Under the pieces are notes generated by a model. The model made no database searches. It was not told the DNA's origin and saw only the letters and a list, made by a program, of their open reading frames with translations. Position numbers and translations under genes: made by a program. From positions 27,642 through 91,641 of the forward strand of contig CAZNZD010000002.1 in assembly GCA_964577435.1 (NCBI GenBank): a stretch of 64,000 bases of DNA, in the 5' to 3' direction. Of this stretch, positions 1 through 64,000 are shown one piece after another; within the stretch, counting starts at the first letter, position 1, and every line of letters begins with the position of its first letter. This stretch comes from an uncultured Clostridia bacterium (GTDB taxonomy: Bacteria; Bacillota; DTU025; MWDF01).

Positions 1-994
1 CGAAGATCACGCCGGCGTTGATGTTTATAAGAGATGCCGCAAAGCCGACAGCCGCATTTATGGCATACAGCCAAATGAGATGGGGAAGGAGTACCCATGA
101 GGCAAGGAAGCCGCCCATGACGACTGCACCGGCCGTAATCAGGCGCGAGCGCCTCCTCGGGTTCTTGATCACGCCCATCAGAAGCGAGCCTGCTATGCCC
201 CCGACGCTTATCGCCGTCATGGATAAGCCAAGCTCCCCTGAGCCAGCCCCCAGCCTTGCCTTGATGAGGTATGGAAGCGTGAGAGAGCCGAAGTGGGAGA
301 CAGAGAAGTTCATCATCGCGAAAACGAGCAGGATCCCCATTATCGTAGGCATCCCGAGGGCGAAGCGCATCGCCTCGGCCATCTCCGCGAAATGGCCCCT
401 CTTGGAGTCATGAGCAGCCTGCTTATACCGTATGAACATCTCGGAGAGGGCAGACAGCGCGAATGAGATCGCGTTTATCAGGAACACAGCCGAATAGCCG
501 ACGGCCGCGACAAGCGCGCCGCCCAAGGCAGGGCCGATTATCCCGACCAGGCCCATCATGGTCTGCAGCGCGCCCTGCGCATTCTGAAGCTTGTCCATGC
601 CGACCAGTCCTGGTATCATCGCGCTCACTGCGGGGCTGAACAATGACGAGCACGCGCTCACTAGCACGCTTGAGGCCACAAGATGCCAGGTCTCAAGCTT
701 GCCGGCAAACGACAGGATCGCGACTACCGCGATGACAGCGCCTCTTGCATAGTCCATCATGTAGACTATCTTGCGCCTGTCCCACCTGTCGGCCAGCACC
801 CCCATATAGGGCGAAAGGAGGATGGAGGGGATCATGGATGCAAGGGACAGGAGGCCCGTGGTAGATGGCGAACCCGTCACGTTGTATATCCACCATATGA
901 GCGCCACCCTATGGATGCCGTCTCCGATGGCTGAGACGAACTGCCCTATCGAAAGGAGGGCGAAATCCCTATTGATTAGGGGGTTGACCGCCAT
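1..994 (-). CDS. MFS transporter, truncated by the window edge so the C-terminus is missing. The N-terminus reads MAVNPLINRDFALLSIGQFVSAIGDG...
   Basis: I translated the minus strand by hand from ATG at 994-992, which follows AGGAGGA. The product is a long hydrophobic reading frame with MFS-type TM1 and loop motifs (GxLaDRxdRRK). It is absent from the ORF track because it runs off the window. Confidence 0.6.
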   Translation of the reverse strand, partial: MAVNPLINRDFALLSIGQFVSAIGDGIHRVALIWWIYNVTGSPSTTGLLSLASMIPSILLSPYMGVLADRWDRRKIVYMMDYARGAVIAVVAILSFAGKLETWHLVASSVLVSACSSLFSPAVSAMIPGLVGMDKLQNAQGALQTMMGLVGIIGPALGGALVAAVGYSAVFLINAISFALSALSEMFIRYKQAAHDSKRGHFAEMAEAMRFALGMPTIMGILLVFAMMNFSVSHFGSLTLPYLIKARLGAGSGELGLSMTAISVGGIAGSLLMGVIKNPRRRSRLITAGAVVMGGFLASWVLLPHLIWLYAINAAVGFAASLININAGVIF

Positions 995-1016
995 GGCTAT
1001 CCTCCTTCGCGGGTTT

Positions 1017-1817
1017 TTACAGCCTTATCAGGCTTCGCTTCCTTCCGGCAAACGTCGCCGCCCAGGCGAAACCCGCCGACTTCGCGTATTCGGTCAGGTC
1101 GCCGAAACCATAGCCCACATGCTCCGGGAAATGCGCATCCGAAGCGAGGCTGATATGGCATCCGGCATCGAAGGCGGCTTTAAGAAGCCCTCTGCTCGGA
1201 TAGTATTCGCCTACAGGCTTCCTCAACCCTGCCGAGGAGACCTCAAGGCACGTGTCCGATGCCGAAGCTGCCTCTGCAAGAGCCCTATGCCATCCCTGAA
1301 GCTCATCATCGAAGCCCGGGCCCGGCCTAATGCCGAACACCTTGATGACGTCAGGGTGGCCGAAGATGTCGAACATCCCTGTGGATACTGCCTTTATCGC
1401 GGTTTTGAAGTACGACCTCCAGACGTCCTCGACGGACATGCCCTCCCACGCCTCGGACTTCCAGTCGAACACCCACCCCTCGAGCCAGTGCACGGAACCT
1501 ATGCAGTAGTCGAACGGGTTTGAATCAAGGTATGCCCGAAGCTCTTTCTCAGTCTCGGGTATGTAGTCGGCCTCGACGCCGGCCTTTGCGCCGGACGCCT
1601 TCACCGCTTCGATGTATTTACCGGTCGGCCAGCCTAGAAGGGGGATTCCCTCCGGCATCGGCCTTCCTAGAAGCGCCGGCCCCATGTCAAGGTTGTGCAG
1701 ATGCTCGGATATTCCGTAGTCGCTAAGGCCGGCCCGCCTTGCCGCCTCGGCGTAAAGCCCAAGGTAGGAGGGCTCAGGCGAACCGTTCTCTATGTGCATA
1801 TGGTAGTCCGCAGCCAA
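1017..1817 (-). CDS. PHP-domain phosphoesterase, histidinol-phosphatase HisJ/HisK-like
   Basis: 266-aa ORF starting MAADYHMHIENGS. It carries the HxH, SEH, GSVHW and SDAH metal-ligand motifs typical of the PHP family. Confidence 0.7.
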   Translation of the reverse strand: MAADYHMHIENGSPEPSYLGLYAEAARRAGLSDYGISEHLHNLDMGPALLGRPMPEGIPLLGWPTGKYIEAVKASGAKAGVEADYIPETEKELRAYLDSNPFDYCIGSVHWLEGWVFDWKSEAWEGMSVEDVWRSYFKTAIKAVSTGMFDIFGHPDVIKVFGIRPGPGFDDELQGWHRALAEAASASDTCLEVSSAGLRKPVGEYYPSRGLLKAAFDAGCHISLASDAHFPEHVGYGFGDLTEYAKSAGFAWAATFAGRKRSLIRL

Positions 1818-2043
1818 AACAATGCCCCCGATCGGAGTAGAATCGCCGCCAGGCTTCGTTTCTTATATTATGATTAAGATATCATAGCTTGAGGGGCTAT
1901 GCCTCCCCGGCTCCATGCATTTTCCGAGAGATAGTTTACAGGGCATCTTCCTTGGAAGCTCGCCAGGCGAGTTTGCCCATAAACCTGTTCAGAGGAATTG
2001 GGATGGTCAATCATTAGCAAGTGTGATTGCAGGAAGGAAGGCA

Positions 2044-3225
2044 ATGCATAGAGTGACAAAGGCGAAAGAGGCGACAAGGAAAGTGGCCTTCCTGCTGTTT
2101 ATGGCCGTAATAGCTACAGTATTCACATTCGCTGGCAACCGCATGGTATCGGTAAGGGAAGAGCGCGCCTCGGACATAGACTTCGTGTCAGCAAGGGTGC
2201 TGTCCGTCGAGAAGGTAACAGACAATTCCCCGCTCGATGTATTCAGCCCTACTCCGGACGCAAGCAAGAGGGTCTATTTCACGGCCAGGTTCAGTGCGGG
2301 GGACATGTTGGGGACGCAGTTTAACGGGACCCAGGACATAGACTATGTGCTAGCCAACCCTCCTAGGCAGGTTAAACCGGGGGATAAGATCGTCGTGACC
2401 TTCTTCATGGGCGCAGACAGCGAGGAATACGGCTGGATTTACGTTGAGCACGACAGGAGCCTGGCCCTCATTGCGCTTGTCGGGCTTTTCTTCCTTCTCA
2501 TCATTGCGATCGGAAGGATGAAAGGGGCTGCGACCATACTTGCGCTTGCTTCCTCCGCCGCCGCGATATTCCTGGTCTACCTGCCTGCGATACTAAACGG
2601 CAGGAACATATATGCCGCTACTGTCTCGATCTCGGCGTATGTGATATTCATCAGCCTGGTTACGATAAACGGGTTCAACAGAAAAACTTTGTGCGCAATT
2701 CTGGGAAACGCGGGCGGTGTCGCAGTGGCGGCGCTTCTTGCCCTTGCGATTAACAAGGCCCTCGGCATAACCGGCTTCGTCAACGAGGACTTCACCATGC
2801 TCATCTACTTGGACAGGGCGACTCCCCTGGACCTCAGGGCGCTCGTCTGGGCCGGCATAGTCATAGGCTCGCTGGGTGCGGTGATGGACGTGGCCATGAC
2901 CATAGCATCCTCTATGAACGAACTTTCCGAGCACATGGCGGAGAAGAGCTTCAGGCGGCTTCTGGCATCCGGCATGAACATCGGACGGGACGCGATAGGC
3001 ACGATGACAAATACACTGATACTTGCCTACATCGGCAGCGCCCTGGCCATGGTTCTGCTTCTTGCCGAATATAATAAGAACCTGCTGTTCCTGTTCAATA
3101 TGGAGATGATAACAGTTGAGGTGGTGCAGGCTGTCGTAGGCACCATGGGCATACTATTCGCAGTGCCGTCCACCGCCGTTTTTGCAGCTTACATCTACAA
3201 CAGGAGAAAGCAGGAAGGACCGTAG
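2044..3225 (+). CDS. YibE/F-family integral membrane protein
   Basis: ORF track 1915..3225. The likely start is ATG 2044 after GGAAGG. It has an N-terminal TM helix, a soluble region and then a multi-TM core typical of YibE/F. Confidence 0.6.
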   Translation: MHRVTKAKEATRKVAFLLFMAVIATVFTFAGNRMVSVREERASDIDFVSARVLSVEKVTDNSPLDVFSPTPDASKRVYFTARFSAGDMLGTQFNGTQDIDYVLANPPRQVKPGDKIVVTFFMGADSEEYGWIYVEHDRSLALIALVGLFFLLIIAIGRMKGAATILALASSAAAIFLVYLPAILNGRNIYAATVSISAYVIFISLVTINGFNRKTLCAILGNAGGVAVAALLALAINKALGITGFVNEDFTMLIYLDRATPLDLRALVWAGIVIGSLGAVMDVAMTIASSMNELSEHMAEKSFRRLLASGMNIGRDAIGTMTNTLILAYIGSALAMVLLLAEYNKNLLFLFNMEMITVEVVQAVVGTMGILFAVPSTAVFAAYIYNRRKQEGP

Positions 3226-3298
3226 TGCGCCCTTGCTAAGGATTAATGACAAACTGGGCGGCTTCAGGATGACGCCCGGACCTAAGGGGGAGACATAG

Positions 3299-4414
3299 AT
3301 GAGACGCATTTCAGCGATACTGGTAGCCGTGCTGCTTGCTGTCGCCGTGCCTGCACTTCATGCATCGGCAGAACCGGCGGCAAAGCCCGACAGCCTCAGC
3401 CGTTCCCTTCTCGGGTTCTTCACCGAGATGGAGCAGATGAGCGCGCCTGGCTGGCTTGTACCCGGCCTGAGGGTAGTGTACAAGGTAAGAAACGAGGACT
3501 ACGCCGACCCCGAGAACAGCAGCGAAGGCTACCTGATATATGATGTGGTCGACGTCAAGGGAAGCTACATCGCAAGCACGATGGGCACATCGCACGATAC
3601 GGACGGTAAACCTACGGGGCTGATGTTCGGAAGCGTGCTGATGGACGTTCCGACCGTAGGCAGGTTCTGGATAACGCCGGAGCTCTTCGACGAGACAAAG
3701 GTGGCGAAGGACAAGTACGCCCTTTTCTACAACACCAAGATAAAGGTCCAGGGGCAGGAGTACGACGCCATGTTCATAGCCTTCGAATCGCAGACGGCAA
3801 GCAGGACGGCGGCCTATGACAAGGAGTCCGGGCTGTTGCTTGCCATAGAGATGAGCGTGACCGATTCGGAGGGCAAGCCCAAGGAGGGGTCTACCATAGA
3901 GTTCCTGGGAACTAGGCTTTCGTTCCCCGCATGGTACGAGGAAAACCTTACAGGGTTGTCGACCGGCACCACTCTCAGCTACAAGGCCGTTTACAAGATG
4001 AGCGGCAGCACAGAGGAGCAGGGCATGGTCCTTAAGGTCATCGAGAACAACGGGACATGGGCGCTCATTGAAAGGACGAGCCTCAGCTCCAAAGGAGAGC
4101 TTTCGTCATTCCAGCTGCTGTCATCCTCGGCAAGCGGGGATGTGTATGTGCTGTGGCTTCCAGTTAAGCTGCTGGGCGAGATGAAAGAGGGAGATACTGC
4201 ATTCGAGGAGGATTTGACGGGTTCCTCGGTGAAAGTAATGGGCATAGCTGAAGACCCTGATTTCGGCGCCGTCAGGAAGCTCCTTTTCATCGACAACGCC
4301 GTGCACACTGAGTGCGCGTTCAGCTTGAAGACGGGCTATATGGTGAGGATGCATCAGCTGCCGATAGCGAAGGGGATTCCGGAAGTGGAGTTCACCCTCT
4401 CTTCGGTCAAGTAA
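3299..4414 (+). CDS. Secreted hypothetical protein, paralog A of a three-member family
   Basis: Signal peptide MRRISAILVAVLLAVAVPALHASA. It shares the motifs GRFWITPELFDE, VLWLP and HQLP with the next ORF. Confidence 0.6.
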   Translation: MRRISAILVAVLLAVAVPALHASAEPAAKPDSLSRSLLGFFTEMEQMSAPGWLVPGLRVVYKVRNEDYADPENSSEGYLIYDVVDVKGSYIASTMGTSHDTDGKPTGLMFGSVLMDVPTVGRFWITPELFDETKVAKDKYALFYNTKIKVQGQEYDAMFIAFESQTASRTAAYDKESGLLLAIEMSVTDSEGKPKEGSTIEFLGTRLSFPAWYEENLTGLSTGTTLSYKAVYKMSGSTEEQGMVLKVIENNGTWALIERTSLSSKGELSSFQLLSSSASGDVYVLWLPVKLLGEMKEGDTAFEEDLTGSSVKVMGIAEDPDFGAVRKLLFIDNAVHTECAFSLKTGYMVRMHQLPIAKGIPEVEFTLSSVK

Positions 4415-4457
4415 GGATTTCCATGCCTGCCAAGGCAGGCGGATTTGGGGGTATCTC

Positions 4458-5591
4458 ATGAGGAACAGAGCAATTGTAGCGATACTGATAACAGCTGCGG
4501 TGATGATGTCATCCGCCTTCTCGGCGGCGGCCGCGCCGCCGCCCGAACCGATCCCGGGAACGCATACGGCGCTTGTGCTCGAGCAGCTGCCCGAACTGGC
4601 GGGCTACTCAATCGAACCGTGGATAATGACGGGTTACAGGCTCCTGTATAACGTCTATGTATACGACAAGGAAGACAATGTTACCAATGAGCAGCTCATT
4701 GTGATGGATACGATCGGCATAGGGGAAAGCTACCTTCTTACCCAGGTATACTCCGCGGAGCTCGATGAAGAGGGCAACATGGCCTCGTTCGAGCATACCG
4801 GATACAGAATCGACCATGCAGGGATAGGGGAGTTCTGGATCAGCCTGGAGCCCTTCGCCGACGAGAACTCCTCAGTAGTGAAATCCGGGCTGTTCACCCT
4901 CGAGAAGTATGATTGGAAGGGCGAGCCCGAGGACGCCTGGTATACATACCTGACCGACGAGGAGGGTAACACGGATTACGAGTACTACTACAGCAGCCTT
5001 GACGGGCTTCTTCTGAGCCTCGACGTGTATGAATACGACGAAGAGGACAACTACGCGGGCGGAGTCGCCTACAAGTTTGACGCATATTACTCATACGAGG
5101 CTCCATGGCTGGACTTCGGGCTCATGGAGATGCCCGAGGGGCTGGTTATGGACTACGACTTGCTGGTGAAGTTCCCGGACAGAGAAGAAGCGAAGGGCGT
5201 CATGACCTTCACCGTCGAGGAGAACCACTACTCCTGGGCATACGTGACGCAGGAGCTCGTCTCCGAGGACCTCGGAAACAGCACGGGCGCCAAGGTGATG
5301 TCTGAGATGTGCACGGACGGGCTTTTACTCTGGCTTCCCAGGGGCGTGATAAGAGAAGGCGACGAGGGCTCATCATACTTCGATGAGGCTGTGACAGGCT
5401 CCTACGTCTATGTAGGGGGGCTTTCCGAGGTAGAGGGGCTTGGGACTGCCAGGATGCTGTCCTTCGTCAATGGGTACTTCCAGGCAGATTCATACTTCAG
5501 CCAGGAGACTGGAGCACTGCTTAGGTATCATCAGCTCCCCAATGATACGCAGGACTTCGAGCTCATACTCACCCTCAAGGGCATAATGTAG
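4458..5591 (+). CDS. Secreted hypothetical protein, paralog B. It contains an acidic Tyr/Asp/Glu-rich insert.
   Basis: Signal peptide MRNRAIVAILITAAVMMSSAFSAAAA. Collinear motifs are GEFWISLEPFADE, LLWLP and RYHQLP. The insert reads YEYYYSS...YEYDEEDNY. Confidence 0.6.
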   Translation: MRNRAIVAILITAAVMMSSAFSAAAAPPPEPIPGTHTALVLEQLPELAGYSIEPWIMTGYRLLYNVYVYDKEDNVTNEQLIVMDTIGIGESYLLTQVYSAELDEEGNMASFEHTGYRIDHAGIGEFWISLEPFADENSSVVKSGLFTLEKYDWKGEPEDAWYTYLTDEEGNTDYEYYYSSLDGLLLSLDVYEYDEEDNYAGGVAYKFDAYYSYEAPWLDFGLMEMPEGLVMDYDLLVKFPDREEAKGVMTFTVEENHYSWAYVTQELVSEDLGNSTGAKVMSEMCTDGLLLWLPRGVIREGDEGSSYFDEAVTGSYVYVGGLSEVEGLGTARMLSFVNGYFQADSYFSQETGALLRYHQLPNDTQDFELILTLKGIM

Positions 5592-5611
5592 CATAACTGC
5601 CGGAAACGATT

Positions 5612-5644
5612 GAGAGGGCAGGCCGGTTGAAGGCCTGCCCTCTC
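5612..5644. terminator. Perfect 13-bp stem hairpin between convergent genes
   Basis: gagagggcaggcc-ggttgaa-ggcctgccctctc. There is no strong U-run on either side. Confidence 0.45.
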
Positions 5645-5658
5645 TCATGCAGCTTCTC

Positions 5659-5877
5659 TCATCTTGCCAGCAGCTCATCGACCTTCGCCTTGACGCGAAG
5701 CTCGGCCTGTCTGGCAGCTGTGCGGTCCTTTCTCAGCTCGAAGCCGATCACAGAGCCGGGGCCCGCGTTAGGAGGCAGGGAAGACTGCGGCCATTTAACC
5801 GAGAGCGTAGGGTCTTCCATGCTCACGAGGCTTGCCATCCCCTCATCTATCGAGTCCACCATGAACCTTAGCTTCAT
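5659..5877 (-). CDS. Small DUF3006-like protein
   Basis: 72-aa ORF with SD GGGGGAG. The pattern MVDSIDEGMASLV...LSVKWPQSSLPPNAGPGSV...RTAARQAELRVKAKVDELLAR resembles DUF3006 (IVDRiEgd.AVle...lP..akeGDvl....e.e.rr.ei..L...L). Confidence 0.45.
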   Translation of the reverse strand: MKLRFMVDSIDEGMASLVSMEDPTLSVKWPQSSLPPNAGPGSVIGFELRKDRTAARQAELRVKAKVDELLAR

Positions 5878-5892
5878 TGCCTCTTCTCCCCC

Positions 5893-7005
5893 TCAAGGAT
5901 TGCATATCTTGCAGGGACGCTTGCCTTTGCTTACGGCATCCTCCCTGCTGGCGTACGTGACAAGGTTCGCTTTAGCTATGGAAGCCACCGCTTCGCAGTC
6001 CGAGATGTGGAAGACGGAGGAGCTCAGGCTTCCTACGTAAGTGGGCTTGGCCGCTGCAGGCTTGGCTATGGATACCGGCAATGAAGCTGCCTGCCTGCCT
6101 GCCTTCTGGCCATTCTCGGCCGAAGCCCACCAGCTTCTGCCGTCGCTGCTCACAGTGATGCTTCCGTTCAGGTCGGTCCTCATGACCTGCACACCTGCGT
6201 CCGAGAGCCTTTTAAGCGTATCCTGCTGCGGATAGCCATAGTCGTTCCCTTTGCCGGCGAAGATGACACCCAGCTCAGCGGATGCGGCCCTTAAGAAGTC
6301 GGACGAGCTTGAGTGCCGGCTTCCATGATGCCCCACCTTAAGAAGCTCCACCGGTGTAATCTTACCGGACCTCAGCAGGGCAGATTCGGTATCTACGCCG
6401 CAGTCCGCCATGAACAGCGCGTCGAAGTCCCCGTACTTAAGGTAGAAGGCTGCCGATGCGTTGTTCAGGTCCTGCGGGATGTCCTTGCCCGGCCATATGA
6501 AGATGATGCTGACATTGGCCCCTAGCTTGAAGGAAGATCCTTCCCGAATAAGCATGAATTTGGCTTTCGAAGCCTTAACGGCATCAAGGTAGTACTCGTA
6601 AGATGACGTAGGGTGCACCCTGCCTATGTCGTAAGCGGTTCCTACATCATAACGGCGGTAGACCTCAGAGAGGCCTCCTACATGGTCAGAGTGAGGATGT
6701 GTGGCGATTACACAGTCGAGCCGGAGAAGCCCTGATGCGTCTATTGCCTCGATGACAGCCGATACGTTCCTGTACTCGCCCGCGTCGATTAGCATGTACT
6801 TCCCGTCCGGCGACTTGATGAGGGTGGAGTCGCCCTGACCGACGTCGATGAAGGTTATCTCAAGAAGCCCGTTCTCTCCCGATGCCATCAGTGTGCCGAA
6901 TGACACAGCAGCCAGAATCAGTATGCAAACCGCACACGCAGCTATCCTTCCGGACCGGTTCCTTCTTGCATAAGGCTTGCTAGTCAAGCGGCAACACCCT
7001 TTCAT
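5893..7005 (-). CDS. MBL-fold hydrolase, ComEC/Rec2 C-terminal type, with an N-terminal TM anchor and a C-terminal Ada-like zinc-ribbon tail
   Basis: Motifs ITFIDVGQGDS and ATHPHSDHVGG, plus KVGHHGS. The C-terminus reads FHISDCEAV...RPCKICNP, which resembles Ada_Zn_binding. Confidence 0.7.
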   Translation of the reverse strand: MKGCCRLTSKPYARRNRSGRIAACAVCILILAAVSFGTLMASGENGLLEITFIDVGQGDSTLIKSPDGKYMLIDAGEYRNVSAVIEAIDASGLLRLDCVIATHPHSDHVGGLSEVYRRYDVGTAYDIGRVHPTSSYEYYLDAVKASKAKFMLIREGSSFKLGANVSIIFIWPGKDIPQDLNNASAAFYLKYGDFDALFMADCGVDTESALLRSGKITPVELLKVGHHGSRHSSSSDFLRAASAELGVIFAGKGNDYGYPQQDTLKRLSDAGVQVMRTDLNGSITVSSDGRSWWASAENGQKAGRQAASLPVSIAKPAAAKPTYVGSLSSSVFHISDCEAVASIAKANLVTYASREDAVSKGKRPCKICNP

Positions 7006-7032
7006 GCCATCATTATACCAGTGGACAGGGCC

Positions 7033-7359
7033 TTACATGTCGTCAAGGAGGTCGCCGACCTTAAGCTCCAGCCGGGCATGCCTCTCTGAAGCAGGGCTCT
7101 GAGTAGATGCTGCGCCTAATATCACGGAGGTGCCAGCCTGCGAAGCCTGTCCCAGCGCAGCCTCTGGGATGAAGAAGCAAAGGCCATCCTCAGAGCACAG
7201 GGCTGCGATCCCCTCCTCGACCCTGTCGACTGTGAATACCTGTCCGGAAGGGGCTGCCGACGAGCTGACGCTTGTTCGCGGGATAAAGAAGGCTAAGCAC
7301 AGGAGGACGGCGAATAATGCAATGATAATCCGGTTGATGGCAAACACCTCCTCATCCAT
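7033..7359 (-). CDS. Membrane-anchored small protein, DUF3006-like
   Basis: TM helix, then QVFTVDRVEEGIAALCSEDG...FFIPEAAL, then RLELKVGDLLDD. This is the same architecture as the 5659..5877 product. Confidence 0.45.
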   Translation of the reverse strand: MDEEVFAINRIIIALFAVLLCLAFFIPRTSVSSSAAPSGQVFTVDRVEEGIAALCSEDGLCFFIPEAALGQASQAGTSVILGAASTQSPASERHARLELKVGDLLDDM

Positions 7360-7453
7360 GGTAATACGATGATAAGGTCTGGCAGCCTATCTGCGCATCA
7401 TGCCGATTTGTTATGAATGGGCGAGTATGTTAGATTATTCGTACCGGAGGATA

Positions 7454-8188
7454 ATGATGATCGACATTCATATACACATCTTGCAGGGCTTGGACGACGG
7501 CGCGATGGATATGCCTGAAGCCCTGATGATGCTGGCCAGGGCGCAGACCGCAGGCATCACGGACGTCATAGCGACGCCGCATTCATGGGCGGTGGACAAC
7601 AGCGCGATTATCGGTAAGGCAACCTCGGCGCTTAACGCCGAGGCATTATCGGCTGGGCTGTCTGTCCGCGTGCATGCAGGATGCGAGTTCAATGTCATGC
7701 GGGGCGAGGCGATAAGAAGGCTCGGCGGCAGGCTATCGGAGCTTACCCTTGCGGGAAGCAGGTATCTTCTGACCGAATTTTCCGGCACTGTGCCCGAGAG
7801 GACCTTTCTTTCAAGCATAGAGGAGATATCGGCGCTCGGGCTCGTTCCCGTCGTGGCACATCCGGAGCGGTATGCGCTCATGTGGGGCGACCTGACCGCG
7901 ATGAGGGCGGCAAAGGAGCTGGGGGCGCTTGGACAGGTATCCATGGGGGACCTGCTGGGAAGAAACGGTGCCCAGTCCATGGAGGCGGCCTTCGCTATGA
8001 TCTCGGAAGGGCTCTGTCAATTCTGCGCGACTGACGCACATACGCCGGACAAGCTTGAGCTGTACATGCAAGCATGCTCAGTGGTTGAGGGCCGCCTTGG
8101 CAAGGAGGCACGCCACAGGCTGTTCAGGGCAAACCCGGAGGTTGTTCTGGCAGACTTGGGGCCGGAGAGCATCTTAGCAGCCATCTGA
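7454..8188 (+). CDS. CpsB/YwqE-type PHP-family protein-tyrosine phosphatase
   Basis: MIDIHIHILQGLDDGA...TPH...HPERY are CpsB hallmarks. ORF track is 7400..8188. The likely start is 7454 or 7457 after GGAGGA. Confidence 0.7.
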   Translation: MMIDIHIHILQGLDDGAMDMPEALMMLARAQTAGITDVIATPHSWAVDNSAIIGKATSALNAEALSAGLSVRVHAGCEFNVMRGEAIRRLGGRLSELTLAGSRYLLTEFSGTVPERTFLSSIEEISALGLVPVVAHPERYALMWGDLTAMRAAKELGALGQVSMGDLLGRNGAQSMEAAFAMISEGLCQFCATDAHTPDKLELYMQACSVVEGRLGKEARHRLFRANPEVVLADLGPESILAAI

Positions 8189-8205
8189 CCAGTTCATCCC
8201 TCTGA

Positions 8206-9618
8206 TTGGAGGTGAGTGGATTGACAAGGCAAGGGCGGGACAGGATCCTCCTGGCTGTACTGGTGCTGGCAGCGGTAGTCGGCATGGCGGTGTCGTACGG
8301 TATTTCCAGGGACAGGGACTGGCGCAGATACGAGGAGACCTTCGATGCCAGGTCGGCCGAGCTGGCTGAGTCTCTTAGCAAAGAGCTGGAATCATATGCG
8401 TTGGCGATAACCTCCGTAAGAAGTTTCATCGAGGGCTCCGAGAAGGTGACAGATGCCGAGTTCGCCATATTCGCAGGAGCGCTTATCAGAAACAAGCCCG
8501 AGCTAATATCAATAGATTACATCTTAGCGATGAACTCAGGGCAAAGGCTCGTCTGGGAGCTTGCCAACGGCTTGTCCGTATCCGACCTGGACGAATCGGG
8601 CAGACTGAAGAAGGCCCCGCTGCGTCCAGGCTATATGGTCCTGGAGCTTGGCTTCCCGGAGGACGTAAGCGCCACCTTCAAAGGGCTCGACATCTCCGCT
8701 TTCCCGATAATCAAGGATGCACTGGAGGAAACAGCCTCATCAGGTGCCGAGGTCGCACTCTGCGACTTTGCCATCATTGATCCTAGCGGGGACAACAGCA
8801 GAGGATGCATAATCGCGGTTCCTGTGCAGCAAATCCAGGATAGATTGAAATCAGGCGAAAACGCGCCTCCAGAAGGCTTCCTCTTAGCAGCGCTCGATAC
8901 GGAAATGGTGCTGGCGAAGCTCGCAAGAAGCTCCGAAGAATCAGGGATGCTTGTCAAGGTGGAGAGCATGGATGGGGAAGAGGCGCACCTGATAATGGAT
9001 TTCGCAGGGGAGCCATTAAGGCGCAGGTGCCTCTTGCTGCCAGATTACCCTCGAAACGAGGTTACTGTGGAGAAGCTGGGGTTATCCCTTAAGGCAAGCT
9101 TCGCAGCCACTCCCATGTTCCAGAGAGACAACCTCAGCTATATGTACTTGGTGACTTTCCCGGTAGGCCTGCTTCTGACCGCAGTCGGTGTACTGGCGAT
9201 TCTTCTGGTCGGAAAAGAGAAGCTGCAGCTTGTGAACATGGTCGAACAAAGGGTGACGGAGCTTAGGAGCAGCGAGGCAAGATACAAGGAGATGTTCCTG
9301 AGCTCATACGACCCAATACTCCTTATTGACTCCCAAGGGTTGATCGAGATGGCAAACCCTGCGTGTGCTGCCCTTACCGGCAAGGCATCAGGAGGGCTCG
9401 CGGGGATGAGGTTCGAGGAGCTCCTTTCTCCTGAAGCGAAGCTTGCGGGAATCGACCTGGTCCAAAGGGTGACGGAGGGAACGGCGCTGCGGTTTGAACA
9501 CAGGGTGGTAAATGCCTCAGGCGGGATGACTGAAGTGGATGGCACCTATTCTTCCCTCCCTGAAGGCAAGATACAGGCGATCTGGCGCATCCTCCCTTCG
9601 GATAGAAGAGATCAATGA
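8206..9618 (+). CDS. Membrane sensor with a periplasmic CHASE-like domain and one cytoplasmic PAS domain but no output domain
   Basis: TM helix, then a roughly 280-aa extracytoplasmic region, then a second TM, then a PAS motif (LIDSQGLIEMANPACAALTG). The protein ends at RRDQ* just before the tRNA genes. It uses a TTG or GTG start; TTG 8221 after GGAGG is plausible. Confidence 0.6.
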   Translation: MEVSGLTRQGRDRILLAVLVLAAVVGMAVSYGISRDRDWRRYEETFDARSAELAESLSKELESYALAITSVRSFIEGSEKVTDAEFAIFAGALIRNKPELISIDYILAMNSGQRLVWELANGLSVSDLDESGRLKKAPLRPGYMVLELGFPEDVSATFKGLDISAFPIIKDALEETASSGAEVALCDFAIIDPSGDNSRGCIIAVPVQQIQDRLKSGENAPPEGFLLAALDTEMVLAKLARSSEESGMLVKVESMDGEEAHLIMDFAGEPLRRRCLLLPDYPRNEVTVEKLGLSLKASFAATPMFQRDNLSYMYLVTFPVGLLLTAVGVLAILLVGKEKLQLVNMVEQRVTELRSSEARYKEMFLSSYDPILLIDSQGLIEMANPACAALTGKASGGLAGMRFEELLSPEAKLAGIDLVQRVTEGTALRFEHRVVNASGGMTEVDGTYSSLPEGKIQAIWRILPSDRRDQ

Positions 9619-9661
9619 AAAAGCGGCCTCCAGGCAGAACCTTGGATGCCGCTTGATTGTC

Positions 9662-9737
9662 ATGGTGGGGCAAACAGGACTTGAACCTGTGACCCCCTAC
9701 ATGTGACGCAGGTGCTCTGCCAGCTGAGCTATTGCCC
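9662..9737 (-). tRNA. tRNA-Val (anticodon CAC), CCA encoded
   Basis: I folded it by hand. The acceptor stem is GGGGCAA/TTGCCCC, the D arm is GCTC-AGCTGGCA-GAGC, the anticodon loop is gtCACat, and the T arm is ACAGG-TTCAAGT-CCTGT. Confidence 0.85.
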
Positions 9738-9815
9738 CATGACGGCGCCCTGTTCCTGTGAGAGGCGCCATGTATATTCTCCATCAACCGGCGTTTCCGG
9801 TCAATGGTTTCTGGC

Positions 9816-9891
9816 TGGCACTCCCAACGGGATTCGAACCCGTGTTATCGCCTTGAAAGGGCGGTGTCCTAGACCCCTAGACCATGGGAGC
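9816..9891 (-). tRNA. tRNA-Glu (anticodon TTC), CCA encoded. It is near-identical in architecture to E. coli tRNA-Glu.
   Basis: gctccca-tg-gtctaggggtctaggac-accgccCTTTCAAggcg-aac-acgggttcgaatcccgt-tgggagt-g-cca. Position 1-72 is a G.U pair. Confidence 0.85.
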
Positions 9892-10096
9892 GCGGTTTAG
9901 CTTTACAATAATATCATTTTGGGTTCTTCCATTTCAATACCGTTGAAGCTCTTGCAGGAACTTCGTTAGTCCCGTATGCATGCAGCCCCTTCCGGCGTTT
10001 TCAGGTGCAAATCTGTGCGAAATGGCACATAATATAAGAGTAGGAAGTCATTTCATCAGGCAGGTCGTTCTCACAACACATATAGGAGGGATAAGA

Positions 10097-11227
10097 GTGA
10101 GGAAAGTACTAGTACTGGCACTTATGGCTGTCATGCTCATAAGCATGGTGGCGACCTCGGCGCCGGCGAAGATCGAAACCGAACTCAACGTTATCACACC
10201 CGTCGCATTGTTCGTCTCCGACGCCGCCCTGCAGGGCTTCGTCAAGTGGGCGAAGGCGAAGTACGGCGTAGACGTGAAGATCTCCAATACCTCCAAGGGC
10301 ACCCAGGTGGCGGCGGGAATGATCCGCGAATGGGGCGTCAATCCTCAGGCAGACATCATCTGGGGCGGAGAGACCGTCATATATGATGGCCTTGCGGCAG
10401 ACGGCTTCCTCATCAAGCACGAGGTGCCCCAGGCATACCTGGACAAGATACCCACCTCGATGGGATCTCCCAAACCCCTTCCGCTTAAGGACCCCAAGGG
10501 CTATTGGACCGGAACGGCGCTTGAGCCCTACGGCATAGTCTACAACGAGGGCCTCCTAATCAGAAGGCTCAGGTCGACCGCGCCTGAGACATGGGACGAT
10601 TTGGTCAGCAACCCCAAGCACAAGGGGCAGATCGCACAGTGCACGCCCGATAACTCGAGCTCGAGCCATGCGACATACGAAGTGATGCTCCAGATGCTCG
10701 GCGAGACCAAGGGCTGGGAATGGCTATCCAAGCTCGGCGCATATACCGGGCAGTTCGTGGCCCGTTCTAAGGACGTCCCCTCCGTGGTAGCCAAGGGCGA
10801 GTACGCGCTCGGCTTCGCGGTACCCAGCTATATGGCTTTCGAGGAGTTCCTCAACGGCTATGACATCAAGTTCGTGGCCCCTGCAGGCTGCTATGTGACC
10901 CCAGAGCCCATCGCCGTGATCAAGAACGCGAAGAATCCCAACACCGCAAAGGCGTTCATCGAGTACCTTCTGACCGAAGAAGGCCAGAGGCTCTTCATCG
11001 ACCGCGGCCTGTTCCCCATCATGCCTTCGATGAAGGTCGAGGGGGCGAAGGGCTCGACAGCCGAGCTTGCCGTCCAGTTCTACGGCGGGCGCAGGTCCTA
11101 CTTCGATGGCACCGTAGCCAACACCTATGACAACATACTCGCCGATGGCAGGTATGATTCCGTGAACAAGTACTTCCGCGACAACATCTTCGCCAAGATC
11201 GACGAGCTCAAGAAGAAGTACAACTAG
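10097..11227 (+). CDS. ABC transporter periplasmic substrate-binding protein, PBP2 family 1 of the Fe3+/thiamine/polyamine type
   Basis: Signal peptide with no lipobox Cys. It shows SBP family 1 motifs. The likely start is GTG 10097 after AGGAGGG. ORF track is 9980..11227. Confidence 0.7.
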   Translation: MRKVLVLALMAVMLISMVATSAPAKIETELNVITPVALFVSDAALQGFVKWAKAKYGVDVKISNTSKGTQVAAGMIREWGVNPQADIIWGGETVIYDGLAADGFLIKHEVPQAYLDKIPTSMGSPKPLPLKDPKGYWTGTALEPYGIVYNEGLLIRRLRSTAPETWDDLVSNPKHKGQIAQCTPDNSSSSHATYEVMLQMLGETKGWEWLSKLGAYTGQFVARSKDVPSVVAKGEYALGFAVPSYMAFEEFLNGYDIKFVAPAGCYVTPEPIAVIKNAKNPNTAKAFIEYLLTEEGQRLFIDRGLFPIMPSMKVEGAKGSTAELAVQFYGGRRSYFDGTVANTYDNILADGRYDSVNKYFRDNIFAKIDELKKKYN

Positions 11228-11245
11228 CCTGGCACCATCACCGGC

Positions 11246-11279
11246 ATGCGGGCGGGCTTAGCTGCCCGTCCGCATTTTA
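11246..11279 (+). terminator. Hairpin plus TTTT between the binding-protein and ATPase genes, read as an intra-operon attenuator or partial terminator
   Basis: atgcgggcgggc-ttag-ctgcccgtccgcat followed by tttt. Confidence 0.4.
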
Positions 11280-11307
11280 ACGATTGAGTATCTTTGAGGT
11301 GAAGCAC

Positions 11308-12381
11308 ATGCAGATAAGACTTGCGGGCGTAACCAAGCGCTTCAATAAGTTCGAGGCCCTCAGCAGGGTTGACCTTGAGATCAAAGACGGCGAGCTTTTC
11401 ACTCTCCTGGGCCCTTCGGGCTGCGGAAAGACCACGACATTGAGGCTTATCGCCGGCTTTTACATACCCGACGAGGGGAAGATCTACTTCGGCGGCAACG
11501 AGGTGCAGGACATCCCCACCTCCAAGCGCAACATAGGGATGGTCTTCCAGAACTATGCGCTCTGGCCGCATATGACGGTATTCAGGAACGTGGCCTACGG
11601 GCTCCAGTTCAAGCGCATACCGAAGGCCGACTGGCCGAAGCTTGTGAACGAGGCTTTGGACAAGGTGGGCCTGGTGGGCTACGAGAGCAGGTACCCCGGC
11701 CAGCTGTCAGGCGGCCAGCAGCAGAGGGTCGCCCTGGCAAGGGCGCTAGCCCTTAACCCGGACGTGCTGCTTCTGGATGAACCCCTTTCGAACCTGGACG
11801 CGAAGATCAGGGGCTCCGTCAGGGCGGAGATTAGGAAGCTGCAGCAGGCTCTGGGCATAACGACTGTGTACGTGACCCACGACCAGGAGGAGGCCCTTAC
11901 CCTTTCGGACAGGATAGGCATCATGAACGAAGGGAAGATAGTCCAGATCGGAAACCCACACGAGCTATATGAGAAGCCGGTCTCAAGGTTCGTCGCCGAC
12001 TTCATTGGAACCAACAACCTGGTTCCCGGTGTTGTGAAGGCTGATGCGGCAGGCTGGCTTAGCGTTGAGACGCCGGCAGGGGTGATAACGGGGAGGAGCA
12101 ACTGCGACTGCAGGAGCGGCGACAAGTGCACCGTTTCCTTCCGCCCGGAGAATGTGAGGGTGATCAGGGCAGGGGAGCAGACGCCCGACGACAACCTCAT
12201 CGACGGCAAGGTAAGCTTCGCGAGCTATATGGGAAACACCCTCAGGTACGAGGTAGAGCAGAAGGGCGGCATCATCATCAAGGCGGACATCAAGAACCCT
12301 CTCGGGCATAAGGAAATGCCGTGGGGGACTGATGTCAAGGTGGCATTCGACAGGGCATCGGCCCTGATCATCCCGGACTAG
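11308..12381 (+). CDS. ABC transporter ATP-binding protein, FbpC/PotA-like with a C-terminal TOBE domain
   Basis: Walker A GPSGCGKTT, signature LSGGQQQR and Walker B LLLDEP are all present, with a C-terminal MOP/TOBE region. The likely start is ATG 11308 after GAGGTGA. Confidence 0.8.
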   Translation: MQIRLAGVTKRFNKFEALSRVDLEIKDGELFTLLGPSGCGKTTTLRLIAGFYIPDEGKIYFGGNEVQDIPTSKRNIGMVFQNYALWPHMTVFRNVAYGLQFKRIPKADWPKLVNEALDKVGLVGYESRYPGQLSGGQQQRVALARALALNPDVLLLDEPLSNLDAKIRGSVRAEIRKLQQALGITTVYVTHDQEEALTLSDRIGIMNEGKIVQIGNPHELYEKPVSRFVADFIGTNNLVPGVVKADAAGWLSVETPAGVITGRSNCDCRSGDKCTVSFRPENVRVIRAGEQTPDDNLIDGKVSFASYMGNTLRYEVEQKGGIIIKADIKNPLGHKEMPWGTDVKVAFDRASALIIPD

Positions 12382-12416
12382 GTCCCGGCCGAAAATTTAA
12401 GGGCAGGTGATGCTTG

Positions 12417-14486
12417 ATGGATAAGGGAAGCTCAGCCGGGATGATAAAGTTCAGAAGATGGATGAAGGCCTCCAACCCTTGGGTATGGCCCATATACTTG
12501 TTCCTGGCATTCTTCGTGATATTCCCGCTGATAAAGCTCTTCGTGGACTCGTTCTCGACGGCAGACATTCCTCTGTCGCCCCTTAGAGAGGCGATTATGA
12601 CCGTGGACCTGGCTGACGAGAAGCTGGCCATAGGAGACGCGTCCGCGACGGCTGATGCCATGGAGGACCTCCTAGTCCAGATAGAAAGGTCCAAGGTGGC
12701 CATAACGAGGACGGCTGACGCCCTTCTGCACGGCGCAGGGGACCAGCAGGAGAAGATCGACGGCTGGAAGGCGGCCCTTGCTGAAGTAGAGGCCAAGGAG
12801 CTCGAGATAAAAGCGGCGATGGGGACAGATGCTGCAATAGACCGGGCCCATGAGCTGAAGCAGATACTGGCATCGGCGCTTGAGCTTCCAAGCAAGGCGT
12901 TCTCGGTGAAGTACTTCATAGACGTGTTCAAGGACAAGGTCTACACGAAGGCGCTCATCAACTCGCTTACGCTTGGCTTCGCGTCTGTGATCACCTCATC
13001 TGTAATCGGCTTCGCTGTGGCGTACCTCCTTGTAAGATACGACTTTCCTGGCAGGAAGCTCTTCAACTTCCTGACCATGATACCGATAGTGATGCCGCCT
13101 CTTGTGGGCGTCCTGGGCTTCATCTTCATACTGGGAAGGGGAGGCACCGTAAACGAGCTCTTCTACCTTCTTGCCATTAAGCTGGAGACGGTCTGGCCGG
13201 CCCTTTCGAACTGGCTGTTCGACAACCTTCCGTTCAACTTCGTGTATGGCTGGCACGGACTTCTCATGGTGGAGACGCTCCACCTGTTTCCGCTTATCAC
13301 GCTGAACGTGGTAGATTCCCTCAGCAAGATAGACGCATCCCTTGAGGAAGCTGCCGAGAGCATGGGCTCGGTGGGCTTCAAAAGGCTGTTCGATGTGACG
13401 ATACCGCTGACCGTGCCCGGTTTCGTGACCGGCGCGCTCCTTGTGTTCATCTGGGCGTTTGCGGACTTTGCGACGCCGCATGTGGTGGGGCTGAACAACT
13501 TCATCGCCCCGCTCGCGTTCATGGACATACAGCAGTTCATCGACAGGAACCTGTTCAAGATGGGAATAACAGTCGGCGCAGTGATGGTCCTGTGGTCGAT
13601 AATCTTCCTGGTGATAGCGAAGAAGTACGTGTCAATGAAGGACTACAGCACCTTATCATACAGGCCGGTCGAAAGAAGGAAGCTCAGCAGGGGCTGGTCT
13701 GCCCTCGCCCTCATATTCCTCATCGGCCTCATGCTCTTCGCCTTCATACCATACCTAGGGGTAGGCCTCGCATCATTTGCCAGAGGATGGGCCATGACGC
13801 CTCTTCCTACTACGTGGACGCTTCATCACTATACCAGGGTCATCTTCGACGCGCCGGGCTACATCATCAACACGTTCCTGTATTGCACCCTAGCGGTGGT
13901 GCTGTGCATCCTGATCGGCCTTCCCATCGCATGGATCATGGCTAGGACGAAGATGCGCTCAAGGGGCATCCTGGACATACTTACGACCCTTGTCCTGGCC
14001 CTTCCGGGCACCGCCCTAGGCATAGCATACATAAGGGCCTTCAACTCGCCCATACTGATAAGGCAGCCGCTGGCCAACATATGGATAATCATCCCGATCG
14101 TCCTTGCGGTGAGGAGGCTTCCTTATACGGTAAGGTCCTCGTACAGCTCGCTCATCGTTGTCCACAGGTCGATGGAGGAGGCCGCCGAATCCGTGGGCGC
14201 CAGCATGATGAAGACGTTCAAGGACGTGACCATGCCCTTAATCTGGAAGGGAGTGCTGGCAGGCGCCCTCTTCTCATTCATGACTTCGATACAGGAGAGC
14301 GCGGCGACGATACTGTTGTCCATACCTGGATGGGAGACCATGACTGTGGGCATCTTCAACTTCTACACCGGAGGCACGCACGGAGATGCCGCTGCTCTGG
14401 GGTTCATCCTCATCATCGTGGGTATCGCCACCCTGTATGTCGTCAACAGGCTGAGCAGTTCCAAGGCAGGAGGGTTCTTCGGTTGA
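12417..14486 (+). CDS. Fused double-domain ABC permease, FbpB/ThiP-like, with a roughly 120-aa coiled-coil-like periplasmic insert after TM1
   Basis: It has two BPD_transp_1 EAA-like loops (EEAAESMGS..). ATG is at 12417; the track starts at the TTG at 12414. Confidence 0.75.
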   Translation: MDKGSSAGMIKFRRWMKASNPWVWPIYLFLAFFVIFPLIKLFVDSFSTADIPLSPLREAIMTVDLADEKLAIGDASATADAMEDLLVQIERSKVAITRTADALLHGAGDQQEKIDGWKAALAEVEAKELEIKAAMGTDAAIDRAHELKQILASALELPSKAFSVKYFIDVFKDKVYTKALINSLTLGFASVITSSVIGFAVAYLLVRYDFPGRKLFNFLTMIPIVMPPLVGVLGFIFILGRGGTVNELFYLLAIKLETVWPALSNWLFDNLPFNFVYGWHGLLMVETLHLFPLITLNVVDSLSKIDASLEEAAESMGSVGFKRLFDVTIPLTVPGFVTGALLVFIWAFADFATPHVVGLNNFIAPLAFMDIQQFIDRNLFKMGITVGAVMVLWSIIFLVIAKKYVSMKDYSTLSYRPVERRKLSRGWSALALIFLIGLMLFAFIPYLGVGLASFARGWAMTPLPTTWTLHHYTRVIFDAPGYIINTFLYCTLAVVLCILIGLPIAWIMARTKMRSRGILDILTTLVLALPGTALGIAYIRAFNSPILIRQPLANIWIIIPIVLAVRRLPYTVRSSYSSLIVVHRSMEEAAESVGASMMKTFKDVTMPLIWKGVLAGALFSFMTSIQESAATILLSIPGWETMTVGIFNFYTGGTHGDAAALGFILIIVGIATLYVVNRLSSSKAGGFFG

Positions 14487-14516
14487 TGCCCTGACCGCAA
14501 GGAGGATATCGTGCGC

Positions 14517-14550
14517 AGAGGGGGCGGGTTTCCGCCCTCTTCTGCTTTTT
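14517..14550 (+). terminator. Rho-independent terminator of the ABC operon
   Basis: agagggggcggg-ttt-ccgccctct followed by tctgcttttt. Confidence 0.6.
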
Positions 14551-14630
14551 CCGGAAGGGAGGGCGGATAATACAGCAGCCTGCCCGGAAGCCCGGCAGAG
14601 GAGGTCTGATCAGATATCCCGCACAAGGGG

Positions 14631-14666
14631 CAAAAAGAAAGCGGGGCACCCGGAAGGATGCCCCGC
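14631..14666 (-). terminator. Rho-independent terminator downstream of the TM2-domain gene
   Basis: gcggggca-cccggaagga-tgccccgc, followed on the minus strand by tttctttttg. Confidence 0.5.
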
Positions 14667-14681
14667 AAGTCGGCTGTTGGA

Positions 14682-15077
14682 CTACTTGATTGCCATCATC
14701 AGGTCGTAGTTGTAAGCCAGGGTCCTCTTCTTGATGCTGAACAGGTCGATTATCCACCAGATTCCGAAGCCGCCGCCGGTCACTACCTTTATGACGCCCA
14801 TCACGGTGTCATCGAGGAAGAAGCGGTCGATGCCTACGAGGGCCCATATTAGCATCTGGTCGGGATCCCTGTAGTCTTCGTTAATAGCCGCGGTGAATGA
14901 GGTCTCGCTGAGTCCGGCCAGCTTTGTCTTGACGCTTTCAAGGACCGACGCGTCGAACCAGTCGCCCTTGGCGGCCACGAACGCGTTGATGTTCTCGGTC
15001 CTGGTTGCCGCTGCGACTGAGAGGGGGAATACGAGCAGCATCGCGGCCAGCACCATGAAGGTTACTGTCTTCTTCAT
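14682..15077 (-). CDS. Secreted TM2-domain protein
   Basis: Signal peptide, then WALVGIDRFFLDD..GVIKVVTGGGFGIWWIIDLF, which matches the TM2 domain consensus. Confidence 0.6.
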   Translation of the reverse strand: MKKTVTFMVLAAMLLVFPLSVAAATRTENINAFVAAKGDWFDASVLESVKTKLAGLSETSFTAAINEDYRDPDQMLIWALVGIDRFFLDDTVMGVIKVVTGGGFGIWWIIDLFSIKKRTLAYNYDLMMAIK

Positions 15078-15159
15078 CTAATCGCCTCCCAATATAATGG
15101 CTATAAGCATATATTACCCCTTAGGCCCTCAGATTCCTTCAAGCCTCCAACTAAATGAT

Positions 15160-15189
15160 AAAAAAAGGGGAGCGGTCGAAACCGCTCCC
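15160..15189 (-). terminator. Rho-independent terminator after the CUT2 ABC operon
   Basis: On the minus strand: gggagcgg-tttcga-ccgctcccc followed by ttttttt. Confidence 0.6.
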
Positions 15190-15210
15190 TTACAGCCGGG
15201 ATTGTGAGGA

Positions 15211-16347
15211 TTACTTCTTCCTGCTCTGAATCGCATGCATGGCAAGCGCGACTGCTATGACAGAGTATGAGATGAGCTGCCTGAACCATTCGCCGATCTG
15301 CGGCTCTCCGAATAGCTTCTGGCCTGCTAGAGGGGACACCACGAACAGAGTGTGGAACAGGAGCACCCCGATTATGGCATTCCATATCCCTGCCCGTTTG
15401 ACAGACGCCCCGCCCACCAGAAGCGCCGCCACGGAGAACATGCCTACCTGCTCGTGGGCATTGAAGGTGTTCAGCGAACCGAGGTTCTGCAGGAAGATGA
15501 GCTGTCCCCAGGCTGCAAGCACGGTGGAGTAGATCACTGCGATGATCCTAACCCTGTCGACCTTTATGCCTGATACCTCGGCGATGGCCATATCCTGTCC
15601 GATCGCCCGGAAGTTTTGCCCCATCTTGGTCTTCATGAGGAAGACTATCACTATGCAAAGCAGGGCTGACATGAAGAAGGCTCCGAGAGGCACCCTCCAG
15701 GGTCCAAAGGTATCGGTCCAGATTATGCCGTTCCAGTTGAACAGGCGGGCAAAGACATTGTCCAGAGAATAGTAGATATTCGAGAGGTCTATCGTGTTTC
15801 TGAGGCCCACGCCGTTGCTGAGCATGACAGCCTGGGATACGGGCGAGCTCATGTTGACAGGTATCAGAGTCCCGATAAGCATCAGGAACAGGAGCTGATA
15901 GACACCGTTTGCGAAGAAGCCCATGATCATGCCCGTTATCATCTCGCGGCCCTTCGCCCTGTTGAAGACGCTGCCGACTATATAGCCGAACAACACGGAT
16001 ATCGGTACTGATATGGCCATTGCGCTTACAAAACCGAACAGCCCCTTAAGCTGCATGAAGGTTATGATGATGAGGGCGATCTGGCCTGACATCGCCCCGA
16101 CTACTATGCCAAAGTTGAGCCCTATGCCCGCGCTTACGGGAATTAGGAGTGAAAGGACGATGAACAGGTTCCGGCCGAGGCGGGATAGCAGCTCTCCTAT
16201 CAGGTAGTTAATGTCGAGGTCCGATGCGATTATGCTTGCCACGCAGAGCACGGTGAAGAATATCGGCACGCCCGACTGGGCGAGCACCTGCATTAGCCTG
16301 CTCTGCTTCTTAACGGCGGGGACAGCCTCCAATCTGTTGTCTGCCAT
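15211..16347 (-). CDS. ABC transporter permease, BPD_transp_2 / RbsC-like
   Basis: 378-aa polytopic membrane protein in the CUT2 operon, directly downstream of its partner permease. Confidence 0.8.
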   Translation of the reverse strand: MADNRLEAVPAVKKQSRLMQVLAQSGVPIFFTVLCVASIIASDLDINYLIGELLSRLGRNLFIVLSLLIPVSAGIGLNFGIVVGAMSGQIALIIITFMQLKGLFGFVSAMAISVPISVLFGYIVGSVFNRAKGREMITGMIMGFFANGVYQLLFLMLIGTLIPVNMSSPVSQAVMLSNGVGLRNTIDLSNIYYSLDNVFARLFNWNGIIWTDTFGPWRVPLGAFFMSALLCIVIVFLMKTKMGQNFRAIGQDMAIAEVSGIKVDRVRIIAVIYSTVLAAWGQLIFLQNLGSLNTFNAHEQVGMFSVAALLVGGASVKRAGIWNAIIGVLLFHTLFVVSPLAGQKLFGEPQIGEWFRQLISYSVIAVALAMHAIQSRKK

Positions 16348-16351
16348 GCCG

Positions 16352-17434
16352 CTACCTCCCCCCCGTAGCCCTTGTGAGGGCGTACAGTATCATGCCGTTG
16401 CTAATAAGCACCCTGGCTATCTCGCTTATCTCCGAGCCCTCCATGACGGCCTGCGTAACCGGAGGGGCTATGGTAAGCAGCGTCTGGAACAGGAAGGCGC
16501 CGATGATGACGTTCGCCACGTTCGCCTTCCTGAGCGAGGCCCCGCCTATCAGGATTGCCGCGATGGCAGGGAATGCGGCCGTCTGCGGCGCCGTATAGAG
16601 CTGCATGAAGCCGTAGCTCTGCGCGAATGTGATGATTCCGACGGCACCCAGCACAGTGGAGAGTATCACGCCGACCATCTTCATCCTCTTCACGCTTATT
16701 CCTGATGAGACCGCATATGCCGGGTTCGACCCGGTCGCCTTCATCGCAAGGCCGGTCTTCGACCTGAGGAACAGGTATATCCCCAGGCAGAGCATCAGCC
16801 AGAACAGAAGGAGCCCTGTAGGCACGATGATGTCGCCTATCCTGAACGACAGGAAGTTGTTGAGCACCTTTCCGAAGGTATCGGTAAGGCTTATCGTGTA
16901 CCTGAGCCCCTTGCCGCCCACCGCGAAGATGAGCTTCGGGTTTCTGATGGGAGCCAGCATCCAGAATATGCTCATCCCGAAGACCGCGGCGTATGCCAGG
17001 TAGGTGCCGACCATCATCTCCTCGCCGCGCACCTTGTCTAGCACCTGGTGGTACAGATAGCCGACCACGGTCGCTATGGGTACGGAGATAAGTATCGCAA
17101 CGGAGAAGCCTGCCCAGCCTGAGATATTCATATTTATGGTTAGTATGCCGCCTAGAAGGCCGCAGAGTATGCCCAGCGGCAGGCCGAAGTTCATTCCCAC
17201 TCCGCAAACGACCGCGGGAAGCATCGACAGGATGAGTATCCCGTTCATGCCCACCCTTACAAGGGAATCGCTAATAAGCCCCTGGACTGCAAGGCCCTTG
17301 ACTGCAGCGACGGCGAAGAGGAAAAGGACGAAGGCCAGTATGATTATCCTGGCAATGCCGAATTCCCTCAGCGCGGTCCTTAAGCTGAACCTTGCCGGTG
17401 CCGGGCACTTCTCTCCGGTGTCCGTCCGCCTCAT
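16352..17434 (-). CDS. ABC transporter permease, BPD_transp_2 / RbsC-like
   Basis: 360-aa polytopic membrane protein. It overlaps the ATPase stop by 4 nt. Confidence 0.8.
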   Translation of the reverse strand: MRRTDTGEKCPAPARFSLRTALREFGIARIIILAFVLFLFAVAAVKGLAVQGLISDSLVRVGMNGILILSMLPAVVCGVGMNFGLPLGILCGLLGGILTINMNISGWAGFSVAILISVPIATVVGYLYHQVLDKVRGEEMMVGTYLAYAAVFGMSIFWMLAPIRNPKLIFAVGGKGLRYTISLTDTFGKVLNNFLSFRIGDIIVPTGLLLFWLMLCLGIYLFLRSKTGLAMKATGSNPAYAVSSGISVKRMKMVGVILSTVLGAVGIITFAQSYGFMQLYTAPQTAAFPAIAAILIGGASLRKANVANVIIGAFLFQTLLTIAPPVTQAVMEGSEISEIARVLISNGMILYALTRATGGR

Positions 17435-19059
17435 GCCTTCGCCACCTCCTTATGCTTCAGCGTCTCTCCTGCCATCATAAGGCCGAAATCAAGGTCGGGG
17501 GCGTCCGGGGAGAGTATTCCGGCTATCCTGCCCTCGTATACGATCACTATCCTGTCGCAGATCTTCCTCAGCTCGGCTAGCTCGGAGGAAGTCATTATCA
17601 CAGTCATGCCGAAGTCCCTGTTGAACTTGACCAGCTGGTCCAATACGAGCTCCTTCGCGCCTACGTCTATGCCCCTTGTTGGCTCGGACACCCACATAAG
17701 TTCGGGCTCGAGGGCGAAGGCGCGGGCCAGGCAGACTTTCTGCTGGTTTCCTCCGGACAGCCTCCTGACAGGCTGGGTGGGGCCCGTGCACCTTATGTCA
17801 AGCTCGTCTATCATGCTGTCGGCATACTTCCTTATGGCGGCGTTGTCAGCCAGCTTCAGCGCCTTAAGAAGGCCCGTCGCAAGGAACTTGTTCTGAACCT
17901 GCATGGAGGTCATGACCATGTTTATCTCAGTGGCGTCGTCCAGAAGAAGGCCCGTGCCGCGCCTGTCCTCCGAGACGAAGGCCATCTTCGCCGAGAGGGC
18001 CTCATACGGGCTGTTGAGCCTCACCGGAGAGTTATCCTTCTCCACGCTTCCTGTGGAGGGGAAGAGACCCATCACACCGTTGGCTATCCCAACCTTGCCG
18101 TGGCCTGCGAGGCCTCCTATCCCAAGGATCTCGCCGCGGCGCACGTTCAGGTCTATGCCTTTGACTGCCTCTCCGGTCATGTCCACCTTCAGGTTCTTAA
18201 TCGAAAGCACTATGTCTTTATCGCTGGGTTCCTTCTTCCTGGGGGGGAGGGCGGTCTTCTCGATCGACCTGCCGACCATTATCTCGGCGATCCTCTCTAC
18301 CTTCGCGTCCTTCCTCGGCATCGAGGCCACCACGGCGCCGTCTCTCAGTATGGTTATGTTGTCGGCGACCGCCAGCACCTCATCGAGCCTGTGGGTGATG
18401 AAGAGCATCGCGATGCCTGCCTGAGACAGCTTGCGCATCGCATCGAGAAGCTTGTCGGCCTCGCTTTCTGTGAGCACTGCAGTCGGCTCGTCAAGCACCA
18501 GGAGCTTCACATTCTTCTTGTCTATCTCCCTGGCGATCTCGATGAACTGCTTGTATCCTACAGGAAGGCCTGCCACAACCGCCCAGTCGTCGATGGTGAG
18601 GCCGAGCCTGCTTATCGCGTCCTGCGAGTCGCGCCTCATGCGCTTGATGTCGAGCGTCTCGAAGTCCTTTCCGAATACCGCGCTGACCGGGTTCTTTGAC
18701 GTCAGCTCCCTGTTCAGCTTTATATTCTCGGTAGCGGTGAATCCCGGAAGAAGCATGAACTCCTGGTGTACCATGCCTATCCCCAGCTCCATCGCATGCC
18801 TGGGGGATTCCATCTTTACCGGCTGTCCCTCGAACACCACCTGGCCTTCGAAACCGCCGGTATCCTTTATAACCGGCATACCGAAGAGGATGTTCATCAG
18901 TGTAGACTTGCCAGCCCCGTTCTCCCCTACGAGCGCGTGGATCTCGCCGGGCCTTACGGAGAGGCTCACGTCGTGCAGAACGGCGGTCCCGAAGAAGGAT
19001 TTGCCTATTGCCTGCAGCTGCAGGACGAACTCTTCAGGCATTTTCGGGTCTCCTCTCAA
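17431..19059 (-). CDS. ABC transporter ATP-binding protein with two ABC cassettes, RbsA/CUT2 type
   Basis: Two Walker A motifs (GENGAGKST and a degenerate second one), LSGGNQQK, and DEPT are present. Confidence 0.85.
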   Translation of the reverse strand: MRGDPKMPEEFVLQLQAIGKSFFGTAVLHDVSLSVRPGEIHALVGENGAGKSTLMNILFGMPVIKDTGGFEGQVVFEGQPVKMESPRHAMELGIGMVHQEFMLLPGFTATENIKLNRELTSKNPVSAVFGKDFETLDIKRMRRDSQDAISRLGLTIDDWAVVAGLPVGYKQFIEIAREIDKKNVKLLVLDEPTAVLTESEADKLLDAMRKLSQAGIAMLFITHRLDEVLAVADNITILRDGAVVASMPRKDAKVERIAEIMVGRSIEKTALPPRKKEPSDKDIVLSIKNLKVDMTGEAVKGIDLNVRRGEILGIGGLAGHGKVGIANGVMGLFPSTGSVEKDNSPVRLNSPYEALSAKMAFVSEDRRGTGLLLDDATEINMVMTSMQVQNKFLATGLLKALKLADNAAIRKYADSMIDELDIRCTGPTQPVRRLSGGNQQKVCLARAFALEPELMWVSEPTRGIDVGAKELVLDQLVKFNRDFGMTVIMTSSELAELRKICDRIVIVYEGRIAGILSPDAPDLDFGLMMAGETLKHKEVAKA

Positions 19060-19149
19060 GAGTCTTTAATGCAGGAAGCCGGGCTTTGTACCCGGCTGCC
19101 TGCCATTTATGCTCGGATTTCGCGTTTTCTTGAGCTCATCGGCCCTGGT

Positions 19150-20250
19150 TTACTTGCCGAAAGTCTTGCTGTTGACGAGGTACACGAATGCGTTTCCGGC
19201 TTTCCTTTCGAACAGGGCGAGCTTCTGGCCGGCTACTTCCTCTATGACAGCCTGGATCGCCTTGTTGTCCTTGAGGCTTACCTTGCCCTCGAGCACCCTC
19301 TTGGCGAGCTCGATGTTGGCAGTGGTCTGGAGGTAGGGGCCGGGTACGGGCCAGGTCGCCATGCGGCCGGCCATGCCGGCTGCTACGATCTTCGCCTCGA
19401 TGGCTGCGAATATCTTGGTGTAGTTGCCCTTCATGTCGTCGGTGACCTCAAGTCCGATGGCGCCGGCATAGCCGTGCGTCGGGCTCGGGCAGCACTGCTC
19501 GGGATAGAGGGCCTTGGTCTGCATTACGGCCTTGATAAGGGGTTCCTGCATGCCGCAGTTGGTCGAGAAGAACGCGGTGTCCTTGCCGTACTTGGCAACC
19601 TGACGCGGGACGTCCTCGAGTATGAACTGCTGGGCTGCGGGCAGGCCGCCTTCTGCCATCGGGTCGGGGGCGGTCACGAACACGAAGTTGATCCCGAGCT
19701 TCTTGCACTCGTCGATCATGATGTCACGACGGTTGGAAAGCTCCTGCATCGCCATGTGGCGCGGGAACGAGTAGTGTATGAACGTCTTTGCGCCCATTGA
19801 CTTTGCGATCTGAGGGATGGTCCTGCCGCGGGTGGCATCGTCCGGCTTGAAGCCGAAGTCGACAGCCGCGCCGACGAGCGCGAAGTCCTCATGCGGCTCT
19901 CCTACGAAGAACAGCATGTCGGGGCGTAGCTCTTTCACCTTCTTGATCGCAGCGAGGGTGCCGGGAACTGCCTGGTTGATCACTATGGCCTTTACGTTCC
20001 TGTCGGCTGCAAGGCTGGTTATCTGGGAGATGTAGGTCTCCTGCTCAGCCATGAAGTTGTCAGGATAGGTCTTGTGCACGAGCAGGTCGGGGTACTTCTT
20101 GATCATGGCCTCGGCTCCGCGATATTCGTCCTCACCCTGGGAAACCGTTCCGGTGATGACGCCGATCTTGAAGCTTGCCGCGCTGACCATCATGCTGAAT
20201 GCGAGTACCAAGAGGATGGAGGCTACGAGGATCTTCTTCATTAAGTGCAC
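19150..20250 (-). CDS. ABC transporter periplasmic substrate-binding protein, BMP/PBP1-like
   Basis: Signal peptide MKKILVASILLVLAFSMMVSAAS with no lipobox Cys. It is the first gene of the CUT2 operon. The family assignment is tentative. Confidence 0.6.
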   Translation of the reverse strand: MHLMKKILVASILLVLAFSMMVSAASFKIGVITGTVSQGEDEYRGAEAMIKKYPDLLVHKTYPDNFMAEQETYISQITSLAADRNVKAIVINQAVPGTLAAIKKVKELRPDMLFFVGEPHEDFALVGAAVDFGFKPDDATRGRTIPQIAKSMGAKTFIHYSFPRHMAMQELSNRRDIMIDECKKLGINFVFVTAPDPMAEGGLPAAQQFILEDVPRQVAKYGKDTAFFSTNCGMQEPLIKAVMQTKALYPEQCCPSPTHGYAGAIGLEVTDDMKGNYTKIFAAIEAKIVAAGMAGRMATWPVPGPYLQTTANIELAKRVLEGKVSLKDNKAIQAVIEEVAGQKLALFERKAGNAFVYLVNSKTFGK

Positions 20251-20441
20251 TCCCTTCGGTTTATTGGTATGACTAATAATCGCAATCCAGAGACTGCTCG
20301 ACTTCGCCGCCTATTATACGCTCAGGTGCATTTATACATCGATTGAGATAAGAGTAACAAAATCGGGGTGCGTTATCAATCAGGATACAGATAAAGGGGT
20401 ATAAATACATAAGGCGGATATTGCATTTCATGAAGGACAAG

Positions 20442-20473
20442 TTCAGAATCTGAATTGCAGCAACTTTGCTGCA
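20442..20473. promoter_or_regulatory. Two adjacent perfect palindromes in the divergent promoter region
   Basis: ttcaga-a-tctgaa at 20442-20454 and tgcagcaa-ct-ttgctgca at 20456-20473, read directly from the sequence. Confidence 0.35.
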
Positions 20474-20819
20474 TATCATCGTCATGCATGCACAAGTGCG
20501 GAATACTGTCAAAGGAAGGTTAGCGGAAGTGGCTTACGAAGACAAGGTGCTAAATTGCAGGGAGTGCGGGAAGGATTTCGTCTTCACCGCAGGAGAGCAG
20601 GAATTCTACGCTCAGAGGGGCTTCGAGAACGAGCCCACAAGATGCCCGGAGTGCCGCAAGAACAGGAAGCTTCAGGCCAGCGGCCAGATTCCCAGGAAGC
20701 TCTACGACGCGGTCTGCACGCAATGCGGAGCTCCGTGCAAGGTGCCATTCCAGCCCAGCGGCGACAAGCCCGTCTACTGCAGCGAGTGTTTCGCATCATA
20801 CAGGGCTAACCGCCAGTAG
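20466..20819 (+). CDS. Double zinc-ribbon protein of the zf-trcl / CxxC-x17-CxxC type
   Basis: CRECGKDFVFTAGEQEFYAQRGFENEPTRCPEC and CTQCGAPCKVPF...PVYCSEC. The true start is probably internal, at GTG 20529 after AAGGAAGG or at ATG 20484. Confidence 0.55.
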   Translation: MLHIIVMHAQVRNTVKGRLAEVAYEDKVLNCRECGKDFVFTAGEQEFYAQRGFENEPTRCPECRKNRKLQASGQIPRKLYDAVCTQCGAPCKVPFQPSGDKPVYCSECFASYRANRQ

Positions 20820-20840
20820 GGCAGGGGGCATGCAGAAAAG

Positions 20841-20867
20841 AGGAAAGCCCCTTGACGGGGCCTTCCT
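20841..20867. terminator. Hairpin between the convergent zinc-ribbon and flavodoxin genes
   Basis: aggaaagcccc-ttgac-ggggccttcct, with one mismatch in the stem. Confidence 0.35.
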
Positions 20868-20877
20868 AAAGTCGTTC

Positions 20878-21351
20878 TTAAACCAGTATTTGCCTTACCG
20901 CGTTGTCTATAACGGAATCTATCTGATCCTGCCTTGCCTTTCCTGACCAGTTGACTATCCCGGCGTTTGATGGCGATGCGCCTTTCTCCTTCAGAAGGGA
21001 GCTCATCTGCGAGACGGCCCTGTTTCCTCCGAGCCAGGCGAACGGCAGTTGCTGGGTCGCAAAGACCGCGGCCCTTTTCTCGTTTAACCCTTTTAGCTGC
21101 GGGATGAACTTTGCCATCCCCAGGGCGAGCGAGAATGCCTGCACGGGGGAACCGAATACCAGGGCGTCATAGCCGCTTAGCTCCGGCATGCTTTCATAGG
21201 TTACTTCCTTGGCGGACGGGTTGGGCTTTCCTACCGGCTTCACCCTTTCCAGCACCGTCACGTTTCCTGCCGCTGTCAGCCTGTCGACAATACCCTGCGC
21301 CACCGATAAGGTGTTGCCTGTCTCGGAGTAGACCACAATGCCGATTCTCAT
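20878..21351 (-). CDS. Flavodoxin-like protein
   Basis: MRIGIVVYSETGNT is an FMN-binding T/SxTGxT loop. The length is 157 aa. Confidence 0.7.
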   Translation of the reverse strand: MRIGIVVYSETGNTLSVAQGIVDRLTAAGNVTVLERVKPVGKPNPSAKEVTYESMPELSGYDALVFGSPVQAFSLALGMAKFIPQLKGLNEKRAAVFATQQLPFAWLGGNRAVSQMSSLLKEKGASPSNAGIVNWSGKARQDQIDSVIDNAVRQILV

Positions 21352-21379
21352 GATGTTACGCCCCTTCGATATAGAATTG

Positions 21380-22156
21380 TCATTTCGTGCCCAGGCCGCG
21401 GATTATCGCGATGCCCGCGCTTGCGCCTATCCTTGAAGCCCCCGCCCTAATCATCGCAAGGGCTGCTTCCGTGTCCCTTATGCCCCCGGACGCCTTCACG
21501 CCAATCCCAGGGCCTACCACAGCCCTCATGAGAGCTATGTCGGATGCCGTCGCGCCTGCCGTGGAGAAGCCGGTGGATGTCTTCACGAAGTCGGCCCCCG
21601 CGGCCTTTGCCATGAGGCAGGCCTTCACCTTCTCGTCGTCGGTCAGAAGGCAGGTCTCGATTATCACCTTCGTAAGGGTGCTAATGCCCGCCGCGCGCAC
21701 AACAGCTGCGATGTCGTCGTATACCAGCCCGTAGTCCGCGGACTTAAGGGCTCCGACGTTGATCACCATATCCACCTCGCCGGCGCCGTTTGCGATGGCA
21801 TCCTTGACCTCCTGGGCTTTTACGTGCGATGTGTTCGCGCCGAGAGGAAAGCCGATCACCGTGCATACTGCCACATCCGTGCCGTCAAGCCTATGGGCGC
21901 ACCGCTTGACATAAGCCGGGTTCACGCACACCGAGAAGAAGCCGTTCTCATCAGCCTCGTCGCACAGCTTGTCCACCATGGCCGAGGAGGCATCCGGCTT
22001 AAGAATCGTGTGGTCTATGTAGGCGGCAAGCTTCTCCGGAGTGAGGCCGGACAGGTCCGGCTCAGTAAGCTTTGCGGAAGCGATGCAGGCGGAGAAGTCC
22101 ACCGCTGGCAGGGATTTCTTCAGCTCCTCCAGGTTCTGCTCAATCCTGTATGTCAT
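21380..22156 (-). CDS. deoC: Deoxyribose-phosphate aldolase
   Basis: YIDHTILKP...GFFSVCVNP...[15 protein letters not shown] are DeoC class I aldolase motifs. The likely start is ATG 22156 after GGAGGT. The track ORF extends to 22276. Confidence 0.8.
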
Positions 22157-22257
22157 CTTTACCTCCGTAAGGTTATTTGCCCTTTGGACATATTTATATT
22201 CTATCACCGGGCAGCTGGCCCGGGGTGAAAACCGGACGGTCAGGTGAGGCGCCGCAA

Positions 22258-23196
22258 TCAGCCGACCTTGCGCCACCAGGGCTCATAAGTAGTGCACACA
22301 GGGCCGAAGACGGATGAGTAGAGCGCATTGGCCCCATCGGAGTAACCGCCGACGAAGGCCCTCACAGCTCCCATCCTGGACAGCCGGATAAGGCCATCCG
22401 TCAGAACCGCCCTTCCCAGTCCAATCCTCTGCTTGGAGGGGACCGTGGCGACCGGTTCGAAATAGGCGGTGCGGGTGACATCGTCGAACCATATGGTGCA
22501 GAAAGACGCTATGGAGCCGTCAGGCGCCACGGCGACCAGGTCCAGGTCCCTCCTGTAAAGGGGCGCGGTCTGGATGTTGCGGTACCAGGTCGTATCGTCC
22601 CTATTCTCTATGCCCGCCGCGATATCTCCGCCGTGAAAGCCAAGGCCCGAGGCATAGCACCTTTCCAGAAGCTCGAGGCCGTCGCCCAGAGGCCTGACGC
22701 AGTAGCCGGGAGGAAGGGGGGAGGGCACAGGCCCGACGGGAAGGTCCTTGACCCACTGCCTCTCAGCAGCGCCCTTCCTTACGTAGCCCTTCTCCTTCAG
22801 CAGGCAGATGCGCGCCATGTTGTCTGAAGGGGTCCAGATGCAAAGTTGCTTGCCATTGCCCTGGATGTCCGCGGAAAGCGACCTTTCGGCGTGGCAAATC
22901 ATCTCCTGCTCGAGCTTTTCGTCATCGTAACCCTGCCTGAGCATTATATGAGCTTCTCCGGGGCCGCCATCCGGGAGTACGATTCCGATTATCCTCCCGC
23001 CGTCCTCCCAGATGGAGGCCACCTGCTCCAGCGTGACCTTCGCGCAGTTGATCATCGTATGCCACCTGGCATAATCAAGGCGGGCCACATGCCAGCATCT
23101 CTCAGTCAGGCCGTTTTCGACCATGGCATCACGCAGGAATTCCCGCATGCGCCAGAAATCGTCCTCGCAGCTATACGCCCTCATAGTGATAGCCAT
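22258..23196 (-). CDS. GNAT-family N-acetyltransferase, tandem-GNAT architecture
   Basis: 312 aa with acetyl-CoA-binding motifs Q/RxxGxG/A (QRIGLGRAV). Confidence 0.55.
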
Positions 23197-23213
23197 ACCG
23201 CACCTCCGGAAAC

Positions 23214-24056
23214 CTATTCACGCCTTGCCGGGATCATGAACTCGCAAGGGACGCCCACCTGGCACTTGCCGCAACCATATCTGGGCCTGAAGGACTCAAG
23301 CGTCATATCAAGAAACGCTGAGCACTTCTCGTGGTCCTTGCCGCCGGCAAGCGTTATCGCCCCTGCTGGGCAGTTGGCAGCACATCTCCCGCACATCGAG
23401 CAGTACTCCGTCAAGCCTGAGTAGGGCCTCGCGTCTGCCTCAAGCTCCTCCTCCGTGATGATGCTTGCAAGCCTTCCTGCGCTGCCTGATGCAGTGATTA
23501 GCCCCTTCGACAGGCCGAAAGTGCCCAGCCCGCAGATGAACGCGGCATGCCTTTCCGACCAGCAGCTTGTATAGGTAACCCCTGGGTGATGGGGGGCTTT
23601 GCATGACGTCTTCGACCAGAAGCGGGCATCGAGCGAAGGGACAGAGCACCTGTGGCCGGAAGCCATGAGCTCCGAGGCAAGGTCTGACATGACCCTGCTT
23701 ATAAGGGCCTGGCCTTCGATTCTCGCATACAGCCAGCCCGCGGACGGCATGGCCATATCCCTGCTATTGCTCATGCGGATGCCTTCAGAGAAAGGAAAGA
23801 AGAATGACACCACGGATTTCGCCCCGGGCAGCCATTCCTCAGGGCCCATATGGTGAGGCCCTATCACGCCGCGCTTCTTCAAGGCCTCGAAAAGGCCGTC
23901 AGATGCAGAGGCGACTGCCATAAGCGGCTCATCGAAGATGCGCGCCCCGGCAGCCTCTAAGTACAGGCCCCGGTCTGAAGGCGCCACATTGCCGCCTGAT
24001 GCCTTAAGCAGCTCCGATATTCTTCTATGGATATGCTTCCTTTCCATTTCTCCCAC
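23214..24056 (-). CDS. 4Fe-4S dicluster-domain protein, QueG/reductive-dehalogenase-like
   Basis: CSMCGRCAANCP and CGKCQVGVPCE ferredoxin motifs near the C-terminus. Confidence 0.5.
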   Translation of the reverse strand: MGEMERKHIHRRISELLKASGGNVAPSDRGLYLEAAGARIFDEPLMAVASASDGLFEALKKRGVIGPHHMGPEEWLPGAKSVVSFFFPFSEGIRMSNSRDMAMPSAGWLYARIEGQALISRVMSDLASELMASGHRCSVPSLDARFWSKTSCKAPHHPGVTYTSCWSERHAAFICGLGTFGLSKGLITASGSAGRLASIITEEELEADARPYSGLTEYCSMCGRCAANCPAGAITLAGGKDHEKCSAFLDMTLESFRPRYGCGKCQVGVPCEFMIPARRE

Positions 24057-24086
24057 CTGTCGCCGAAAGTAATCACCTGATCCCTA

Positions 24087-24797
24087 TCAGAAGGGCCTGG
24101 CACCAGACAGCCAGCCGTTGGCCTCCCAATGGTTCCTGTCAGTCAGGTTCCAGTCGTTCTTCCTCATCATACCCCTCATTATGCTGAAGAAGAAGCTCCT
24201 GAACAACGGGTTGGATATGCTTTCCCTCCTCCTGTACGAGAGCACTATCCTTCTTGAGAGCCTTGCGGCCGACTTCTCGATGGCACTCTTCCTGCCCTCC
24301 TTCACATCATCCCAGCTCATCGCCGACACGGGCGACTTCAGGGAGTACACTCTCTTTGCGCCCCAGAAGGTGAGGCTGTCACGCATGGCCTTGGTGGACT
24401 GGCCCAAGCCTGCTCCGGCAGTGGTCGAAACGGTAAGGCCGACCTTCCGGAACATGAGGGGGTTCGGCCTGTGGCTCATCCACATGAAGCAGAGGTGGTC
24501 TAGAAGTGCCTTCATCTGAGCGGACACATTCATCGCATACACCGGGGAGGTGAGCACGATAAGGTCGGCTTCCAGTATGGAATCGAGGATCGGCTTTACC
24601 GACCCGGCGTGGGGGCATCTTTCCTCGCCCTTTGCGATGCAGGAGAAGCATCCCAGGCAGAAATGGGGCATGTCCCTGGGCAGGAAGAACTCGGTAAGGC
24701 TTACCTCCTCAAGCTTTCTTATCTCGCCGATTACGGCATCTGCGCTATGCCATGTGCTTCCATGCCTGAGGTTTCCGTTGATCACTGTCACCTTCAT
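24087..24797 (-). CDS. Iron-sulfur flavoprotein, Isf-like, with an NADPH-dependent FMN reductase fold
   Basis: MKVTVINGNLRHGST with a compact CLGCFSCIAKGEERC (CX2CX2CX7C) motif. Confidence 0.6.
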   Translation of the reverse strand: MKVTVINGNLRHGSTWHSADAVIGEIRKLEEVSLTEFFLPRDMPHFCLGCFSCIAKGEERCPHAGSVKPILDSILEADLIVLTSPVYAMNVSAQMKALLDHLCFMWMSHRPNPLMFRKVGLTVSTTAGAGLGQSTKAMRDSLTFWGAKRVYSLKSPVSAMSWDDVKEGRKSAIEKSAARLSRRIVLSYRRRESISNPLFRSFFFSIMRGMMRKNDWNLTDRNHWEANGWLSGARPF

Positions 24798-25465
24798 CTT
24801 GACGCGCCCTCCTGCTCTGGCCCGGAATCCGGCTTCGGCTGCCTTCCATAGGCCCTGCCGAAGTGCTCTATGTGCCTGATGAACATCTGCCTGGCCTCAG
24901 GGAGGCTTGCCTCATCGTTGTCGTACTTGTAGAAGATGAGGAATATGGGGGAGAAGAAAGCCATCGCCACCATATACGGGTCTGCTTCCATCATGAAGCC
25001 CTCCTTCATGAAGGCTGCGAACAACCCTGCCTGGAACTCGAGGGCATCCTCGAAGGACACTTTCCTGAACAGCCTTCCTAACTCAGGGTTCCTGTACTGC
25101 TCTATTGTCAGCAGCCTTCTCATCTTCACGCTTATGTCATCCGTGAAGTAGTGGTCGAACACCCGGGATGTCACCTCGGCGAAACGCTCAGCACTCATGC
25201 CGGCGTACATGTCCACTGTGCGCTCGTCCACGACGAAGCGCCCGTCATCTCCGGCGATCTGAACTTTACGGAACATCTCGGTGCCCCTTTCCCCGTACTC
25301 GGCCAGCAGGCAGTCGAAGATGTCCTGCTTGTTCTTGAAGTGGTTATAGAGGGAGCTCTCCTTGATTCCGACGGCCGAGGCGATGTCCCGAACTGAAACG
25401 GGGTCGAAGCCGTATGAGGAGAACAGGGTAAGTGCCTCCATAAGTATCCTTTCCCTTGTAGTCAT
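24794..25465 (-). CDS. TetR/AcrR-family transcriptional regulator
   Basis: The HTH is ILMEALTLFSSYGFDPVSVRDIASAVGIKESSLYNHF. ATG 25465 follows GAGGTG. It overlaps the Isf gene by 4 nt. Confidence 0.8.
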   Translation of the reverse strand: MTTRERILMEALTLFSSYGFDPVSVRDIASAVGIKESSLYNHFKNKQDIFDCLLAEYGERGTEMFRKVQIAGDDGRFVVDERTVDMYAGMSAERFAEVTSRVFDHYFTDDISVKMRRLLTIEQYRNPELGRLFRKVSFEDALEFQAGLFAAFMKEGFMMEADPYMVAMAFFSPIFLIFYKYDNDEASLPEARQMFIRHIEHFGRAYGRQPKPDSGPEQEGASR

Positions 25466-25473
25466 AGCGCACC

Positions 25474-25863
25474 TCACAGAAGGATCGTCATCCTTGAGAT
25501 CTCAATCACGAGCACCTGTGCTAGGAACAGGGCTGCAATGCTATAAAAAGCGGCCTTCCTGAAGGCATCCTTCCTTATCAGCAGGCTCAGCAGCCCGACA
25601 AGAAGCACCAGCCCTCCTGCGACTGAGCAGATGTTGGACTGCATGCAAGTCATCGAGAAGAGCGCATCCTCGCCGGCGTAGCCGTCCCTCATTGCCGATA
25701 GGAAGCTAACGCCGAGCCCAAGTACTATGAATAACGCGATTGCCCTGCCCCAGCTGAGCCTGGAAGATGCCGCTGTGATCCTGATTGCTGCGAACGAGAG
25801 AAGGCCGAGCACAGCCACCGTGGTGAATATGCTGTAGGCATCGCCGAATAGTAGTCTCATCAT
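25474..25863 (-). CDS. Small four-TM hypothetical membrane protein, first gene of the TetR operon
   Basis: 129-aa hydrophobic ORF with SD GGGAGG. Confidence 0.5.
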   Translation of the reverse strand: MMRLLFGDAYSIFTTVAVLGLLSFAAIRITAASSRLSWGRAIALFIVLGLGVSFLSAMRDGYAGEDALFSMTCMQSNICSVAGGLVLLVGLLSLLIRKDAFRKAAFYSIAALFLAQVLVIEISRMTILL

Positions 25864-25902
25864 TTCTTATGCCTCCCGATTAACAGTGGTTAGCTATAAT
25901 TT

Positions 25903-25920
25903 AACTAACGAATGTTAGTT
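25903..25920. promoter_or_regulatory. Perfect 7-4-7 palindrome, a candidate TetR operator overlapping the promoter of the minus-strand operon
   Basis: AACTAAC-gaat-GTTAGTT. A TATAAT-like box is adjacent. Confidence 0.45.
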
Positions 25921-26008
25921 AGTCAATAGGCTCCGACATAAAAGTTACATCCCCTTCTCATGCCAAAACTGCGCTTATATAGTATAATTACATTTGCTAT
26001 TTCCAATT

Positions 26009-26083
26009 GCGCCACTAGCTCAGTGGTAGAGCACCTGACTTTTAATCAGGGTGTCCTGCGTTCGATCCGCAGGTGGCGCACCA
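26009..26083 (+). tRNA. tRNA-Lys (anticodon TTT), CCA encoded
   Basis: gcgccac-ta-gctc-agtggta-gagc-a-cctga-cTTTtaa-tcagg-gtgtc-ctgcg-ttcgatc-cgcag-gtggcgc-a-cca. Confidence 0.9.
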
Positions 26084-26256
26084 AATTACATAGAGATAGA
26101 GGGCCGGATGCAATCGCGCATCGGCCCTCTTTTCATGCTTCGTGCCATATCGACGCTACAGATTACAGATAGGCTTAACACTTACCCCGAATATACGAAT
26201 TGGTGCAGATGAGTAAGCTTTGCCGCCTTCATGCCCGGTGGTGGCTCCTCCATGCG

Positions 26257-26454
26257 TCATTGCTCAGCGTCCTTACTAACCTCGAACTCGCCGGGCACGT
26301 ATCTTCCGGTCTTCATATGCTGGCGGACGCACTCGGTCAGCAGGTACTCTATCTGCCCGTTGACTGAGCGGAAGTCAGCTTCAGCCCAGGCTGCTATCTG
26401 CTCATACAATCGGGCTGAGAGGCGGAGTGGGACCTGTTTCTTCCCGCCGTCCAT
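26257..26454 (-). CDS. Arc/MetJ-type ribbon-helix-helix DNA-binding protein
   Basis: [32 protein letters not shown] matches the P22 Arc pattern (FNLRwP.E......A..NGRSvNsEi). Confidence 0.5.
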
Positions 26455-26455
26455 G

Positions 26456-27481
26456 TCAATACAAGCTGCCGCTGTTCACGACGGGCTGGGCATCCCTGTT
26501 CCCACACAGCACGACCAGGAGATTGGATACCATGGCCGCTTTACGCTCGTCATCCAACTCTACTATGTGATTTGCGCTGAGCTTCTGAAGCGCCAGCTCC
26601 ACCATGCCGACGGCACCGTCGACTATCATCTTGCGTGCATCGATTATCGCGCTTGCCTGCTGGCGCTGCAGCATGACGACGGCGATCTCCGGGGCATATG
26701 CCAGATAGGTGATGCGCGCCTCCAATATTTCCAGCCCCGCATCCTGGACCTTGGAATGGATCTCCGCGCGGATACGCTCGGCAACAACGGCGCTTGAGCC
26801 GCGAAGGCTTCCCTCGTCGGGCTCGCCGTCACCTGTAGTGTCCACGTTGGGGGCCACATCATAAGGATATATGCGCACAATGTTTCTTAGGGCGCTGTCG
26901 CACTGGAGCGACAGGTATTCCTTGTAATTGTCCACATTGAAGACAGCTTTTGCAGTATCCACGACGCGCCACATGACCGCGATACCGATCTCCACTGGAT
27001 TGCCGAGGGTATCATTCACCTTCTGCCTGCTGTTATTGAGAGTCATCACCTTAAGGGAGATGCTCTTGTTGCCAAGGGCCTCAAGCGCTTCGGCGCCTTC
27101 CGCACCGGGGCGTCCGGACTTACGCTGCTGGCCGTTGTCCACATCCCCGCTTTGTCCGAGCTTGGTCTTCGCTGCAGGGTTTATAGCCGCGCTGAAGGGA
27201 TGGACGAAGAAAAACCCAGGTTCCTTTAGGGTGCCGGCATACTTGCCGAAGAGAGTAAGCACCAAAGCCTCGTTGGGCCTTACGATCTTCAGGCCCAGGA
27301 ATGGTATAAAGCCCACCATCAGCCAAAGAATTCCGATGGCAAGCGCCAGAGCTCCGATGCCCCTTCCCTCCTCTAGAAGGATGCCGCCATAGATGGACAA
27401 GGGAATCGCCAAAACATAGAGCGCTATTCCGACAAGCAATACCGGCATACCCTGCCGGGCCTTAAGTATCTTCTCCTGCAT
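26456..27481 (-). CDS. SPFH / band-7 (stomatin/prohibitin-like) membrane protein
   Basis: N-terminal TM hairpin, then an SPFH core ([15 protein letters not shown]...[23 protein letters not shown]). Confidence 0.7.
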
Positions 27482-27744
27482 CTAAATCGCCTCCTGATAC
27501 CAAAATGATATCACAGATATATCTTAACGCAAGGGGTTTTTCGAAGCACCCAACTTTTTACAGACGACGTAGATGAAGGGTAGAATGACCGGGCTCCGGC
27601 ACTGAATCGGTGTTATGGTAGCTCCCCAAGACGGCGCGCAGGAAGGTGGGAGGGAAACAGCTTATGTAAGGCACAATATGCTGGCATCGACATAATTTCC
27701 TCACAATTGGCGGATAGAATCGCATTAGGAATGATGCGGGAGGT

Positions 27745-29196
27745 ATGGACTTGTCTGGGAACCTGATCAATAGGGAATTGAGAATAGAGGGCATGGTCTG
27801 TTCCGGATGCGAGAACAGGATCGAGAAGAGGATTGCCGCCATGACCGGGGTGAGCAATGTGGCCGCCAGCTACAAGTCAGGAGTGGCAAAGGTCACATAT
27901 GATCCTGACACGGTAGACTTATCCGATATCATCTCCGAGGTGTCAGCCCTGGGCTACAAGGCGTCGGAGCAGAAGCCTGCAGGGAAAGGCAACGCCGGGC
28001 TGACTAAGACCATCGGCGCAGCCCTCGTGATACTAGCGACGTACTTCGTCCTCGACAGGCTGGGCGCTTTCGCGCTTTTCAACTCATTTCCGCTGGCCAA
28101 GCAGGGCATGGGCTATGGGATGCTGTTTGTCATCGGCCTTATGACTTCGGTACATTGCATCGCGATGTGCGGAGGCATCAACCTTTCTCAGAGCATCAGC
28201 ATGGATAATAAGCCGGAACCTAAAACCAAAGGGGTGGCGATTGAAGCCTTCAGGCCGCCTTTCCTTTACAACTTGGGTCGCGTCATATCGTACACGGTCA
28301 TAGGCGGAATCGTCGGCGCTCTTGGCTCCGTAGTGAGCTTCACAGGGTATACCAGGGGTGTTGTGCAGGTCGTAGCAGGCCTTTTCATGGTGATTATGGG
28401 TTTGAACATGATGGGTATCCTTCCGTCGCTCTCCAGGCTTGTGCCTGCGCTGCCGAAGGCATTGGGAGTGAAGGTGGGCAGATACCAGTCGGGAAGGAGC
28501 CCGCTCATCGTCGGGCTGCTAAACGGGCTAATGCCGTGTGGACCGCTCCAGGCGATGCAGCTATATGCGCTATCTACGGGAAATCCGGTGAGCGGGGCGC
28601 TTTCGATGTTCTTCTTCAGCCTCGGCACGGTTCCACTAATGTTCGGATTGGGGGCAGTAAGTTCAATGTTAAGCAGGAGATTCAAGGGTGGCCTTATGGT
28701 TGCGGGTGCGGTTCTGGTTGTGTTCCTGGGCGTAGTCATGTTCGGCAACGGCCTGAGCCTTTCAGGCGTGCAGGCTCCGGCGCTGGCGGCGGACAAACCA
28801 GCAGGAAGCGTGGCTCAGATAGTAAATGAGGTGCAGATAGTGAGCTCTAAGGTGCTGGCAAGCAGCTATGAGCCGATAATCGTCCAGAAGGGCATACCCG
28901 TACGCTGGACCCTCAAGGCCGATAAGGCGAGCATAAACGGATGCAACAACAGGATAATCATCCCGTCGCTCAAGAAGGAGAAGAAGATAGAGGCGGGAGA
29001 CAACGTAGTGGAGTTCACACCCCAGCAAAGTGGAGTGATACCCTTCAGCTGCTGGATGGGGATGATCAAAAGCAGGATAACTGTCGTGGACGACATCGGC
29101 GCCCTTTCTGGGGGCGCGCAGAAGAGCATATCGACGGAGGCCGCCCCTGAGGAAACAGATACTTCTCTTCCGGCGGTCCCGAGCTGCTGCCTGTAG
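27745..29196 (+). CDS. Tri-domain protein with an HMA metal-binding domain, a DsbD_2/TauE-like polytopic membrane domain and a C-terminal cupredoxin-like domain
   Basis: GMVCSGCENRIEK is an HMA GMxCxxC motif. MTSVHCIAMCGG and LMPCGP lie in TM helices. The C-terminus reads PVRWTLKAD..INGCNNRIIIP..FSCWMGM. Confidence 0.65.
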   Translation: MDLSGNLINRELRIEGMVCSGCENRIEKRIAAMTGVSNVAASYKSGVAKVTYDPDTVDLSDIISEVSALGYKASEQKPAGKGNAGLTKTIGAALVILATYFVLDRLGAFALFNSFPLAKQGMGYGMLFVIGLMTSVHCIAMCGGINLSQSISMDNKPEPKTKGVAIEAFRPPFLYNLGRVISYTVIGGIVGALGSVVSFTGYTRGVVQVVAGLFMVIMGLNMMGILPSLSRLVPALPKALGVKVGRYQSGRSPLIVGLLNGLMPCGPLQAMQLYALSTGNPVSGALSMFFFSLGTVPLMFGLGAVSSMLSRRFKGGLMVAGAVLVVFLGVVMFGNGLSLSGVQAPALAADKPAGSVAQIVNEVQIVSSKVLASSYEPIIVQKGIPVRWTLKADKASINGCNNRIIIPSLKKEKKIEAGDNVVEFTPQQSGVIPFSCWMGMIKSRITVVDDIGALSGGAQKSISTEAAPEETDTSLPAVPSCCL

Positions 29197-29321
29197 GCGT
29201 ACCGCTCAAGATCGCCCCGAAGGGAAGCAAAAACTCGGACGCCACGTTATATCATAGAGGGAGAAGGAAAGGGGCGTATTGGCCTCTTTCCGGATTCATC
29301 TGAGGTAGACGGAGGTTCGGA

Positions 29322-30023
29322 ATGGAGAACCAGTCGGGCAGGATACTTATAGTCGAGGACGAAGCCAAGCTGGCGGAAGCCCTGAAAGCCTATCTGCAGA
29401 GCAAGGGCTTCGAGGTCCTAATCGCAGAGGACGGGCTTCAGGCCCTGGCCATATTCGACAGGGAGGACATCACACTCATCCTGCTGGACCTGATGCTGCC
29501 TGGCATGTCGGGCGAGGACGTGTGCGCCAGCATAAGGCGCAGGTCCAGGGTTCCGATCATCATGCTTACGGCCAAGGCGGACGAATCAGACGTTGTCGGC
29601 GGCCTGGGTCTGGGAGCCGACGACTACGTCTCTAAGCCTTTCAGCCTGAAAGCCCTTTCGGCGAGGATGGAGGCGGTCCTCCGAAGGTCCAGGGCAACGG
29701 CCTCCCCCCTTTGCAGCAGGATATCGTTCAACGGCGGTGACCTCGAGATCGACCTCGAGAGAAGGTCAGTAAGGAAAGCCCGCGCGGACGTCAGGCTCAC
29801 GCCGAACGAGTACAGGATACTGACGACGCTTGTAAGCCAGCCGAAGAGGACATTCACGAGAGACGAGCTCATTGCGGGAGCCTTCGAGGACGAGTTCGAA
29901 GGATACGACCGGGCGGTTGACACACATATAAAGAACATCAGGCAGAAGATCGGCGACGATCCCAGGAAGCCCACCTACATAGTGACAGTCCATGGAATCG
30001 GATACCGCTTCGAGGGTGAGTGA
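29322..30023 (+). CDS. OmpR-family response regulator
   Basis: REC domain (ILIVEDE...LLDLMLPG) with a winged-helix C-terminus (YIVTVHGIGYRF). Confidence 0.85.
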   Translation: MENQSGRILIVEDEAKLAEALKAYLQSKGFEVLIAEDGLQALAIFDREDITLILLDLMLPGMSGEDVCASIRRRSRVPIIMLTAKADESDVVGGLGLGADDYVSKPFSLKALSARMEAVLRRSRATASPLCSRISFNGGDLEIDLERRSVRKARADVRLTPNEYRILTTLVSQPKRTFTRDELIAGAFEDEFEGYDRAVDTHIKNIRQKIGDDPRKPTYIVTVHGIGYRFEGE

Positions 30024-30024
30024 C

Positions 30025-31419
30025 ATGAAGTACAGCCTGAAGCACAAGCTTGCGCTGGCCATAGCCTTGGTGGCCCTTATCAGCGTCGCTGTCGCGACCA
30101 TGCTCTCAAGCTACATAATCAGAGACGAGTTCAACGGCTATATAGTTAGGCAGCAGGAGCAGAGGACGCAGGGCCTTGTCACAAGCCTGGAAATGCAGTA
30201 CAGGGCGAACGGAGGCGCATGGGACGCCGGGTTCGTCCATGCGCTGGGCATGGCTGCGCTCGACGACGGCTACATAATACGGGTCGAAGACGCCACAGGT
30301 GTTACGGTCTGGGATGCCCAGTCCCACGACACCAGCCTCTGTGAGGACATAATGAGAAGCATCTCCGAAAGGATGGGCAGCGAGTTTCCGCGCATCGACG
30401 GCTCGTTCGAATCCCATGAGATCATCCTTGGAAGCGGGGAGGGATCCTTCGGCAAGCTGATAATCGGCTATTACGAACCGTTCTTCCTGGATGAGAACGA
30501 CTTCGGGTTCATCCGGATGCTCAATGGCGTTACAGTCGGGGCAGGGGCGCTTGCAATCGCCCTGGCATCGGTCGCCGGCCTGCTTCTTGCTGCTAACATC
30601 AGCAGGCCGCTGCATAAGGCGGCGGAGGCCTCACGTCAGATCTCCGGGGGTAACTACAAGGTGAAGCTAGACGAGCGCGCCGACACGACGGAAATCGGCA
30701 TGCTTGTGAAGTCGATTAATCAGCTGGCCTCCTCGCTTGACAGGCAGGATGACATCAGAAGGCGGCTCGTGGAGGATGTATCTCACGAGATCCGCACGCC
30801 GGTGGCGATACTCCAGACCCACATCGAATCGATGGTCGAGGGCATTTGGCAGCCGACTTCCGAGCACCTGCAGAGCTGTTATGAGGAGGTGCTTCGCATC
30901 GGCCAGCTAATGGGCGATATCGAGGGGCTCAAGAAGGCCGGCGTCGGAGGCACAGCCCTGGAGAAGACGGAGTTTCGCATAATGGCCGCCTTGAAAAGAG
31001 CAGTCGAGGGTTTCGAGATGGAAATCCGCAGGAAAGGGCTCAATGTGGGCATCAGCGGGGACGATGTCACTGTGGTGGCCGATGAGGGCAGGATCTCGCA
31101 GGTCATAGTGAACCTTATGTCCAATGCGGTCAAGTACACCGAGGAAGGCGGGTCCATCGGCATTCAAGTCACGGGCTCAGACGACACTGTCAAGGTGAGC
31201 GTGACCGACGACGGGGCAGGCATCCCTGAAGACGAGCTGCCCTTCATCTTCGAGCGGTTCTACCGCGCCGACAAGTCCCGAAACCGCAAGACCGGAGGCT
31301 CCGGCCTGGGCCTTGCCATAGTGAAAAGCATAGTTGAGGAGCATGACGGCACGGTAAGCGCAGAAAGCGGGCCTGGCCAGGGCACGAAGTTCGAAGTGAC
31401 GCTGCCTAGGCAGCTATGA
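30025..31419 (+). CDS. Sensor histidine kinase, HAMP-HisKA-HATPase
   Basis: H-box SHEIRTP, N-box NLMSNAVKYT and G-boxes DDGAGIP and GGSGLGLAIV. ATG 30025 sits 1 nt after the response regulator stop. Confidence 0.8.
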   Translation: MKYSLKHKLALAIALVALISVAVATMLSSYIIRDEFNGYIVRQQEQRTQGLVTSLEMQYRANGGAWDAGFVHALGMAALDDGYIIRVEDATGVTVWDAQSHDTSLCEDIMRSISERMGSEFPRIDGSFESHEIILGSGEGSFGKLIIGYYEPFFLDENDFGFIRMLNGVTVGAGALAIALASVAGLLLAANISRPLHKAAEASRQISGGNYKVKLDERADTTEIGMLVKSINQLASSLDRQDDIRRRLVEDVSHEIRTPVAILQTHIESMVEGIWQPTSEHLQSCYEEVLRIGQLMGDIEGLKKAGVGGTALEKTEFRIMAALKRAVEGFEMEIRRKGLNVGISGDDVTVVADEGRISQVIVNLMSNAVKYTEEGGSIGIQVTGSDDTVKVSVTDDGAGIPEDELPFIFERFYRADKSRNRKTGGSGLGLAIVKSIVEEHDGTVSAESGPGQGTKFEVTLPRQL

Positions 31420-31737
31420 TTGGGCATCCCGGCCAGAAACTTCAGGGACGCATCTTTGCAGCCCTGCTTCATATCATAGCGGCTGAGAGATCAGGGACAT
31501 CGCAGCCGCAGGTATTACGCCCCTGAACCGTCGGTGGATCTGCCATGGTTCGACTATATGTCAGCAGCGCATTTCCCGACTTGTTGTTACTAAGGACCGT
31601 CGGAAGTGCCATACAGGAATTTACCACGCGAAAAGGAGTCATGCTTGTCAAAGTAGAAGATATATATTTTATTAGTCCAGATTCCATCTTGGTTACAAAG
31701 GGGTTTAATCTGGCAAGCTTGGTTAGAGGTGCTTTAC

Positions 31738-32586
31738 ATGGAAAGCAGGGCCTCCGAGATCATAAAGGCAGTCTTGGAATCGACGGGCAGGGACATCTCC
31801 CCGTTCGACCCTTCTTTTCTGGAAGTGGCTGCTGGCAAGAGGATGGAGAAGCTGTCTGCGAAGGATGCGGACAGCTACACCTTGCTGCTCAGTGCGGATG
31901 CAAAGGAGGCAGTAGCATACTCCGAATCCCTTGGCAACTCTTACAGCGAGTTCTTCAGGAACAGCCTTACGTTCTCGGTGCTTGAAAGGCATGTCATCCC
32001 AGCGTTGCTATCGCGCAAGAGCGAATCGGGGGGCGGCGAGATAAGGGTCTGGTCTGCCGGTTGTGCCGCGGGACAGGAGCCGTATTCGCTAGCTATCCTG
32101 CTTGCCGAGCTGGGGCTTGGCTGCGACACTGAGCCGCGCGTCAGAATCTTTGCAACAGACAGCAATCCAGACCAGGTTGAGATGGCCAAAGCAGCCCTCT
32201 ATGATGCCAGGAACCTTAGAAACGTAAGATTGAGCCACGTAAAGAAATATTTCACCAAGACTGGGGACAGATACAAGCTTAACGGAGCCATCAGGCAGAT
32301 GGTCGAGTTCTCGGTGCTGGACCTGCTGGATGACAAGCATGCGTTCCCGGCAAGCAGCATCTATGGGAGCTTCGACATCATCACCTGCTGCAATGTCCTT
32401 TACTACTACTCGACGGATTCTCAGAACAAGATAATAAACCGGCTCTTCAAGGCCCTGGGCAAGGGAGGCTGCATCGTAACCGACGAGGTGGAGAAGAGCG
32501 TAATCGATAGATTCAGAAGACTAAGGCCGCTTGAGTGGACATCGCCAGTATTCTGCCCGTCAGGTTGGGAGGATGAGCGCAAATGA
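31738..32586 (+). CDS. CheR-type SAM-dependent protein-glutamate methyltransferase
   Basis: EFFRNSLTFSVLE, IRVWSAGCAAGQEPYSLAILL and CCNVLYYY are CheR N- and SAM-domain motifs. ATG 31738 follows GAGGTG. Confidence 0.75.
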   Translation: MESRASEIIKAVLESTGRDISPFDPSFLEVAAGKRMEKLSAKDADSYTLLLSADAKEAVAYSESLGNSYSEFFRNSLTFSVLERHVIPALLSRKSESGGGEIRVWSAGCAAGQEPYSLAILLAELGLGCDTEPRVRIFATDSNPDQVEMAKAALYDARNLRNVRLSHVKKYFTKTGDRYKLNGAIRQMVEFSVLDLLDDKHAFPASSIYGSFDIITCCNVLYYYSTDSQNKIINRLFKALGKGGCIVTDEVEKSVIDRFRRLRPLEWTSPVFCPSGWEDERK

Positions 32587-35108
32587 AGATAAGATCTCAG
32601 TATATTCTTTATTTCGTTATACTATTCGCCCTCGTGCTGGCGCTCGGCGCCTTCTCTCTGTACCAGAATGAGAGCATCTGGCTACAGGCACAGGGGCTTT
32701 ACAACCATCCGTTCACGGTCAGCCGAACCCTTGCTACCATCAGCGAGGACGTACTGGCGATGCACCGCGCAGTGAAGGATTTCACCATAACGGAGAGTCA
32801 GCCATTCCGGCAGGAGCTCACCCATGAGATAGAACGGTCTGACGACGAAGTTATAGAGGCTATAGAGGTCCTGTATGACAGATACCTCGGGCCGAAGGCC
32901 GACGTGGACGACCTGCATGAGTCCTTCATATCCTGGAGGGCGATCAGGAAGGAGATAACCAGCCTGGCCGACTCAGGAGAGCGGCAGGAGGCCATCGTCT
33001 CCACCCTTCCGAGCGGAAACGGCGGCGCGAAGGTGGACGAGCTTATGGGGATTCTCAACAGGATCCAGAGTTTTGCAGATAACAAGGCCGAAGAGTTCAT
33101 AGGCGAGGCCGAGCAGAATAGGGATTCCCTCAGGCGGTCGCTGATCGCCTATCTTATAGCAGCTATTCTGCTGCTCGCCCTCATAGTCTACCTTCTTATC
33201 AGAAACACCCTAGTGCCGCTTCAATCGATGACAGAAACAGCCCGCAAGTTAGGTGAAGGAAACTACTCGGTAAGGTCCCCATACAGCTCGAAAAGCGAGC
33301 TTGGGGAGCTGTCGAGGACGCTGAACATAATGGCAGGAAACATTGAGGGCGACATAGCCCTCAAAGATGCGGCATCTGGCCTGATCGCTGAGGTCGTAGC
33401 CTCCGATGAGCCGTCCGAGTTCTTCAAGGATTGCGCAAAGGCCCTGGCCAGGGCGACCGGATCGCAAATCGCGGCGCTTTTCGTTCTTAACGTCGCATCC
33501 GGGGAGTTCGAGCACAAATCCTCGGTAGGATATCTTCCTGAAGGCAGGCTTGCATTCAAGGCGTCCCAGCTTGAAGGCGAGCTTGGGTTCGCCATGCTGG
33601 ACAGGGCTGTAAAGCATGTGAAGCTGCCCGCGGGGGATGCGCCTTTCATCTATCGGTCTGCGGTGGGCGACATCAGGCCCTCGGAGCTTTTGAACATCCC
33701 GCTCATATCCGGCGAGGAGGAACTCGGGTTCATAACGCTTGCAAGGACGGATAGCTACGACGAAGGGGACCTGAAGTTGCTTTCGGCGGTCCAGGACGTG
33801 CTCGCATCAAAGCTCTCCAGCATATTGTCGGCCATCAGGGCGAGGGAGTTCGCCGACATGCTCAAGAGGAGCAACTACGAGCTCGAGATCCAGGCAAGGG
33901 AGATCGAGACGCAGTCTAACGAGCTTATCCGGCAGAACACCGAGCTTGAGACCCAGAAGGTGAAGCTCGATGAGGCCAATAGGCATAAGAGCGTCTTCCT
34001 ATCCAACATGAGCCATGAGCTGAGGACGCCGCTAAACTCCATAATATCGCTTTCATCCGTGCTCTCCAGGCGCTTCAAGGACCATCTGCCTAAGCAGGAG
34101 GCGGAGTACATGGAGACCATAGAGAGAAACGGCAAGCATCTTCTTAGCGTGATCAACGACGTACTGGACTTGTCCAGGATTGAGGCAGGCAAGGAGGTCG
34201 TCCAGCTTGAGAAGGTGGACCTTAACTTCCTTGCCGAAGAGGCCGTCAAAATGCTTGAGCCCCAGGCAAGGGAGAAACAGGTGCCGCTTGTCTGCGAGAC
34301 GGATAGGGGCCTGCCGCTTGCTACCGCTGACGAGACGAAGGTAAGGCACATTCTAATAAACCTCATCGGAAACGCGATCAAGTTCACCGAGAAGGGGATA
34401 ATCCGGGTGATGACCTTCGAGGACGGGGACGACCTGTGCGTCGGAGTCACGGACACCGGAATAGGCATCCCGGAAGAGCATCTTGAGGACATATTCGACG
34501 AGTTCAAGCAGGCAGACGAGAGCAACACCCGCAAGCGCGGCGGCACAGGCCTGGGCCTTGCGATATCCAGGAAGTACGCCGAGCTGATGGGAGCTGCGAT
34601 AACGGTCAGAAGCAAGGTCGGCGCAGGTTCCTCATTCACACTCAGAATCTCAAAGGGTGGCAGTACGGATGCTGTCATTGCGGAAGGCAAGAAGCTTGAG
34701 AGAGGTAAAAACCATCTCGACCGCAGGGGAATGAGGCTGCTTCTTGTAGAGGACAGCGAACCTGCCATAGTCCAGATGCAGGACATACTCAGCGAGGCGG
34801 GCTTCGTCACTGAGGTCGCACGTGACGGAAGGCAGGCACTTGAGAGGATTGCGGCCGCAATGCCGGACGGGATCATCCTCGACCTGATGATGCCGGAAGT
34901 CGACGGTTTCGAGGTTCTAAGGCAGGTGAGGGGCATTGAGGAGACCGCGGGGCTGCCTGTCCTTATCCTGACAGCGAAGCAAGTCTCCAAGCAGGAGCTC
35001 AGCTTCCTGAAGGGGAACAACATAAGCCAGCTCATCGAAAAGGGCGATGTATCCAAGGACGAGCTTCTGACCGCTTTGGACAGGATGCTTGCACACAAGG
35101 GGAAGTAG
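32583..35108 (+). CDS. Hybrid sensor histidine kinase with 4HB_MCP-like sensor, HAMP, GAF, HisKA, HATPase and REC domains
   Basis: Two TM helices flank a roughly 150-aa helical sensor, then HAMP, a GAF-like region, H-box SHELRTPLN and a C-terminal receiver (LLLVEDSE...LDLMMP). It overlaps the cheR stop (ATGA). Confidence 0.8.
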   Translation: MKIRSQYILYFVILFALVLALGAFSLYQNESIWLQAQGLYNHPFTVSRTLATISEDVLAMHRAVKDFTITESQPFRQELTHEIERSDDEVIEAIEVLYDRYLGPKADVDDLHESFISWRAIRKEITSLADSGERQEAIVSTLPSGNGGAKVDELMGILNRIQSFADNKAEEFIGEAEQNRDSLRRSLIAYLIAAILLLALIVYLLIRNTLVPLQSMTETARKLGEGNYSVRSPYSSKSELGELSRTLNIMAGNIEGDIALKDAASGLIAEVVASDEPSEFFKDCAKALARATGSQIAALFVLNVASGEFEHKSSVGYLPEGRLAFKASQLEGELGFAMLDRAVKHVKLPAGDAPFIYRSAVGDIRPSELLNIPLISGEEELGFITLARTDSYDEGDLKLLSAVQDVLASKLSSILSAIRAREFADMLKRSNYELEIQAREIETQSNELIRQNTELETQKVKLDEANRHKSVFLSNMSHELRTPLNSIISLSSVLSRRFKDHLPKQEAEYMETIERNGKHLLSVINDVLDLSRIEAGKEVVQLEKVDLNFLAEEAVKMLEPQAREKQVPLVCETDRGLPLATADETKVRHILINLIGNAIKFTEKGIIRVMTFEDGDDLCVGVTDTGIGIPEEHLEDIFDEFKQADESNTRKRGGTGLGLAISRKYAELMGAAITVRSKVGAGSSFTLRISKGGSTDAVIAEGKKLERGKNHLDRRGMRLLLVEDSEPAIVQMQDILSEAGFVTEVARDGRQALERIAAAMPDGIILDLMMPEVDGFEVLRQVRGIEETAGLPVLILTAKQVSKQELSFLKGNNISQLIEKGDVSKDELLTALDRMLAHKGK

Positions 35109-35139
35109 CGAGACGAACCACCTTCAAGGAGGTCGACCG

Positions 35140-37989
35140 GTGAACAGATACAAGCTTCTTGCCATAGACGACAACGCCGACAACCTGCTCTCGCTGAGGG
35201 CAGTGCTTGAGGATTTCCTGCCGGACATAGCCTTCCTGACCGCAACCGACTGGGAAAGCGGAATAGAGACAGCCTTGCAGGAGGTGCCGGACGCCATACT
35301 CCTGGACATCGTCATGCCAGGGATGGATGGATATGAGGTCTGCAGGAGGCTTAAAGCCGAGGAGAAGCTAAAGGGGGTGCCTATAACCTTCCTTACGGCC
35401 TGGAAGACCAGCCCCGATGTGCACAAGCTGGCGATTGAGGCCGGCGCTGAGGGCTTCCTTACGAAGCCGTTCGACGAAGGCGAGCTGATTTCTCAGATCA
35501 AGGCCATGTTCAGGCATAGCTCGGCCGCCAAAGAGGAGAAGCTCGAAAAGGAGAGGCTCAGCGACGAGGTGATCAAGGCGACCGCGGAGCTTAGGCGCGA
35601 GCTGGCCGAAAGGCGTGAAGCCGAGATCAGGCTGCAGCTATCGAACGAAAGGCTCATGAGAAGCCAGCAGACGATGTCCGGCCTGCTGATCAAGCTTCGT
35701 AAGGAGAACGAGGCCCGGATCGAAAGCGAGAGGCACTTCAGGGACCTGGCGGATAACGGGATGGCGTTGGTGTGGACCTCCGGACTTGACATGAAGTGCG
35801 ACTACTTCAACAGGCCATGGCTGGAGTTCACTGGAAGGAAACTGGAGCAGGAGATGGGGGATGGCTGGATTACCGGGGTGCATCCCGATGACGCGGAGGA
35901 ATGTGGAAGCACCTACAGGAAAGCCTTCGATGGCAGGGAGAAGTTCAGCATGACCTACAGGCTCCGAAGGCACGACGGGGCTTATCGGTGGCTGGTCGAC
36001 GAGGGCACGCCGAGGTATGACGCCGGAGGGGAGTTCATCGGCTATATCGGGCATTGCCTGGATATCACTGACGAGCTGGAGGCAAGGGAGATAGCCCAGA
36101 AGAGCGAGGAGAAGTTCCGCCTGTTGGTCGAAAGCGCCCCTGTAGGCATCTTCATCCAGACTGAAAGGCGTTTCAGCTACCTGAATCAGAACGCGCTCAG
36201 GATGTTCGGGGCGGAGTCAGAGGACCAATTGATCGGTACGCCGATACTAGACAGGTTCCATCCAGATTATCACAAGACGGTGAACGAGAGGATCCATGAG
36301 CTCAACAATAAGAAGCATGATGTGCCTAACATCCAGGAGATGTGCCTTACTGTCGATGGCGAGCCGTTCTTCGTGGAAGTATCGGCAGTCCCCATCAACT
36401 TCGATGGCAAGGACGGGGCGCTGGTCTTCTTCAATGACATCTCAGCAAGGAAAAGGGCGGAGGCCCTACTTGAGGAGGAGAGGCTCAAGCTTGTCAGCAT
36501 GACCAATATGCTCAATACACTGCTTGACAGCATACCAGACGGCATCCTTCTGCTTGACAGGGAAGGCAGGATCGAATGGGCCAACACGGCGGCCAGGAAC
36601 CTGGTAGCGGACGGAAGGCAGCTCGCTGAAGGCGGCAACTGCAACAGCTTCCTTTTCGGTTCGGATGGGCCTTGCGATGAATGCCCGCTAGAGGGAGTCT
36701 TCGACAGGGGAGAGCAGGTCAACTGGGAACGCCTTCTGGATAACGGGTCCTCCTGGGACATAAGGATAGTGCCGATCGCCGATGCCACGGGCAGCTACCA
36801 CCGGGCAATCGAGATCATCCGGGACGTGACAAAGCAGAGGAAAACGGAGGAGCAGCTGAGGCAATCTCAGAAGATGGAATCGGTAGGAAGGCTCGCTGGA
36901 GGCGTGGCACACGATTTCAACAACCTGATAACGGCAATATTAGGCAACTGCGAGATGGCGATGATGGACCTTGCCGAAGGCGACGCGGTCAGGGAATACC
37001 TCCGTGATATCCGCAAAGCCGGGGAGAACGCCTCAGGCCTTACAAGGCAGCTTCTGGCATTCAGCAGGAGACAGGTGCTTCAGCCCGAGGTGATGAGCCT
37101 GAACCAGGTGATCGAGGAGAACCGCAGGATGCTCTCCCGGCTCATGAGAGAGAACATCAGCTATGAGGAGAAGCTTGAAAGCGGGCTCTGCCCCATAGAG
37201 GCAGACAAGAGCCAGGTGGAGCAGGTCCTGATGAACCTCGTCATCAATGCGTCCGATGCCATGCCGGACGGCGGCACGCTCACCGTCGAGACTTTCGGCA
37301 CCGACATAACCCCGGGGCAAATCGCAGCGCAAGGCGAGATGGAACCCGGAAGGTATGCAGTCCTTGCGGTAAGCGATACCGGTATCGGCATGAGCGAGAG
37401 CACCATGAAGCAGATCTTCGAACCTTTCTTCACAACCAAGGACAAGGAGAAGGGGACCGGCCTCGGGCTTTCCACCGTCTATGGAATAGTGAACCAGAGC
37501 AGGGGCTACATCTCGGTGTACAGCGAGATAGGCAAGGGCAGCACTTTCAAGGTCTACCTGAGATGTGTGGACAAGCAGGTAGCCACGGAAACCGGCAGGC
37601 AGACTGAAGCCCTTTCCGGAAACGAGCGGATCCTTCTGGTGGAAAACGACGTCGGCGTCAGGACCATCATCGCAAAGCAGCTGAGGCAGTTCGGATATAA
37701 GGTGACGGAAGCGCCGGACGGCGAGGAGGGTTTGAGGATCTTCAAGGTTGATGCTGACGGCTTCGACCTGATACTGACTGATGTGGTCATGCCCAGGCTC
37801 GGGGGAAGGCAGATGGCCGAGGAGGCGGCAAAGCTTCGGCCCGGCCAGAAAGTCCTGTACATGTCGGGGTACACCGAAAACAGCATTGTCCATAACGGCG
37901 TGCTTGAGGCGGGAGTGCAGTTCATCGGGAAGCCTTTCACCGCGGAGGGGCTTGCAAGGAAAGTAAGGTCGATCCTGGACTGGGCATGA
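35140..37989 (+). CDS. Hybrid histidine kinase with REC, three PAS domains, HisKA, HATPase and REC
   Basis: N-terminal receiver (LLAIDDNADN...LLDIVMPGMDG), repeated PAS cores, HDFNNLIT H-box and a C-terminal receiver. The likely start is GTG 35140 after AAGGAGG. Confidence 0.8.
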   Translation: MNRYKLLAIDDNADNLLSLRAVLEDFLPDIAFLTATDWESGIETALQEVPDAILLDIVMPGMDGYEVCRRLKAEEKLKGVPITFLTAWKTSPDVHKLAIEAGAEGFLTKPFDEGELISQIKAMFRHSSAAKEEKLEKERLSDEVIKATAELRRELAERREAEIRLQLSNERLMRSQQTMSGLLIKLRKENEARIESERHFRDLADNGMALVWTSGLDMKCDYFNRPWLEFTGRKLEQEMGDGWITGVHPDDAEECGSTYRKAFDGREKFSMTYRLRRHDGAYRWLVDEGTPRYDAGGEFIGYIGHCLDITDELEAREIAQKSEEKFRLLVESAPVGIFIQTERRFSYLNQNALRMFGAESEDQLIGTPILDRFHPDYHKTVNERIHELNNKKHDVPNIQEMCLTVDGEPFFVEVSAVPINFDGKDGALVFFNDISARKRAEALLEEERLKLVSMTNMLNTLLDSIPDGILLLDREGRIEWANTAARNLVADGRQLAEGGNCNSFLFGSDGPCDECPLEGVFDRGEQVNWERLLDNGSSWDIRIVPIADATGSYHRAIEIIRDVTKQRKTEEQLRQSQKMESVGRLAGGVAHDFNNLITAILGNCEMAMMDLAEGDAVREYLRDIRKAGENASGLTRQLLAFSRRQVLQPEVMSLNQVIEENRRMLSRLMRENISYEEKLESGLCPIEADKSQVEQVLMNLVINASDAMPDGGTLTVETFGTDITPGQIAAQGEMEPGRYAVLAVSDTGIGMSESTMKQIFEPFFTTKDKEKGTGLGLSTVYGIVNQSRGYISVYSEIGKGSTFKVYLRCVDKQVATETGRQTEALSGNERILLVENDVGVRTIIAKQLRQFGYKVTEAPDGEEGLRIFKVDADGFDLILTDVVMPRLGGRQMAEEAAKLRPGQKVLYMSGYTENSIVHNGVLEAGVQFIGKPFTAEGLARKVRSILDWA

Positions 37990-38052
37990 TTTCTTGAAAG
38001 GCGCAGATATTGGCCGGACCAAGTCACAATCTCGATCAAGGGGGAGTCCAAG

Positions 38053-38877
38053 GTGAGGATTGAGGATTTCGTGCACGATAAGGAACCTGTCAGAATCGAC
38101 GACGGCATATTCTGGGTAGGATACGCCGACGAGAACAGGGGCCTGCACTGCAACCCATACCTTGTCGTCGAAGGCAGCGAGGCCGTGCTCATCGATGGAG
38201 GCAACCGGGACGACTTCAGCAATGTGATGTTGAAGATACTGAGGACCGGCCTTGACCCGTCGCAGATAACAAGGCTCATCTACCAGCACTACGACCCCGA
38301 TCTATGCGGAAGCCTTCCGCAGCTTGAAAGCATAATCGACAGCGATTCCCTGAGGATAATCTCGCATGAGGAGAACAACGTCTTCATCCATTACTACTCC
38401 TCGAGGACGGCAAAGCTCGACTACCGCGGGATGGGAAGCCATTTCGACTTTGCCACAGGCAGGAGGCTGGAATTCTACGCCACTCCCTTCTGCCATCATT
38501 CGGGAAGTTTCGTTACTCTGGATACTAAGACAAGGACCCTGTTCTCAAGTGATCTCTTCGGCAGCTTCGACAATACATGGTCGCTCATTCTGGAGCTGAC
38601 GGACCGGTGCAGGCAGTGCGAGGACATCAGCGCATGCCCGAATAGCAAGGAAAGATGCCCCTTGTCAGGCATAATCAGCTTCCATCAAAGGATTATGACT
38701 TCGAACAAGGCCCTTTCCTATTCGCTCGATGTCATCGAGCGCCTTGATGCCGACAGGATAGCCCCTCAGCACGGAAGCGTGATCGCGACCAAGGAAGATG
38801 TAAAGGCCGTGATACGCCACCTTAGGGCGATCAAGGACGTCGGCATAGACCTTCTGATGGCGGGGGAGCCAAGATGA
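38053..38877 (+). CDS. Standalone flavodiiron-protein-like MBL-fold domain (ODP-like di-metal sensor domain) with no flavodoxin domain
   Basis: DDGIFWVGYADENRGLHCNPYLVVEGSEAVLIDGG...YQHYDPDLCGSLPQL aligns to the FDP N-terminal domain. The motif is HxDxD-L rather than the canonical HxExDH. Confidence 0.55.
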   Translation: MRIEDFVHDKEPVRIDDGIFWVGYADENRGLHCNPYLVVEGSEAVLIDGGNRDDFSNVMLKILRTGLDPSQITRLIYQHYDPDLCGSLPQLESIIDSDSLRIISHEENNVFIHYYSSRTAKLDYRGMGSHFDFATGRRLEFYATPFCHHSGSFVTLDTKTRTLFSSDLFGSFDNTWSLILELTDRCRQCEDISACPNSKERCPLSGIISFHQRIMTSNKALSYSLDVIERLDADRIAPQHGSVIATKEDVKAVIRHLRAIKDVGIDLLMAGEPR

Positions 38878-40130
38878 ACTGCCATGACGTCAAGCTGAAG
38901 GATGCCTTAAGGGAGGACTCTGGGTCAAGCGCCGGCATGCTGTCGTATGCCCTCGAAAGCTTCGCCAGGGAGATCGACTATGCAAACCAGAACGAGCTGA
39001 TGAAGAAGCTCATCTTGGAGCATTCCCTCATTGCCAGGAGCCTCGAGCTACTTAACGATAGGCTCACTACGAGCAGGCAGATGCTTGCCGAGGCGCAGAA
39101 GATAGCCCTTCTGGGCCGCTGGGACATAGACCTTGCCCAAGGAAGCATTACATGGTCGAAGTCCATGTACGACATACTTGAGCTGGACAGGTCCGTGCCT
39201 GAGTCCTCGGAGCTCTTCTTCTCCTTCGTCCACCCTGAGGACCTAGAGGAGGTAAAGAGACTTTATAAGGAGATGTTCTCGCCAAAGGAGCCGTGGACGA
39301 CGAGATACCGCCTGCTTCTGAGGGACGGGAAGGTGAAGTGGGTCCACCTTAGGTTCTTTACGGCCCAGGATCAGTCCGGGAGGATAAGCAAGCTGTATGG
39401 CACCATACAGGATATAACCGAGATGAAGAAGGTCGAAGACGAGCTGGAAAGGTATAGCCATCAGCTGGAGCAGCTGGTTGAGGCGAAAGTCCAGGAGGTC
39501 ACGGCCTCGCAGATGGCGACCATCTATGCGCTTATCAAGCTCTCGGAATCCAGGGACGACGAGACGGGGGCCCATATCGAGCGGACTGCGAGCTTCTGCC
39601 GACTGCTTGCCGAAAGGGCAAGGACCCTTCCTGAGTACGCGGGGGAGATCGACGACCATTTTACTGAGACAATCTATAAAGCTAGCCCCCTGCACGACAT
39701 AGGGAAGGTCGGCATACCGGACAGCATCCTGCTTAAACCCGGCAAGCTGACAGTTGAGGAGTTCGCCGTGATGAAGACTCACGTGCAGATAGGCTACGAA
39801 ACCCTCGCCAAAGTCGGCCAGCAGTATGACAGGAACGAGTTTCTGAAGATGGGAATGGATATCGCCCTGAATCATCACGAGAAGTGGGACGGCAGCGGTT
39901 ACGGCAGGGGGCTAAAAGGCAGCAGCATACCTTTGTCTGCAAGGATAATGGCGCTTTCGGACGTCTATGATGCGCTTCGCTCAAAAAGGGTTTACAAGGA
40001 GGCGTTCTCTCATGAGAAGAGCTTGCAGATAATGAGCTCAAGCAGGGGAAGCCACTTCGACCCGCTGCTTGTCGATATCTTCCTCCGGCATCATGAGGAA
40101 TTGATGGCCCTGTACGAATCCATCAAGTGA
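38874..40130 (+). CDS. PAS-domain HD-GYP-family phosphodiesterase with the GYP motif degenerate to GYG
   Basis: HDIGKVGIP and HHEKWDGSGYGRGLKG. It overlaps the upstream stop by 4 nt. Confidence 0.8.
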   Translation: MNCHDVKLKDALREDSGSSAGMLSYALESFAREIDYANQNELMKKLILEHSLIARSLELLNDRLTTSRQMLAEAQKIALLGRWDIDLAQGSITWSKSMYDILELDRSVPESSELFFSFVHPEDLEEVKRLYKEMFSPKEPWTTRYRLLLRDGKVKWVHLRFFTAQDQSGRISKLYGTIQDITEMKKVEDELERYSHQLEQLVEAKVQEVTASQMATIYALIKLSESRDDETGAHIERTASFCRLLAERARTLPEYAGEIDDHFTETIYKASPLHDIGKVGIPDSILLKPGKLTVEEFAVMKTHVQIGYETLAKVGQQYDRNEFLKMGMDIALNHHEKWDGSGYGRGLKGSSIPLSARIMALSDVYDALRSKRVYKEAFSHEKSLQIMSSSRGSHFDPLLVDIFLRHHEELMALYESIK

Positions 40131-40574
40131 TTCATAAGACAGTGAAGGCCCCTGTAGACCGCAGATCCCGCTTGCCATGACCGACCATTGCCGGAGCGCT
40201 GATCCTGACGGATAAGCGCTGCTATAGGCATCTGGTACATTTGGCGTGATATTATACCATATTGCGATAACCCCGCAGCCTTGCGGGATCTCTCTAAGAT
40301 CAGCAACCCGCTTCAGGCATCGCTGAAGTCATATGCCCCGGACTTGACTTAGATGGCATCATACTCGCGCGTAGTTATTGCGCATATCACCACATTTATA
40401 AGTATATGGGCATCCGATTGAGATGCGCGCAGCAGCTCGCCGTCGTTCAAGCTGGAAGCTATTTACAGAATATGATTGAAGTTTTTAAATAAACAGGTTA
40501 TCAGATAGGTTCAGATATTGAAAGTACTTGCTTTCTTAGCATTCGGGAATAAAATGTAGGAGTTAGGAAAGAAG

Positions 40575-42479
40575 ATGTTCTCTATGTCTGTCACGGGCTT
40601 CTTAAGGAAGAGCTTAAGAGCGAAGATCCTGCTGGGCTACATGATAATCATCGGTGTGCTCATGATGGCAGGCTTATGGGTGATCCTTAGCACCTTGGCC
40701 ATCGACAGGGCTGTTGAAGCCATCACCATAGACAGCTATAAAAGCCTTGCCGCCGTCCATGCGATGCTGAACTCGCTTGACGAGTTGAGCATGGCTCAGT
40801 CCAGGATGATGATAGATTCCGAATCGCAGGGGATCGATCAAGTCTACATGAAGGTCGATAGATCCTTCAGAGGCAGCCTTTCGACAGCGCAAGGAAATAT
40901 CACGTATCCCGGGGAGAGGGAAGCCCTGCAGGAGATCTCCGCTCAGTACGACAGCTTCATGCGCAGCGTGCTAAGAATCAGCACTTTGATGCAGGTAGTC
41001 AGCTCCGCCGAGGCGGTTGCCGAATACTCTGCCGTCACTGCCACATATTCTAAGATCACAGCCGCGCTGGAGGACCTATATTCCATCAACAACGAGTATA
41101 TGGTCAAGTCCACGAACAATGCCAAGGAGATCGCAGCCAGGGCGATCTCCTCGATTGTGCTTGTCAGCATCGCTGGACTGGGTATCGCGCTTTATCTGGG
41201 GGTTACTGTTTCCAACATCATCATCAAGCCGACCATGCTCCTGACTGAAAGCGCCAGGAAAGTGGCACAAGGAGAGCTTGGGATAATAGCCAGCGTCGGG
41301 TCCGAAGATGAGATCGGCATGCTGGCCAATGAATTCAACGCCATGACCGGGAAGCTTAAGGAGTATGAGGAAGCAAATATTGACAGACTGGTAACCGAGC
41401 AGAGGAAGTCGGAGGCAATAATCGGCTCTATCGCGGACCCGATAATAGTCCTGGATAAGGGCATGAGATGCCTCAGGATCAACCAGGCAGCCCAGTCTGT
41501 CTTCGGGCAGAGCCAGGAGGAAGCCCTGGGAAAGCACGTCCTTGAGCTGATAGATAGCCGCATCGCCCTGGAAGCCGCCCAAAAGTGCCTTGAGCATAAC
41601 AGGGTGCTGTCATTCAGCGGCACAGACAGGATCATCGAGCTTCCTGACGGGGAGAAAAGGAAGTACTACAGGATTGAGGCCGCCCCCTTCGAGGACATCG
41701 GGGCAAAAGCCCAAGGTGTAATCCTCTATCTCGCCGATGTTACCTACTTCAAAGAGGTAGACAAGCTGAAAACCGATTTTGTCTCTACCGCATCGCACGA
41801 GTTCAGGACTCCCCTTGCATCGATGGTTATGGCTTCGGAACTGCTGCTAGAAGAGAAAGCCGGAATACTGACCGATAAGCAGAGAAGGCTTACGCAAATC
41901 ATAAGGGAAGACTGCGCCAGGCTGCAGGAGCTGGTAAGCGAGCTGCTGGATATTTCAAAGCTCGAATCGGGGAGGATGGACTTCAACATGAAGGCCGTGA
42001 AGCTGGAGAATGCGTTCTCTTCATCTGCGTTCTCGCTCCTGCCCCTGTTCAAGGACAAGGGCGTGGAGCTGATAATCGATGATTCCTCCGCGATGCCGGC
42101 TGTCTATGCGGACCCGAAGAAGCTGCCGATAGTGCTTGGAAACTTGCTTTCAAACGCACTTAGGTATACTGACGCGGGCGGAAGCGTGAGAATCAGCACG
42201 GAGGATCTGGGCGATTCAGTGCGCATAAGCATAACCGACACGGGTATCGGCATCCCTGAGAACCTTCAGTCGAGGGTGTTCGAGAGGTTCTTCCAGATGA
42301 AAGGGGACGCCAGCCACCAAACAGGCGGGGCAGGGCTGGGATTGGCCCTGGTCAAAGAGACGGTGGAGGCCATGGGCGGGGGAGTGGAGCTAAGAAGCAA
42401 GCAGGGTGAAGGATCGCAGTTCAGTTTCACGCTGAGGAAAGCTTCAGAACATGATAAGGATGCCGGTATCAGGCCATGA
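40575..42479 (+). CDS. Sensor histidine kinase with a periplasmic helical sensor, HAMP, PAS, HisKA and HATPase
   Basis: H-box SHEFRTPLAS, N-box NLLSNALRYT, G-boxes DTGIGIP and GGAGLGLALV. Confidence 0.8.
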   Translation: MFSMSVTGFLRKSLRAKILLGYMIIIGVLMMAGLWVILSTLAIDRAVEAITIDSYKSLAAVHAMLNSLDELSMAQSRMMIDSESQGIDQVYMKVDRSFRGSLSTAQGNITYPGEREALQEISAQYDSFMRSVLRISTLMQVVSSAEAVAEYSAVTATYSKITAALEDLYSINNEYMVKSTNNAKEIAARAISSIVLVSIAGLGIALYLGVTVSNIIIKPTMLLTESARKVAQGELGIIASVGSEDEIGMLANEFNAMTGKLKEYEEANIDRLVTEQRKSEAIIGSIADPIIVLDKGMRCLRINQAAQSVFGQSQEEALGKHVLELIDSRIALEAAQKCLEHNRVLSFSGTDRIIELPDGEKRKYYRIEAAPFEDIGAKAQGVILYLADVTYFKEVDKLKTDFVSTASHEFRTPLASMVMASELLLEEKAGILTDKQRRLTQIIREDCARLQELVSELLDISKLESGRMDFNMKAVKLENAFSSSAFSLLPLFKDKGVELIIDDSSAMPAVYADPKKLPIVLGNLLSNALRYTDAGGSVRISTEDLGDSVRISITDTGIGIPENLQSRVFERFFQMKGDASHQTGGAGLGLALVKETVEAMGGGVELRSKQGEGSQFSFTLRKASEHDKDAGIRP

Positions 42480-42865
42480 AGAAGATACTTGTCGTCGAGG
42501 ACTCGAGAAATATTGCTGCGATGATATCGCTTTGCCTGGAAGAGCAGGGATACGCGGTCCTTTTGAGCGAAGACGGCATCGAAGCTGTCCGCTCTGCCTT
42601 CGAAGATGCTCCGGACCTCGTGCTTCTGGACCTTGTATTGCCCAGGATGAGCGGACTGACCGTTCTAAGGGCGCTGCGGGACAATCCTATGACTTCAGGT
42701 ATGCCTGTTATAGTAATCAGCGCACGTGCGCAGAAGGAAGACATCCAGGAAGCATACAGCCTTGGGGCAGATGATTATCTGGTGAAACCTTTTACGCCTT
42801 CGGAGCTGACCGAGCGAATATCTAGCCTCTTAAGGAGGGATATGGATGAGAATCCTAATAGTTGA
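42476..42865 (+). CDS. Single-domain CheY-like response regulator
   Basis: KILVVEDS...LLDLVLP...DYLVKPF. It overlaps the kinase stop by 4 nt. Confidence 0.8.
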   Translation: MKKILVVEDSRNIAAMISLCLEEQGYAVLLSEDGIEAVRSAFEDAPDLVLLDLVLPRMSGLTVLRALRDNPMTSGMPVIVISARAQKEDIQEAYSLGADDYLVKPFTPSELTERISSLLRRDMDENPNS

Positions 42866-43538
42866 CGATGATGCGAACATAAGGGCGATGATAAGGGAAT
42901 GCCTTGATGAACCAGGCAATATAATTGTCGAGGCCTCGTCGGGGGAAGAGGCTGTGGCCGAGGTCGAAGCCGCATCGGCTCCCTTCGATGTAGCGCTGCT
43001 CGACATGAAGATGCCAGGCATGGGCGGATTGCAGGCTCTAAGGCAGATGAAACGCCTGAGGCCGGACCAACAGGTCGTGATGATCACAGCTTACGGGACG
43101 GTAGAGACGGCGGTTGAGGCATTGAAGCTGGGAGCAGTGGATTACCTTAGGAAGCCTTTCACCACCAAGGATCTGAGGGAGATCGTCAAGCAGGTCTCCT
43201 CCAGGCCCGATTTCAAGGACATTGTCGGCCAGGGGGAGTCGGTAAGCAAGAAGACTGAGCGCAAGGACCTGATCTCCGCGGTGAAGAGCCTGCTTGTCTA
43301 CGGAAAAGCCGAGGAAGCTATGGCGCTTCTGCAGAGGATGGTGGGGGAGAACCCTGATGACCCAGAGGCATACAATCTTCTCGGGCTGCTCATGGAGGTC
43401 AAGGGGGACGTCCTGTCGGCCCAGAGGATGTACAGGGCTGCGCTCAGCCTGAATCCGAACTATGAGCCCGCAAGGGAGAACCTGGCGAACACGACCGAGA
43501 TGAGGTACCGCAATCAGAACACATTGAAGATCAGGTGA
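42846..43538 (+). CDS. Response regulator receiver fused to TPR repeats
   Basis: RILIVDDD...LLDMKMPG...DYLRKPF followed by a TPR-like C-terminus (AYNLLGLLMEVKGD..AQRMYRAALSLNPNYEPA). SD AAGGAGGG, with a 20-nt overlap of the upstream gene. Confidence 0.75.
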   Translation: MRILIVDDDANIRAMIRECLDEPGNIIVEASSGEEAVAEVEAASAPFDVALLDMKMPGMGGLQALRQMKRLRPDQQVVMITAYGTVETAVEALKLGAVDYLRKPFTTKDLREIVKQVSSRPDFKDIVGQGESVSKKTERKDLISAVKSLLVYGKAEEAMALLQRMVGENPDDPEAYNLLGLLMEVKGDVLSAQRMYRAALSLNPNYEPARENLANTTEMRYRNQNTLKIR

Positions 43539-43570
43539 GCTGGGCATCAGCCTGGACAGGGGTGGTTTTA

Positions 43571-44005
43571 ATGTATATCGTCATCGCGGGATGTGGCAGG
43601 CTGGGATCCTTCCTTGCTGCATCCCTATCCGGGAAGGGCCATGATGTTGCTGTGATCGACAGCGATTCAGGGAATTTCTCCAGCTTGACCTCAGGGTTCG
43701 ATGGGATAACCGTAACCGGCGTCCCGATCGATGAGGACATATTAAGAAAGGCCGGAATCGAGAAGGCGGATATCATGGCCGCCGTGACTCAGGATGATAA
43801 TCTCAACATCATGGCGGCCCAGATAGCCGAGAAGATCTTCAAAGTGGGGAAGGTGCTTGTCCGGATAGGAGACCCGCAGAAAGAGGAGTTCTTCGCCAAG
43901 AATTACGGATTGAGCACAGTATCGCTGATAATCCTGGGCTCGGACTATATAGAAAGGGTGATTGGGACCTCCCCAGTAAGAAACGGCGAGGTGAACGCCA
44001 GATGA
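43571..44005 (+). CDS. TrkA-N NAD-binding domain protein (K+ transport regulatory subunit)
   Basis: MYIVIAGCGRLGSFLA is a Rossmann GxGxxG motif. ORF track is 43535..44005. ATG 43571 follows AGGGGTGG. Confidence 0.7.
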   Translation: MYIVIAGCGRLGSFLAASLSGKGHDVAVIDSDSGNFSSLTSGFDGITVTGVPIDEDILRKAGIEKADIMAAVTQDDNLNIMAAQIAEKIFKVGKVLVRIGDPQKEEFFAKNYGLSTVSLIILGSDYIERVIGTSPVRNGEVNAR

Positions 44006-44661
44006 ATATCGTCATTGTCGGTGGAGGCAAGGTCGGCTACTACCTTGTAAAGACCCTATCCGAATCCGGGAATCACAGCATAACGCTTCTTGAGAAGGAC
44101 CCGGAGCGCTGCATGGACATCGCGGAGGAGCTGGACTGCCTGGTCATCCGGGCAGACGGGACGGATATCGATGCGCTTGCCCAGGCCAGGGCTAGTGATG
44201 CCGATGTCCTGGTGGCGGTATCGGGCCAGGACCAAGATAACCTGGTTTCCTGTCAGATAGCCAAGACGAAATATGGGATAGGCAAGACCATAGCCAGGGT
44301 GAATAACCCCAAGAACCATGACGTCTTCAAGCTCCTGGGAGTTGACACCACCGTCAGCAGCACGGGAATCATCGCAGAACTCATCGAAGGGGAGCTCTCC
44401 GCAGGTGCCACGCAGACGCTTCTTATGTTCGAAGGCGGGGAGCTTGAGCTGATGGAGGCAGAGGTGAAGGAGAAATCCAGATTGGCCGGGAATGCCATCT
44501 CCCGCCTTGGCATACCTGCCGATTGCATAGTTATTGCCATCTACAGGGCAGGGCACTTCCTGATACCCACGGGTTCCACTGAGCTTATGCCCTGCGACCG
44601 CGTGATGGCTCTGACATTGTCGAGGAACAGGAAGAGCGTGGCCTCCTTTTTCTCAAAGTAG
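44002..44661 (+). CDS. trkA: TrkA/KtrA potassium uptake protein with TrkA-N and TrkA-C domains
   Basis: MNIVIVGGGKVGYYL Rossmann motif plus a C-terminal RCK_C region. It overlaps the upstream stop by 4 nt. Confidence 0.8.
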   Translation: MNIVIVGGGKVGYYLVKTLSESGNHSITLLEKDPERCMDIAEELDCLVIRADGTDIDALAQARASDADVLVAVSGQDQDNLVSCQIAKTKYGIGKTIARVNNPKNHDVFKLLGVDTTVSSTGIIAELIEGELSAGATQTLLMFEGGELELMEAEVKEKSRLAGNAISRLGIPADCIVIAIYRAGHFLIPTGSTELMPCDRVMALTLSRNRKSVASFFSK

Positions 44662-44670
44662 GGGATGAAA

Positions 44671-44796
44671 ATGAGCAAAGGGACTATTAGGAGATATAAC
44701 TGGTTAGGCGGGCTCATCTCTGAGGCCTCCTATGCTGTGCTTTGCATGCTGATTGGAGCAGCAGCCTGCCTGCTGGCGGCAGCTGCCCTGAAGTGA
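44671..44796 (+). CDS. Candidate 41-aa single-TM micro-protein between trkA and trkH
   Basis: ATG sits 10 nt after the trkA stop and follows AGGGGATG. The product MSKGTIRRYNWLGGLISEASYAVLCMLIGAAACLLAAAALK is hydrophobic. Its stop is 11 nt before the probable trkH GTG start. Confidence 0.3.
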   Translation: MSKGTIRRYNWLGGLISEASYAVLCMLIGAAACLLAAAALK

Positions 44797-44807
44797 GGGT
44801 TAATGCA

Positions 44808-46316
44808 GTGACTACGAAGCTTTCTGACATCAGGGTGATCTCATATTATACAGGCAGGGTGATCCAGGGGGTTGCCCTTCTTATGGCGATTCCGATGGCC
44901 ACTTCGGCCTTGTATGGCGAATGGAGCTGTGCGCTGGATTTCCTAATCGGCGGGCTTGCTTCATGGTGCATAGGCAGGCTGCTGCAGTTTGCTGGCAACC
45001 GCGAGGGACAGCTGGGATGGATTCACGGCATGGTGGTATCGTCAATCTCATGGATAATCGCCATGGCCCTAGCAGCGATCCCATATGCGCTGAGCGGGCA
45101 CTTCCTGAGCTATCTTGATGCTATGTTCGATGCGATGAGCGGCTTCACTACCACAGGATTGGTGCTTGCACAGGATATTGACCACCTCTCGATGGGCATG
45201 AACATGTGGAGGCACATCATCACCTTCGTAGGAGGGCAGGGGATGGTGGTGCTGGCCCTGACCTTCCTGTTCAAGACATCGGCGGGCGGATACAAGATGT
45301 ATGTCGGGGAGGGCAAGGATGAGCGGCTTATGCCCAGCGTCCTCCACACCTCCAAGGAGATCTGGAAGATCAGCCTGATTTACATGTGCATGGGCACAGC
45401 GGCCCTATGGCTTGCAGGGCTGTACATAGGACTTGAACCACTAAGGGCGTTCTGGCATGGCCTCTGGATCTTCATGGCAGCATGGAGCACAGGAGGATTC
45501 GCCCCCCAGTCTCAGAACATACTCTTCTACCATAGCCTCGTTTACGAGGTAGTTACAGTCATCATCTTCATAATAGGCTCGCTGAACTTCGCCCTGCATT
45601 ACTCCGTCTGGAGCGGAGACAGGAAGGAAACGTTCAGGAACATCGAGACTGCCTCCATGCTGGCGACGCTGACCATCCTTGGCGCCCTTGCTGCTTACGC
45701 ATTAGGAAAGACCGGGGCATATACGTCAGCGCTTTCACTTTTCAGGAAGGGATTCTATAACCTGGTCTCGGGGCACACCACGACCGGATTCATGACAATC
45801 TACGCGCAGCAGTTCATCAATGAGTGGGGAGACGTAGCGCTGTGGGCGCTTTGCATCGCCATGCTTATCGGAGGAAGCGCCTGCTCGACTGCCGGCGGTT
45901 TCAAAGGATTGAGGGTCGGCATCGTCTTTAAGGAACTGATACACGAGGCGCGCAGGCTGATGGCCCCGGAGAGCGCCGTCATAGTGCAGAAATATCGGCA
46001 TATAAAGGATACTGCGCTGGACGATAAGGTCGTGAAGTCGGCTATGATCGTGATAATCCTGTACATCGCAACTTTCTCATTGGGAACGCTAGGAGGGCTG
46101 CTGTCCGGATACAGCGCGCGCGAAGCAATTTTCGAAGCGGCCTCTGTAACGGGCAATGTGGGATTGTCTTGCGGTGTGACTGTCCCGGGGATGCCCGATA
46201 TGCTGAAGGTCCTTTACATCCTGATCATGTGGGTGGCAAGGCTTGAGTTCATGTCTGTGATCGCTTTGGTAAGCTTCGCGCTGACTGGTTCCAACGGAAG
46301 GAGGGCAAAGGCATGA
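44808..46316 (+). CDS. trkH: TrkH/KtrB-family K+ transporter membrane subunit
   Basis: Polytopic ORF with repeated M-P-M selectivity-like segments. ORF track is 44742..46316. GTG 44808 after GAGGG is equally plausible. Confidence 0.75.
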   Translation: MTTKLSDIRVISYYTGRVIQGVALLMAIPMATSALYGEWSCALDFLIGGLASWCIGRLLQFAGNREGQLGWIHGMVVSSISWIIAMALAAIPYALSGHFLSYLDAMFDAMSGFTTTGLVLAQDIDHLSMGMNMWRHIITFVGGQGMVVLALTFLFKTSAGGYKMYVGEGKDERLMPSVLHTSKEIWKISLIYMCMGTAALWLAGLYIGLEPLRAFWHGLWIFMAAWSTGGFAPQSQNILFYHSLVYEVVTVIIFIIGSLNFALHYSVWSGDRKETFRNIETASMLATLTILGALAAYALGKTGAYTSALSLFRKGFYNLVSGHTTTGFMTIYAQQFINEWGDVALWALCIAMLIGGSACSTAGGFKGLRVGIVFKELIHEARRLMAPESAVIVQKYRHIKDTALDDKVVKSAMIVIILYIATFSLGTLGGLLSGYSAREAIFEAASVTGNVGLSCGVTVPGMPDMLKVLYILIMWVARLEFMSVIALVSFALTGSNGRRAKA

Positions 46317-46804
46317 AAGTGACCCTTCTAGCCTTGATCATAATTGTATTCAGCACTTTTGCTGCCTCTGGATCGGAGTTGGTATCCTGCCAACAGCTAG
46401 TTAACGAGGCCGGAGCGTGGGATGGCAAGATGGTCTCCATATCAGGGGAAGTCGTAGGTGACATCCTGCATGTCTCTGGTCACGTCTGGCTGAACGTAAA
46501 CGACGGTACCAATGCGATCGGCGTCTGGGGGGATTCGGGCCTCGTGGAGGAATTCAGGATCGTGCCTGGAAGATACGAAACTATAGGTACGAGACTCAAC
46601 ATAGAGGGGGAGTTTCACCGCACCTGCAGCCTGCATTCAGGCGAGACTGACATTCATCTGACGAAGGCGGCCCTGCTGAAGGATGCGGAGGAAGTGGCTC
46701 ACCCTGTGAACCGGGGAAGGCTGATAATTGCGTCCTCTCTGTTTGCCTTGAGCATGCTGCTTGCGCTCCCCGGCAGATTAAGAAGGAGGATTAGGCCCCG
46801 ATAA
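46313..46804 (+). CDS. Hypothetical secreted or C-terminally anchored protein, possibly OB-fold
   Basis: Signal peptide MKVTLLALIIIVFSTFAASG and a C-terminal TM helix (LIIASSLFALSMLLALP). It overlaps the trkH stop (ATGA). Confidence 0.45.
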   Translation: MKVTLLALIIIVFSTFAASGSELVSCQQLVNEAGAWDGKMVSISGEVVGDILHVSGHVWLNVNDGTNAIGVWGDSGLVEEFRIVPGRYETIGTRLNIEGEFHRTCSLHSGETDIHLTKAALLKDAEEVAHPVNRGRLIIASSLFALSMLLALPGRLRRRIRPR

Positions 46805-46982
46805 TGCGAAAGGTGTTCCGCCATTACGGAACTGCACTGTGACTGCACTCGAAACGTAAGCCCTCGTACATGCGCCATAAATGGCTGTATGATTAGATAG
46901 AGCATTCAGTGCCGATTGCAATCCATCAGTGCCAGGATATTCAGCATGATGATCGCTGCTTAGAATGGGAGGTGTGGTTCAA

Positions 46983-48167
46983 TTGGGAAGACGCCTTGCG
47001 TTATACGGTATAGCTGCACTTATACTGGCTGAAGCCGTCCTCGGCGCAGCCGCGCTCGCGACGGGAGCCTCCGCTTCATCTCAAGCGACGGCTCAGGAGG
47101 AGGCTACTGTAAGGACCGACCTTCCACCCGACATCCTCGCCTGGCTCTCGTTGATGCCGGAGCTTGCCAATGCGAAAGCCCCTTCATGGCTTAAAGTAGG
47201 CACAAAGATCACATACCATGTAATGTCAGCCGCCAGGGAGGGTGACAACAGCCCTGCAGGAGAGAGCATCGTCCAGTACGATGTCGTCTCTAACGACGGT
47301 GCCACGGTATTGGCAGCCGCAGCGGTGCACGTAATCGGAAGCGGAGGGTCATTAGCCGCACCACGCGACACCGGCTTCATTGCCGGCGTGCCCGGCGTGG
47401 GAGATGCATGGATGGATCCTGCCGCGCTGGCGAAGGCGGAGAAGCATGCAACCAAGGACCTGACAATCACGCACACCTCGACCAACGTCAACGGCGTCGC
47501 TACCAAAGCAGTCAGGTTCGAATACATCCAGGGGGCGTCACGCAGCGTGAGCGTATTCGACGAGGCGAAGGGGATGCTTCTGTATAGGATCCAGGCATCG
47601 GGCAATATGGATACTGCGAAGCAGAGCAGCATAGTCTCGGAGTTCATGTCAGTAAGGCAGCCTATGGCCGCATGGACCGGAGGGACGACCCCCGCCTGGG
47701 CGCAAGCTGGGAAGCTGCTCAGGTATGAGGGCGGCGTTACCGTGAACGTGATGTACGGTTCGCCGGGCACTCAGCTTCCACTAGTGATGCTCTGCACCGT
47801 AACCAATTCCTCCCCTGCCGGGGTGCTGGTGAAATGGGAGACCTACATCAGCGGGGCCAAGACTGAGGAACGCTACTCGCTGTACTCCTCGGCGTTGCCC
47901 TCGGGCGGCATCTTCCTTCCTTCTGCTGCCCTCAATACGTTGAAAGCGGGCAAGGTACTTGATGCGGACCCGATAACAGGCATGGCGGTATCGGTGGCTC
48001 AATCGCTGATAAGCTCTGACGGCATGCAGCTTCTTGCTATTGTTCATGAGGGCAGAAGCTTCAAGCGCGTGTACGGTTATGACAGGCAGACCGGGATGCT
48101 CTCCTATTACAGCGAAACCTCCCAAGACGGCACGGCATCAGTCAAGACGGAGCTTAGGCTCAGATAA
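46983..48167 (+). CDS. Secreted hypothetical protein, paralog C of the 3299/4458 family
   Basis: PSWLKVGTKITYHV...IVQYDVVSNDG parallels PGWLVPGLRVVYKV...YLIYDVVDVKG. The C-terminal GYDRQTGMLSYYSE parallels SLKTGYMVRMHQLP. TTG 46983 follows GGGAGG. Track ORF is 46965..48167. Confidence 0.5.
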   Translation: MGRRLALYGIAALILAEAVLGAAALATGASASSQATAQEEATVRTDLPPDILAWLSLMPELANAKAPSWLKVGTKITYHVMSAAREGDNSPAGESIVQYDVVSNDGATVLAAAAVHVIGSGGSLAAPRDTGFIAGVPGVGDAWMDPAALAKAEKHATKDLTITHTSTNVNGVATKAVRFEYIQGASRSVSVFDEAKGMLLYRIQASGNMDTAKQSSIVSEFMSVRQPMAAWTGGTTPAWAQAGKLLRYEGGVTVNVMYGSPGTQLPLVMLCTVTNSSPAGVLVKWETYISGAKTEERYSLYSSALPSGGIFLPSAALNTLKAGKVLDADPITGMAVSVAQSLISSDGMQLLAIVHEGRSFKRVYGYDRQTGMLSYYSETSQDGTASVKTELRLR

Positions 48168-48205
48168 AGCCGGACCGATGAAGATGCCTTCCGTCAGGAA
48201 GATGA

Positions 48206-48715
48206 TTGCTGATAAGCTTGATTTGGGAATTCGATAAGGCGGGGGACATCTTGGTGGGCAGTAGCGACGGCAGGATAACAAGGCGCGCCGAGCGGCGGGA
48301 TGCAGGGGATCTGACCAGGCTGGCGTCAGCTCTCTGGCCGGATCACGACCTGGCGGAGCTCAGCGCGGAGATGGATGGCATCCTTATGGGCGATGAGGAG
48401 GCGGCTTTCATCTGCATGTACGGAGACAAGCCGGCCGGCTTTGCCCATTGCACCCTCAGACGGGACTATGTGGAAGGGTCTGAGGAAAGCCCTACGGCCT
48501 ACCTGGAGGGCATCTTCGTGGTACCGGAGCATCGGGGCGAGGGCATTGCGTCAGAACTGCTGATGCGTTGCGAGGGCTGGGCTTTGGAGATGGGGTGTGC
48601 CGAAATCGCCAGCGATTGCGAGCTGGGAAACCTTGATAGCGAGAGGTTCCACCTCCGCTCGGGCTTCTCTGAGGCTAATCGCGTAATTTGCTTCATCAAG
48701 AGGCTCAAAACTTAG
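48206..48715 (+). CDS. GNAT acetyltransferase, aminoglycoside 6'-N-acetyltransferase-like
   Basis: LWPDH...EGIFVVPEHRGEGIASELL is a GNAT motif A. Confidence 0.6.
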   Translation: MLISLIWEFDKAGDILVGSSDGRITRRAERRDAGDLTRLASALWPDHDLAELSAEMDGILMGDEEAAFICMYGDKPAGFAHCTLRRDYVEGSEESPTAYLEGIFVVPEHRGEGIASELLMRCEGWALEMGCAEIASDCELGNLDSERFHLRSGFSEANRVICFIKRLKT

Positions 48716-48789
48716 AATCTAGCGGGTAAGCGCTGATTGTATGAGCTAAGCAGATGTATCATCGATCGGCTTGGGCGACGGAGGTACTA

Positions 48790-49122
48790 ATGGGAAAGAC
48801 GTTCATCATAGGATCGAGGGAGCTAGGAAAAGGGGACGACAGGCTGGGCGGCCTGCTGATGGCGAGCATGCTTAGGGTCATGGGGGATTCGGAGGATAAG
48901 CCGGAGACAATCATATTCATGAACTCCGGTGTCTATCTGCTATGTGAAGGATCGCAGGTATTGGAACATCTGAAGAGGCTGGAGGGGCAAGGGGTAGAGC
49001 TTCTTGCCTGCACGACCTGCCTTGAGTATTTCGACCTTGCCGACAAGCTAATGGCCGGCAAGCCTACGACAATGTTTAAAACGGTCGGAAAGATGATGGA
49101 GACGGAGACGGTATTCATCTGA
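48790..49122 (+). CDS. DsrE/DsrF-like (YedF C-terminal-like) sulfur-relay family protein
   Basis: 111 aa. ATG 48790 follows GGAGGT. It has a TCLEYF-type conserved Cys region. Confidence 0.5.
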   Translation: MGKTFIIGSRELGKGDDRLGGLLMASMLRVMGDSEDKPETIIFMNSGVYLLCEGSQVLEHLKRLEGQGVELLACTTCLEYFDLADKLMAGKPTTMFKTVGKMMETETVFI

Positions 49123-49576
49123 AAGTAGTCAATGAGCAATGACGCCCATCACGCATTTTCCGCCAATCGTGCCTGCACTGAAGAAGTATGCCGCCCCGGT
49201 TAAGGGGCGGCTTTCGTGGCAGGGGTTCAAGGGAGGAAACCCATGTCCCTGCCACACTCTAAGGAGGGGACCGAGGATCCTCGACTCGGTCCTTTATGAA
49301 GAGCACACCTATATAATAAGTGAATTTTTGCACTAGTGGCCATTTTATTCATGGTTGTTTTTATGTACAACTGAACCTGGCTGTATGAATGCTGAACCGC
49401 ACAAGTGCACACTCTGGTGATTAGGGCAACAGCATAAAAACACATAGTCTCAGGACGGATGGGGGTTTAGTACCATGTCCGGGCATTCAGGAATCCTGCC
49501 CGAAGAACCAGGCGGGACTTCTCTGACCGAATTAGAAGAGAGGGACTACCCCTTTGTCTTGGGTCAGTCCTTTCGG

Positions 49577-50653
49577 CTATCCTGAAGAGGAAATGAACTC
49601 CTCAAAGTTTTCGAAGCGCGCGAGCGGTCCTACCTTCTCGATTTCCGAGACGATGGCATGCTCCGCCCTGCGGCAAGCTGACGCGAAGCCCCTGAGATCG
49701 CGCCAATCGAAGCTTCCTAGCACTTCCAAGCCCAGCTGAAAAACCTCTTCATCGAGCACCCGCTGAAGGCAGACGCCGGCAATGAATGCCTTGCGGCAAT
49801 CAGGAGCGCTGCCTTCGCAGCTTCGCCAGACCTTATTAAAAGTAGAGACAGTCTCCTCATAGAAGCTGACGAGCTCTTCATGATTGATTGGCTCGCCGCC
49901 CTTTTGCAGGACTGCCGCTGCAAGAGAACCATGCTCGGGCACATCCAGGTCAACTTCGCCAAGCCTGAGGAACCCCCTGCAGCAGGAAGCCATCTTCTCA
50001 GCTGAAGCCTTCAGGCTAGCGCCGTCGGATGCCGCGACTATCCCGTCATAAGCCTCAAGCAGACCCGGAGGAAGGGCATCCATGCGGCTCAGGTCATCAA
50101 AGTGGCTTTTAAGCCCTCTTCTGAAGTAGGTCCTGTTCTCATAAGCAACCGCATCTGAAAGGCATAACAGCATCCTGCCTGCAAGCAGCCTGCATGCACC
50201 GACTTGCTGCGCTGCTCTCAGTTCGTTCAAGTAAACAATACCTTTACTATACGATGCCAATGCCCTCTCGTGCATGAAACCGGAATTCCGGAGATTGCTG
50301 TCCATCTTCTCCCTCAAGCTAAGGAATCGCTTCCCATCGTCAGGAGTCGATGCAAAGGCTATCTCGGAATCGCCCAGAAGCGGGGCCAGGGGCTCACGAA
50401 ACTCTGAGAGCCCCTCGACCCTCCCCCACCTCATCGGAAAGAGGTCAAATCCGACATTTTCTATGATGAAGGTCCTGCTGAGCCCGAATCCCCGCTCTGT
50501 TTTTGGAATGAAGAAGAAGTCGACGTCTGACAGCTCATCCGCCGTCTTGTTCACATATGAGCCGTATACGGCAAGGATGGCGACATCGTCCCTGTACTCC
50601 CTGCTCACCTTATCAACGGCCCACTCCAGCACCCTGTCGTTCCTGCTCTTCAT
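49577..50653 (-). CDS. Nucleotidyltransferase-domain protein with a roughly 250-aa C-terminal helical domain (ANT/KNTase-like)
   Basis: AVYGSYVNKTADELSDVDFFFI is a Pol-beta-type GS..D.D motif. Track ORF is 49577..50689. An internal ATG at 50653 follows GGGGGG. Confidence 0.55.
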   Translation of the reverse strand: MKSRNDRVLEWAVDKVSREYRDDVAILAVYGSYVNKTADELSDVDFFFIPKTERGFGLSRTFIIENVGFDLFPMRWGRVEGLSEFREPLAPLLGDSEIAFASTPDDGKRFLSLREKMDSNLRNSGFMHERALASYSKGIVYLNELRAAQQVGACRLLAGRMLLCLSDAVAYENRTYFRRGLKSHFDDLSRMDALPPGLLEAYDGIVAASDGASLKASAEKMASCCRGFLRLGEVDLDVPEHGSLAAAVLQKGGEPINHEELVSFYEETVSTFNKVWRSCEGSAPDCRKAFIAGVCLQRVLDEEVFQLGLEVLGSFDWRDLRGFASACRRAEHAIVSEIEKVGPLARFENFEEFISSSG

Positions 50654-50710
50654 GGACGCCCCCCGATTATTAATAGCAACCGACTGCACGGGATATTGCG
50701 CGGGCGCGGG

Positions 50711-51490
50711 TCACTGCTCCTTTGAAGCCGGCTTCTCCCTGATGTTCATGAGCTTCATGGCATATCTTATGGGAAGCGCGGGCAAGGATATCAGCACCGA
50801 GCCATCCTCGATCCTCTTGCCCCTTCTGACATAGGAGTTTATGCCTATCGTGCAGTCCTCGCCTATGTGTATGCCAGGGCCTATCCTGCAGCTTGCGCCT
50901 ATCAGCGTGCCCTTGCCGATTTCGATGTGGTCCAGCACTATCATGCCGTTTTCGAACAAGTGGCAGGTGATGTCAGTGGCACCGCCGATGACGACTCCGT
51001 CATGAAGGGTGAGCAGATATACGTCGTGCAGGCTCTTCGTGTTGATGAAGACGTCCCTTCCTATCTTGCACCCGCATATCCTGAGGAACATCTTGTAGAT
51101 TGCAGTCCCCTGGACGAACGGAAGGAACGTGTTGAGCGCCACGGTATGCAAACCGCCGTTGATCAGCCACCGAACGAAGGTGAGCGATGCCGGAGGATAC
51201 TTCCCGGGCCTCATTCCCCAGGTTATTAAGCGCTCTATCACCCCGAAGACAATCGCCGCCGCGATGAAGAAGGCATATGCGGCCGCGGGGAGGGTGAAGC
51301 AGAAAAGGATGGCCCTAGGGAAGGTGACGCCAGTCAACAGCCAGTTGACTGAGCTATATAGGATATAGAACGAAGGCAGGAGGGAAATGCCCAGCACAAC
51401 GCAGTAGAAACCGAACGTGACCAACGTTAGGGTCGTGGATATCAGTTCGCTGTGTATAATGTAGTCAAGGAACTTCCTGATTCGGCTCAC
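50711..51490 (-). CDS. Membrane-anchored hexapeptide-repeat (left-handed beta-helix) transferase
   Basis: Three N-terminal TM helices, then IGxDVFINT..IGGATDI..IEIGKGTLIGASCRIGPGIHIGEDCTIGINS hexapeptide repeats. Confidence 0.55.
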   Translation of the reverse strand: MSRIRKFLDYIIHSELISTTLTLVTFGFYCVVLGISLLPSFYILYSSVNWLLTGVTFPRAILFCFTLPAAAYAFFIAAAIVFGVIERLITWGMRPGKYPPASLTFVRWLINGGLHTVALNTFLPFVQGTAIYKMFLRICGCKIGRDVFINTKSLHDVYLLTLHDGVVIGGATDITCHLFENGMIVLDHIEIGKGTLIGASCRIGPGIHIGEDCTIGINSYVRRGKRIEDGSVLISLPALPIRYAMKLMNIREKPASKEQ

Positions 51491-51544
51491 CCCTTTTCGG
51501 GAATATTAGCTAATCTTACTATAACTGCTTGGTAAGGAGATTAC

Positions 51545-52954
51545 ATGAAGGGCAATAACCTGGCGAACAAACTTGCTTTCGGCGCCTGCGACATCTACGG
51601 CGGCGGCTCGTTCAACATCGTGAACTTCCTTTACCCCGGCTTCCTGGCTTTGACTGTTGGCCTTTCTCCCTATTGGATCAGCTTCGTGATGCTCATCGCG
51701 AGGCTTTGGGATGCAATCAGCGACCCTCTCATGGGAAACATCTCGGATGCGACCAAGAGCCGCTTCGGCAAACGGAGGGTGTATCTCATAGTCTCTTCGC
51801 CGCTGGTGCTTATCTCCTTCCTTCTCATGTTTTTTCCTTACAGCTTCGATTCTACTGCACTAAGGGTTCTTTGCGCGCTGGGCTCATACCTTCTTTTCTG
51901 CACGGTGCAGACCATGGTCATGATACCTTATGTATCCCTCTCGGCAGAGATCAGCGCCGATTACCAGGAGAGGGCGTCGTTCAACGGCTGGCGACTGGGC
52001 TTCAGCATCTTCTCCTCAATTCTATGCGTGGCGGTGCCGGGAATGGTTGTCAACGCCTTCGGCGGAAGCAAGGGCTACATCGCCATGGGGCTCATCTTCG
52101 GCACGGGGTTCGCCATCGCTGTGCTTGTTACAGGGCTCTTCGCAAGGGAGGAGATAGTATCCCCTCCTGTGAAGAACAGGGACGGCATACGAAGCTACCT
52201 GAAGCTTCTGTCGCTTAAGCCGTTTAGAAGGTACCTTGCGATGTTCCTTATGCTCAGCAGCACTATGGTGGTCATGAGCGCGCTTTACTTCTTCTTCGTA
52301 GACTTCTACGTCTACAGGGACCTTACTGCTGCCGGGCAGGGCAACATAACCAGGCTGATCTCTGCTGCGCTCATGTTCTCGATGCAGATTGTGGCCCTTC
52401 CGTTCTATACGCGGATGATCGGTCTTAAGGGAAAGCCTTATGCCTACCGCTTCGGCGCGGTGGTGTGGATAATCTGCGCGGCGCTTCTGATTCTGGTGAA
52501 GCCGGGCACGGACCCGCTTTACGTCTATGCGCTTGCGGCAATCATAGGCTTGGGGATAAGCGGCCCCGGCCTCGTCCCGCACACGATGTTCGGCGACGTG
52601 TCCGACTTCGCCGCGCTTGTCTTCGGGGAGAGGAAGGACGGGCTCATCGGCGGCTGCGTCAACTTCACCAACAAATCCGTGCAGGCGATAGTCATCTCGA
52701 TTGTGATGCTCATCATCGGCAGGTTCGGCTTCATTGAGGCAGAGCCCGGAAAGACGGTGCTGGCACAGCCTGAAAGCGCGCAGAACGCAATAAGGGCGAT
52801 CATGGTCCTTGCTCCTATGTCCTTCCTGTCTGTGGGCATATGGGTCTCCACGAAGTACAACATCAGCAGGAGGACGCAAAGGGAGATTGCGGACGCGCTA
52901 AGAAGCGGCAGCAAGGATGCCGCCGCCGCCCTTATCGCAAGGCTTCAGGCATAG
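51545..52954 (+). CDS. MFS_2 / GPH-family glycoside-pentoside-hexuronide:cation symporter
   Basis: FGACDIYGGGSFNIVNFLYP...ARLWDAISDPLMGNISDATKSRFGKRR is a GPH signature. Confidence 0.8.
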   Translation: MKGNNLANKLAFGACDIYGGGSFNIVNFLYPGFLALTVGLSPYWISFVMLIARLWDAISDPLMGNISDATKSRFGKRRVYLIVSSPLVLISFLLMFFPYSFDSTALRVLCALGSYLLFCTVQTMVMIPYVSLSAEISADYQERASFNGWRLGFSIFSSILCVAVPGMVVNAFGGSKGYIAMGLIFGTGFAIAVLVTGLFAREEIVSPPVKNRDGIRSYLKLLSLKPFRRYLAMFLMLSSTMVVMSALYFFFVDFYVYRDLTAAGQGNITRLISAALMFSMQIVALPFYTRMIGLKGKPYAYRFGAVVWIICAALLILVKPGTDPLYVYALAAIIGLGISGPGLVPHTMFGDVSDFAALVFGERKDGLIGGCVNFTNKSVQAIVISIVMLIIGRFGFIEAEPGKTVLAQPESAQNAIRAIMVLAPMSFLSVGIWVSTKYNISRRTQREIADALRSGSKDAAAALIARLQA

Positions 52955-53189
52955 CTTCTGCCAAGTCGAGCCTTTCATGGCGCGCGGCTATAATTAGATC
53001 GATGGAAGCGGTGCCAGGAGGCAGCAGAGTGTAAGTTGGAATAAAACCAATAAAAAGCCATGTTCTAAGAGGATTATGGTAATTCCTAGGCGAATCCGTG
53101 ATTAGCATGCTCTTGGCCCATCAGGGTTACTCAGTATCGCTATCCGGCATGCTACGTGATGAATGGGGATTCGGGAGGTAGGTGTGCAG

Positions 53190-53738
53190 ATGAGGGAGAG
53201 GGCTTTGGAAGTGCTCAGGCATTATAACAAGAGCGAGTCGCTGATAAAGCATGCGTTCTCTGTCGAGGCGGTGATGAGGCATTTCGCCTCGAAGGCGGGG
53301 GAGGATGTCGAATACTGGGGGGCTGTCGGGCTCCTGCACGATGTCGATTACGAGATGTTTCCCGAAGAGCACTGCAAGAAGGCCCCCGAAATCCTCAGGG
53401 AAGCGGGCTATGACGATGTCTTCATCTACTCTGTCATTAGCCATGGGCATGGCATATGTGTATACGCTGAACCCAAGCATCATATGGAAAAGGTGCTTTA
53501 CGCCGCTGACGAGCTAATAGGCCTCATAGGCGCCGCGGCGCTGATGCGCCCGTCCAGGTCGGTGTCGGACATCGAAGTGAAAAGCGTGAAGAAAAAGTTC
53601 AAGGATAAAAGCTTCGCCGCGAGCGTCAATAGGGATATCATATTAAGAGGATGCGAGGCTCTGGGTATGGAACTCGATGAGCTGATCGGGGAGTGCATAA
53701 TGGGATTGCGCCCGGTAGCCGCCGAGATCGGGCTGTAG
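53190..53738 (+). CDS. HD-domain phosphohydrolase
   Basis: HAFSV...LLHDVDYE...ISHGHG. ATG 53190 follows GGGAGG. Confidence 0.6.
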   Translation: MRERALEVLRHYNKSESLIKHAFSVEAVMRHFASKAGEDVEYWGAVGLLHDVDYEMFPEEHCKKAPEILREAGYDDVFIYSVISHGHGICVYAEPKHHMEKVLYAADELIGLIGAAALMRPSRSVSDIEVKSVKKKFKDKSFAASVNRDIILRGCEALGMELDELIGECIMGLRPVAAEIGL

Positions 53739-53836
53739 AGCGCTTATGCTGGCTAAATGATGCATCAGGCGGGAGCTCGGATGATGAGGGCAAGCAGAGG
53801 CAGCAGCTTATGTGATGACCGGACGGGGTGCTTTGA

Positions 53837-55369
53837 ATGATCGACACAAGGACCATATTCGCTTTCCAGGTCCTGATTTTCCTCGTAAGCCTCCTGATTC
53901 TGACGCAGGCATGGCTTCAGAACAGGTCAAGATATAAGGGGCTTGGATACTGGGCCCTTCTGATGTGCTTCACCAGCCTCGCGTATCTGCTAATCGCCCT
54001 TAGGGGAAGCATCTCCGACATATTCAGCATAATCCTGGGCAACATGCTGCTGCTTCTTGCAGTATCGCTTCTGGTAAGAGGGCTCAAGTTGTTCATGGGG
54101 GAGGCCGGAGTTAGCGCCGCTAACGCCTTTCTCCTTGTTTTCTCCTTGCTGGTGATTACCTATTTCACTTACGTCAGCCCGGACATAAGAATCAGGATAC
54201 TGATGGTCAACGGGGCATACCTGGTCCTATTCGGCCAGGTGATGATGATATTGCAGAGGAACAGGACGATGCGCGCAAACAATGCGATACTCCCCCTAAG
54301 GGTAAGCGTCGCAGCAATCATCATCCTGAACCTCATAAGGATAATCGGCCAGTTCATAATCCCTAGCCATTCTCAGAACCTTTTCAGCCAGAATCTGACG
54401 GACCAGATCTTCGTCGTCGCCCACACGCTCGCAGTCACATACCTTGTCATGAACCTCACGCTGCTAATCTCAGGAAGGCTGCTTGCCGAGGTGAAAGCGG
54501 AGGAGGCGAAGTTCAACAAGCTGTTCCACAATGCGCCTTACGCAGCCGCCATAACCAATGCGAAGACAGGCACGGTCATGGAGATCAACGACGAGATGCT
54601 GGAGCTTCTGGGATATAAGCTCGGCGAGGTGCGCGGCAGGGATTCCATCTCGCTCGGGGTCTGGGCAGACCCGGAGCAAAGGTCGCAAGTGATAGCGAAG
54701 CTCATGGCAGGCGGAGAAGTCGACGGGCTTGAGATCGATTTCACAGGCAGGGACGGCAAGCTTGTGCATACGCTGTTCTCTGCATCGCTTGTGAGAATTG
54801 GTGGGGAAGACCACATAATCTCCAGCATGAAGGACATAAGCGAGATAAGCAGACTCAAGATGAAGCTGGAGGAGATGGCAACGCACGATTTCCTGACGGG
54901 CCTTCCCAACAGGGCGTTTTTCTATGACAGCCTCACTAGGGCGCTCGCCCATGCGGCAAGGACCGGTGAGAGGCTTGCCGTGATGATGTTCGACATAAAC
55001 GGCTTCAAGTCAATAAACGACACCTATGGGCATGATGTCGGGGACAAGGTTCTTATCGCTGTCGCTGACAGGTTAAGAGCTTTCGTAAGGGCGGCCGACT
55101 TCGTGGCAAGGCATGGCGGCGACGAGTTCACATTGCTGGTTACGGGCGTTAAGGATGACGCTGACCTTGAGAAGGCGGGAGAAAGGCTCATCGATGCGTT
55201 CAGCGAGGATATCGCCATCGACGGCACTTCGTTTCCTATAAGGATAAGCATCGGCGTGGCGAGGTACCCTGAAAATGGAAAGGACTACGACATGCTCCTG
55301 AAGAGGGCGGACGAGGCGCTCTTCGCTGTGAAAAGGGAGGGCAAGAACTCCATGAGGTTCGCATCCTGA
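53837..55369 (+). CDS. Diguanylate cyclase with a 7TM sensor, PAS and GGDEF domains
   Basis: Seven N-terminal TM helices, a PAS core, then RHGGDEFTLL with an I-site-like RxxD. Confidence 0.8.
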   Translation: MIDTRTIFAFQVLIFLVSLLILTQAWLQNRSRYKGLGYWALLMCFTSLAYLLIALRGSISDIFSIILGNMLLLLAVSLLVRGLKLFMGEAGVSAANAFLLVFSLLVITYFTYVSPDIRIRILMVNGAYLVLFGQVMMILQRNRTMRANNAILPLRVSVAAIIILNLIRIIGQFIIPSHSQNLFSQNLTDQIFVVAHTLAVTYLVMNLTLLISGRLLAEVKAEEAKFNKLFHNAPYAAAITNAKTGTVMEINDEMLELLGYKLGEVRGRDSISLGVWADPEQRSQVIAKLMAGGEVDGLEIDFTGRDGKLVHTLFSASLVRIGGEDHIISSMKDISEISRLKMKLEEMATHDFLTGLPNRAFFYDSLTRALAHAARTGERLAVMMFDINGFKSINDTYGHDVGDKVLIAVADRLRAFVRAADFVARHGGDEFTLLVTGVKDDADLEKAGERLIDAFSEDIAIDGTSFPIRISIGVARYPENGKDYDMLLKRADEALFAVKREGKNSMRFAS

Positions 55370-55543
55370 TTCTAGGGAAATTCCAATTGCTAGGTGTTCG
55401 GCTGATATGGCGTCCACAGTGGACCGCAATAAAAAGCAGGCTGGATGGCCTGCTTTTTTGATGCATCCCTGCATATGTAGGAAGGATTTCGAGAATATTC
55501 GTATAATCAATTATTTAGAATAAGAAAGAAGGGGGCGTACGAA

Positions 55544-56197
55544 ATGAGATATCTCCGCATGCTCGTGATAATGGCGGTGCTGCTTGTGGCGGTATCCAGC
55601 TCTGGATGCAAGTTCTGGACATGGGCGTATGATTTCACGGCGCCTGAAGCCAGCCTTGAGGACTGGTATTGCAACTACGGGGGCGATTATGAACTGGATG
55701 ATGCAGGACTGGCGATGAGGCATGTGACTATCAGCACGCCGGTCTACTTCATAGGGGACTTAACAGCCACAGTCACTTTCGACCTTGATGTGGATGAAGA
55801 AAGGAACGCAAGGTTGGAAGTCGGATTATCCGAAGGCATCTTCTGGGAAGCGGTTGATGGAATGTACATCGATATGTGGTGCATCGGAAATCCGGATAGC
55901 GAAGGCTGGCTTATTGAGGAATGGGATTCTGACAACTATGTCTATTATGAGGAGCAGGGTCCTATCGGTCCGGTGATTTATGAGGGTGAGAATGTGCTGA
56001 AGCTTACCAAGTGCGGGGATTCCTACACATTCTTCCTGAATGGCGCGAAGATGTTCACGATGGTGGCGAAGTTCGCAGACCTTTCAGAGAACTTCCTGAA
56101 CATCTGGACTGGGCAGGCCGAACTTGGAAACCTAATAGTCAAGAACGTGGAAGTTAAATACGAGGAGATCTCTGAACCCTGGCCTATCCTCAACTGA
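55544..56197 (+). CDS. Hypothetical lipoprotein
   Basis: MRYLRMLVIMAVLLVAVSSSGC has a lipobox. The 217-aa acidic product is likely beta-sandwich. Confidence 0.45.
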   Translation: MRYLRMLVIMAVLLVAVSSSGCKFWTWAYDFTAPEASLEDWYCNYGGDYELDDAGLAMRHVTISTPVYFIGDLTATVTFDLDVDEERNARLEVGLSEGIFWEAVDGMYIDMWCIGNPDSEGWLIEEWDSDNYVYYEEQGPIGPVIYEGENVLKLTKCGDSYTFFLNGAKMFTMVAKFADLSENFLNIWTGQAELGNLIVKNVEVKYEEISEPWPILN

Positions 56198-56368
56198 GAA
56201 GAATGAGAAGGCAGAACACCCCCTGCTTCGTTTCTGGGGGTGTTCTCTTTTGCAGTTCAGGCGCCGGAACAGACCTTGAGAATGCCCGAGAAAGGTTTAT
56301 TATCGAAGTAAAGGACACGCTAACCGGCTTGTTTGGATGTTATTTCCTGCATTCTAGGAGGGATGATC

Positions 56369-57856
56369 ATGAGCCGTCTAGTAAGAATCGCTGCAGTTGC
56401 GATGATAATCTGCATGGCAACAATATCATCGGCCCAATCCTTCGCCATCAGCCAACCGGTTTACTTCGGCGTCAAGCACTATACGGGAGATTACTTCGTG
56501 TTCACCGCAAGCATGCCCGATGACTTCAGGACGCTGTATGAAGGGTGGACCGCAGGCGTGCTGACCGTGAAGCTTCAGATCGACTACAGGCTGGGTGACG
56601 GCGGATGGCACTACAAACCTGAATGGGACGCTGCGAAGTTCGGCCTTCTTAACAGCATCTCCGGCTCTTTCGTTCGCGGTCAGTCCTATGTGGCATCAAG
56701 TAGGGCGAGCCTGTCTGCGATGTTTCCGGAGGATACTGCGCTTCTTGCCGGTATAAAGGCTTCAGGCTGGGACTTCCCGGACGTGCCGCTTACCTTCCGC
56801 ACACGTTTCGTAACGACACTGGACGGCGGCAAAACATACGAATACTCCGATTGGTCGGAGGAGTACACTTACTCGAAGGGCGTGAGCCTTGACCCAGACG
56901 CGTTAATCGACCATAAGCCGGCGCTAGTCGCCGCGACGGTGGAGAAGAACACGGCAGGGCAGCCGTCTCTTAAGGTCACTACAGACCGGATACCAGGCGA
57001 AGTCCAGCTCCTCAATGCAATGGCAGGCGATGGCATGATGACGGAGATCTGGATGAGGAAAGCAGGAGAAAACGACTTCAAGCTAGTGAACAGCTCATTT
57101 CTTAGAGTGGAGTACATACTCATAGGCGTAAACGACTACTTTGACAAGAACCTCCCGAGCTATGAGGCCGAAAGCTACGAGATAAAGATAAGATACGTGC
57201 TAAACAACCTTAGCAAGTACCCACAGACCGGGCGCTCCGATACCATCTACAGCCCTTTCTCGGACGTCTTCTCGCATAACATGCCGGCTTGGACGAATGC
57301 GTCGAAGTGGGCTGCGACCGAGCTGGAGGAGGCGGACGGCCTTGAGCTTATACCGGAGATACTGAAGGGCAAGGACCTCACAAAGCCGATCACCAGGGAG
57401 GAGTTCGCAGAGCTTGCAGTCCTGCTGTTCGAGAAGACCACAGGAGTCGCAAGCACCCCTATCGAACCCAATCCCTTCACTGACACAATGAACCCACAGA
57501 TACTGAAGGCGGCCAACCTCGGAATAACGAAGGGGACGTCTCCAACGGAGTTCTCGCCGCTCGTGCTCATAAACAGGGAGCAGTGCGCGACCATGCTCTT
57601 CAGGGCCCTTAAGGCGATGAGGCCGGAGGGAGACTACAGCATAGAGGGCGTCAAGGACTTCGCCGACCAGGCGGACATCTCAGGCTTTGCCTTCGAAGCC
57701 ACGAAGTTCATGTCCAAGATCGGAATCATACTTGGGGATAAGCAGGGAAGATTCATGCCGCGAGCTACTACGGATGCGCAGAAAGCCACAGGATACGGCA
57801 TGGCGACCCGCGAACAGGCGATCGCCATGTCCCTCAGGATCTGCAAGAGCAAATAG
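56369..57856 (+). CDS. Secreted cell-surface protein with three C-terminal SLH (S-layer homology) repeats
   Basis: The signal peptide is followed by a roughly 330-aa unknown domain. The SLH motifs ITREEFAELAVLLF, FSPLVLINREQCATMLFRAL and FMPRATTDAQKATGYGMATREQAIAM follow. ATG 56369 after AGGAGGG. Confidence 0.65.
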   Translation: MSRLVRIAAVAMIICMATISSAQSFAISQPVYFGVKHYTGDYFVFTASMPDDFRTLYEGWTAGVLTVKLQIDYRLGDGGWHYKPEWDAAKFGLLNSISGSFVRGQSYVASSRASLSAMFPEDTALLAGIKASGWDFPDVPLTFRTRFVTTLDGGKTYEYSDWSEEYTYSKGVSLDPDALIDHKPALVAATVEKNTAGQPSLKVTTDRIPGEVQLLNAMAGDGMMTEIWMRKAGENDFKLVNSSFLRVEYILIGVNDYFDKNLPSYEAESYEIKIRYVLNNLSKYPQTGRSDTIYSPFSDVFSHNMPAWTNASKWAATELEEADGLELIPEILKGKDLTKPITREEFAELAVLLFEKTTGVASTPIEPNPFTDTMNPQILKAANLGITKGTSPTEFSPLVLINREQCATMLFRALKAMRPEGDYSIEGVKDFADQADISGFAFEATKFMSKIGIILGDKQGRFMPRATTDAQKATGYGMATREQAIAMSLRICKSK

Positions 57857-57924
57857 AGAGTAGCCGAACCTGCAAGGCGGCCCCCTTCCTTCCGGGAGAG
57901 GGCCGTCTTATCGTTTGGCGACAA

Positions 57925-58791
57925 TCAGATTGATAGCGTGCTCCCGGTCGCAAGGTAACCTATCCTGTCTCCCATAATCACCTTCAGGAGGTCATATGCC
58001 TCCAAACCGGTGCAATGGCAGGTGAAGAAGGCTGCATTCGTATCAAGTAGATATGAGGCGACAGACTCCACGAATCCGGGGTCCTCGCTTATTCCGGCCG
58101 TCTTATTGTACATATGGAAACCGCCGATAACATAATCGGGGAAGCGCCCGTATGTCCTTCTGAACTTCTCCATTATGTTGACGATGCCGTTGTGGGCGCA
58201 GCCTGCCAGAAGAACTGATTTGCCCCCCTCTTTGACCATGAGGTTCTGCTCGTGCCCGAAGTCGTCTTCCACTAACTGCCCGCCCCGTTCCATGAGAAGG
58301 TCGCAGTTGCCGGAAGGCCTGAATGAGCATCCGCCCGATTCAGCCATTATCTCAATCCTGTCGTCGATTCTGACGCTTCCCTGGACTGTGATTACCCTGC
58401 CCTCGTCAAGTAGGCTCGAGTCCAGCCCTATGAAGGCCTTAGTGCCTCCGCCCCTTCTTGCGAAATGAGGCTCGAAGGCCTTGCTGTTGATATAGACCTT
58501 TGCCCTGTAGTTCATTTGGAGGAACACTTTGAGCCCGCCTCCATGGTCGGAGTGACCGTGCGATACGAAGGCTGTATCGACTGCGGCAAGGTCCACGCCC
58601 ATCTTGAAGGCATTCTCGGCGAAGAGCCCGTCGGCTCCCATATCGAACAGGATGCTGCGCCCATCCGTCTCGACGAGGAGGCTTAGGCCGTGCTGGCAGC
58701 CCAAGCTGCTGTCCAGAGTCGTGTTTTCCGCAAGGGTCCTGATGATCACCTTAAACCCTCCTAAAAGCCAAGTGAAGAGCATCTGGGACAA
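57925..58791 (-). CDS. MBL-fold metallo-hydrolase
   Basis: HGHSDHGGG motif. It resembles the MptB-like MBL proteins found in anaerobes. Confidence 0.6.
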   Translation of the reverse strand: MSQMLFTWLLGGFKVIIRTLAENTTLDSSLGCQHGLSLLVETDGRSILFDMGADGLFAENAFKMGVDLAAVDTAFVSHGHSDHGGGLKVFLQMNYRAKVYINSKAFEPHFARRGGGTKAFIGLDSSLLDEGRVITVQGSVRIDDRIEIMAESGGCSFRPSGNCDLLMERGGQLVEDDFGHEQNLMVKEGGKSVLLAGCAHNGIVNIMEKFRRTYGRFPDYVIGGFHMYNKTAGISEDPGFVESVASYLLDTNAAFFTCHCTGLEAYDLLKVIMGDRIGYLATGSTLSI

Positions 58792-58864
58792 GTATAAGGC
58801 AGGTTGGCTGCTTGGGCAAAGGAAGAAGGTGCGGGTCGCCCCGCACCTTCCAAGCGCAACCTGA

Positions 58865-60667
58865 TTACGGCCGCTTGATCATTCCTCCGGGCGGCATCAT
58901 CTGCTCTCCGGGCCTGCCTCCAGGGCCCATCGGCTGGGTTATCGCCCCTGTCTCCGACATATATGTGGTCATTGATGACAGTGTGATCTTCACAAGCTCC
59001 TTCGCACCTGAATACAGGGTGTAGGCTGACCCCACCTTAAGAAGGGGGGAGGAGATGGCAACCGAGGAGTACTGCTTGCTCGGGGTGAACTCCACTATCT
59101 TGCTGCCGCTTGCGTCCTTGAGCACTATCGCCGTGCCGGCGGCCTGCATGCCCGCGTAGTACATCAGCACGGATGGCTGCGATGAGGAGGAGCCGGGAGC
59201 CTGTGCCATCCCTGAGCTGCCGGAAGCCACCAGGGTACCTCCGCTTATAGCGAAGCTTGACTGGTAATCCAGGCTTCCGTTGTTGTTCACCGTGGGCCCG
59301 TCGACGAAGACCGTGCCTCCTGTCATCGCGATGCTGCCGTTGGAATCCAGCCCGTCGCCCCCGGCAACGATTTTCAGCTTGCCTCCGTTTATTATCAGCT
59401 TGCCTCCGTTAACGTTCACATTGAAGCCGTCATCTGTGGAATTGACATAGGCGCTGCCCTTGTTGATCGTTATTGTAGCCCCCTCCAGGCCCTCATATGA
59501 GTTGTCGATGGCAAGCTCCCCGCCGTTTACCGTAAGGCTGTTCTCCGCGTGCGCGCCGTCGTCTCCGCTCCTGGCATTTATGGTACCGCCGTTTATCTCC
59601 ATATCGTAATTGCTGTGCATGCTGTCGTCATAGGACGATAGGGAGATCTTTCCGCCGTTTATGACCAGCTTCTTCTCCGCCTTGATTCCCTTCATGCTCT
59701 CGTCCGTTTCAGTAGCGGCAGAAGCTGCAGCCGGCATCTTGGGTCCGAAGGCCTCGTTGCCGGAGCTGATGCTCTTTCCTGGATATCCGCCCCCTGTGGT
59801 GATATTGAAGTCCCCGCCTTCTATCTGAAGAAGGCTGTACGCCTGGATGCCGTCGCCTCCGGCCTTGATCGTGAAAGTGCCTCCATGGATTATGACGTTT
59901 CCCTTGCCCTCATCCTCGTCATTGGTGGCGCGGATTCCGTCCTTGCCCGCGTTTATCGTGAAGCTCCCCCCCGCGATGCTTACCCCGTCCTTTCCGACTA
60001 TGCCATCGGAGACGGCGTCTACCGTTATGGTCCCCGATGTTATCTTAAGGTCATCCTTGCTTGTTATACCGTCGTTGAAGCCGGCGTCCACAGCAAGCTT
60101 GCCGTTTCCCGTGATGGTCAGGTCCGCCTTGCTGTAGATGGCGGCTGTTGGCTCCTCGTTGGCGTTCTGGACAACTTCGCTGCCGCCCGTCACTGAGTTT
60201 GACGTGCCGTCCGCAAGCAGGATGACCACTTTCTTGCCCTCGTAAACCCATATCGGGGCGCTCGCCTTGGAAGTTATCTGCGCGTTGTTCAGGACCAGGT
60301 ATATGACTCCGGTGTCCTTCTTCTTGTCCACGTTCACAGTGATGCTGCCGTCTGCGAGCTTTCCGCTTATCACATATATGCCCGAGGCTGTTATGCTTAC
60401 CGTGCTTCCGCTTGCCGTGACCCCAGTTCCCTTGACCTCGACGGAGCTTCCGTTCAGCGCTATGGTCTTCGTTACAGCGCCCTTCCAGTCGATTGCGTAG
60501 TCGTTCGCCGCGTAGACGTCCGATGCTTTTATGGGGGCCGTCTGAGCCACCGCCGCCGCTTCGGAGAGCCCGGCCGCCGCCACAGGTTCAAGGCTTGCGA
60601 TTATCGCCCCTGTCGCCATTATCGCCGCTGCCATTATCGCGAGAACCATCCTTCTTCTGCTGTCCAT
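58865..60667 (-). CDS. Secreted right-handed beta-helix protein of the Cthe_2159-like carbohydrate/Ca-binding family with a Pro/Gly/Met-rich C-terminal tail
   Basis: Signal peptide. The motif I.GG.F.I.AG.DGI recurs about 12 times. The tail reads PMGPGGRPGEQMMPPGGMIKRP. Confidence 0.55.
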   Translation of the reverse strand: MDSRRRMVLAIMAAAIMATGAIIASLEPVAAAGLSEAAAVAQTAPIKASDVYAANDYAIDWKGAVTKTIALNGSSVEVKGTGVTASGSTVSITASGIYVISGKLADGSITVNVDKKKDTGVIYLVLNNAQITSKASAPIWVYEGKKVVILLADGTSNSVTGGSEVVQNANEEPTAAIYSKADLTITGNGKLAVDAGFNDGITSKDDLKITSGTITVDAVSDGIVGKDGVSIAGGSFTINAGKDGIRATNDEDEGKGNVIIHGGTFTIKAGGDGIQAYSLLQIEGGDFNITTGGGYPGKSISSGNEAFGPKMPAAASAATETDESMKGIKAEKKLVINGGKISLSSYDDSMHSNYDMEINGGTINARSGDDGAHAENSLTVNGGELAIDNSYEGLEGATITINKGSAYVNSTDDGFNVNVNGGKLIINGGKLKIVAGGDGLDSNGSIAMTGGTVFVDGPTVNNNGSLDYQSSFAISGGTLVASGSSGMAQAPGSSSSQPSVLMYYAGMQAAGTAIVLKDASGSKIVEFTPSKQYSSVAISSPLLKVGSAYTLYSGAKELVKITLSSMTTYMSETGAITQPMGPGGRPGEQMMPPGGMIKRP

Positions 60668-60872
60668 GAGATTTCCCCTCTTTCTGTTGAGCCGTGCCTT
60701 AAGGCGACCTGCGCCTTCAACATCATAGTAGGGCAGGATTGTTACAGCCTTGTTACGGGCATGTGAACTATTACTGAAGCGCGGGTGATCCGCAGGAAGA
60801 GGAGCCGCCAGGCGGCGGGGAAAGAGAAAGGCAGCCTCTAGCTGCCTAAAAGCGATATTGCCGCAGCGGCGC

Positions 60873-62033
60873 TCATCCCCTGTCGAAGTTGATGACTGCG
60901 CGCAGGGAGGAGTCGCGCTTCTTAAGGGCGGATGAGAAGGCGGCAGCGACCTCCGACTTCTTCATGGGATACTCGAACGGCATCATCAGGTCGAATATCA
61001 GGTTGCTGTGGGTCTGCCCTCTGACCACCCTGAAGTCGTGGAAGGAGAGCACGGGGTCTATAGATTCGATTATCTGCTGTGTGAGCCTTTTCATCGAGTT
61101 CACATACTCGTCATCTATGATGACTGGGTCGAGGTGTATGACAAGGTTGATATTGTGCTCACGCTTGATGTCGATTTCGATGTTGTCTATCAGGTCATGG
61201 CTTTTCAGGATGTCCACCTTCGCGTCCACTTCCACGTGTACCGAGGCGAAAGTCCTGTTGGGGCCGTAATCGTGCACCAGCAGGTCGTGGATGTTTATCA
61301 CCCCGTCGTATCTCATTATAAAGTCGTGTATCATCCCGGCAAGCTCAATACCTGGCCCCTTGCCGAGCATCCTGTCTACTGTCTCCCTAAGCACCCCGAA
61401 GCCTGTCCTCATGATGGATAGCGCTACAACTACGCCCATGTAGCCGTCCAGCTGGAACTTTATGAGCGGGCTTAAGATCATCGACAGAAGTACCGCCGAG
61501 GTCGCCATTACATCGGAGATGCTGTCGGCCGCGGTGGCCAGCATCATCGTCGAGTCCACTTTCCTGCTCAACGACTTGTTGAAGGTGTACATCCAGTACT
61601 TGGCGATTATTGATACCAGAAGCACGATGGCTGTGACCGTGCTGAAGCTTATTGCGCCCGGCTTCAGGATCTTCTGAACGGATGCCTTGCCGAGCTCTAA
61701 ACCCACCATGAGGATGAGCACTGCGACCAAGGTGGACGCAAGGTATTCGATCCTTGCGTGCCCGTATGGATGGTCCTTGTCCGCAGGCTTCGCCGACATC
61801 CTGAAGCTAAGAAGCGAGATGATCGAGTTACCCGCATCCGACAGGTTGTTCACGGCGTCGGCGGTCACCGAGATGATGCCGAACAGGGTACCCACGGTGA
61901 ACTTGGACGCAAAGAGCATGAGGTTTATCGCGATGCCAACGATGCTTGTCATCTGGCCGTACCTCTGCCGCACCTCCGGCAGGTGGACATCCTCGGGGTT
62001 CTTGATAAAAAGCTTGATAAGGATCTCTTTCAC
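60873..62033 (-). CDS. Cation diffusion facilitator (CDF) family divalent-metal exporter
   Basis: Six TM helices with HxxxD metal sites (ADAVNNLSD, HARIEY) and a C-terminal cytoplasmic domain. GTG start. Confidence 0.8.
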   Translation of the reverse strand: MKEILIKLFIKNPEDVHLPEVRQRYGQMTSIVGIAINLMLFASKFTVGTLFGIISVTADAVNNLSDAGNSIISLLSFRMSAKPADKDHPYGHARIEYLASTLVAVLILMVGLELGKASVQKILKPGAISFSTVTAIVLLVSIIAKYWMYTFNKSLSRKVDSTMMLATAADSISDVMATSAVLLSMILSPLIKFQLDGYMGVVVALSIMRTGFGVLRETVDRMLGKGPGIELAGMIHDFIMRYDGVINIHDLLVHDYGPNRTFASVHVEVDAKVDILKSHDLIDNIEIDIKREHNINLVIHLDPVIIDDEYVNSMKRLTQQIIESIDPVLSFHDFRVVRGQTHSNLIFDLMMPFEYPMKKSEVAAAFSSALKKRDSSLRAVINFDRG

Positions 62034-62163
62034 TTCTCTTGCCTCTTCTTCATGCGCTCCTTAAGGAGAAATCCTTATGCCGTCCATGGAGCTTCCTGGC
62101 GGCACTTCGCTTAGTATCGGTCCGGGGTATTCCAGTCGGGTTCATTTGCGAGGCGCGGGCCCT

Positions 62164-63300
62164 TCAGCTGCTCTCCTGGCCACCTGCAGGCTTTCTGGAG
62201 AACAACCCCTTTATCTCGCGGGCGAGCCCGGCGCTGACGGTCCTTTCGAAAAGCCCGAACACCTCTGAGGCCATCTTCTTCGTGTCCGGCCCCATGTCCT
62301 TGATCACTGCCAGCGAATCGCTTGCCGCCTTCCTCCAATTCTTCCTTACGTCTTGTATCGTCTCGAAGCTGGAGGCGTCGGCTATCTCGAACAGCGCGTC
62401 CACGAACTTCCTGCGCTCGTCGTCGGAGAGCCCGGAAAGCCATGTTCCTATGGTCTTGTCCAGGAACACCGACTGGCTGTTCAGCCCGTCGGTGAACTCG
62501 AGGTCGCCGCCTTTTATCGACCAGGTGAAGGGGTCGTGCTGCAGCAGGCCGACTGCGTTGCTCTTCACCGCCTTGTAGTTGTCGTCGTGCTGAAGCAGTA
62601 TACCGACTACCGAGTGGGTCGGAAGGCTAGTGTGCACCAGGGGTTCTATCTGCTTGTAAGCCTCATCGGAGTAGATGTCCTCCTTGAAGCCCGGCCCGTC
62701 ATGGTTGAAGATTCCGGCGATTCTTCCCCTGATCTTGTCTTCGCAGCGCACCGATGCATAGATCGCGAGGTTTCCTCCCTTGGAGTGTCCTCCGACGAAC
62801 AGCGCGCCGGTATTGGCCTTGCCCGCGGTGTCCAGGTAGGCTGCCGCATCCAGCTGCGCGGGCACCGGGTAGGTGAAGGCCATGTTGAAATCCTCGCGCC
62901 AGCCGGTTAGCGTCGTGTCGGTGCCCCTGAATGCTATGTAGGCCTGCTTCTCCGGCAGGACGAAGGTCACGGCGGCAAACTGCTTATGCTCGCCGTCATC
63001 CACCTCGTTAACAAAGGACTTAAGCTTAAGGGCCCCGAAGCGAGAGCTGTCCAGAACCGCCTGGAGGAGCTTCTCGTTCTTCTCGGGCAGCATGGTGTCC
63101 CGGCACAAAGCCCTTATGCCCTTGTATAGGATCACATCGCGCAGGGACACGGGCTTAGCCTTGTCGCCAGGCCCAGGCACCTCGCCGCCGAAGTCCATGT
63201 ATGAAAGCTGTGACAGAACGAGGCTGTCGGCCTCGCACAGAGGTTTTATGTCGAAGCCTGCACCGGCCGTGCTTTGAGCGTAGTCGATGATGTTCTTCAT
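62164..63300 (-). CDS. DUF2974 / Mbeg1-like alpha/beta hydrolase (lipase class 3-like)
   Basis: FRGTD.TL.GW.EDF...GHSKGGNLA is the signature pattern. Confidence 0.6.
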   Translation of the reverse strand: MKNIIDYAQSTAGAGFDIKPLCEADSLVLSQLSYMDFGGEVPGPGDKAKPVSLRDVILYKGIRALCRDTMLPEKNEKLLQAVLDSSRFGALKLKSFVNEVDDGEHKQFAAVTFVLPEKQAYIAFRGTDTTLTGWREDFNMAFTYPVPAQLDAAAYLDTAGKANTGALFVGGHSKGGNLAIYASVRCEDKIRGRIAGIFNHDGPGFKEDIYSDEAYKQIEPLVHTSLPTHSVVGILLQHDDNYKAVKSNAVGLLQHDPFTWSIKGGDLEFTDGLNSQSVFLDKTIGTWLSGLSDDERRKFVDALFEIADASSFETIQDVRKNWRKAASDSLAVIKDMGPDTKKMASEVFGLFERTVSAGLAREIKGLFSRKPAGGQESS

Positions 63301-63361
63301 GCATGACCTCCAGCTTAGGCGAAGTGGCCCTGCCGCTGCTTAGGCGGTCCGGCTCATGGGA

Positions 63362-63928
63362 TCAGAGTATCGCGGTATGTTCCAGAAGTATCTTTAGGCC
63401 GATTGCTATCAGGACTGCGCCTCCGGCGAATTCCGCGCCCTTTCTGAACCTGGAGCCCACCCTGTGGCCGAGGGCGACTCCGGCGAAGGATATGGCGAAG
63501 GTGATGATGCCGATTATCGCTACTGCCGGCAGTATGGAAACCTTCAGGAAGGCGAAGGTCACTCCTACAGCAAGGGCGTCTATGCTGGTGGCAAGCCCGA
63601 GGCCCAGTAGCTCCTTATAGTCGAGCACGAACCTGCATTGCTCGTCCGAACCGTCCTTCCTTGCCGCCTCGAGGAGCATCTTCCCTCCTATCAAGGCCAG
63701 CAGGATGAAGGCGACCCAGTGGTCGTAGCTGACGATGTATCTTTCGAACTGCTTGCCGAGCGCCCAGCCTATGAGGGGGTTAATGGCCTGGAAGCCTCCG
63801 AAGCATGAGGCTATCAGAAGGGCTCCTCTCGTATCCAGCACGGACATGCCAAGGCCCTTGCACAAGGACACCGCGAAAGCGTCCATGGAAAGGCCTGCTG
63901 CTATAATAAGAAGCTCTGCGTAACCCAT
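63362..63928 (-). CDS. mntP: Manganese efflux pump MntP
   Basis: MGYAELLIIAAGLSMDAFAVSL. The product has two DUF204 repeats with conserved D residues in TM helices. Confidence 0.75.
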   Translation of the reverse strand: MGYAELLIIAAGLSMDAFAVSLCKGLGMSVLDTRGALLIASCFGGFQAINPLIGWALGKQFERYIVSYDHWVAFILLALIGGKMLLEAARKDGSDEQCRFVLDYKELLGLGLATSIDALAVGVTFAFLKVSILPAVAIIGIITFAISFAGVALGHRVGSRFRKGAEFAGGAVLIAIGLKILLEHTAIL

Positions 63929-64000
63929 CCTACCCCCAGGCGGATGTCCGCCAGCGAATCAGTGCAAACCTATGCCCGGCTTGAAGCACCGCTTGAAGCC

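Follow-up and report, generated by a model that had tools for sequence, protein, structure and literature searches.

An ODP-Family Protein Coupled to a PAS-HD-GYP Protein as a Predicted Split Sensor-Effector Module for Cyclic di-GMP Turnover in Anaerobes

Results

Gene Organization of the Locus

The analyzed stretch of 64,000 nucleotides from an uncultured Clostridia bacterium, herein referred to as the window, contains a gene for an ODP-family protein, directly followed by a gene for a protein with PAS and HD-GYP domains (Table 1). The ODP gene begins with GTG and ends with the TGA stop codon at 38875-38877. The ATG of the second gene overlaps this stop by 4 nt, as the initial annotation had described. 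No promoter or terminator signal above the shuffle expectation was found in a scan around the two genes. The pair is located within a run of seven same-strand signaling genes in the window.

The ORF at 53837-55369, about 14 kb downstream, encodes a PAS-GGDEF protein with about six or seven N-terminal hydrophobic stretches. This gene had been mentioned together with the pair in the initial annotation. The gene is real; it was rejected as a member of the module, being devoid of both the helix that characterizes the partners (see below) and any conserved linkage, with flanks that differ between genomes.

Table 1. Features of the ODP and PAS-HD-GYP genes (coordinates within the window).
Feature	Coordinates	Strand	Evidence or remark
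Shine-Dalgarno GGGGGAG of the ODP gene	38040..38046	+	6 nt upstream of GTG 38053; read from sequence
ODP-family di-iron sensor (predicted), 274 aa, standalone MBL fold	38053..38877	+	PF19583, PDB sequence and fold matches, AF2
MBL motif 2, ODP form H79-Y-D81-P-D83 (predicted di-iron ligands)	38287..38301	+	Same H/D/D in 6qrq and 6qnm; invariant
H148, MBL motif 3 ligand (predicted)	38494..38496	+	Aligns with His of solved ODPs; invariant
D167, MBL motif 4 ligand (predicted)	38551..38553	+	Aligns with Asp of solved ODPs; invariant
Cys loop C186-x2-C189-x5-C195-x6-C202 (then Pro), between MBL motifs 4 and 5	38608..38658	+	Conservation; putative extra metal site
H211 of the conserved F-H motif	38683..38685	+	Common to solved ODPs; alignment, conservation
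Q239-H240, motif 5 (APQHG)	38767..38772	+	APQHG identical in 6qrq and 6qnm; invariant
Shine-Dalgarno GGGGGAG of the partner gene, within the 3' end of the ODP gene	38862..38868	+	Sequence
ATGA start/stop overlap (translational coupling)	38874..38877	+	Sequence; same overlap at related loci
PAS-HD-GYP c-di-GMP phosphodiesterase (predicted), 418 aa	38874..40130	+	Pfam, PDB matches, AF2
N-terminal adaptor helix, aa 20-77	38931..39104	+	AF2 model; proposed ODP docking/transmission element
PAS domain, about aa 80-181	39111..39416	+	Pfam PAS_3, AF2 model
Long helix joining PAS and HD-GYP, aa 182-225	39417..39548	+	AF2 model
HD-GYP catalytic domain (D228, E230-T-G, H234, H274-D275, H303, H334-H335, D363)	39549..40127	+	Alignment to PmGH
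G342-Y343-G344, GYG for GYP	39897..39905	+	Third position variable among 76 orthologs

The ODP-Type Protein

The 274-aa protein is a member of the ODP family. It matches the Pfam family PF19583 with E = 1.3e-51 over all 194 model positions (1-194), the score of 175.7 bits being far above the cutoff of 27.2, and the Pfam scan revealed no flavodoxin or other second domain. The best matches among the PDB sequences were the solved ODPs 6qrq (8.8e-21) and 6qnm (1.8e-13), with flavodiiron proteins ranking below them at about 1e-8. The NCBIfam flavorubredoxin models remained below threshold (39 bits vs. a cutoff of 711). For the AF2 model (pLDDT 85.6, pTM 0.87), the top 10 Foldseek matches in PDB were all ODP chains (target-normalized TM 0.77-0.86), and the next fold matches were flavodiiron proteins (query-normalized TM of about 0.65-0.72). 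Thus, the assignment to the ODP type without a flavodoxin domain, made in the initial annotation, is confirmed by both the sequence and fold comparisons.

Binding of two Fe and formation of a stable peroxo adduct with O2 characterize the ODP family, and a peroxo band at 500-700 nm has been seen in the T. denticola ODP. An ODP acts as an auxiliary sensor subunit, binding iron and O2 and contacting its receptor (PMC6978683; PMC7666581). The ODPs of Treponema denticola (TDE2498) and Thermotoga maritima (6qnm, 6r9n, 6qrq, 6qwo) belong to the same Pfam family and have the closest fold. They are likewise standalone MBL proteins free of a flavodoxin domain, encoded beside a signaling protein on which they are presumed to act in trans. 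The ligand pattern of the solved ODPs (H-x-D-x-D, H, D, F-H, and Q-H) is identical to that of the protein studied here, at an overall identity of 25-27%. Fusions with HisKA-HATPase, SpoIIE, class III cyclase, GGDEF, MCP, or REC domains are found in other ODP relatives.

Residues H79, D81, D83, L84, H148, D167, Q239, and H240 are identical to those of 6qrq and 6qnm in the alignment. The ODP-type ligands are invariant across 79 homologs, and the H-D-D of motif 2 is kept family-wide. A loss of the di-metal ligands, which had been considered as an argument against an ODP function, is therefore not the case here: every ODP-type ligand is present. The sequence HYDPDL had also been highlighted. It does differ from the HxExDH motif of flavodiiron proteins, but it does not set this protein apart, since the solved ODPs read HQDPDV. 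In ODPs, the motif-5 Gln takes the place of the missing fourth motif-2 His (PMC7785958). The hydrolytic HxHxDH motif is absent from the protein. Flavodiiron proteins (FprA/ROO/NorV) contain a homologous MBL-like di-iron domain, but they combine it with a flavodoxin domain and HxExDH, whereas the protein studied here has no flavodoxin domain, an HxDxD-L motif, and a motif-5 Gln ligand. Given the missing flavodoxin domain and the HxDxD-L motif, catalytic reduction of O2 or NO would not be expected.

The PAS-HD-GYP Partner

Pfam domains found in the 418-aa partner are PAS_3 (aa 92-178) and HD_5/HD (aa 233-397; E = 1.3e-30 for HD_5 and 1.3e-18 for HD). Residues 207-414 align to PmGH, the GAF-HD-GYP protein of Persephonella marina (4mcw, E = 6e-44), which is the best structural relative of the catalytic domain. 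A further match is PA4781 (4r8z, E = 5e-41). The cGAMP-specific HD-GYP protein 5z7c also matches, at a weaker E-value of 2e-27. The AF2 model of the partner has a pLDDT of 84.3. The N-terminal region of PmGH is a GAF domain, in contrast to the helix and PAS domain of the partner.

The metal ligands of PmGH are E185, H189, H221, D222, H250, H276, H277, and D305 (PMC4159591). All eight have equivalents in the partner (E230, H234, H274, D275, H303, H334, H335, and D363), and PmGH D183 and K225 correspond to D228 and K278. These ligands, as well as D228 and K278, show little or no variation among 60 orthologs. The partner also contains the E-T-G signature (E230-T-G), which marks the trinuclear-iron subclass of HD-GYP proteins (PMC4159591). 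With this complete set of catalytic residues, the partner is predicted to be a c-di-GMP phosphodiesterase of the trinuclear-iron class.

The eponymous G-Y-P motif is incomplete: the partner reads G-Y-G in the stretch N333-HHEKWDGSGYG-344, whereas PmGH has the Pro. The GYG variant reported in the initial annotation is real, but it is not unusual. At least eight residues are tolerated in the third position of the 76 orthologous partners (P, L, N, M, Q, T, V, or G), while the Gly and the Tyr that binds the substrate never vary. Moreover, PmGH with the P286A substitution is still active (PMC4159591). GYG was therefore rejected as a mark of an inactive or special enzyme, and the loss of the Pro is probably functionally irrelevant.

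An Adaptor Helix Common to the Partners

All partners of this ODP clade begin with the same helix of about 50 residues, herein referred to as the adaptor helix, which matches no Pfam family. In the AF2 model, it is continuous and runs into the PAS domain. The helix was found in five output classes: HD-GYP, GGDEF, histidine kinase, PP2C phosphatase, and class III cyclase.

A profile of the helix was searched against 6,026 ORFs. The first profile matched only genes adjoining divergent ODPs, encoding HisKA (8e-6), SpoIIE (4e-5), and PAS-GGDEF (1e-4) proteins, with the background at 0.85 or weaker. The iterated profile recovered three held-out cases, namely the linker of an ODP-kinase fusion (8e-4), one cyclase (1.7e-3), and one kinase (3.3e-3), against a background of 2.7 or weaker. 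The linker of this natural fusion is, accordingly, the adaptor helix itself. The dedicated N-terminal helix, shared by five output classes, sets this clade apart from the known ODPs. Judged from the sequences and the model, the helix appears to be a new feature and is a candidate docking and transmission element for the ODP.

Conservation of the Pairing

Of 80 genome loci, 75 have a PAS-HD-GYP gene directly downstream of the ODP gene, and most of these 75 show the 4-nt overlap as well. One further locus (L044) also has the partner, truncated by the contig end, and two of the 80 loci leave no room downstream of the ODP gene. Thus, the pairing is observed in 76 of 78 informative loci, which answers the question of co-occurrence raised in the initial annotation. 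The best match among the genome loci surveyed was 75%. The paired loci come from about seven phyla of anaerobes, with host records from Bacillota, Chloroflexota, Synergistota, Desulfobacterota, Actinomycetota, and Mycoplasmatota. Among the cultured hosts of orthologs are Lacrimispora sp. HJ-01, Kineothrix alysoides, Eubacterium aggregans, and Flexilinea flocculi. Other ODP partners seen were GGDEF proteins, histidine kinases, SpoIIE proteins, and a cyclase. Both the E-values, which are far below chance level, and the recurrence of the adjacency indicate that the matches of the ODP and its partner are not due to chance.

No conserved third gene was found. The only recurrent neighbors were lineage-specific, namely DUF6179 genes (17 of 68 loci) and MacB/FtsX genes (13 of 65). 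The flanking genes differ between genomes, and the kinases neighboring the pair in the window are not kept elsewhere.

Operons of ODP and "HD" genes have already come up in surveys of genomes (Muok et al., 2019, as summarized in the TREND article of Gumerov and Zhulin, 2020, legend of Fig. S1). To judge from this figure legend, the category of the pair has been seen before. Beyond that label, no mention of the HD-GYP identity, the near-obligate coupling, the Cys loop, or the common helix, and no experimental study of the ODP/PAS-HD-GYP pairing, was found in the literature consulted.

Discussion

Proposed Function of the Pair

Taken together, the family, the fold, the full ligand set, and the near-universal adjacency support the earlier proposal of an O2- or iron-type input into c-di-GMP turnover. 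The two proteins probably constitute a split sensor-effector module, in which the ODP is a trans-acting sensor of O2/Fe(II), and possibly of redox state, that tunes c-di-GMP hydrolysis. The Fe(II)/O2 signal is suggested by analogy with the two solved relatives, which are distant in sequence. Physical contact between the two proteins, the nature of the signal, the metal bound by the Cys loop, and the direction of the regulation are inferred.

The following mechanism may be proposed. The di-iron site of the cytoplasmic ODP (H79, D81, D83, H148, D167, Q239, and H240) would report both the availability of Fe(II) and the presence of O2, like that of the characterized ODP of T. denticola. The effector would be a dimeric PAS-HD-GYP protein, the production of which is matched to that of the sensor via translational coupling. 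The metal or oxygenation state of the ODP would alter its binding to the N-terminal helix of the partner, and this change would reach the active site of the HD-GYP domain by way of PAS and the second long helix. As a result, c-di-GMP hydrolysis would be altered. In strict anaerobes, a behavior controlled by c-di-GMP could thereby be switched upon a change in oxygen or iron status.

The known ODP partner is a sensor-less chemoreceptor feeding CheA, in contrast to the PAS-HD-GYP phosphodiesterase predicted here. The logic predicted for the module is that of Bhr-HD-GYP of Ferrovum sp. PN-J185, in which an iron-dependent HD-GYP c-di-GMP phosphodiesterase is under the control of a non-heme di-iron O2/redox sensor. 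There, however, the sensor is a hemerythrin four-helix bundle fused in cis, whereas in the module described here it is an MBL-fold protein produced as a separate, coupled polypeptide, and an adaptor helix and a PAS domain intervene. The iron centers of HD-GYP domains are redox-sensitive in other proteins (Bhr-HD-GYP review), so an intrinsic share of the O2 response is also possible in the partner.

The Four-Cys Loop and Its Possible Role

The ODP contains a 17-residue loop, CX2CX5CX6C, which corresponds to a gap in both solved ODPs. Among 150 ODP representatives, it is confined to this standalone subfamily, of which it appears to be a new feature on the evidence of the alignments. The spacing CX2CX5C resembles that of FNR/WhiB-like Fe-S cluster sensors. 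It recurs in Fe-S proteins such as WhiB-type regulators, SPASM auxiliary clusters, and RseC, a resemblance of pattern only. The loop probably holds a further metal, Zn or Fe-S, and could alter or dominate the chemistry of the ODP.

A different reading is that the loop is the main sensor, being an Fe-S cluster labile to O2, NO, or redox state or a redox-active Zn/thiol site, while the MBL body serves mostly as a scaffold for the same HD-GYP output. The conservation of the loop is in accordance with this reading: four Cys are found in 190 of 200 homologs, 178 of them with the exact spacing, and the hosts are anaerobes. Moreover, the Cys outlast the di-iron ligands in some members, with four retained in P0137, P0142, P0148, P0211, and P0226, and three in P0130 and P0180. 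At least two members with such ligand losses, P0137 (L084) and P0142 (L089), still adjoin adaptor-bearing kinases, so the di-iron site cannot be the sensor at least in these two.

The opposite losses, however, also occur. All four Cys are absent from L058, and P0141 is devoid of the whole insert, yet both keep the di-iron ligands and an adaptor-bearing partner; only three Cys are found in L018/P0055 and P0063. L058 and P0141 also weaken the idea, likewise considered, that the loop is a docking surface for the adaptor helix. In addition, the loop has no significant match to a solved metal site among the PDB sequences, its pLDDT is about 60 in the metal-free AF2 model, and Zn and Fe-S are not distinguishable by sequence. 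A leading role of the Cys loop is considered unlikely.

Other Explanations of the Pair

The ODP-like protein might instead be an enzyme or helper, namely a hydrolase of pGpG or other nucleotides, a scavenger of O2 or NO that shields the iron center of the partner, or a factor that donates iron to this center or repairs it. Many phosphodiesterases have the MBL fold, the tri-iron center is required by the partner, the activity of Bhr-HD-GYP depends on reduced iron, and the two predicted iron proteins are produced at a fixed ratio. Nevertheless, the same ODP clade is paired, via the same helix, with outputs that neither contain an HD-type iron center nor make pGpG: kinases, a PP2C phosphatase, a GGDEF cyclase, and a class III cyclase. 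This argues for the clade being an input module. The lack of HxHxDH, the ligand set of the O2-binding ODP type, and the absence of a flavodoxin domain or any other domain through which electrons could enter for catalytic O2/NO reduction make a role as an enzyme or helper improbable.

That the two genes are mere neighbors in a signaling cluster, acting independently, with the PAS domain of the phosphodiesterase or the histidine kinases on its flanks exerting the control, agrees with their position among signaling genes and with a pair not delimited by promoter or terminator signals, but is hardly credible in view of their adjacency with start/stop overlap in nearly all informative genomes amid unrelated flanks, the lack of conservation of these kinases elsewhere, and the use of the adaptor helix as a linker in the natural ODP-kinase fusion.

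Implications of the Proposed Sensor-Effector Module

The split module of ODP sensor and HD-GYP effector may be one version of a broader design. We tentatively suggest, as a possibility that falls short of being probable, that the ODP clade and the partner helix form an unrecognized plug-in system. In this system, a two-metal sensor (di-iron and Cys4 Fe-S/Zn) would integrate signals of O2 and iron, and possibly those of NO or redox state, and would dock on the helix; the helix would be grafted onto at least five output classes; and the HD-GYP version would be dominant and horizontally spread among strict anaerobes. A candidate docking helix would account for the re-use of one sensor family with many outputs.

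The route from O2 and iron sensing to c-di-GMP-controlled behavior, such as motility, biofilm formation, and aggregation in digesters or the gut, is poorly known in strict anaerobes. A 2022 census of c-di-GMP sensory inputs includes heme, hemerythrin, and others, and no ODP or MBL-type sensor. The module offers a compact, widespread, and tractable two-protein system for ODP signaling outside chemotaxis, and its natural variants, in which either the Cys loop or di-iron ligands may be missing, separate the roles of the two metal sites. Additionally, about 1,800 proteins labeled "MBL fold metallo-hydrolase" or "flavorubredoxin" could be better annotated, and the same is true for partners annotated as "response regulator" or "HD domain-containing protein".

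Identification of the ODP

The 274-aa protein is, by sequence and predicted fold, a member of the oxygen-binding di-iron protein (ODP) family and is not a flavodiiron protein. It covers the whole Pfam model PF19583 (E = 1.3e-51; 175.7 bits against a cutoff of 27.2), and the general Lactamase_B model scores much more weakly. No flavodoxin domain was found in it by Pfam, and the NCBIfam flavorubredoxin models reach only about 39 bits against cutoffs above 600. The best solved structures by sequence are two ODPs (6qrq, 8.8e-21; 6qnm, 1.8e-13), followed by flavodiiron proteins at about 1e-8. For an AlphaFold2 model built with 79 homologs (pLDDT 85.6, pTM 0.87), the top ten Foldseek matches in the PDB were ODP chains only (target-normalised TM 0.77-0.86), ahead of flavodiiron proteins. 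The standalone ODP-type architecture proposed in the initial annotation is thus upheld, also by the structural comparison suggested there.

The ODP ligand set is complete by alignment, and the loss of di-metal ligands considered initially was not found. In HMMER alignments with both solved ODPs, H79-Y-D81-P-D83-L corresponds to H-Q-D-P-D-V, H148 to the motif 3 His, D167 to the motif 4 Asp, F210-H211 to F-H, and A-P-Q239-H240-G to A-P-Q-H-G. In the T. maritima ODP, the motif 5 Gln stands in for the last His of motif 2 (MBL superfamily structural survey, PMC7785958), exactly the pattern found here with Q239. The aligned set is invariant in the 79 homologs, and the string H-D-D-x-H-D-H-Q-H recurs over 150 cluster representatives of the wider ODP family. 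HYDPDL, previously taken for a peculiarity, does differ from the flavodiiron HxExDH, yet it is the ODP norm, since the same ligand residues occur in the solved ODPs, the homologs, and the wider-family representatives.

Three extra cysteines show full or almost full conservation: C33 (in LHCNPY; window 38149-38151), C85 shortly after the motif 2 Asp (38305-38307), and C147 directly before the ligand H148 (38491-38493). They are also common among ODPs without the Cys loop described below (pattern CCC/CCL); C85 and C147, the only two of these positions visible in the alignments, are not Cys in the solved ODPs. They may act as thiols with a redox role close to the di-iron site.

The HD-GYP Partner

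Pfam domains in the 418-aa partner are PAS_3 (aa 92-178) and HD_5/HD (aa 233-397), and aa 207-414 align to the Persephonella marina GAF-HD-GYP protein PmGH (4mcw, E = 6e-44) and to PA4781 (4r8z, 5e-41). The metal ligands of PmGH are E185, H189, H221, D222, H250, H276, H277, and D305, its D183 and K225 are essential, and E/D-T-G is the signature of the trinuclear-iron HD-GYP subclass (PMC4159591). All counterparts are present in the PmGH alignment (D228, E230-T-G, H234, H274-D275, K278, H303, H334-H335, and D363), and this set is conserved across 60 orthologs.

The GYG noticed in the initial annotation is real (HHEKWDGSGYG) but not special: HHEKW[DN]GxGY is fixed in 76 orthologous partners and is followed by P, L, N, M, Q, T, V, or G. 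Because this position is variable, the P286A variant of PmGH retains activity (PMC4159591), and it is the Tyr of GYP that contacts the substrate (PMC4159591; HD-GYP survey), GYG does not mark a dead or unusual enzyme. Judged by sequence, the partner has every HD-GYP feature tested except the literal Pro of GYP. The domain order predicted by its AlphaFold2 model (pLDDT 84.3) is given in the table.

Features of the ODP-HD-GYP pair and of alternative ODP partners (L, genome loci; P, ODP-homologue proteins)
Feature	Position	Strand	Description
ODP gene	window 38053-38877	+	274 aa, GTG start
PAS-HD-GYP partner gene	window 38874-40130	+	418 aa, ATG start
Partner N-terminal helix	aa 20-77		single continuous helix running into PAS (AlphaFold2 model)
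Partner PAS domain	aa 80-180		AlphaFold2 model
Partner second long helix	aa 182-225		AlphaFold2 model
Partner HD-GYP domain	after the aa 182-225 helix		AlphaFold2 model
L083			divergent Cys-loop ODP adjoining HD-GYP without PAS domain
L082			divergent Cys-loop ODP adjoining SpoIIE phosphatase
L084, L089			divergent Cys-loop ODPs adjoining histidine kinases
L088			divergent Cys-loop ODP adjoining class III cyclase
Adaptor segment, P0127 (natural Cys-loop ODP-kinase fusion)	aa 261-289, ODP-HisKA linker		held-out, E = 8e-4
Adaptor segment, L088 cyclase	N-terminus		held-out, E = 1.7e-3
Adaptor segment, L089 kinase	N-terminus		held-out, E = 3.3e-3

Conservation of the Gene Pair

The 4-nt overlap reported initially reads as ATGA, joining the ODP stop to the partner start, and GGGGGAG lies at Shine-Dalgarno distance upstream of both starts. 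Such an overlap is a textbook configuration of translationally coupled genes. The reverse strand also has long ORFs (e.g., 37033-38289); these lack family support and were rejected as shadow ORFs of 55% GC DNA.

A scan of one genome per species yielded 80 loci with an ODP 54-75% identical to that of the window. The hosts are mostly Clostridia, together with Flexilinea, Synergistaceae, Desulfobulbaceae, Eggerthellales, Acholeplasmataceae, and Spirochaetia records. A close partner ortholog lies directly downstream of the ODP, on the same strand, in 75 loci, most of them with the identical 4-nt overlap. The remaining five loci comprise two whose contigs stop within 125 bp, L044 with a partner gene truncated at the contig end, L077 (Spirochaetia) with an overlapping PAS-GGDEF gene in place of the HD-GYP partner, and L025 with no downstream partner. 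Excluding the two contig-end loci and counting L044, the HD-GYP partner is found in 76 of 78 informative loci; co-occurrence across genomes, a check suggested in the initial annotation, is borne out.

A DUF6179 gene precedes the ODP in 17 of 68 loci (L034-L058, mostly Christensenellaceae), and a MacB/FtsX permease gene follows the pair in 13 of 65; both are probably lineage-specific synteny. No other conserved neighbour was found up- or downstream. The conserved unit is the gene pair, since flanking genes are otherwise unrelated between loci.

In the window, the pair stands among seven consecutive signalling genes on the + strand (32583-43538): a 4HB_MCP-HAMP-GAF hybrid kinase, a REC-PAS x3-kinase-REC protein, the ODP, the HD-GYP protein, a HAMP-PAS kinase, a REC protein, and a REC-domain protein (42846-43538). 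Starts and stops also overlap at 35089/35108, 42476/42479, and 42846/42865. These kinase-rich surroundings are local to the window and are not kept in other genomes.

The ODP-HD-GYP finding is solid, and the system is uncharacterised. A figure legend of 2020, in a summary of a 2019 survey, uses "ODP-'HD' operons" as a label. The searchable literature yielded no description of the pairing with HD-GYP or its near-obligate character, nor of the Cys loop or the shared partner helix; some of these may be in the supplement of the 2019 survey.

The Four-Cysteine Loop

Between motifs 4 and 5, the window ODP contains C186-x2-C189-x5-C195-x6-C202-P, where both solved ODPs are gapped in the alignment. 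The exact CX2CX5CX6C spacing was found in 178 of 200 close homologs, and four Cys, allowing small spacing changes, in 190. The variant CX2CX5CX3C occurs in P0060, P0071, P0073, and P0080. Among 150 wider-family representatives, the loop is limited to a standalone subfamily whose members are about 38% or more identical to the query; in the many other ODPs it is short and free of Cys (LYADENYFE).

Several divergent subfamily members have lost di-iron ligands and kept all four Cys (P0137, P0142, P0148, P0211, and P0226) or three (P0130 and P0180). Conversely, an ortholog from a Christensenella MAG (L058 5932-6795) has zero Cys in its loop (ELPVDATNPSPEAKRNPLYG) and nevertheless retains both the di-iron motif and the HD-GYP partner, while L018/P0055 and P0063 keep the di-iron motif with three Cys. 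Since each site is lost in members that keep the other, the two are under separate selection.

FNR and WhiB are Fe-S proteins with CX2CX5C spacing. In a literature listing this spacing occurs in several Fe-S proteins, and the likeness to the loop is one of spacing only. The loop has low confidence in the metal-free AlphaFold2 model, and PDB sequences gave no match to any solved metal site. It may be a metal site that holds either Zn or an Fe-S cluster.

Alternative Outputs and a Proposed Adaptor Helix

More distant ODP domains occur in fusions with HisKA-HATPase, SpoIIE, class III cyclase, GGDEF-REC, MCP, and REC, consistent with publications describing ODP as a sensor that many pathways have recruited. 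The N-terminal motif of the window partner is common to the alternative partners of Cys-loop ODPs, as found in a three-step profile test. A profile was built from aa 20-72 of 74 HD-GYP partners and run over 5,739 ORFs, taken from the window and every locus. Outside the HD-GYP partners there were three matches, to the L084 kinase (8e-6), the L082 phosphatase (4e-5), and the L077 GGDEF protein (1e-4); background began at E = 0.85. Rebuilt with these matches and searched against 6,026 ORFs, the profile detected the three held-out segments listed in the table, with background starting at E = 2.7. For specificity, P0141, the closest Cys-less ODP (44% identity), is followed by a SpoIIE gene with the segment (E = 6e-3), and P0160, a more distant ODP (35%), by a protein without it (E = 320).

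The helix therefore tracks the ODP clade and not strictly the Cys loop, and the partners of the Cys-less P0141 and L058 ODPs argue against the loop as a docking determinant. The profile searches gave no match in the many other background PAS, kinase, and GGDEF proteins, and no Pfam family matched the segment. The E-values are modest; the weight of these matches comes from their position, always at the N-terminus of the adjacent gene's product or in a fusion linker, and from the clean background gap. The downstream cyclase of the initial annotation is present as a PAS-GGDEF gene (53837-55369) with about 6-7 N-terminal hydrophobic stretches; it has no adaptor helix and no link to the module, and was rejected as a part of it.

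Proposed Mechanism

The T. denticola ODP, which binds iron and O2, acts on a receptor encoded by another gene (PMC7666581, PMC6978683). By analogy, the window ODP would report Fe(II) and O2 status, and the Cys site could add a redox-state or NO input. The signal would be a changed binding of ODP to the N-terminal helix of the partner. It would travel by way of the PAS domain and the second long helix to the tri-iron HD-GYP site and could either raise or lower phosphodiesterase activity. The analysis establishes the identity of both proteins, their complete sites, the gene coupling, and the helix common to the partners; physical contact, ligand, and direction of regulation are inferred. The closest functional analogues are the ODP-chemoreceptor pair, where the sensor acts in trans, and the Ferrovum hemerythrin-HD-GYP fusion, where a di-iron redox sensor acts in cis on HD-GYP.

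A less likely reading makes the Cys site the primary sensor; in its favour, the Cys are kept in several divergent members that have lost di-iron ligands, and against it, the L058 ortholog dispenses with them. Against an enzymatic or iron-repair role of the ODP-like protein stands the pairing of the same clade with kinases, phosphatases, and cyclases. Coincidental adjacency is disfavoured by the near-constant pairing.

Further Gene Arrangements

P0141 heads an ODP-SpoIIE-STAS gene string (L090 3202-5250), which suggests that an ODP feeds a partner-switching (RsbU/RsbV-like) cascade there. The order is reversed in L088 (498-4307), where the ODP gene (1274-2128) begins within the class III cyclase gene (498-1295); next come a TspO/MBR gene, an unknown ORF, and an ApbE flavin-transferase-family gene. 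Both ODP-kinase pairs whose ODP has lost di-iron ligands adjoin a gene for an MshEN + T2SSE ATPase (L084 1363-2922; L089 6241-7935). The HD-GYP survey cites MshEN for binding c-di-GMP, and the arrangement is a hint that pilus or secretion ATPases are connected. The metagenome protein P0210 (284 aa) has an adaptor-like segment (aa 28-61) followed by the C-terminal half only of an ODP with four Cys (aa 96-279), and could reflect either a permuted fusion or an error of assembly or gene calling.

Follow-up and report, generated by a model that had tools for sequence, protein, structure and literature searches.

The gene chain at positions 40575-46804 of the window, the 64,000 nt stretch of DNA analysed here, is best read as a conserved signalling-plus-transport unit of three layers that acts on K+ uptake post-translationally, a reading we hold with moderate confidence. 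Judged from sequence comparison, the gene arrangement is far beyond chance, and we regard the conservation of its order across phyla as strong evidence of a functional link between the two-component and the Trk genes. The chain consists of the following features.

40131..40574, + strand: 5' non-coding region, A+T-rich toward its 3' end, with AGGAG as ribosome-binding site 12 nt 5' of the kinase ATG
40575..42479, + strand: membrane sensor histidine kinase, 634 aa (Pfam)
42476..42865, + strand: stand-alone CheY-like receiver, 129 aa (Pfam Response_reg, E 2e-29)
42846..43538, + strand: REC-TPR response regulator, 230 aa (Pfam, AlphaFold model)
43571..44005, + strand: TrkA-N-only RCK subunit, 144 aa (Pfam TrkA_N; PDB 3L4B_A, 2G1U)
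44002..44661, + strand: two-domain TrkA subunit (N and C), 219 aa (Pfam TrkA_N and TrkA_C; PDB 3L4B_C)
44671..44796, + strand: micro-protein, 41 aa (ORF kept in relatives, dN/dS)
44808..46316, + strand: TrkH membrane subunit, 502 aa (Pfam TrkH; TIGR00933; Vibrio TrkH structures)
46313..46804, + strand: OB-fold membrane protein, 163 aa (AlphaFold model and Foldseek)

An ORF check of the window found all eight open reading frames where the first-pass annotation had placed them. The domain calls are backed by Pfam, save for the micro-protein and the OB-fold protein, which have no Pfam match. The 5' non-coding region is likely the operon promoter and leader. The overlaps described earlier were recovered for kinase and CheY (4 nt), CheY and REC-TPR (20 nt), TrkA-N and TrkA (4 nt) and TrkH and the OB-like protein (4 nt). 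The 4 nt overlap proposed between REC-TPR and TrkA-N was not, as it needs GTG 43535 as the TrkA-N start rather than ATG 43571. The latter is favoured by the starts called for this gene on contigs identical or related to this one, by the alignment of TrkA-N with TM1088A from residue 2 and by a GGGTGG Shine-Dalgarno sequence 5 nt 5' of it. TrkA-N is thus separated from the REC-TPR gene by a 32 nt gap, the widest of the chain here and in relatives (29-53 nt). As the one real gap, this junction marks a module boundary. Two starts are possible for the micro-ORF, ATG 44671 (41 aa, 9 nt past the trkA stop) or ATG 44665 (43 aa, 3 nt past), and two for trkH, GTG 44793 (507 aa, sharing GTGA with the micro-ORF stop) or GTG 44808 (502 aa, preceded by GAGGG). 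A scan of the window found no terminator-like site on the + strand within the chain, and we infer that the genes are co-transcribed. Tight spacing is not proof of one transcript, because plrSR-trkAH of Bordetella has internal promoters despite 4-bp overlaps (PMC13001219).

We found all eight genes, in identical order, in three diverged relatives (L084, L086 and L007). Two of them have REC-TPR proteins at 70% and 62% identity, and another has a TrkH at 58% identity. The proposal was to be rejected if relatives lacked the micro-ORF and the synteny; both are present in relatives. In L084 and L086 the flanking genes are unrelated on both sides, and the conserved unit therefore runs exactly from the kinase to the OB protein.

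A survey of species-representative genomes of many phyla gave 56 full-length REC-TPR loci, in phyla that include Bacillota, Thermodesulfobacteriota, Planctomycetota, Cyanobacteria, Chloroflexota, Actinomycetota and Spirochaetes. Linkage to Trk was counted in the 45 loci with enough downstream DNA, and linkage to the kinase in 48 loci. TrkA-N, TrkA and TrkH come right after REC-TPR on the same strand in 37/45 loci (82%), with the TrkA-N start less than 250 nt from REC-TPR in 33 of the 45. A kinase ortholog lies directly 5' of REC-TPR in 46/48 loci, aligned over more than 1.5 kb at 31-40% identity where listed. The core order persists across many phyla at 30-45% protein identity, in agreement with the initial view of the two-component and Trk genes as one unit. 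Most of the exceptions without Trk adjoin other K+ or cation transporter genes, namely KimA 111 nt 3' of REC-TPR in L039 (match to 6S3K, E 7e-59), KdpD/C/B genes in L009 and CPA2-Usp in L045 and L047. The Trk set of L042 lies 5 kb from REC-TPR, and two REC-TPR loci (L051, L052) have no nearby transporter.

The adjacency could be inherited or convenient and entail no direct regulation of K+ transport, the two-component system controlling something else. This would fit the two loci with no transporter close by and the Bordetella trkAH genes, which lie beside plrSR and showed no connection with the phenotype tested (PMC13001219). It would also fit the finding that the kinase and REC-TPR are absent from most loci of the TrkH subfamily with micro-protein and OB protein that have 8 kb of upstream DNA, which indicates that the importer can do without the pathway. 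We nevertheless consider this explanation improbable, given the order and the short same-strand spacing described above. Conservation of this kind is seldom neutral. Moreover, the pathway accompanies two different TrkH subfamilies (~30% vs 40-80% identity to that of the window) and in one case KimA, which speaks for a functional tie and not only for common descent.

The transporter genes encode a Trk system of a published type. In brief, TrkA-N matches PDB 3L4B_A and 2G1U (E 3e-24), TrkA matches 3L4B_C (E 1.6e-31) and corresponds in NCBIfam to positions 230-445 of long TrkA, and TrkH residues 19-489 match the Vibrio TrkH structures 3PJZ and 4J9U (E 1e-31). On these similarities, TrkA-N is the counterpart of TM1088A and TrkA that of TM1088B, and the pair is the two-subunit gating ring already published. 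According to PMC4380455, TM1088A/B form a hetero-octameric ring and are needed together with TrkH (TM1089). As in the window, the Thermotoga maritima locus has a ~143-aa TrkA-N-only gene and a ~218-aa TrkA N+C gene with overlapping stop and start, followed by trkH. A response regulator is not mentioned in the portion of PMC4380455 searched, whereas the window has REC-TPR.

The ORF between trkA and trkH, first put forward from the letters of the window, is by the comparative evidence a real conserved gene under purifying selection. Its predicted product has a basic N-terminus, a G-x3-E motif with Glu18 and a single transmembrane helix. A similar ORF is found at this position in L084, L086 and L007, as well as in practically every metagenome locus of the same TrkH subfamily that includes upstream DNA. 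The family comprises 61 proteins, none with a name. Being short and with no match in Pfam or NCBIfam, the 41-codon ORF might be untranslated and the trkA-trkH spacer an RNA element or a remnant. We regard this as very unlikely, since the ORF has stayed uninterrupted in over 50 diverged loci, with start and stop tightly coupled to trkA and trkH, and keeps a constant design at ~30% mean column identity. The Glu is invariant in the alignment (34/34 sequences) and occurs in 51/52, and most close pairs give a dN/dS of 0.1-0.4. Further, Rfam finds only tRNAs in the window, and Trk operons of other subfamilies have no trkA-trkH spacer, the gap lying between about -17 and +19 nt in the majority of loci. 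The likeness to KdpF suggested by the first-pass annotation extends to position and size, but not to sequence, as no KdpF family match was obtained in Pfam or NCBIfam.

The last gene encodes a protein with an N-terminal signal or anchor helix, a five-strand barrel, a C-terminal transmembrane helix and a basic tail. It has no sequence match in Pfam, NCBIfam or PDB. The early guess that it is OB-like is supported by its AlphaFold model (pLDDT 84), which in Foldseek matches the OB domains of Asn/Asp/Lys-tRNA synthetases and of Stn1/Ten1/RPA (E 6e-6 to 1e-4). The gene is found 3' of trkH in most subfamily loci with enough downstream DNA.

The kinase consists of TM1, an extracytoplasmic segment of ~150 aa, TM2 and HAMP-PAS-HisKA-HATPase (Pfam). 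Its best NCBIfam matches are of the PnpS, WalK and PhoR types, and the NtrY model is not among the 25 best listed. The CheY-like protein has a REC domain only, and a receiver between kinase and REC-TPR occurs only in the clade of the window and nine Bacillota/Clostridia-type loci. REC-TPR has a receiver domain, a flexible linker, two TPR repeats and a capping helix (AlphaFold pLDDT 86.7). The phospho-acceptor set D7, D8, D53, T81 and K103 is invariant in the family alignment. PDB matches are restricted to the receiver half, and the TPR part, a generic one of two repeats, bears no signature that would point to a particular partner. Neither Pfam nor the AlphaFold model gave a DNA-binding domain or HTH in REC-TPR, which therefore probably acts by protein binding.

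The absence of a DNA-binding regulator, noted at first sight, holds for the cluster in the window (Pfam, NCBIfam), but not throughout the family. In a Desulfobacteraceae locus (L030) the gene immediately 5' of the kinase encodes a sigma-54 NtrC-type REC-AAA+ regulator, and several loci of Thermodesulfobacteriota, Planctomycetota and Spirochaetes have a receiver domain ~3.4 kb upstream. Given these genes, the kinase may also, or mainly, act on transcription. REC-TPR and CheY could then be intermediates, phosphate sinks or connectors feeding a DNA-binding regulator, encoded elsewhere or of the sigma-54 NtrC type, that sets trk expression. The nearest likenesses of the REC-TPR receiver domain, those of Spo0F, NtrC1 and NtrX, fit this, as do the precedents KdpDE and NtrYX/PlrSR, which work through transcription. 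We consider such a route possible but less likely. No DNA-binding regulator lies in the cluster in the window, in those of its close relatives or in any Bacillota-type locus, the near-universal partner of the kinase and of Trk is REC-TPR and not a sigma-54 regulator, and the cluster has no phosphotransferase gene (Hpt or Spo0B-like).

The unit shares features with several known systems. KdpD/KdpE with kdpFABC likewise has two-component genes beside K+ uptake genes, and a single-helix peptide within the transporter operon. KdpE binds DNA, and KdpF is a member of the P-type ATPase complex. The KdpD N-terminal domain is absent from the window kinase, and the window peptide differs from KdpF in its invariant membrane Glu and its OB-fold protein partner, with no sequence similarity. 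NtrYX/PlrSR of alpha- and some beta-proteobacteria also place a HAMP-PAS-HisKA membrane kinase and a regulator directly 5' of trkA-trkH, operon-like, with a 4-bp overlap with trkA in the PlrSR-type cluster (PMC13001219). However, NtrX/PlrR is a DNA-binding NtrC-family regulator, and only 27% of plrS homologs are linked to trkA (PMC13001219), compared with the 82% given above for REC-TPR loci. Response regulators joining a receiver to TPR, with a presumed protein-binding output, are listed in domain censuses (archaeal census, PMC5847659); unlike these entries, the 230 aa REC plus two-TPR family has a defined genomic partner set. The logic proposed for REC-TPR, a phospho-carrier acting on K+ uptake, has a precedent in E. 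coli EIIA-Ntr (PtsN). According to PMC5024086, citing Lee et al. 2007 PNAS, its phosphorylation state decides TrkA binding and alters K+ uptake without transcription. It differs in protein family, in PTS His rather than His-Asp phosphorylation, and in not being encoded with trk. The first-pass annotation, which did not recognise the arrangement, was thus half right. The two-subunit Trk ring is published and two-component genes beside trkAH are known for NtrYX, whereas the searchable literature gave no description of the link of REC-TPR to Trk, the micro-protein or the OB protein.

We suggest that the kinase, with its outside sensor segment and cytoplasmic PAS, responds to an ionic, osmotic or K+-related cue and would phosphorylate REC-TPR and, in the lineage of the window, probably the stand-alone CheY-like receiver too. 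TrkA-N and TrkA would form the cytoplasmic gating ring on the TrkH pore, as in Thermotoga. The RCK ring as the target, put forward in the first-pass annotation, is weakened by L039, as the KimA-type K+ transporter there has no RCK ring. The two small membrane partners, limited to the TrkH subfamily of the window, are probably accessory subunits contacting TrkH, the peptide with its Glu near the cytoplasmic end of the helix and the OB-fold domain on the outer face, held by its C-terminal anchor. The phosphorylation state of REC-TPR probably alters binding by its TPR surface, and K+ uptake would thereby be tuned.

The region 40575-46804 holds eight tightly chained ORFs on the + strand, as seen in the translated window with domains called by Pfam.

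Genes of the region 40575-46804
40575-42479, +, kinase: 634 aa, membrane; Pfam HAMP, PAS, HisKA, HATPase_c
42476-42865, +, CheY-like protein: 129 aa; receiver only (Pfam)
42846-43538, +, REC-TPR: 230 aa; receiver plus TPR repeats (Pfam)
43571-44005, +, TrkA-N gene: 144 aa; Pfam TrkA_N only
44002-44661, +, TrkA gene: 219 aa; Pfam TrkA_N and TrkA_C
44671-44796, +, micro-ORF between trkA and trkH: 41 aa; no family match
from GTG 44793 or GTG 44808, +, TrkH: Pfam TrkH, TIGR00933
46313-46804, +, protein encoded after trkH: 163 aa; no family match

The first-pass annotation described overlapping or abutting genes along the whole chain. The 4-nt overlaps at the kinase/CheY, TrkA-N/TrkA (44002-44005) and TrkH/163-aa junctions stand, as does the 20-nt overlap of CheY and REC-TPR. 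The 4-nt overlap given for REC-TPR and TrkA-N does not. It needs GTG 43535 as the TrkA-N start, which we rejected in favour of ATG 43571, because the latter is the start called on identical as well as related contigs, the protein alignment to the solved homolog begins at residue 2, and a GGGTGG ribosome-binding site lies 5 nt 5' of the ATG. With this start 32 nt separate REC-TPR from TrkA-N, more than at any other junction of the chain. The trkH gene starts either at GTG 44793, where GTGA also contains the stop of the micro-ORF, or at GTG 44808.

A promoter and terminator scan gave no + strand terminator-like sites inside the chain, and its hit counts, those of promoter-like sites included, were not above shuffled-sequence expectation. 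The only + strand promoter-like match near a junction, at 43553-43581, was discounted, as its -10 box lies 3' of the TrkA-N start codon. The proteobacterial NtrYX/PlrSR-trkAH genes have internal promoters despite their operon-like layout (PMC13001219), and overlaps are thus no proof of one transcript.

Conservation of gene order and micro-ORF had been put forward as a check, and both are kept in relatives. The same eight-gene order, with the micro-ORF in its position, is found in L084 (REC-TPR 70% identical), L086/L087 (62%) and L007, an uncultured Clostridia genome (TrkH 58% identical). In L084 and L086/L087 the ORF between trkA and trkH has 40-47 codons, and the gene 3' of trkH encodes 167-170 aa. 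The flanking genes differ on both sides in L084 and L086, so that the conserved unit has the kinase gene and the 163-aa gene as its exact ends.

At 46965-48167 (+), 160 nt 3' of the 163-aa gene, a 400-aa protein is encoded that has a hydrophobic segment at its N-terminus and gave no match in Pfam. It is kept only in the same-species contigs L001 and L002 and is absent in L084, and is therefore probably not part of the unit. Upstream, at 38053-40130 (+), the gene of a 274-aa ODP-family di-iron protein (Pfam ODP, E 1e-51) shares 4 nt with that of a 418-aa PAS and HD-GYP protein. This pair suggests a sensor of oxygen or iron together with a c-di-GMP phosphodiesterase; it is not beside the Trk unit in L084 and L086, and thus forms a separate unit. 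Directly 5' of it, at 35089-37989 (+), lies a 966-aa hybrid kinase (REC, three PAS, HisKA, HATPase, REC), making this stretch of the window dense in signalling genes.

The kinase of the unit has both the phospho-acceptor and the catalytic domain (Pfam HisKA E 3e-18, HATPase_c E 1.3e-28), and an H-box, SHEFRTPL, is readable in its translation. Its best NCBIfam matches are PnpS, WalK, NblS and PhoR, all under the cut-offs, and the NtrY model is absent among the 25 best NCBIfam matches listed. The CheY-like protein (Pfam E 2e-29) carries the acceptor set E8/D9, D52, S82 and K104, assigned by eye from the translation. In REC-TPR, residues D7, D8, D53, T81 and K103 are invariant in an alignment of 42 sequences, whose 32 invariant columns are spread across the receiver and TPR halves.

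REC-TPR belongs to a family of proteins of about 230 aa that counts 120 or more full-length relatives; the best 120 span 92-100% of the query and are 217-264 aa long (E <= 1e-44). The AlphaFold model (pLDDT 86.7) predicts a receiver of standard form, joined by a disordered linker (residues 121-138) to two TPR repeats and the helix that caps them. Against the PDB, by sequence and by fold, the receiver half alone matches, nearest to the Spo0F, NtrC1 and NtrX receivers, and these searches found no solved structure with the whole layout. Searching a representative library with the TPR half alone returned mostly generic multi-repeat TPR proteins, and is uninformative on family size or fusions.

We found no DNA-binding domain in REC-TPR, and neither receiver of the cluster has an AAA+ or HTH domain by Pfam, in agreement with the first-pass annotation, which had noted that the cluster has no DNA-binding regulator. 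Since it has no DNA-binding output, REC-TPR would most likely adjust K+ uptake through protein contact. The main rival explanation is that the output is transcriptional and runs through a partner regulator. A Desulfobacteraceae locus does have an NtrC-type sigma-54 regulator 5' of the kinase, and several Thermodesulfobacteriota, Planctomycetota and Spirochaete loci have a receiver domain about 3.4 kb upstream, so that the kinase may have an additional transcriptional branch in some phyla. NtrC-type regulators occur at these loci in some other phyla only, and we consider a transcriptional output rather unlikely.

The spread of the protein-contact candidate, REC-TPR, was surveyed by scanning one genome per species with the REC-TPR alignment, together with tblastn using the window proteins. 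Full-length REC-TPR was found at 56 loci, which come from many phyla. In 46 of the 48 loci with enough upstream DNA a kinase ortholog (alignment >1.5 kb) ends within 500 nt of REC-TPR, and we infer kinase-to-receiver phosphotransfer from this adjacency only. The kinase would phosphorylate REC-TPR and, in the window, probably CheY as well. A stand-alone CheY between the two genes is confined to the window's clade and nine Bacillota/Clostridia-type loci.

Downstream of REC-TPR and on its strand, TrkA-N, TrkA and TrkH are found in 37 of the 45 loci with at least 3.3 kb of downstream DNA; in 33 of these 37 the TrkA-N start is <250 nt from REC-TPR. A Desulfamplus genome instead has a KimA-type K+ transporter 111 nt 3' of REC-TPR (PDB 6S3K, E 7e-59), another locus (L009) abuts KdpD/KdpC/KdpB, two cyanobacterial loci have a CPA2-Usp antiporter 1-2 kb away, and one locus without an adjacent Trk has a Trk set 5 kb away. 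In about 42 of 45 genomes the pathway is thus associated with genes for K+ or cation transport. Its partners include two distinct TrkH subfamilies and, in one case, KimA, which inheritance alone would explain less well than a functional tie. The KimA case also weakens the earlier suggestion that a receiver binds specifically to the RCK ring.

In L009 the KdpD-like protein (708 aa, 10683-12809, -) is convergent with the adjoining REC-TPR locus, and KdpC and KdpB come next. It matches two models, in each case under the cut-off: that of the KdpD sensor kinase, over residues 33-551, and the 'KdpD-like non-kinase potassium sensor'.

The putative importer of the window is of the two-subunit type. 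The TrkA-N gene is the counterpart of TM1088A (3L4B_A, E 3e-24) and the TrkA gene that of TM1088B (3L4B_C, E 1.6e-31), the ring subunits of Thermotoga maritima, and the gene for the pore subunit TrkH (3PJZ, E 1e-31) adjoins the ring genes. In T. maritima the two genes have overlapping stop and start codons, their products form a 4+4 gating ring whose partner is the TrkH homolog TM1089, and the authors term two-subunit Trk systems commonplace (PMC4380455). The TrkA-N-only subunit has about 143 aa there and 144 aa in the window, which likewise has the TrkA N+C partner and an adjacent TrkH. The hetero-octameric (4+4) ring and K+ uptake activity are those known for TM1088A/B (PMC4380455).

Two loci carry further RCK genes. 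In the nearest genome relative, L007, an extra TrkA-like gene (11509-12009, 27% identity to TrkA) lies between REC-TPR and TrkA-N, giving three RCK genes in one operon. In L030, from Desulfobacteraceae, the kinase-REC-TPR-Trk operon is followed at 13258-15937 by a 213-aa gene without a family match and a second K+ system, whose two proteins are TrkH/KtrB-like (455 aa) and KtrA-like (218 aa). One signalling input may here serve two RCK-gated importers.

The micro-ORF was found to be kept with TrkH of the window type. A metagenome scan with an alignment of this TrkH gave 56 loci (40-68% identity), and wherever upstream DNA was present an ORF of 43-68 codons, mostly 43-55, lies between trkA and trkH. 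All its peptides share a basic N-terminus, a G-x3-E motif and one hydrophobic helix nearly reaching the C-terminus. Fifty-one of these peptides are distinct, and the Glu occurs in 51 of 52. In a 34-sequence alignment the Glu and the initiator Met are invariant, at a mean column identity of just 30%. In the closest pairs (amino-acid identity >= 60%) most dN/dS values are in the range 0.1-0.4 and a few are near 0.6-1.0; for more distant pairs the values are saturated and uninformative. The Glu-less peptide is that of L117 (688-816), which reads AIVTVALY there and may be either a true variant or a wrongly picked ORF. In most Trk operons of other phyla the trkA-trkH gap is about -17 to +19 nt, and we found no comparable peptide ORF there.

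A tblastn search with the window peptide alone gave same-species copies only; the family was revealed only via ORFs defined by position. A profile search then returned 61 proteins of 41-60 aa, none with a Pfam domain, named 'hypothetical protein' or not at all in their sources besides one JGI Sec61beta label. Two of them, one from an Acidimicrobiia per its NCBI record, stand in a trkA-peptide-trkH-191-aa context. The peptide has no Pfam or NCBIfam family. Rfam found no RNA family at the trkA-trkH spacer, and in the window and eight loci without the pathway it found tRNAs only and no c-di-AMP or other riboswitch; an RNA-element explanation of the spacer and a riboswitch input are therefore both dropped. 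Judged on sequence grounds, from its position, peptide design and the purifying selection kept in relatives, the micro-ORF is a real gene, as the first-pass annotation had proposed. The likeness to KdpF that it had also drawn is not supported by a sequence link in Pfam or NCBIfam. KdpF is encoded in kdpFABC and is part of the KdpABC complex, whereas the window peptide is encoded between trkA and trkH, and no kdp genes were found within the examined window part 35089-50689.

The 163-aa protein (OB protein) shares the motifs GEVVGD, WLNVNDGTNA and H-x-GE-x-DIH with its relatives, twelve in number. Residues E46, N61, D64, N67, H108 and E111 of its OB ectodomain are conserved. In the AlphaFold model of the protein (pLDDT 84), a five-strand barrel is preceded by an N-terminal helix and followed by a C-terminal transmembrane helix, after which comes a basic tail. 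A PDB sequence search gave no match; with Foldseek the model matches the anticodon-binding OB domains of Asn/Asp/Lys-tRNA synthetases and Stn1/Ten1/RPA at probability 1.00. By this model the protein has an OB fold, and by the predicted topology the OB domain is extracytoplasmic. The OB gene lies 3' of trkH in most subfamily loci with enough downstream DNA.

The ring genes of this TrkH subfamily vary. A single ORF of 421-445 aa spans both in L088 (6571-7836) and L089 (6525-7862), and in other loci the first ring subunit has about 200-237 aa, the copy in L145 (5728-6333) with a weak TrkA_C match. The TrkA-N-only form of the window is thus not the sole form, which suggests that the ring genes have been repeatedly split or fused.

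Most loci of the micro-protein/OB TrkH subfamily with 8 kb of upstream DNA are without kinase and REC-TPR; those having both are L093, L097, L102, L109 and L113. Conversely, pathway-linked Trk operons of other phyla have neither peptide nor OB protein. Each set of genes occurs without the other, and the window therefore joins two separable modules. We suggest, as a somewhat better than even reading, that the unit is a signalling-plus-transport operon in which the kinase acts on REC-TPR and probably CheY, REC-TPR tunes K+ uptake by contact, and the peptide and the OB protein are accessory subunits of TrkH. The accessory role is the most likely one for both small proteins.

The Trk ring, and a two-component system beside trkAH as a general idea, are already known. 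In proteobacteria NtrYX/PlrSR lies directly 5' of trkA-trkH with a 4-bp overlap; its regulator binds DNA, and trkA is kept in only 27% of homologs (PMC13001219). The domain order TM, HAMP, PAS, HisKA, HATPase of the window kinase is found in NtrY-type kinases too, with NtrY itself not among the 25 best NCBIfam matches listed for the window kinase. NtrX has REC, AAA+ and HTH domains; the window receivers are without AAA+ or HTH. KdpD/KdpE combines an N-terminal KdpD sensor domain with the DNA-binding KdpE; the window has neither a KdpD domain nor a Trans_reg_C domain.

Fast control of bacterial K+ uptake is at present attributed to nucleotides bound to the RCK ring (ATP/ADP, NAD, c-di-AMP) and, in enterobacteria, also to PtsN. 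The binding of PtsN to TrkA (cited in PMC5024086) sets a precedent for controlling Trk at the protein level in a phosphorylation-dependent manner. TPR-output regulators are listed in censuses that do not give their partners (PMC5847659). In the open-access literature we found no description of REC-TPR as a near-constant partner of a dedicated kinase and K+ transporters, of the Glu-bearing micro-protein, or of an OB-fold partner of TrkH. We know of no partners of the latter two types for any Trk or Ktr system.

Based on these observations, we tentatively speculate that an overlooked K+ homeostasis pathway exists in many phyla, although we hold this broader view to be less than probable. A dedicated membrane kinase would directly control importers, mostly two-subunit Trk and KimA in at least one case, via a phosphorylation-switched REC-TPR adaptor and not via transcription or c-di-AMP. 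One TrkH subfamily would in addition be a multi-part membrane complex, in which TrkH is joined by the Glu-bearing micro-protein with its single helix and by an OB-fold subunit on the extracytoplasmic side.

ORFs of 41 codons are usually dropped by annotation, and the present case indicates that comparative genomics alone can validate one. The findings are relevant to the fields of K+ transport and small membrane proteins. If the proposal is true, the micro-protein and the OB-fold protein would be the first membrane proteins to be put forward as accessory subunits of a Trk-type channel, and the receiver-TPR family of at least 120 full-length relatives would gain a function. A His-Asp pathway with a TPR adaptor output would then be a new type of input, in which a membrane sensor is wired straight to a transporter.
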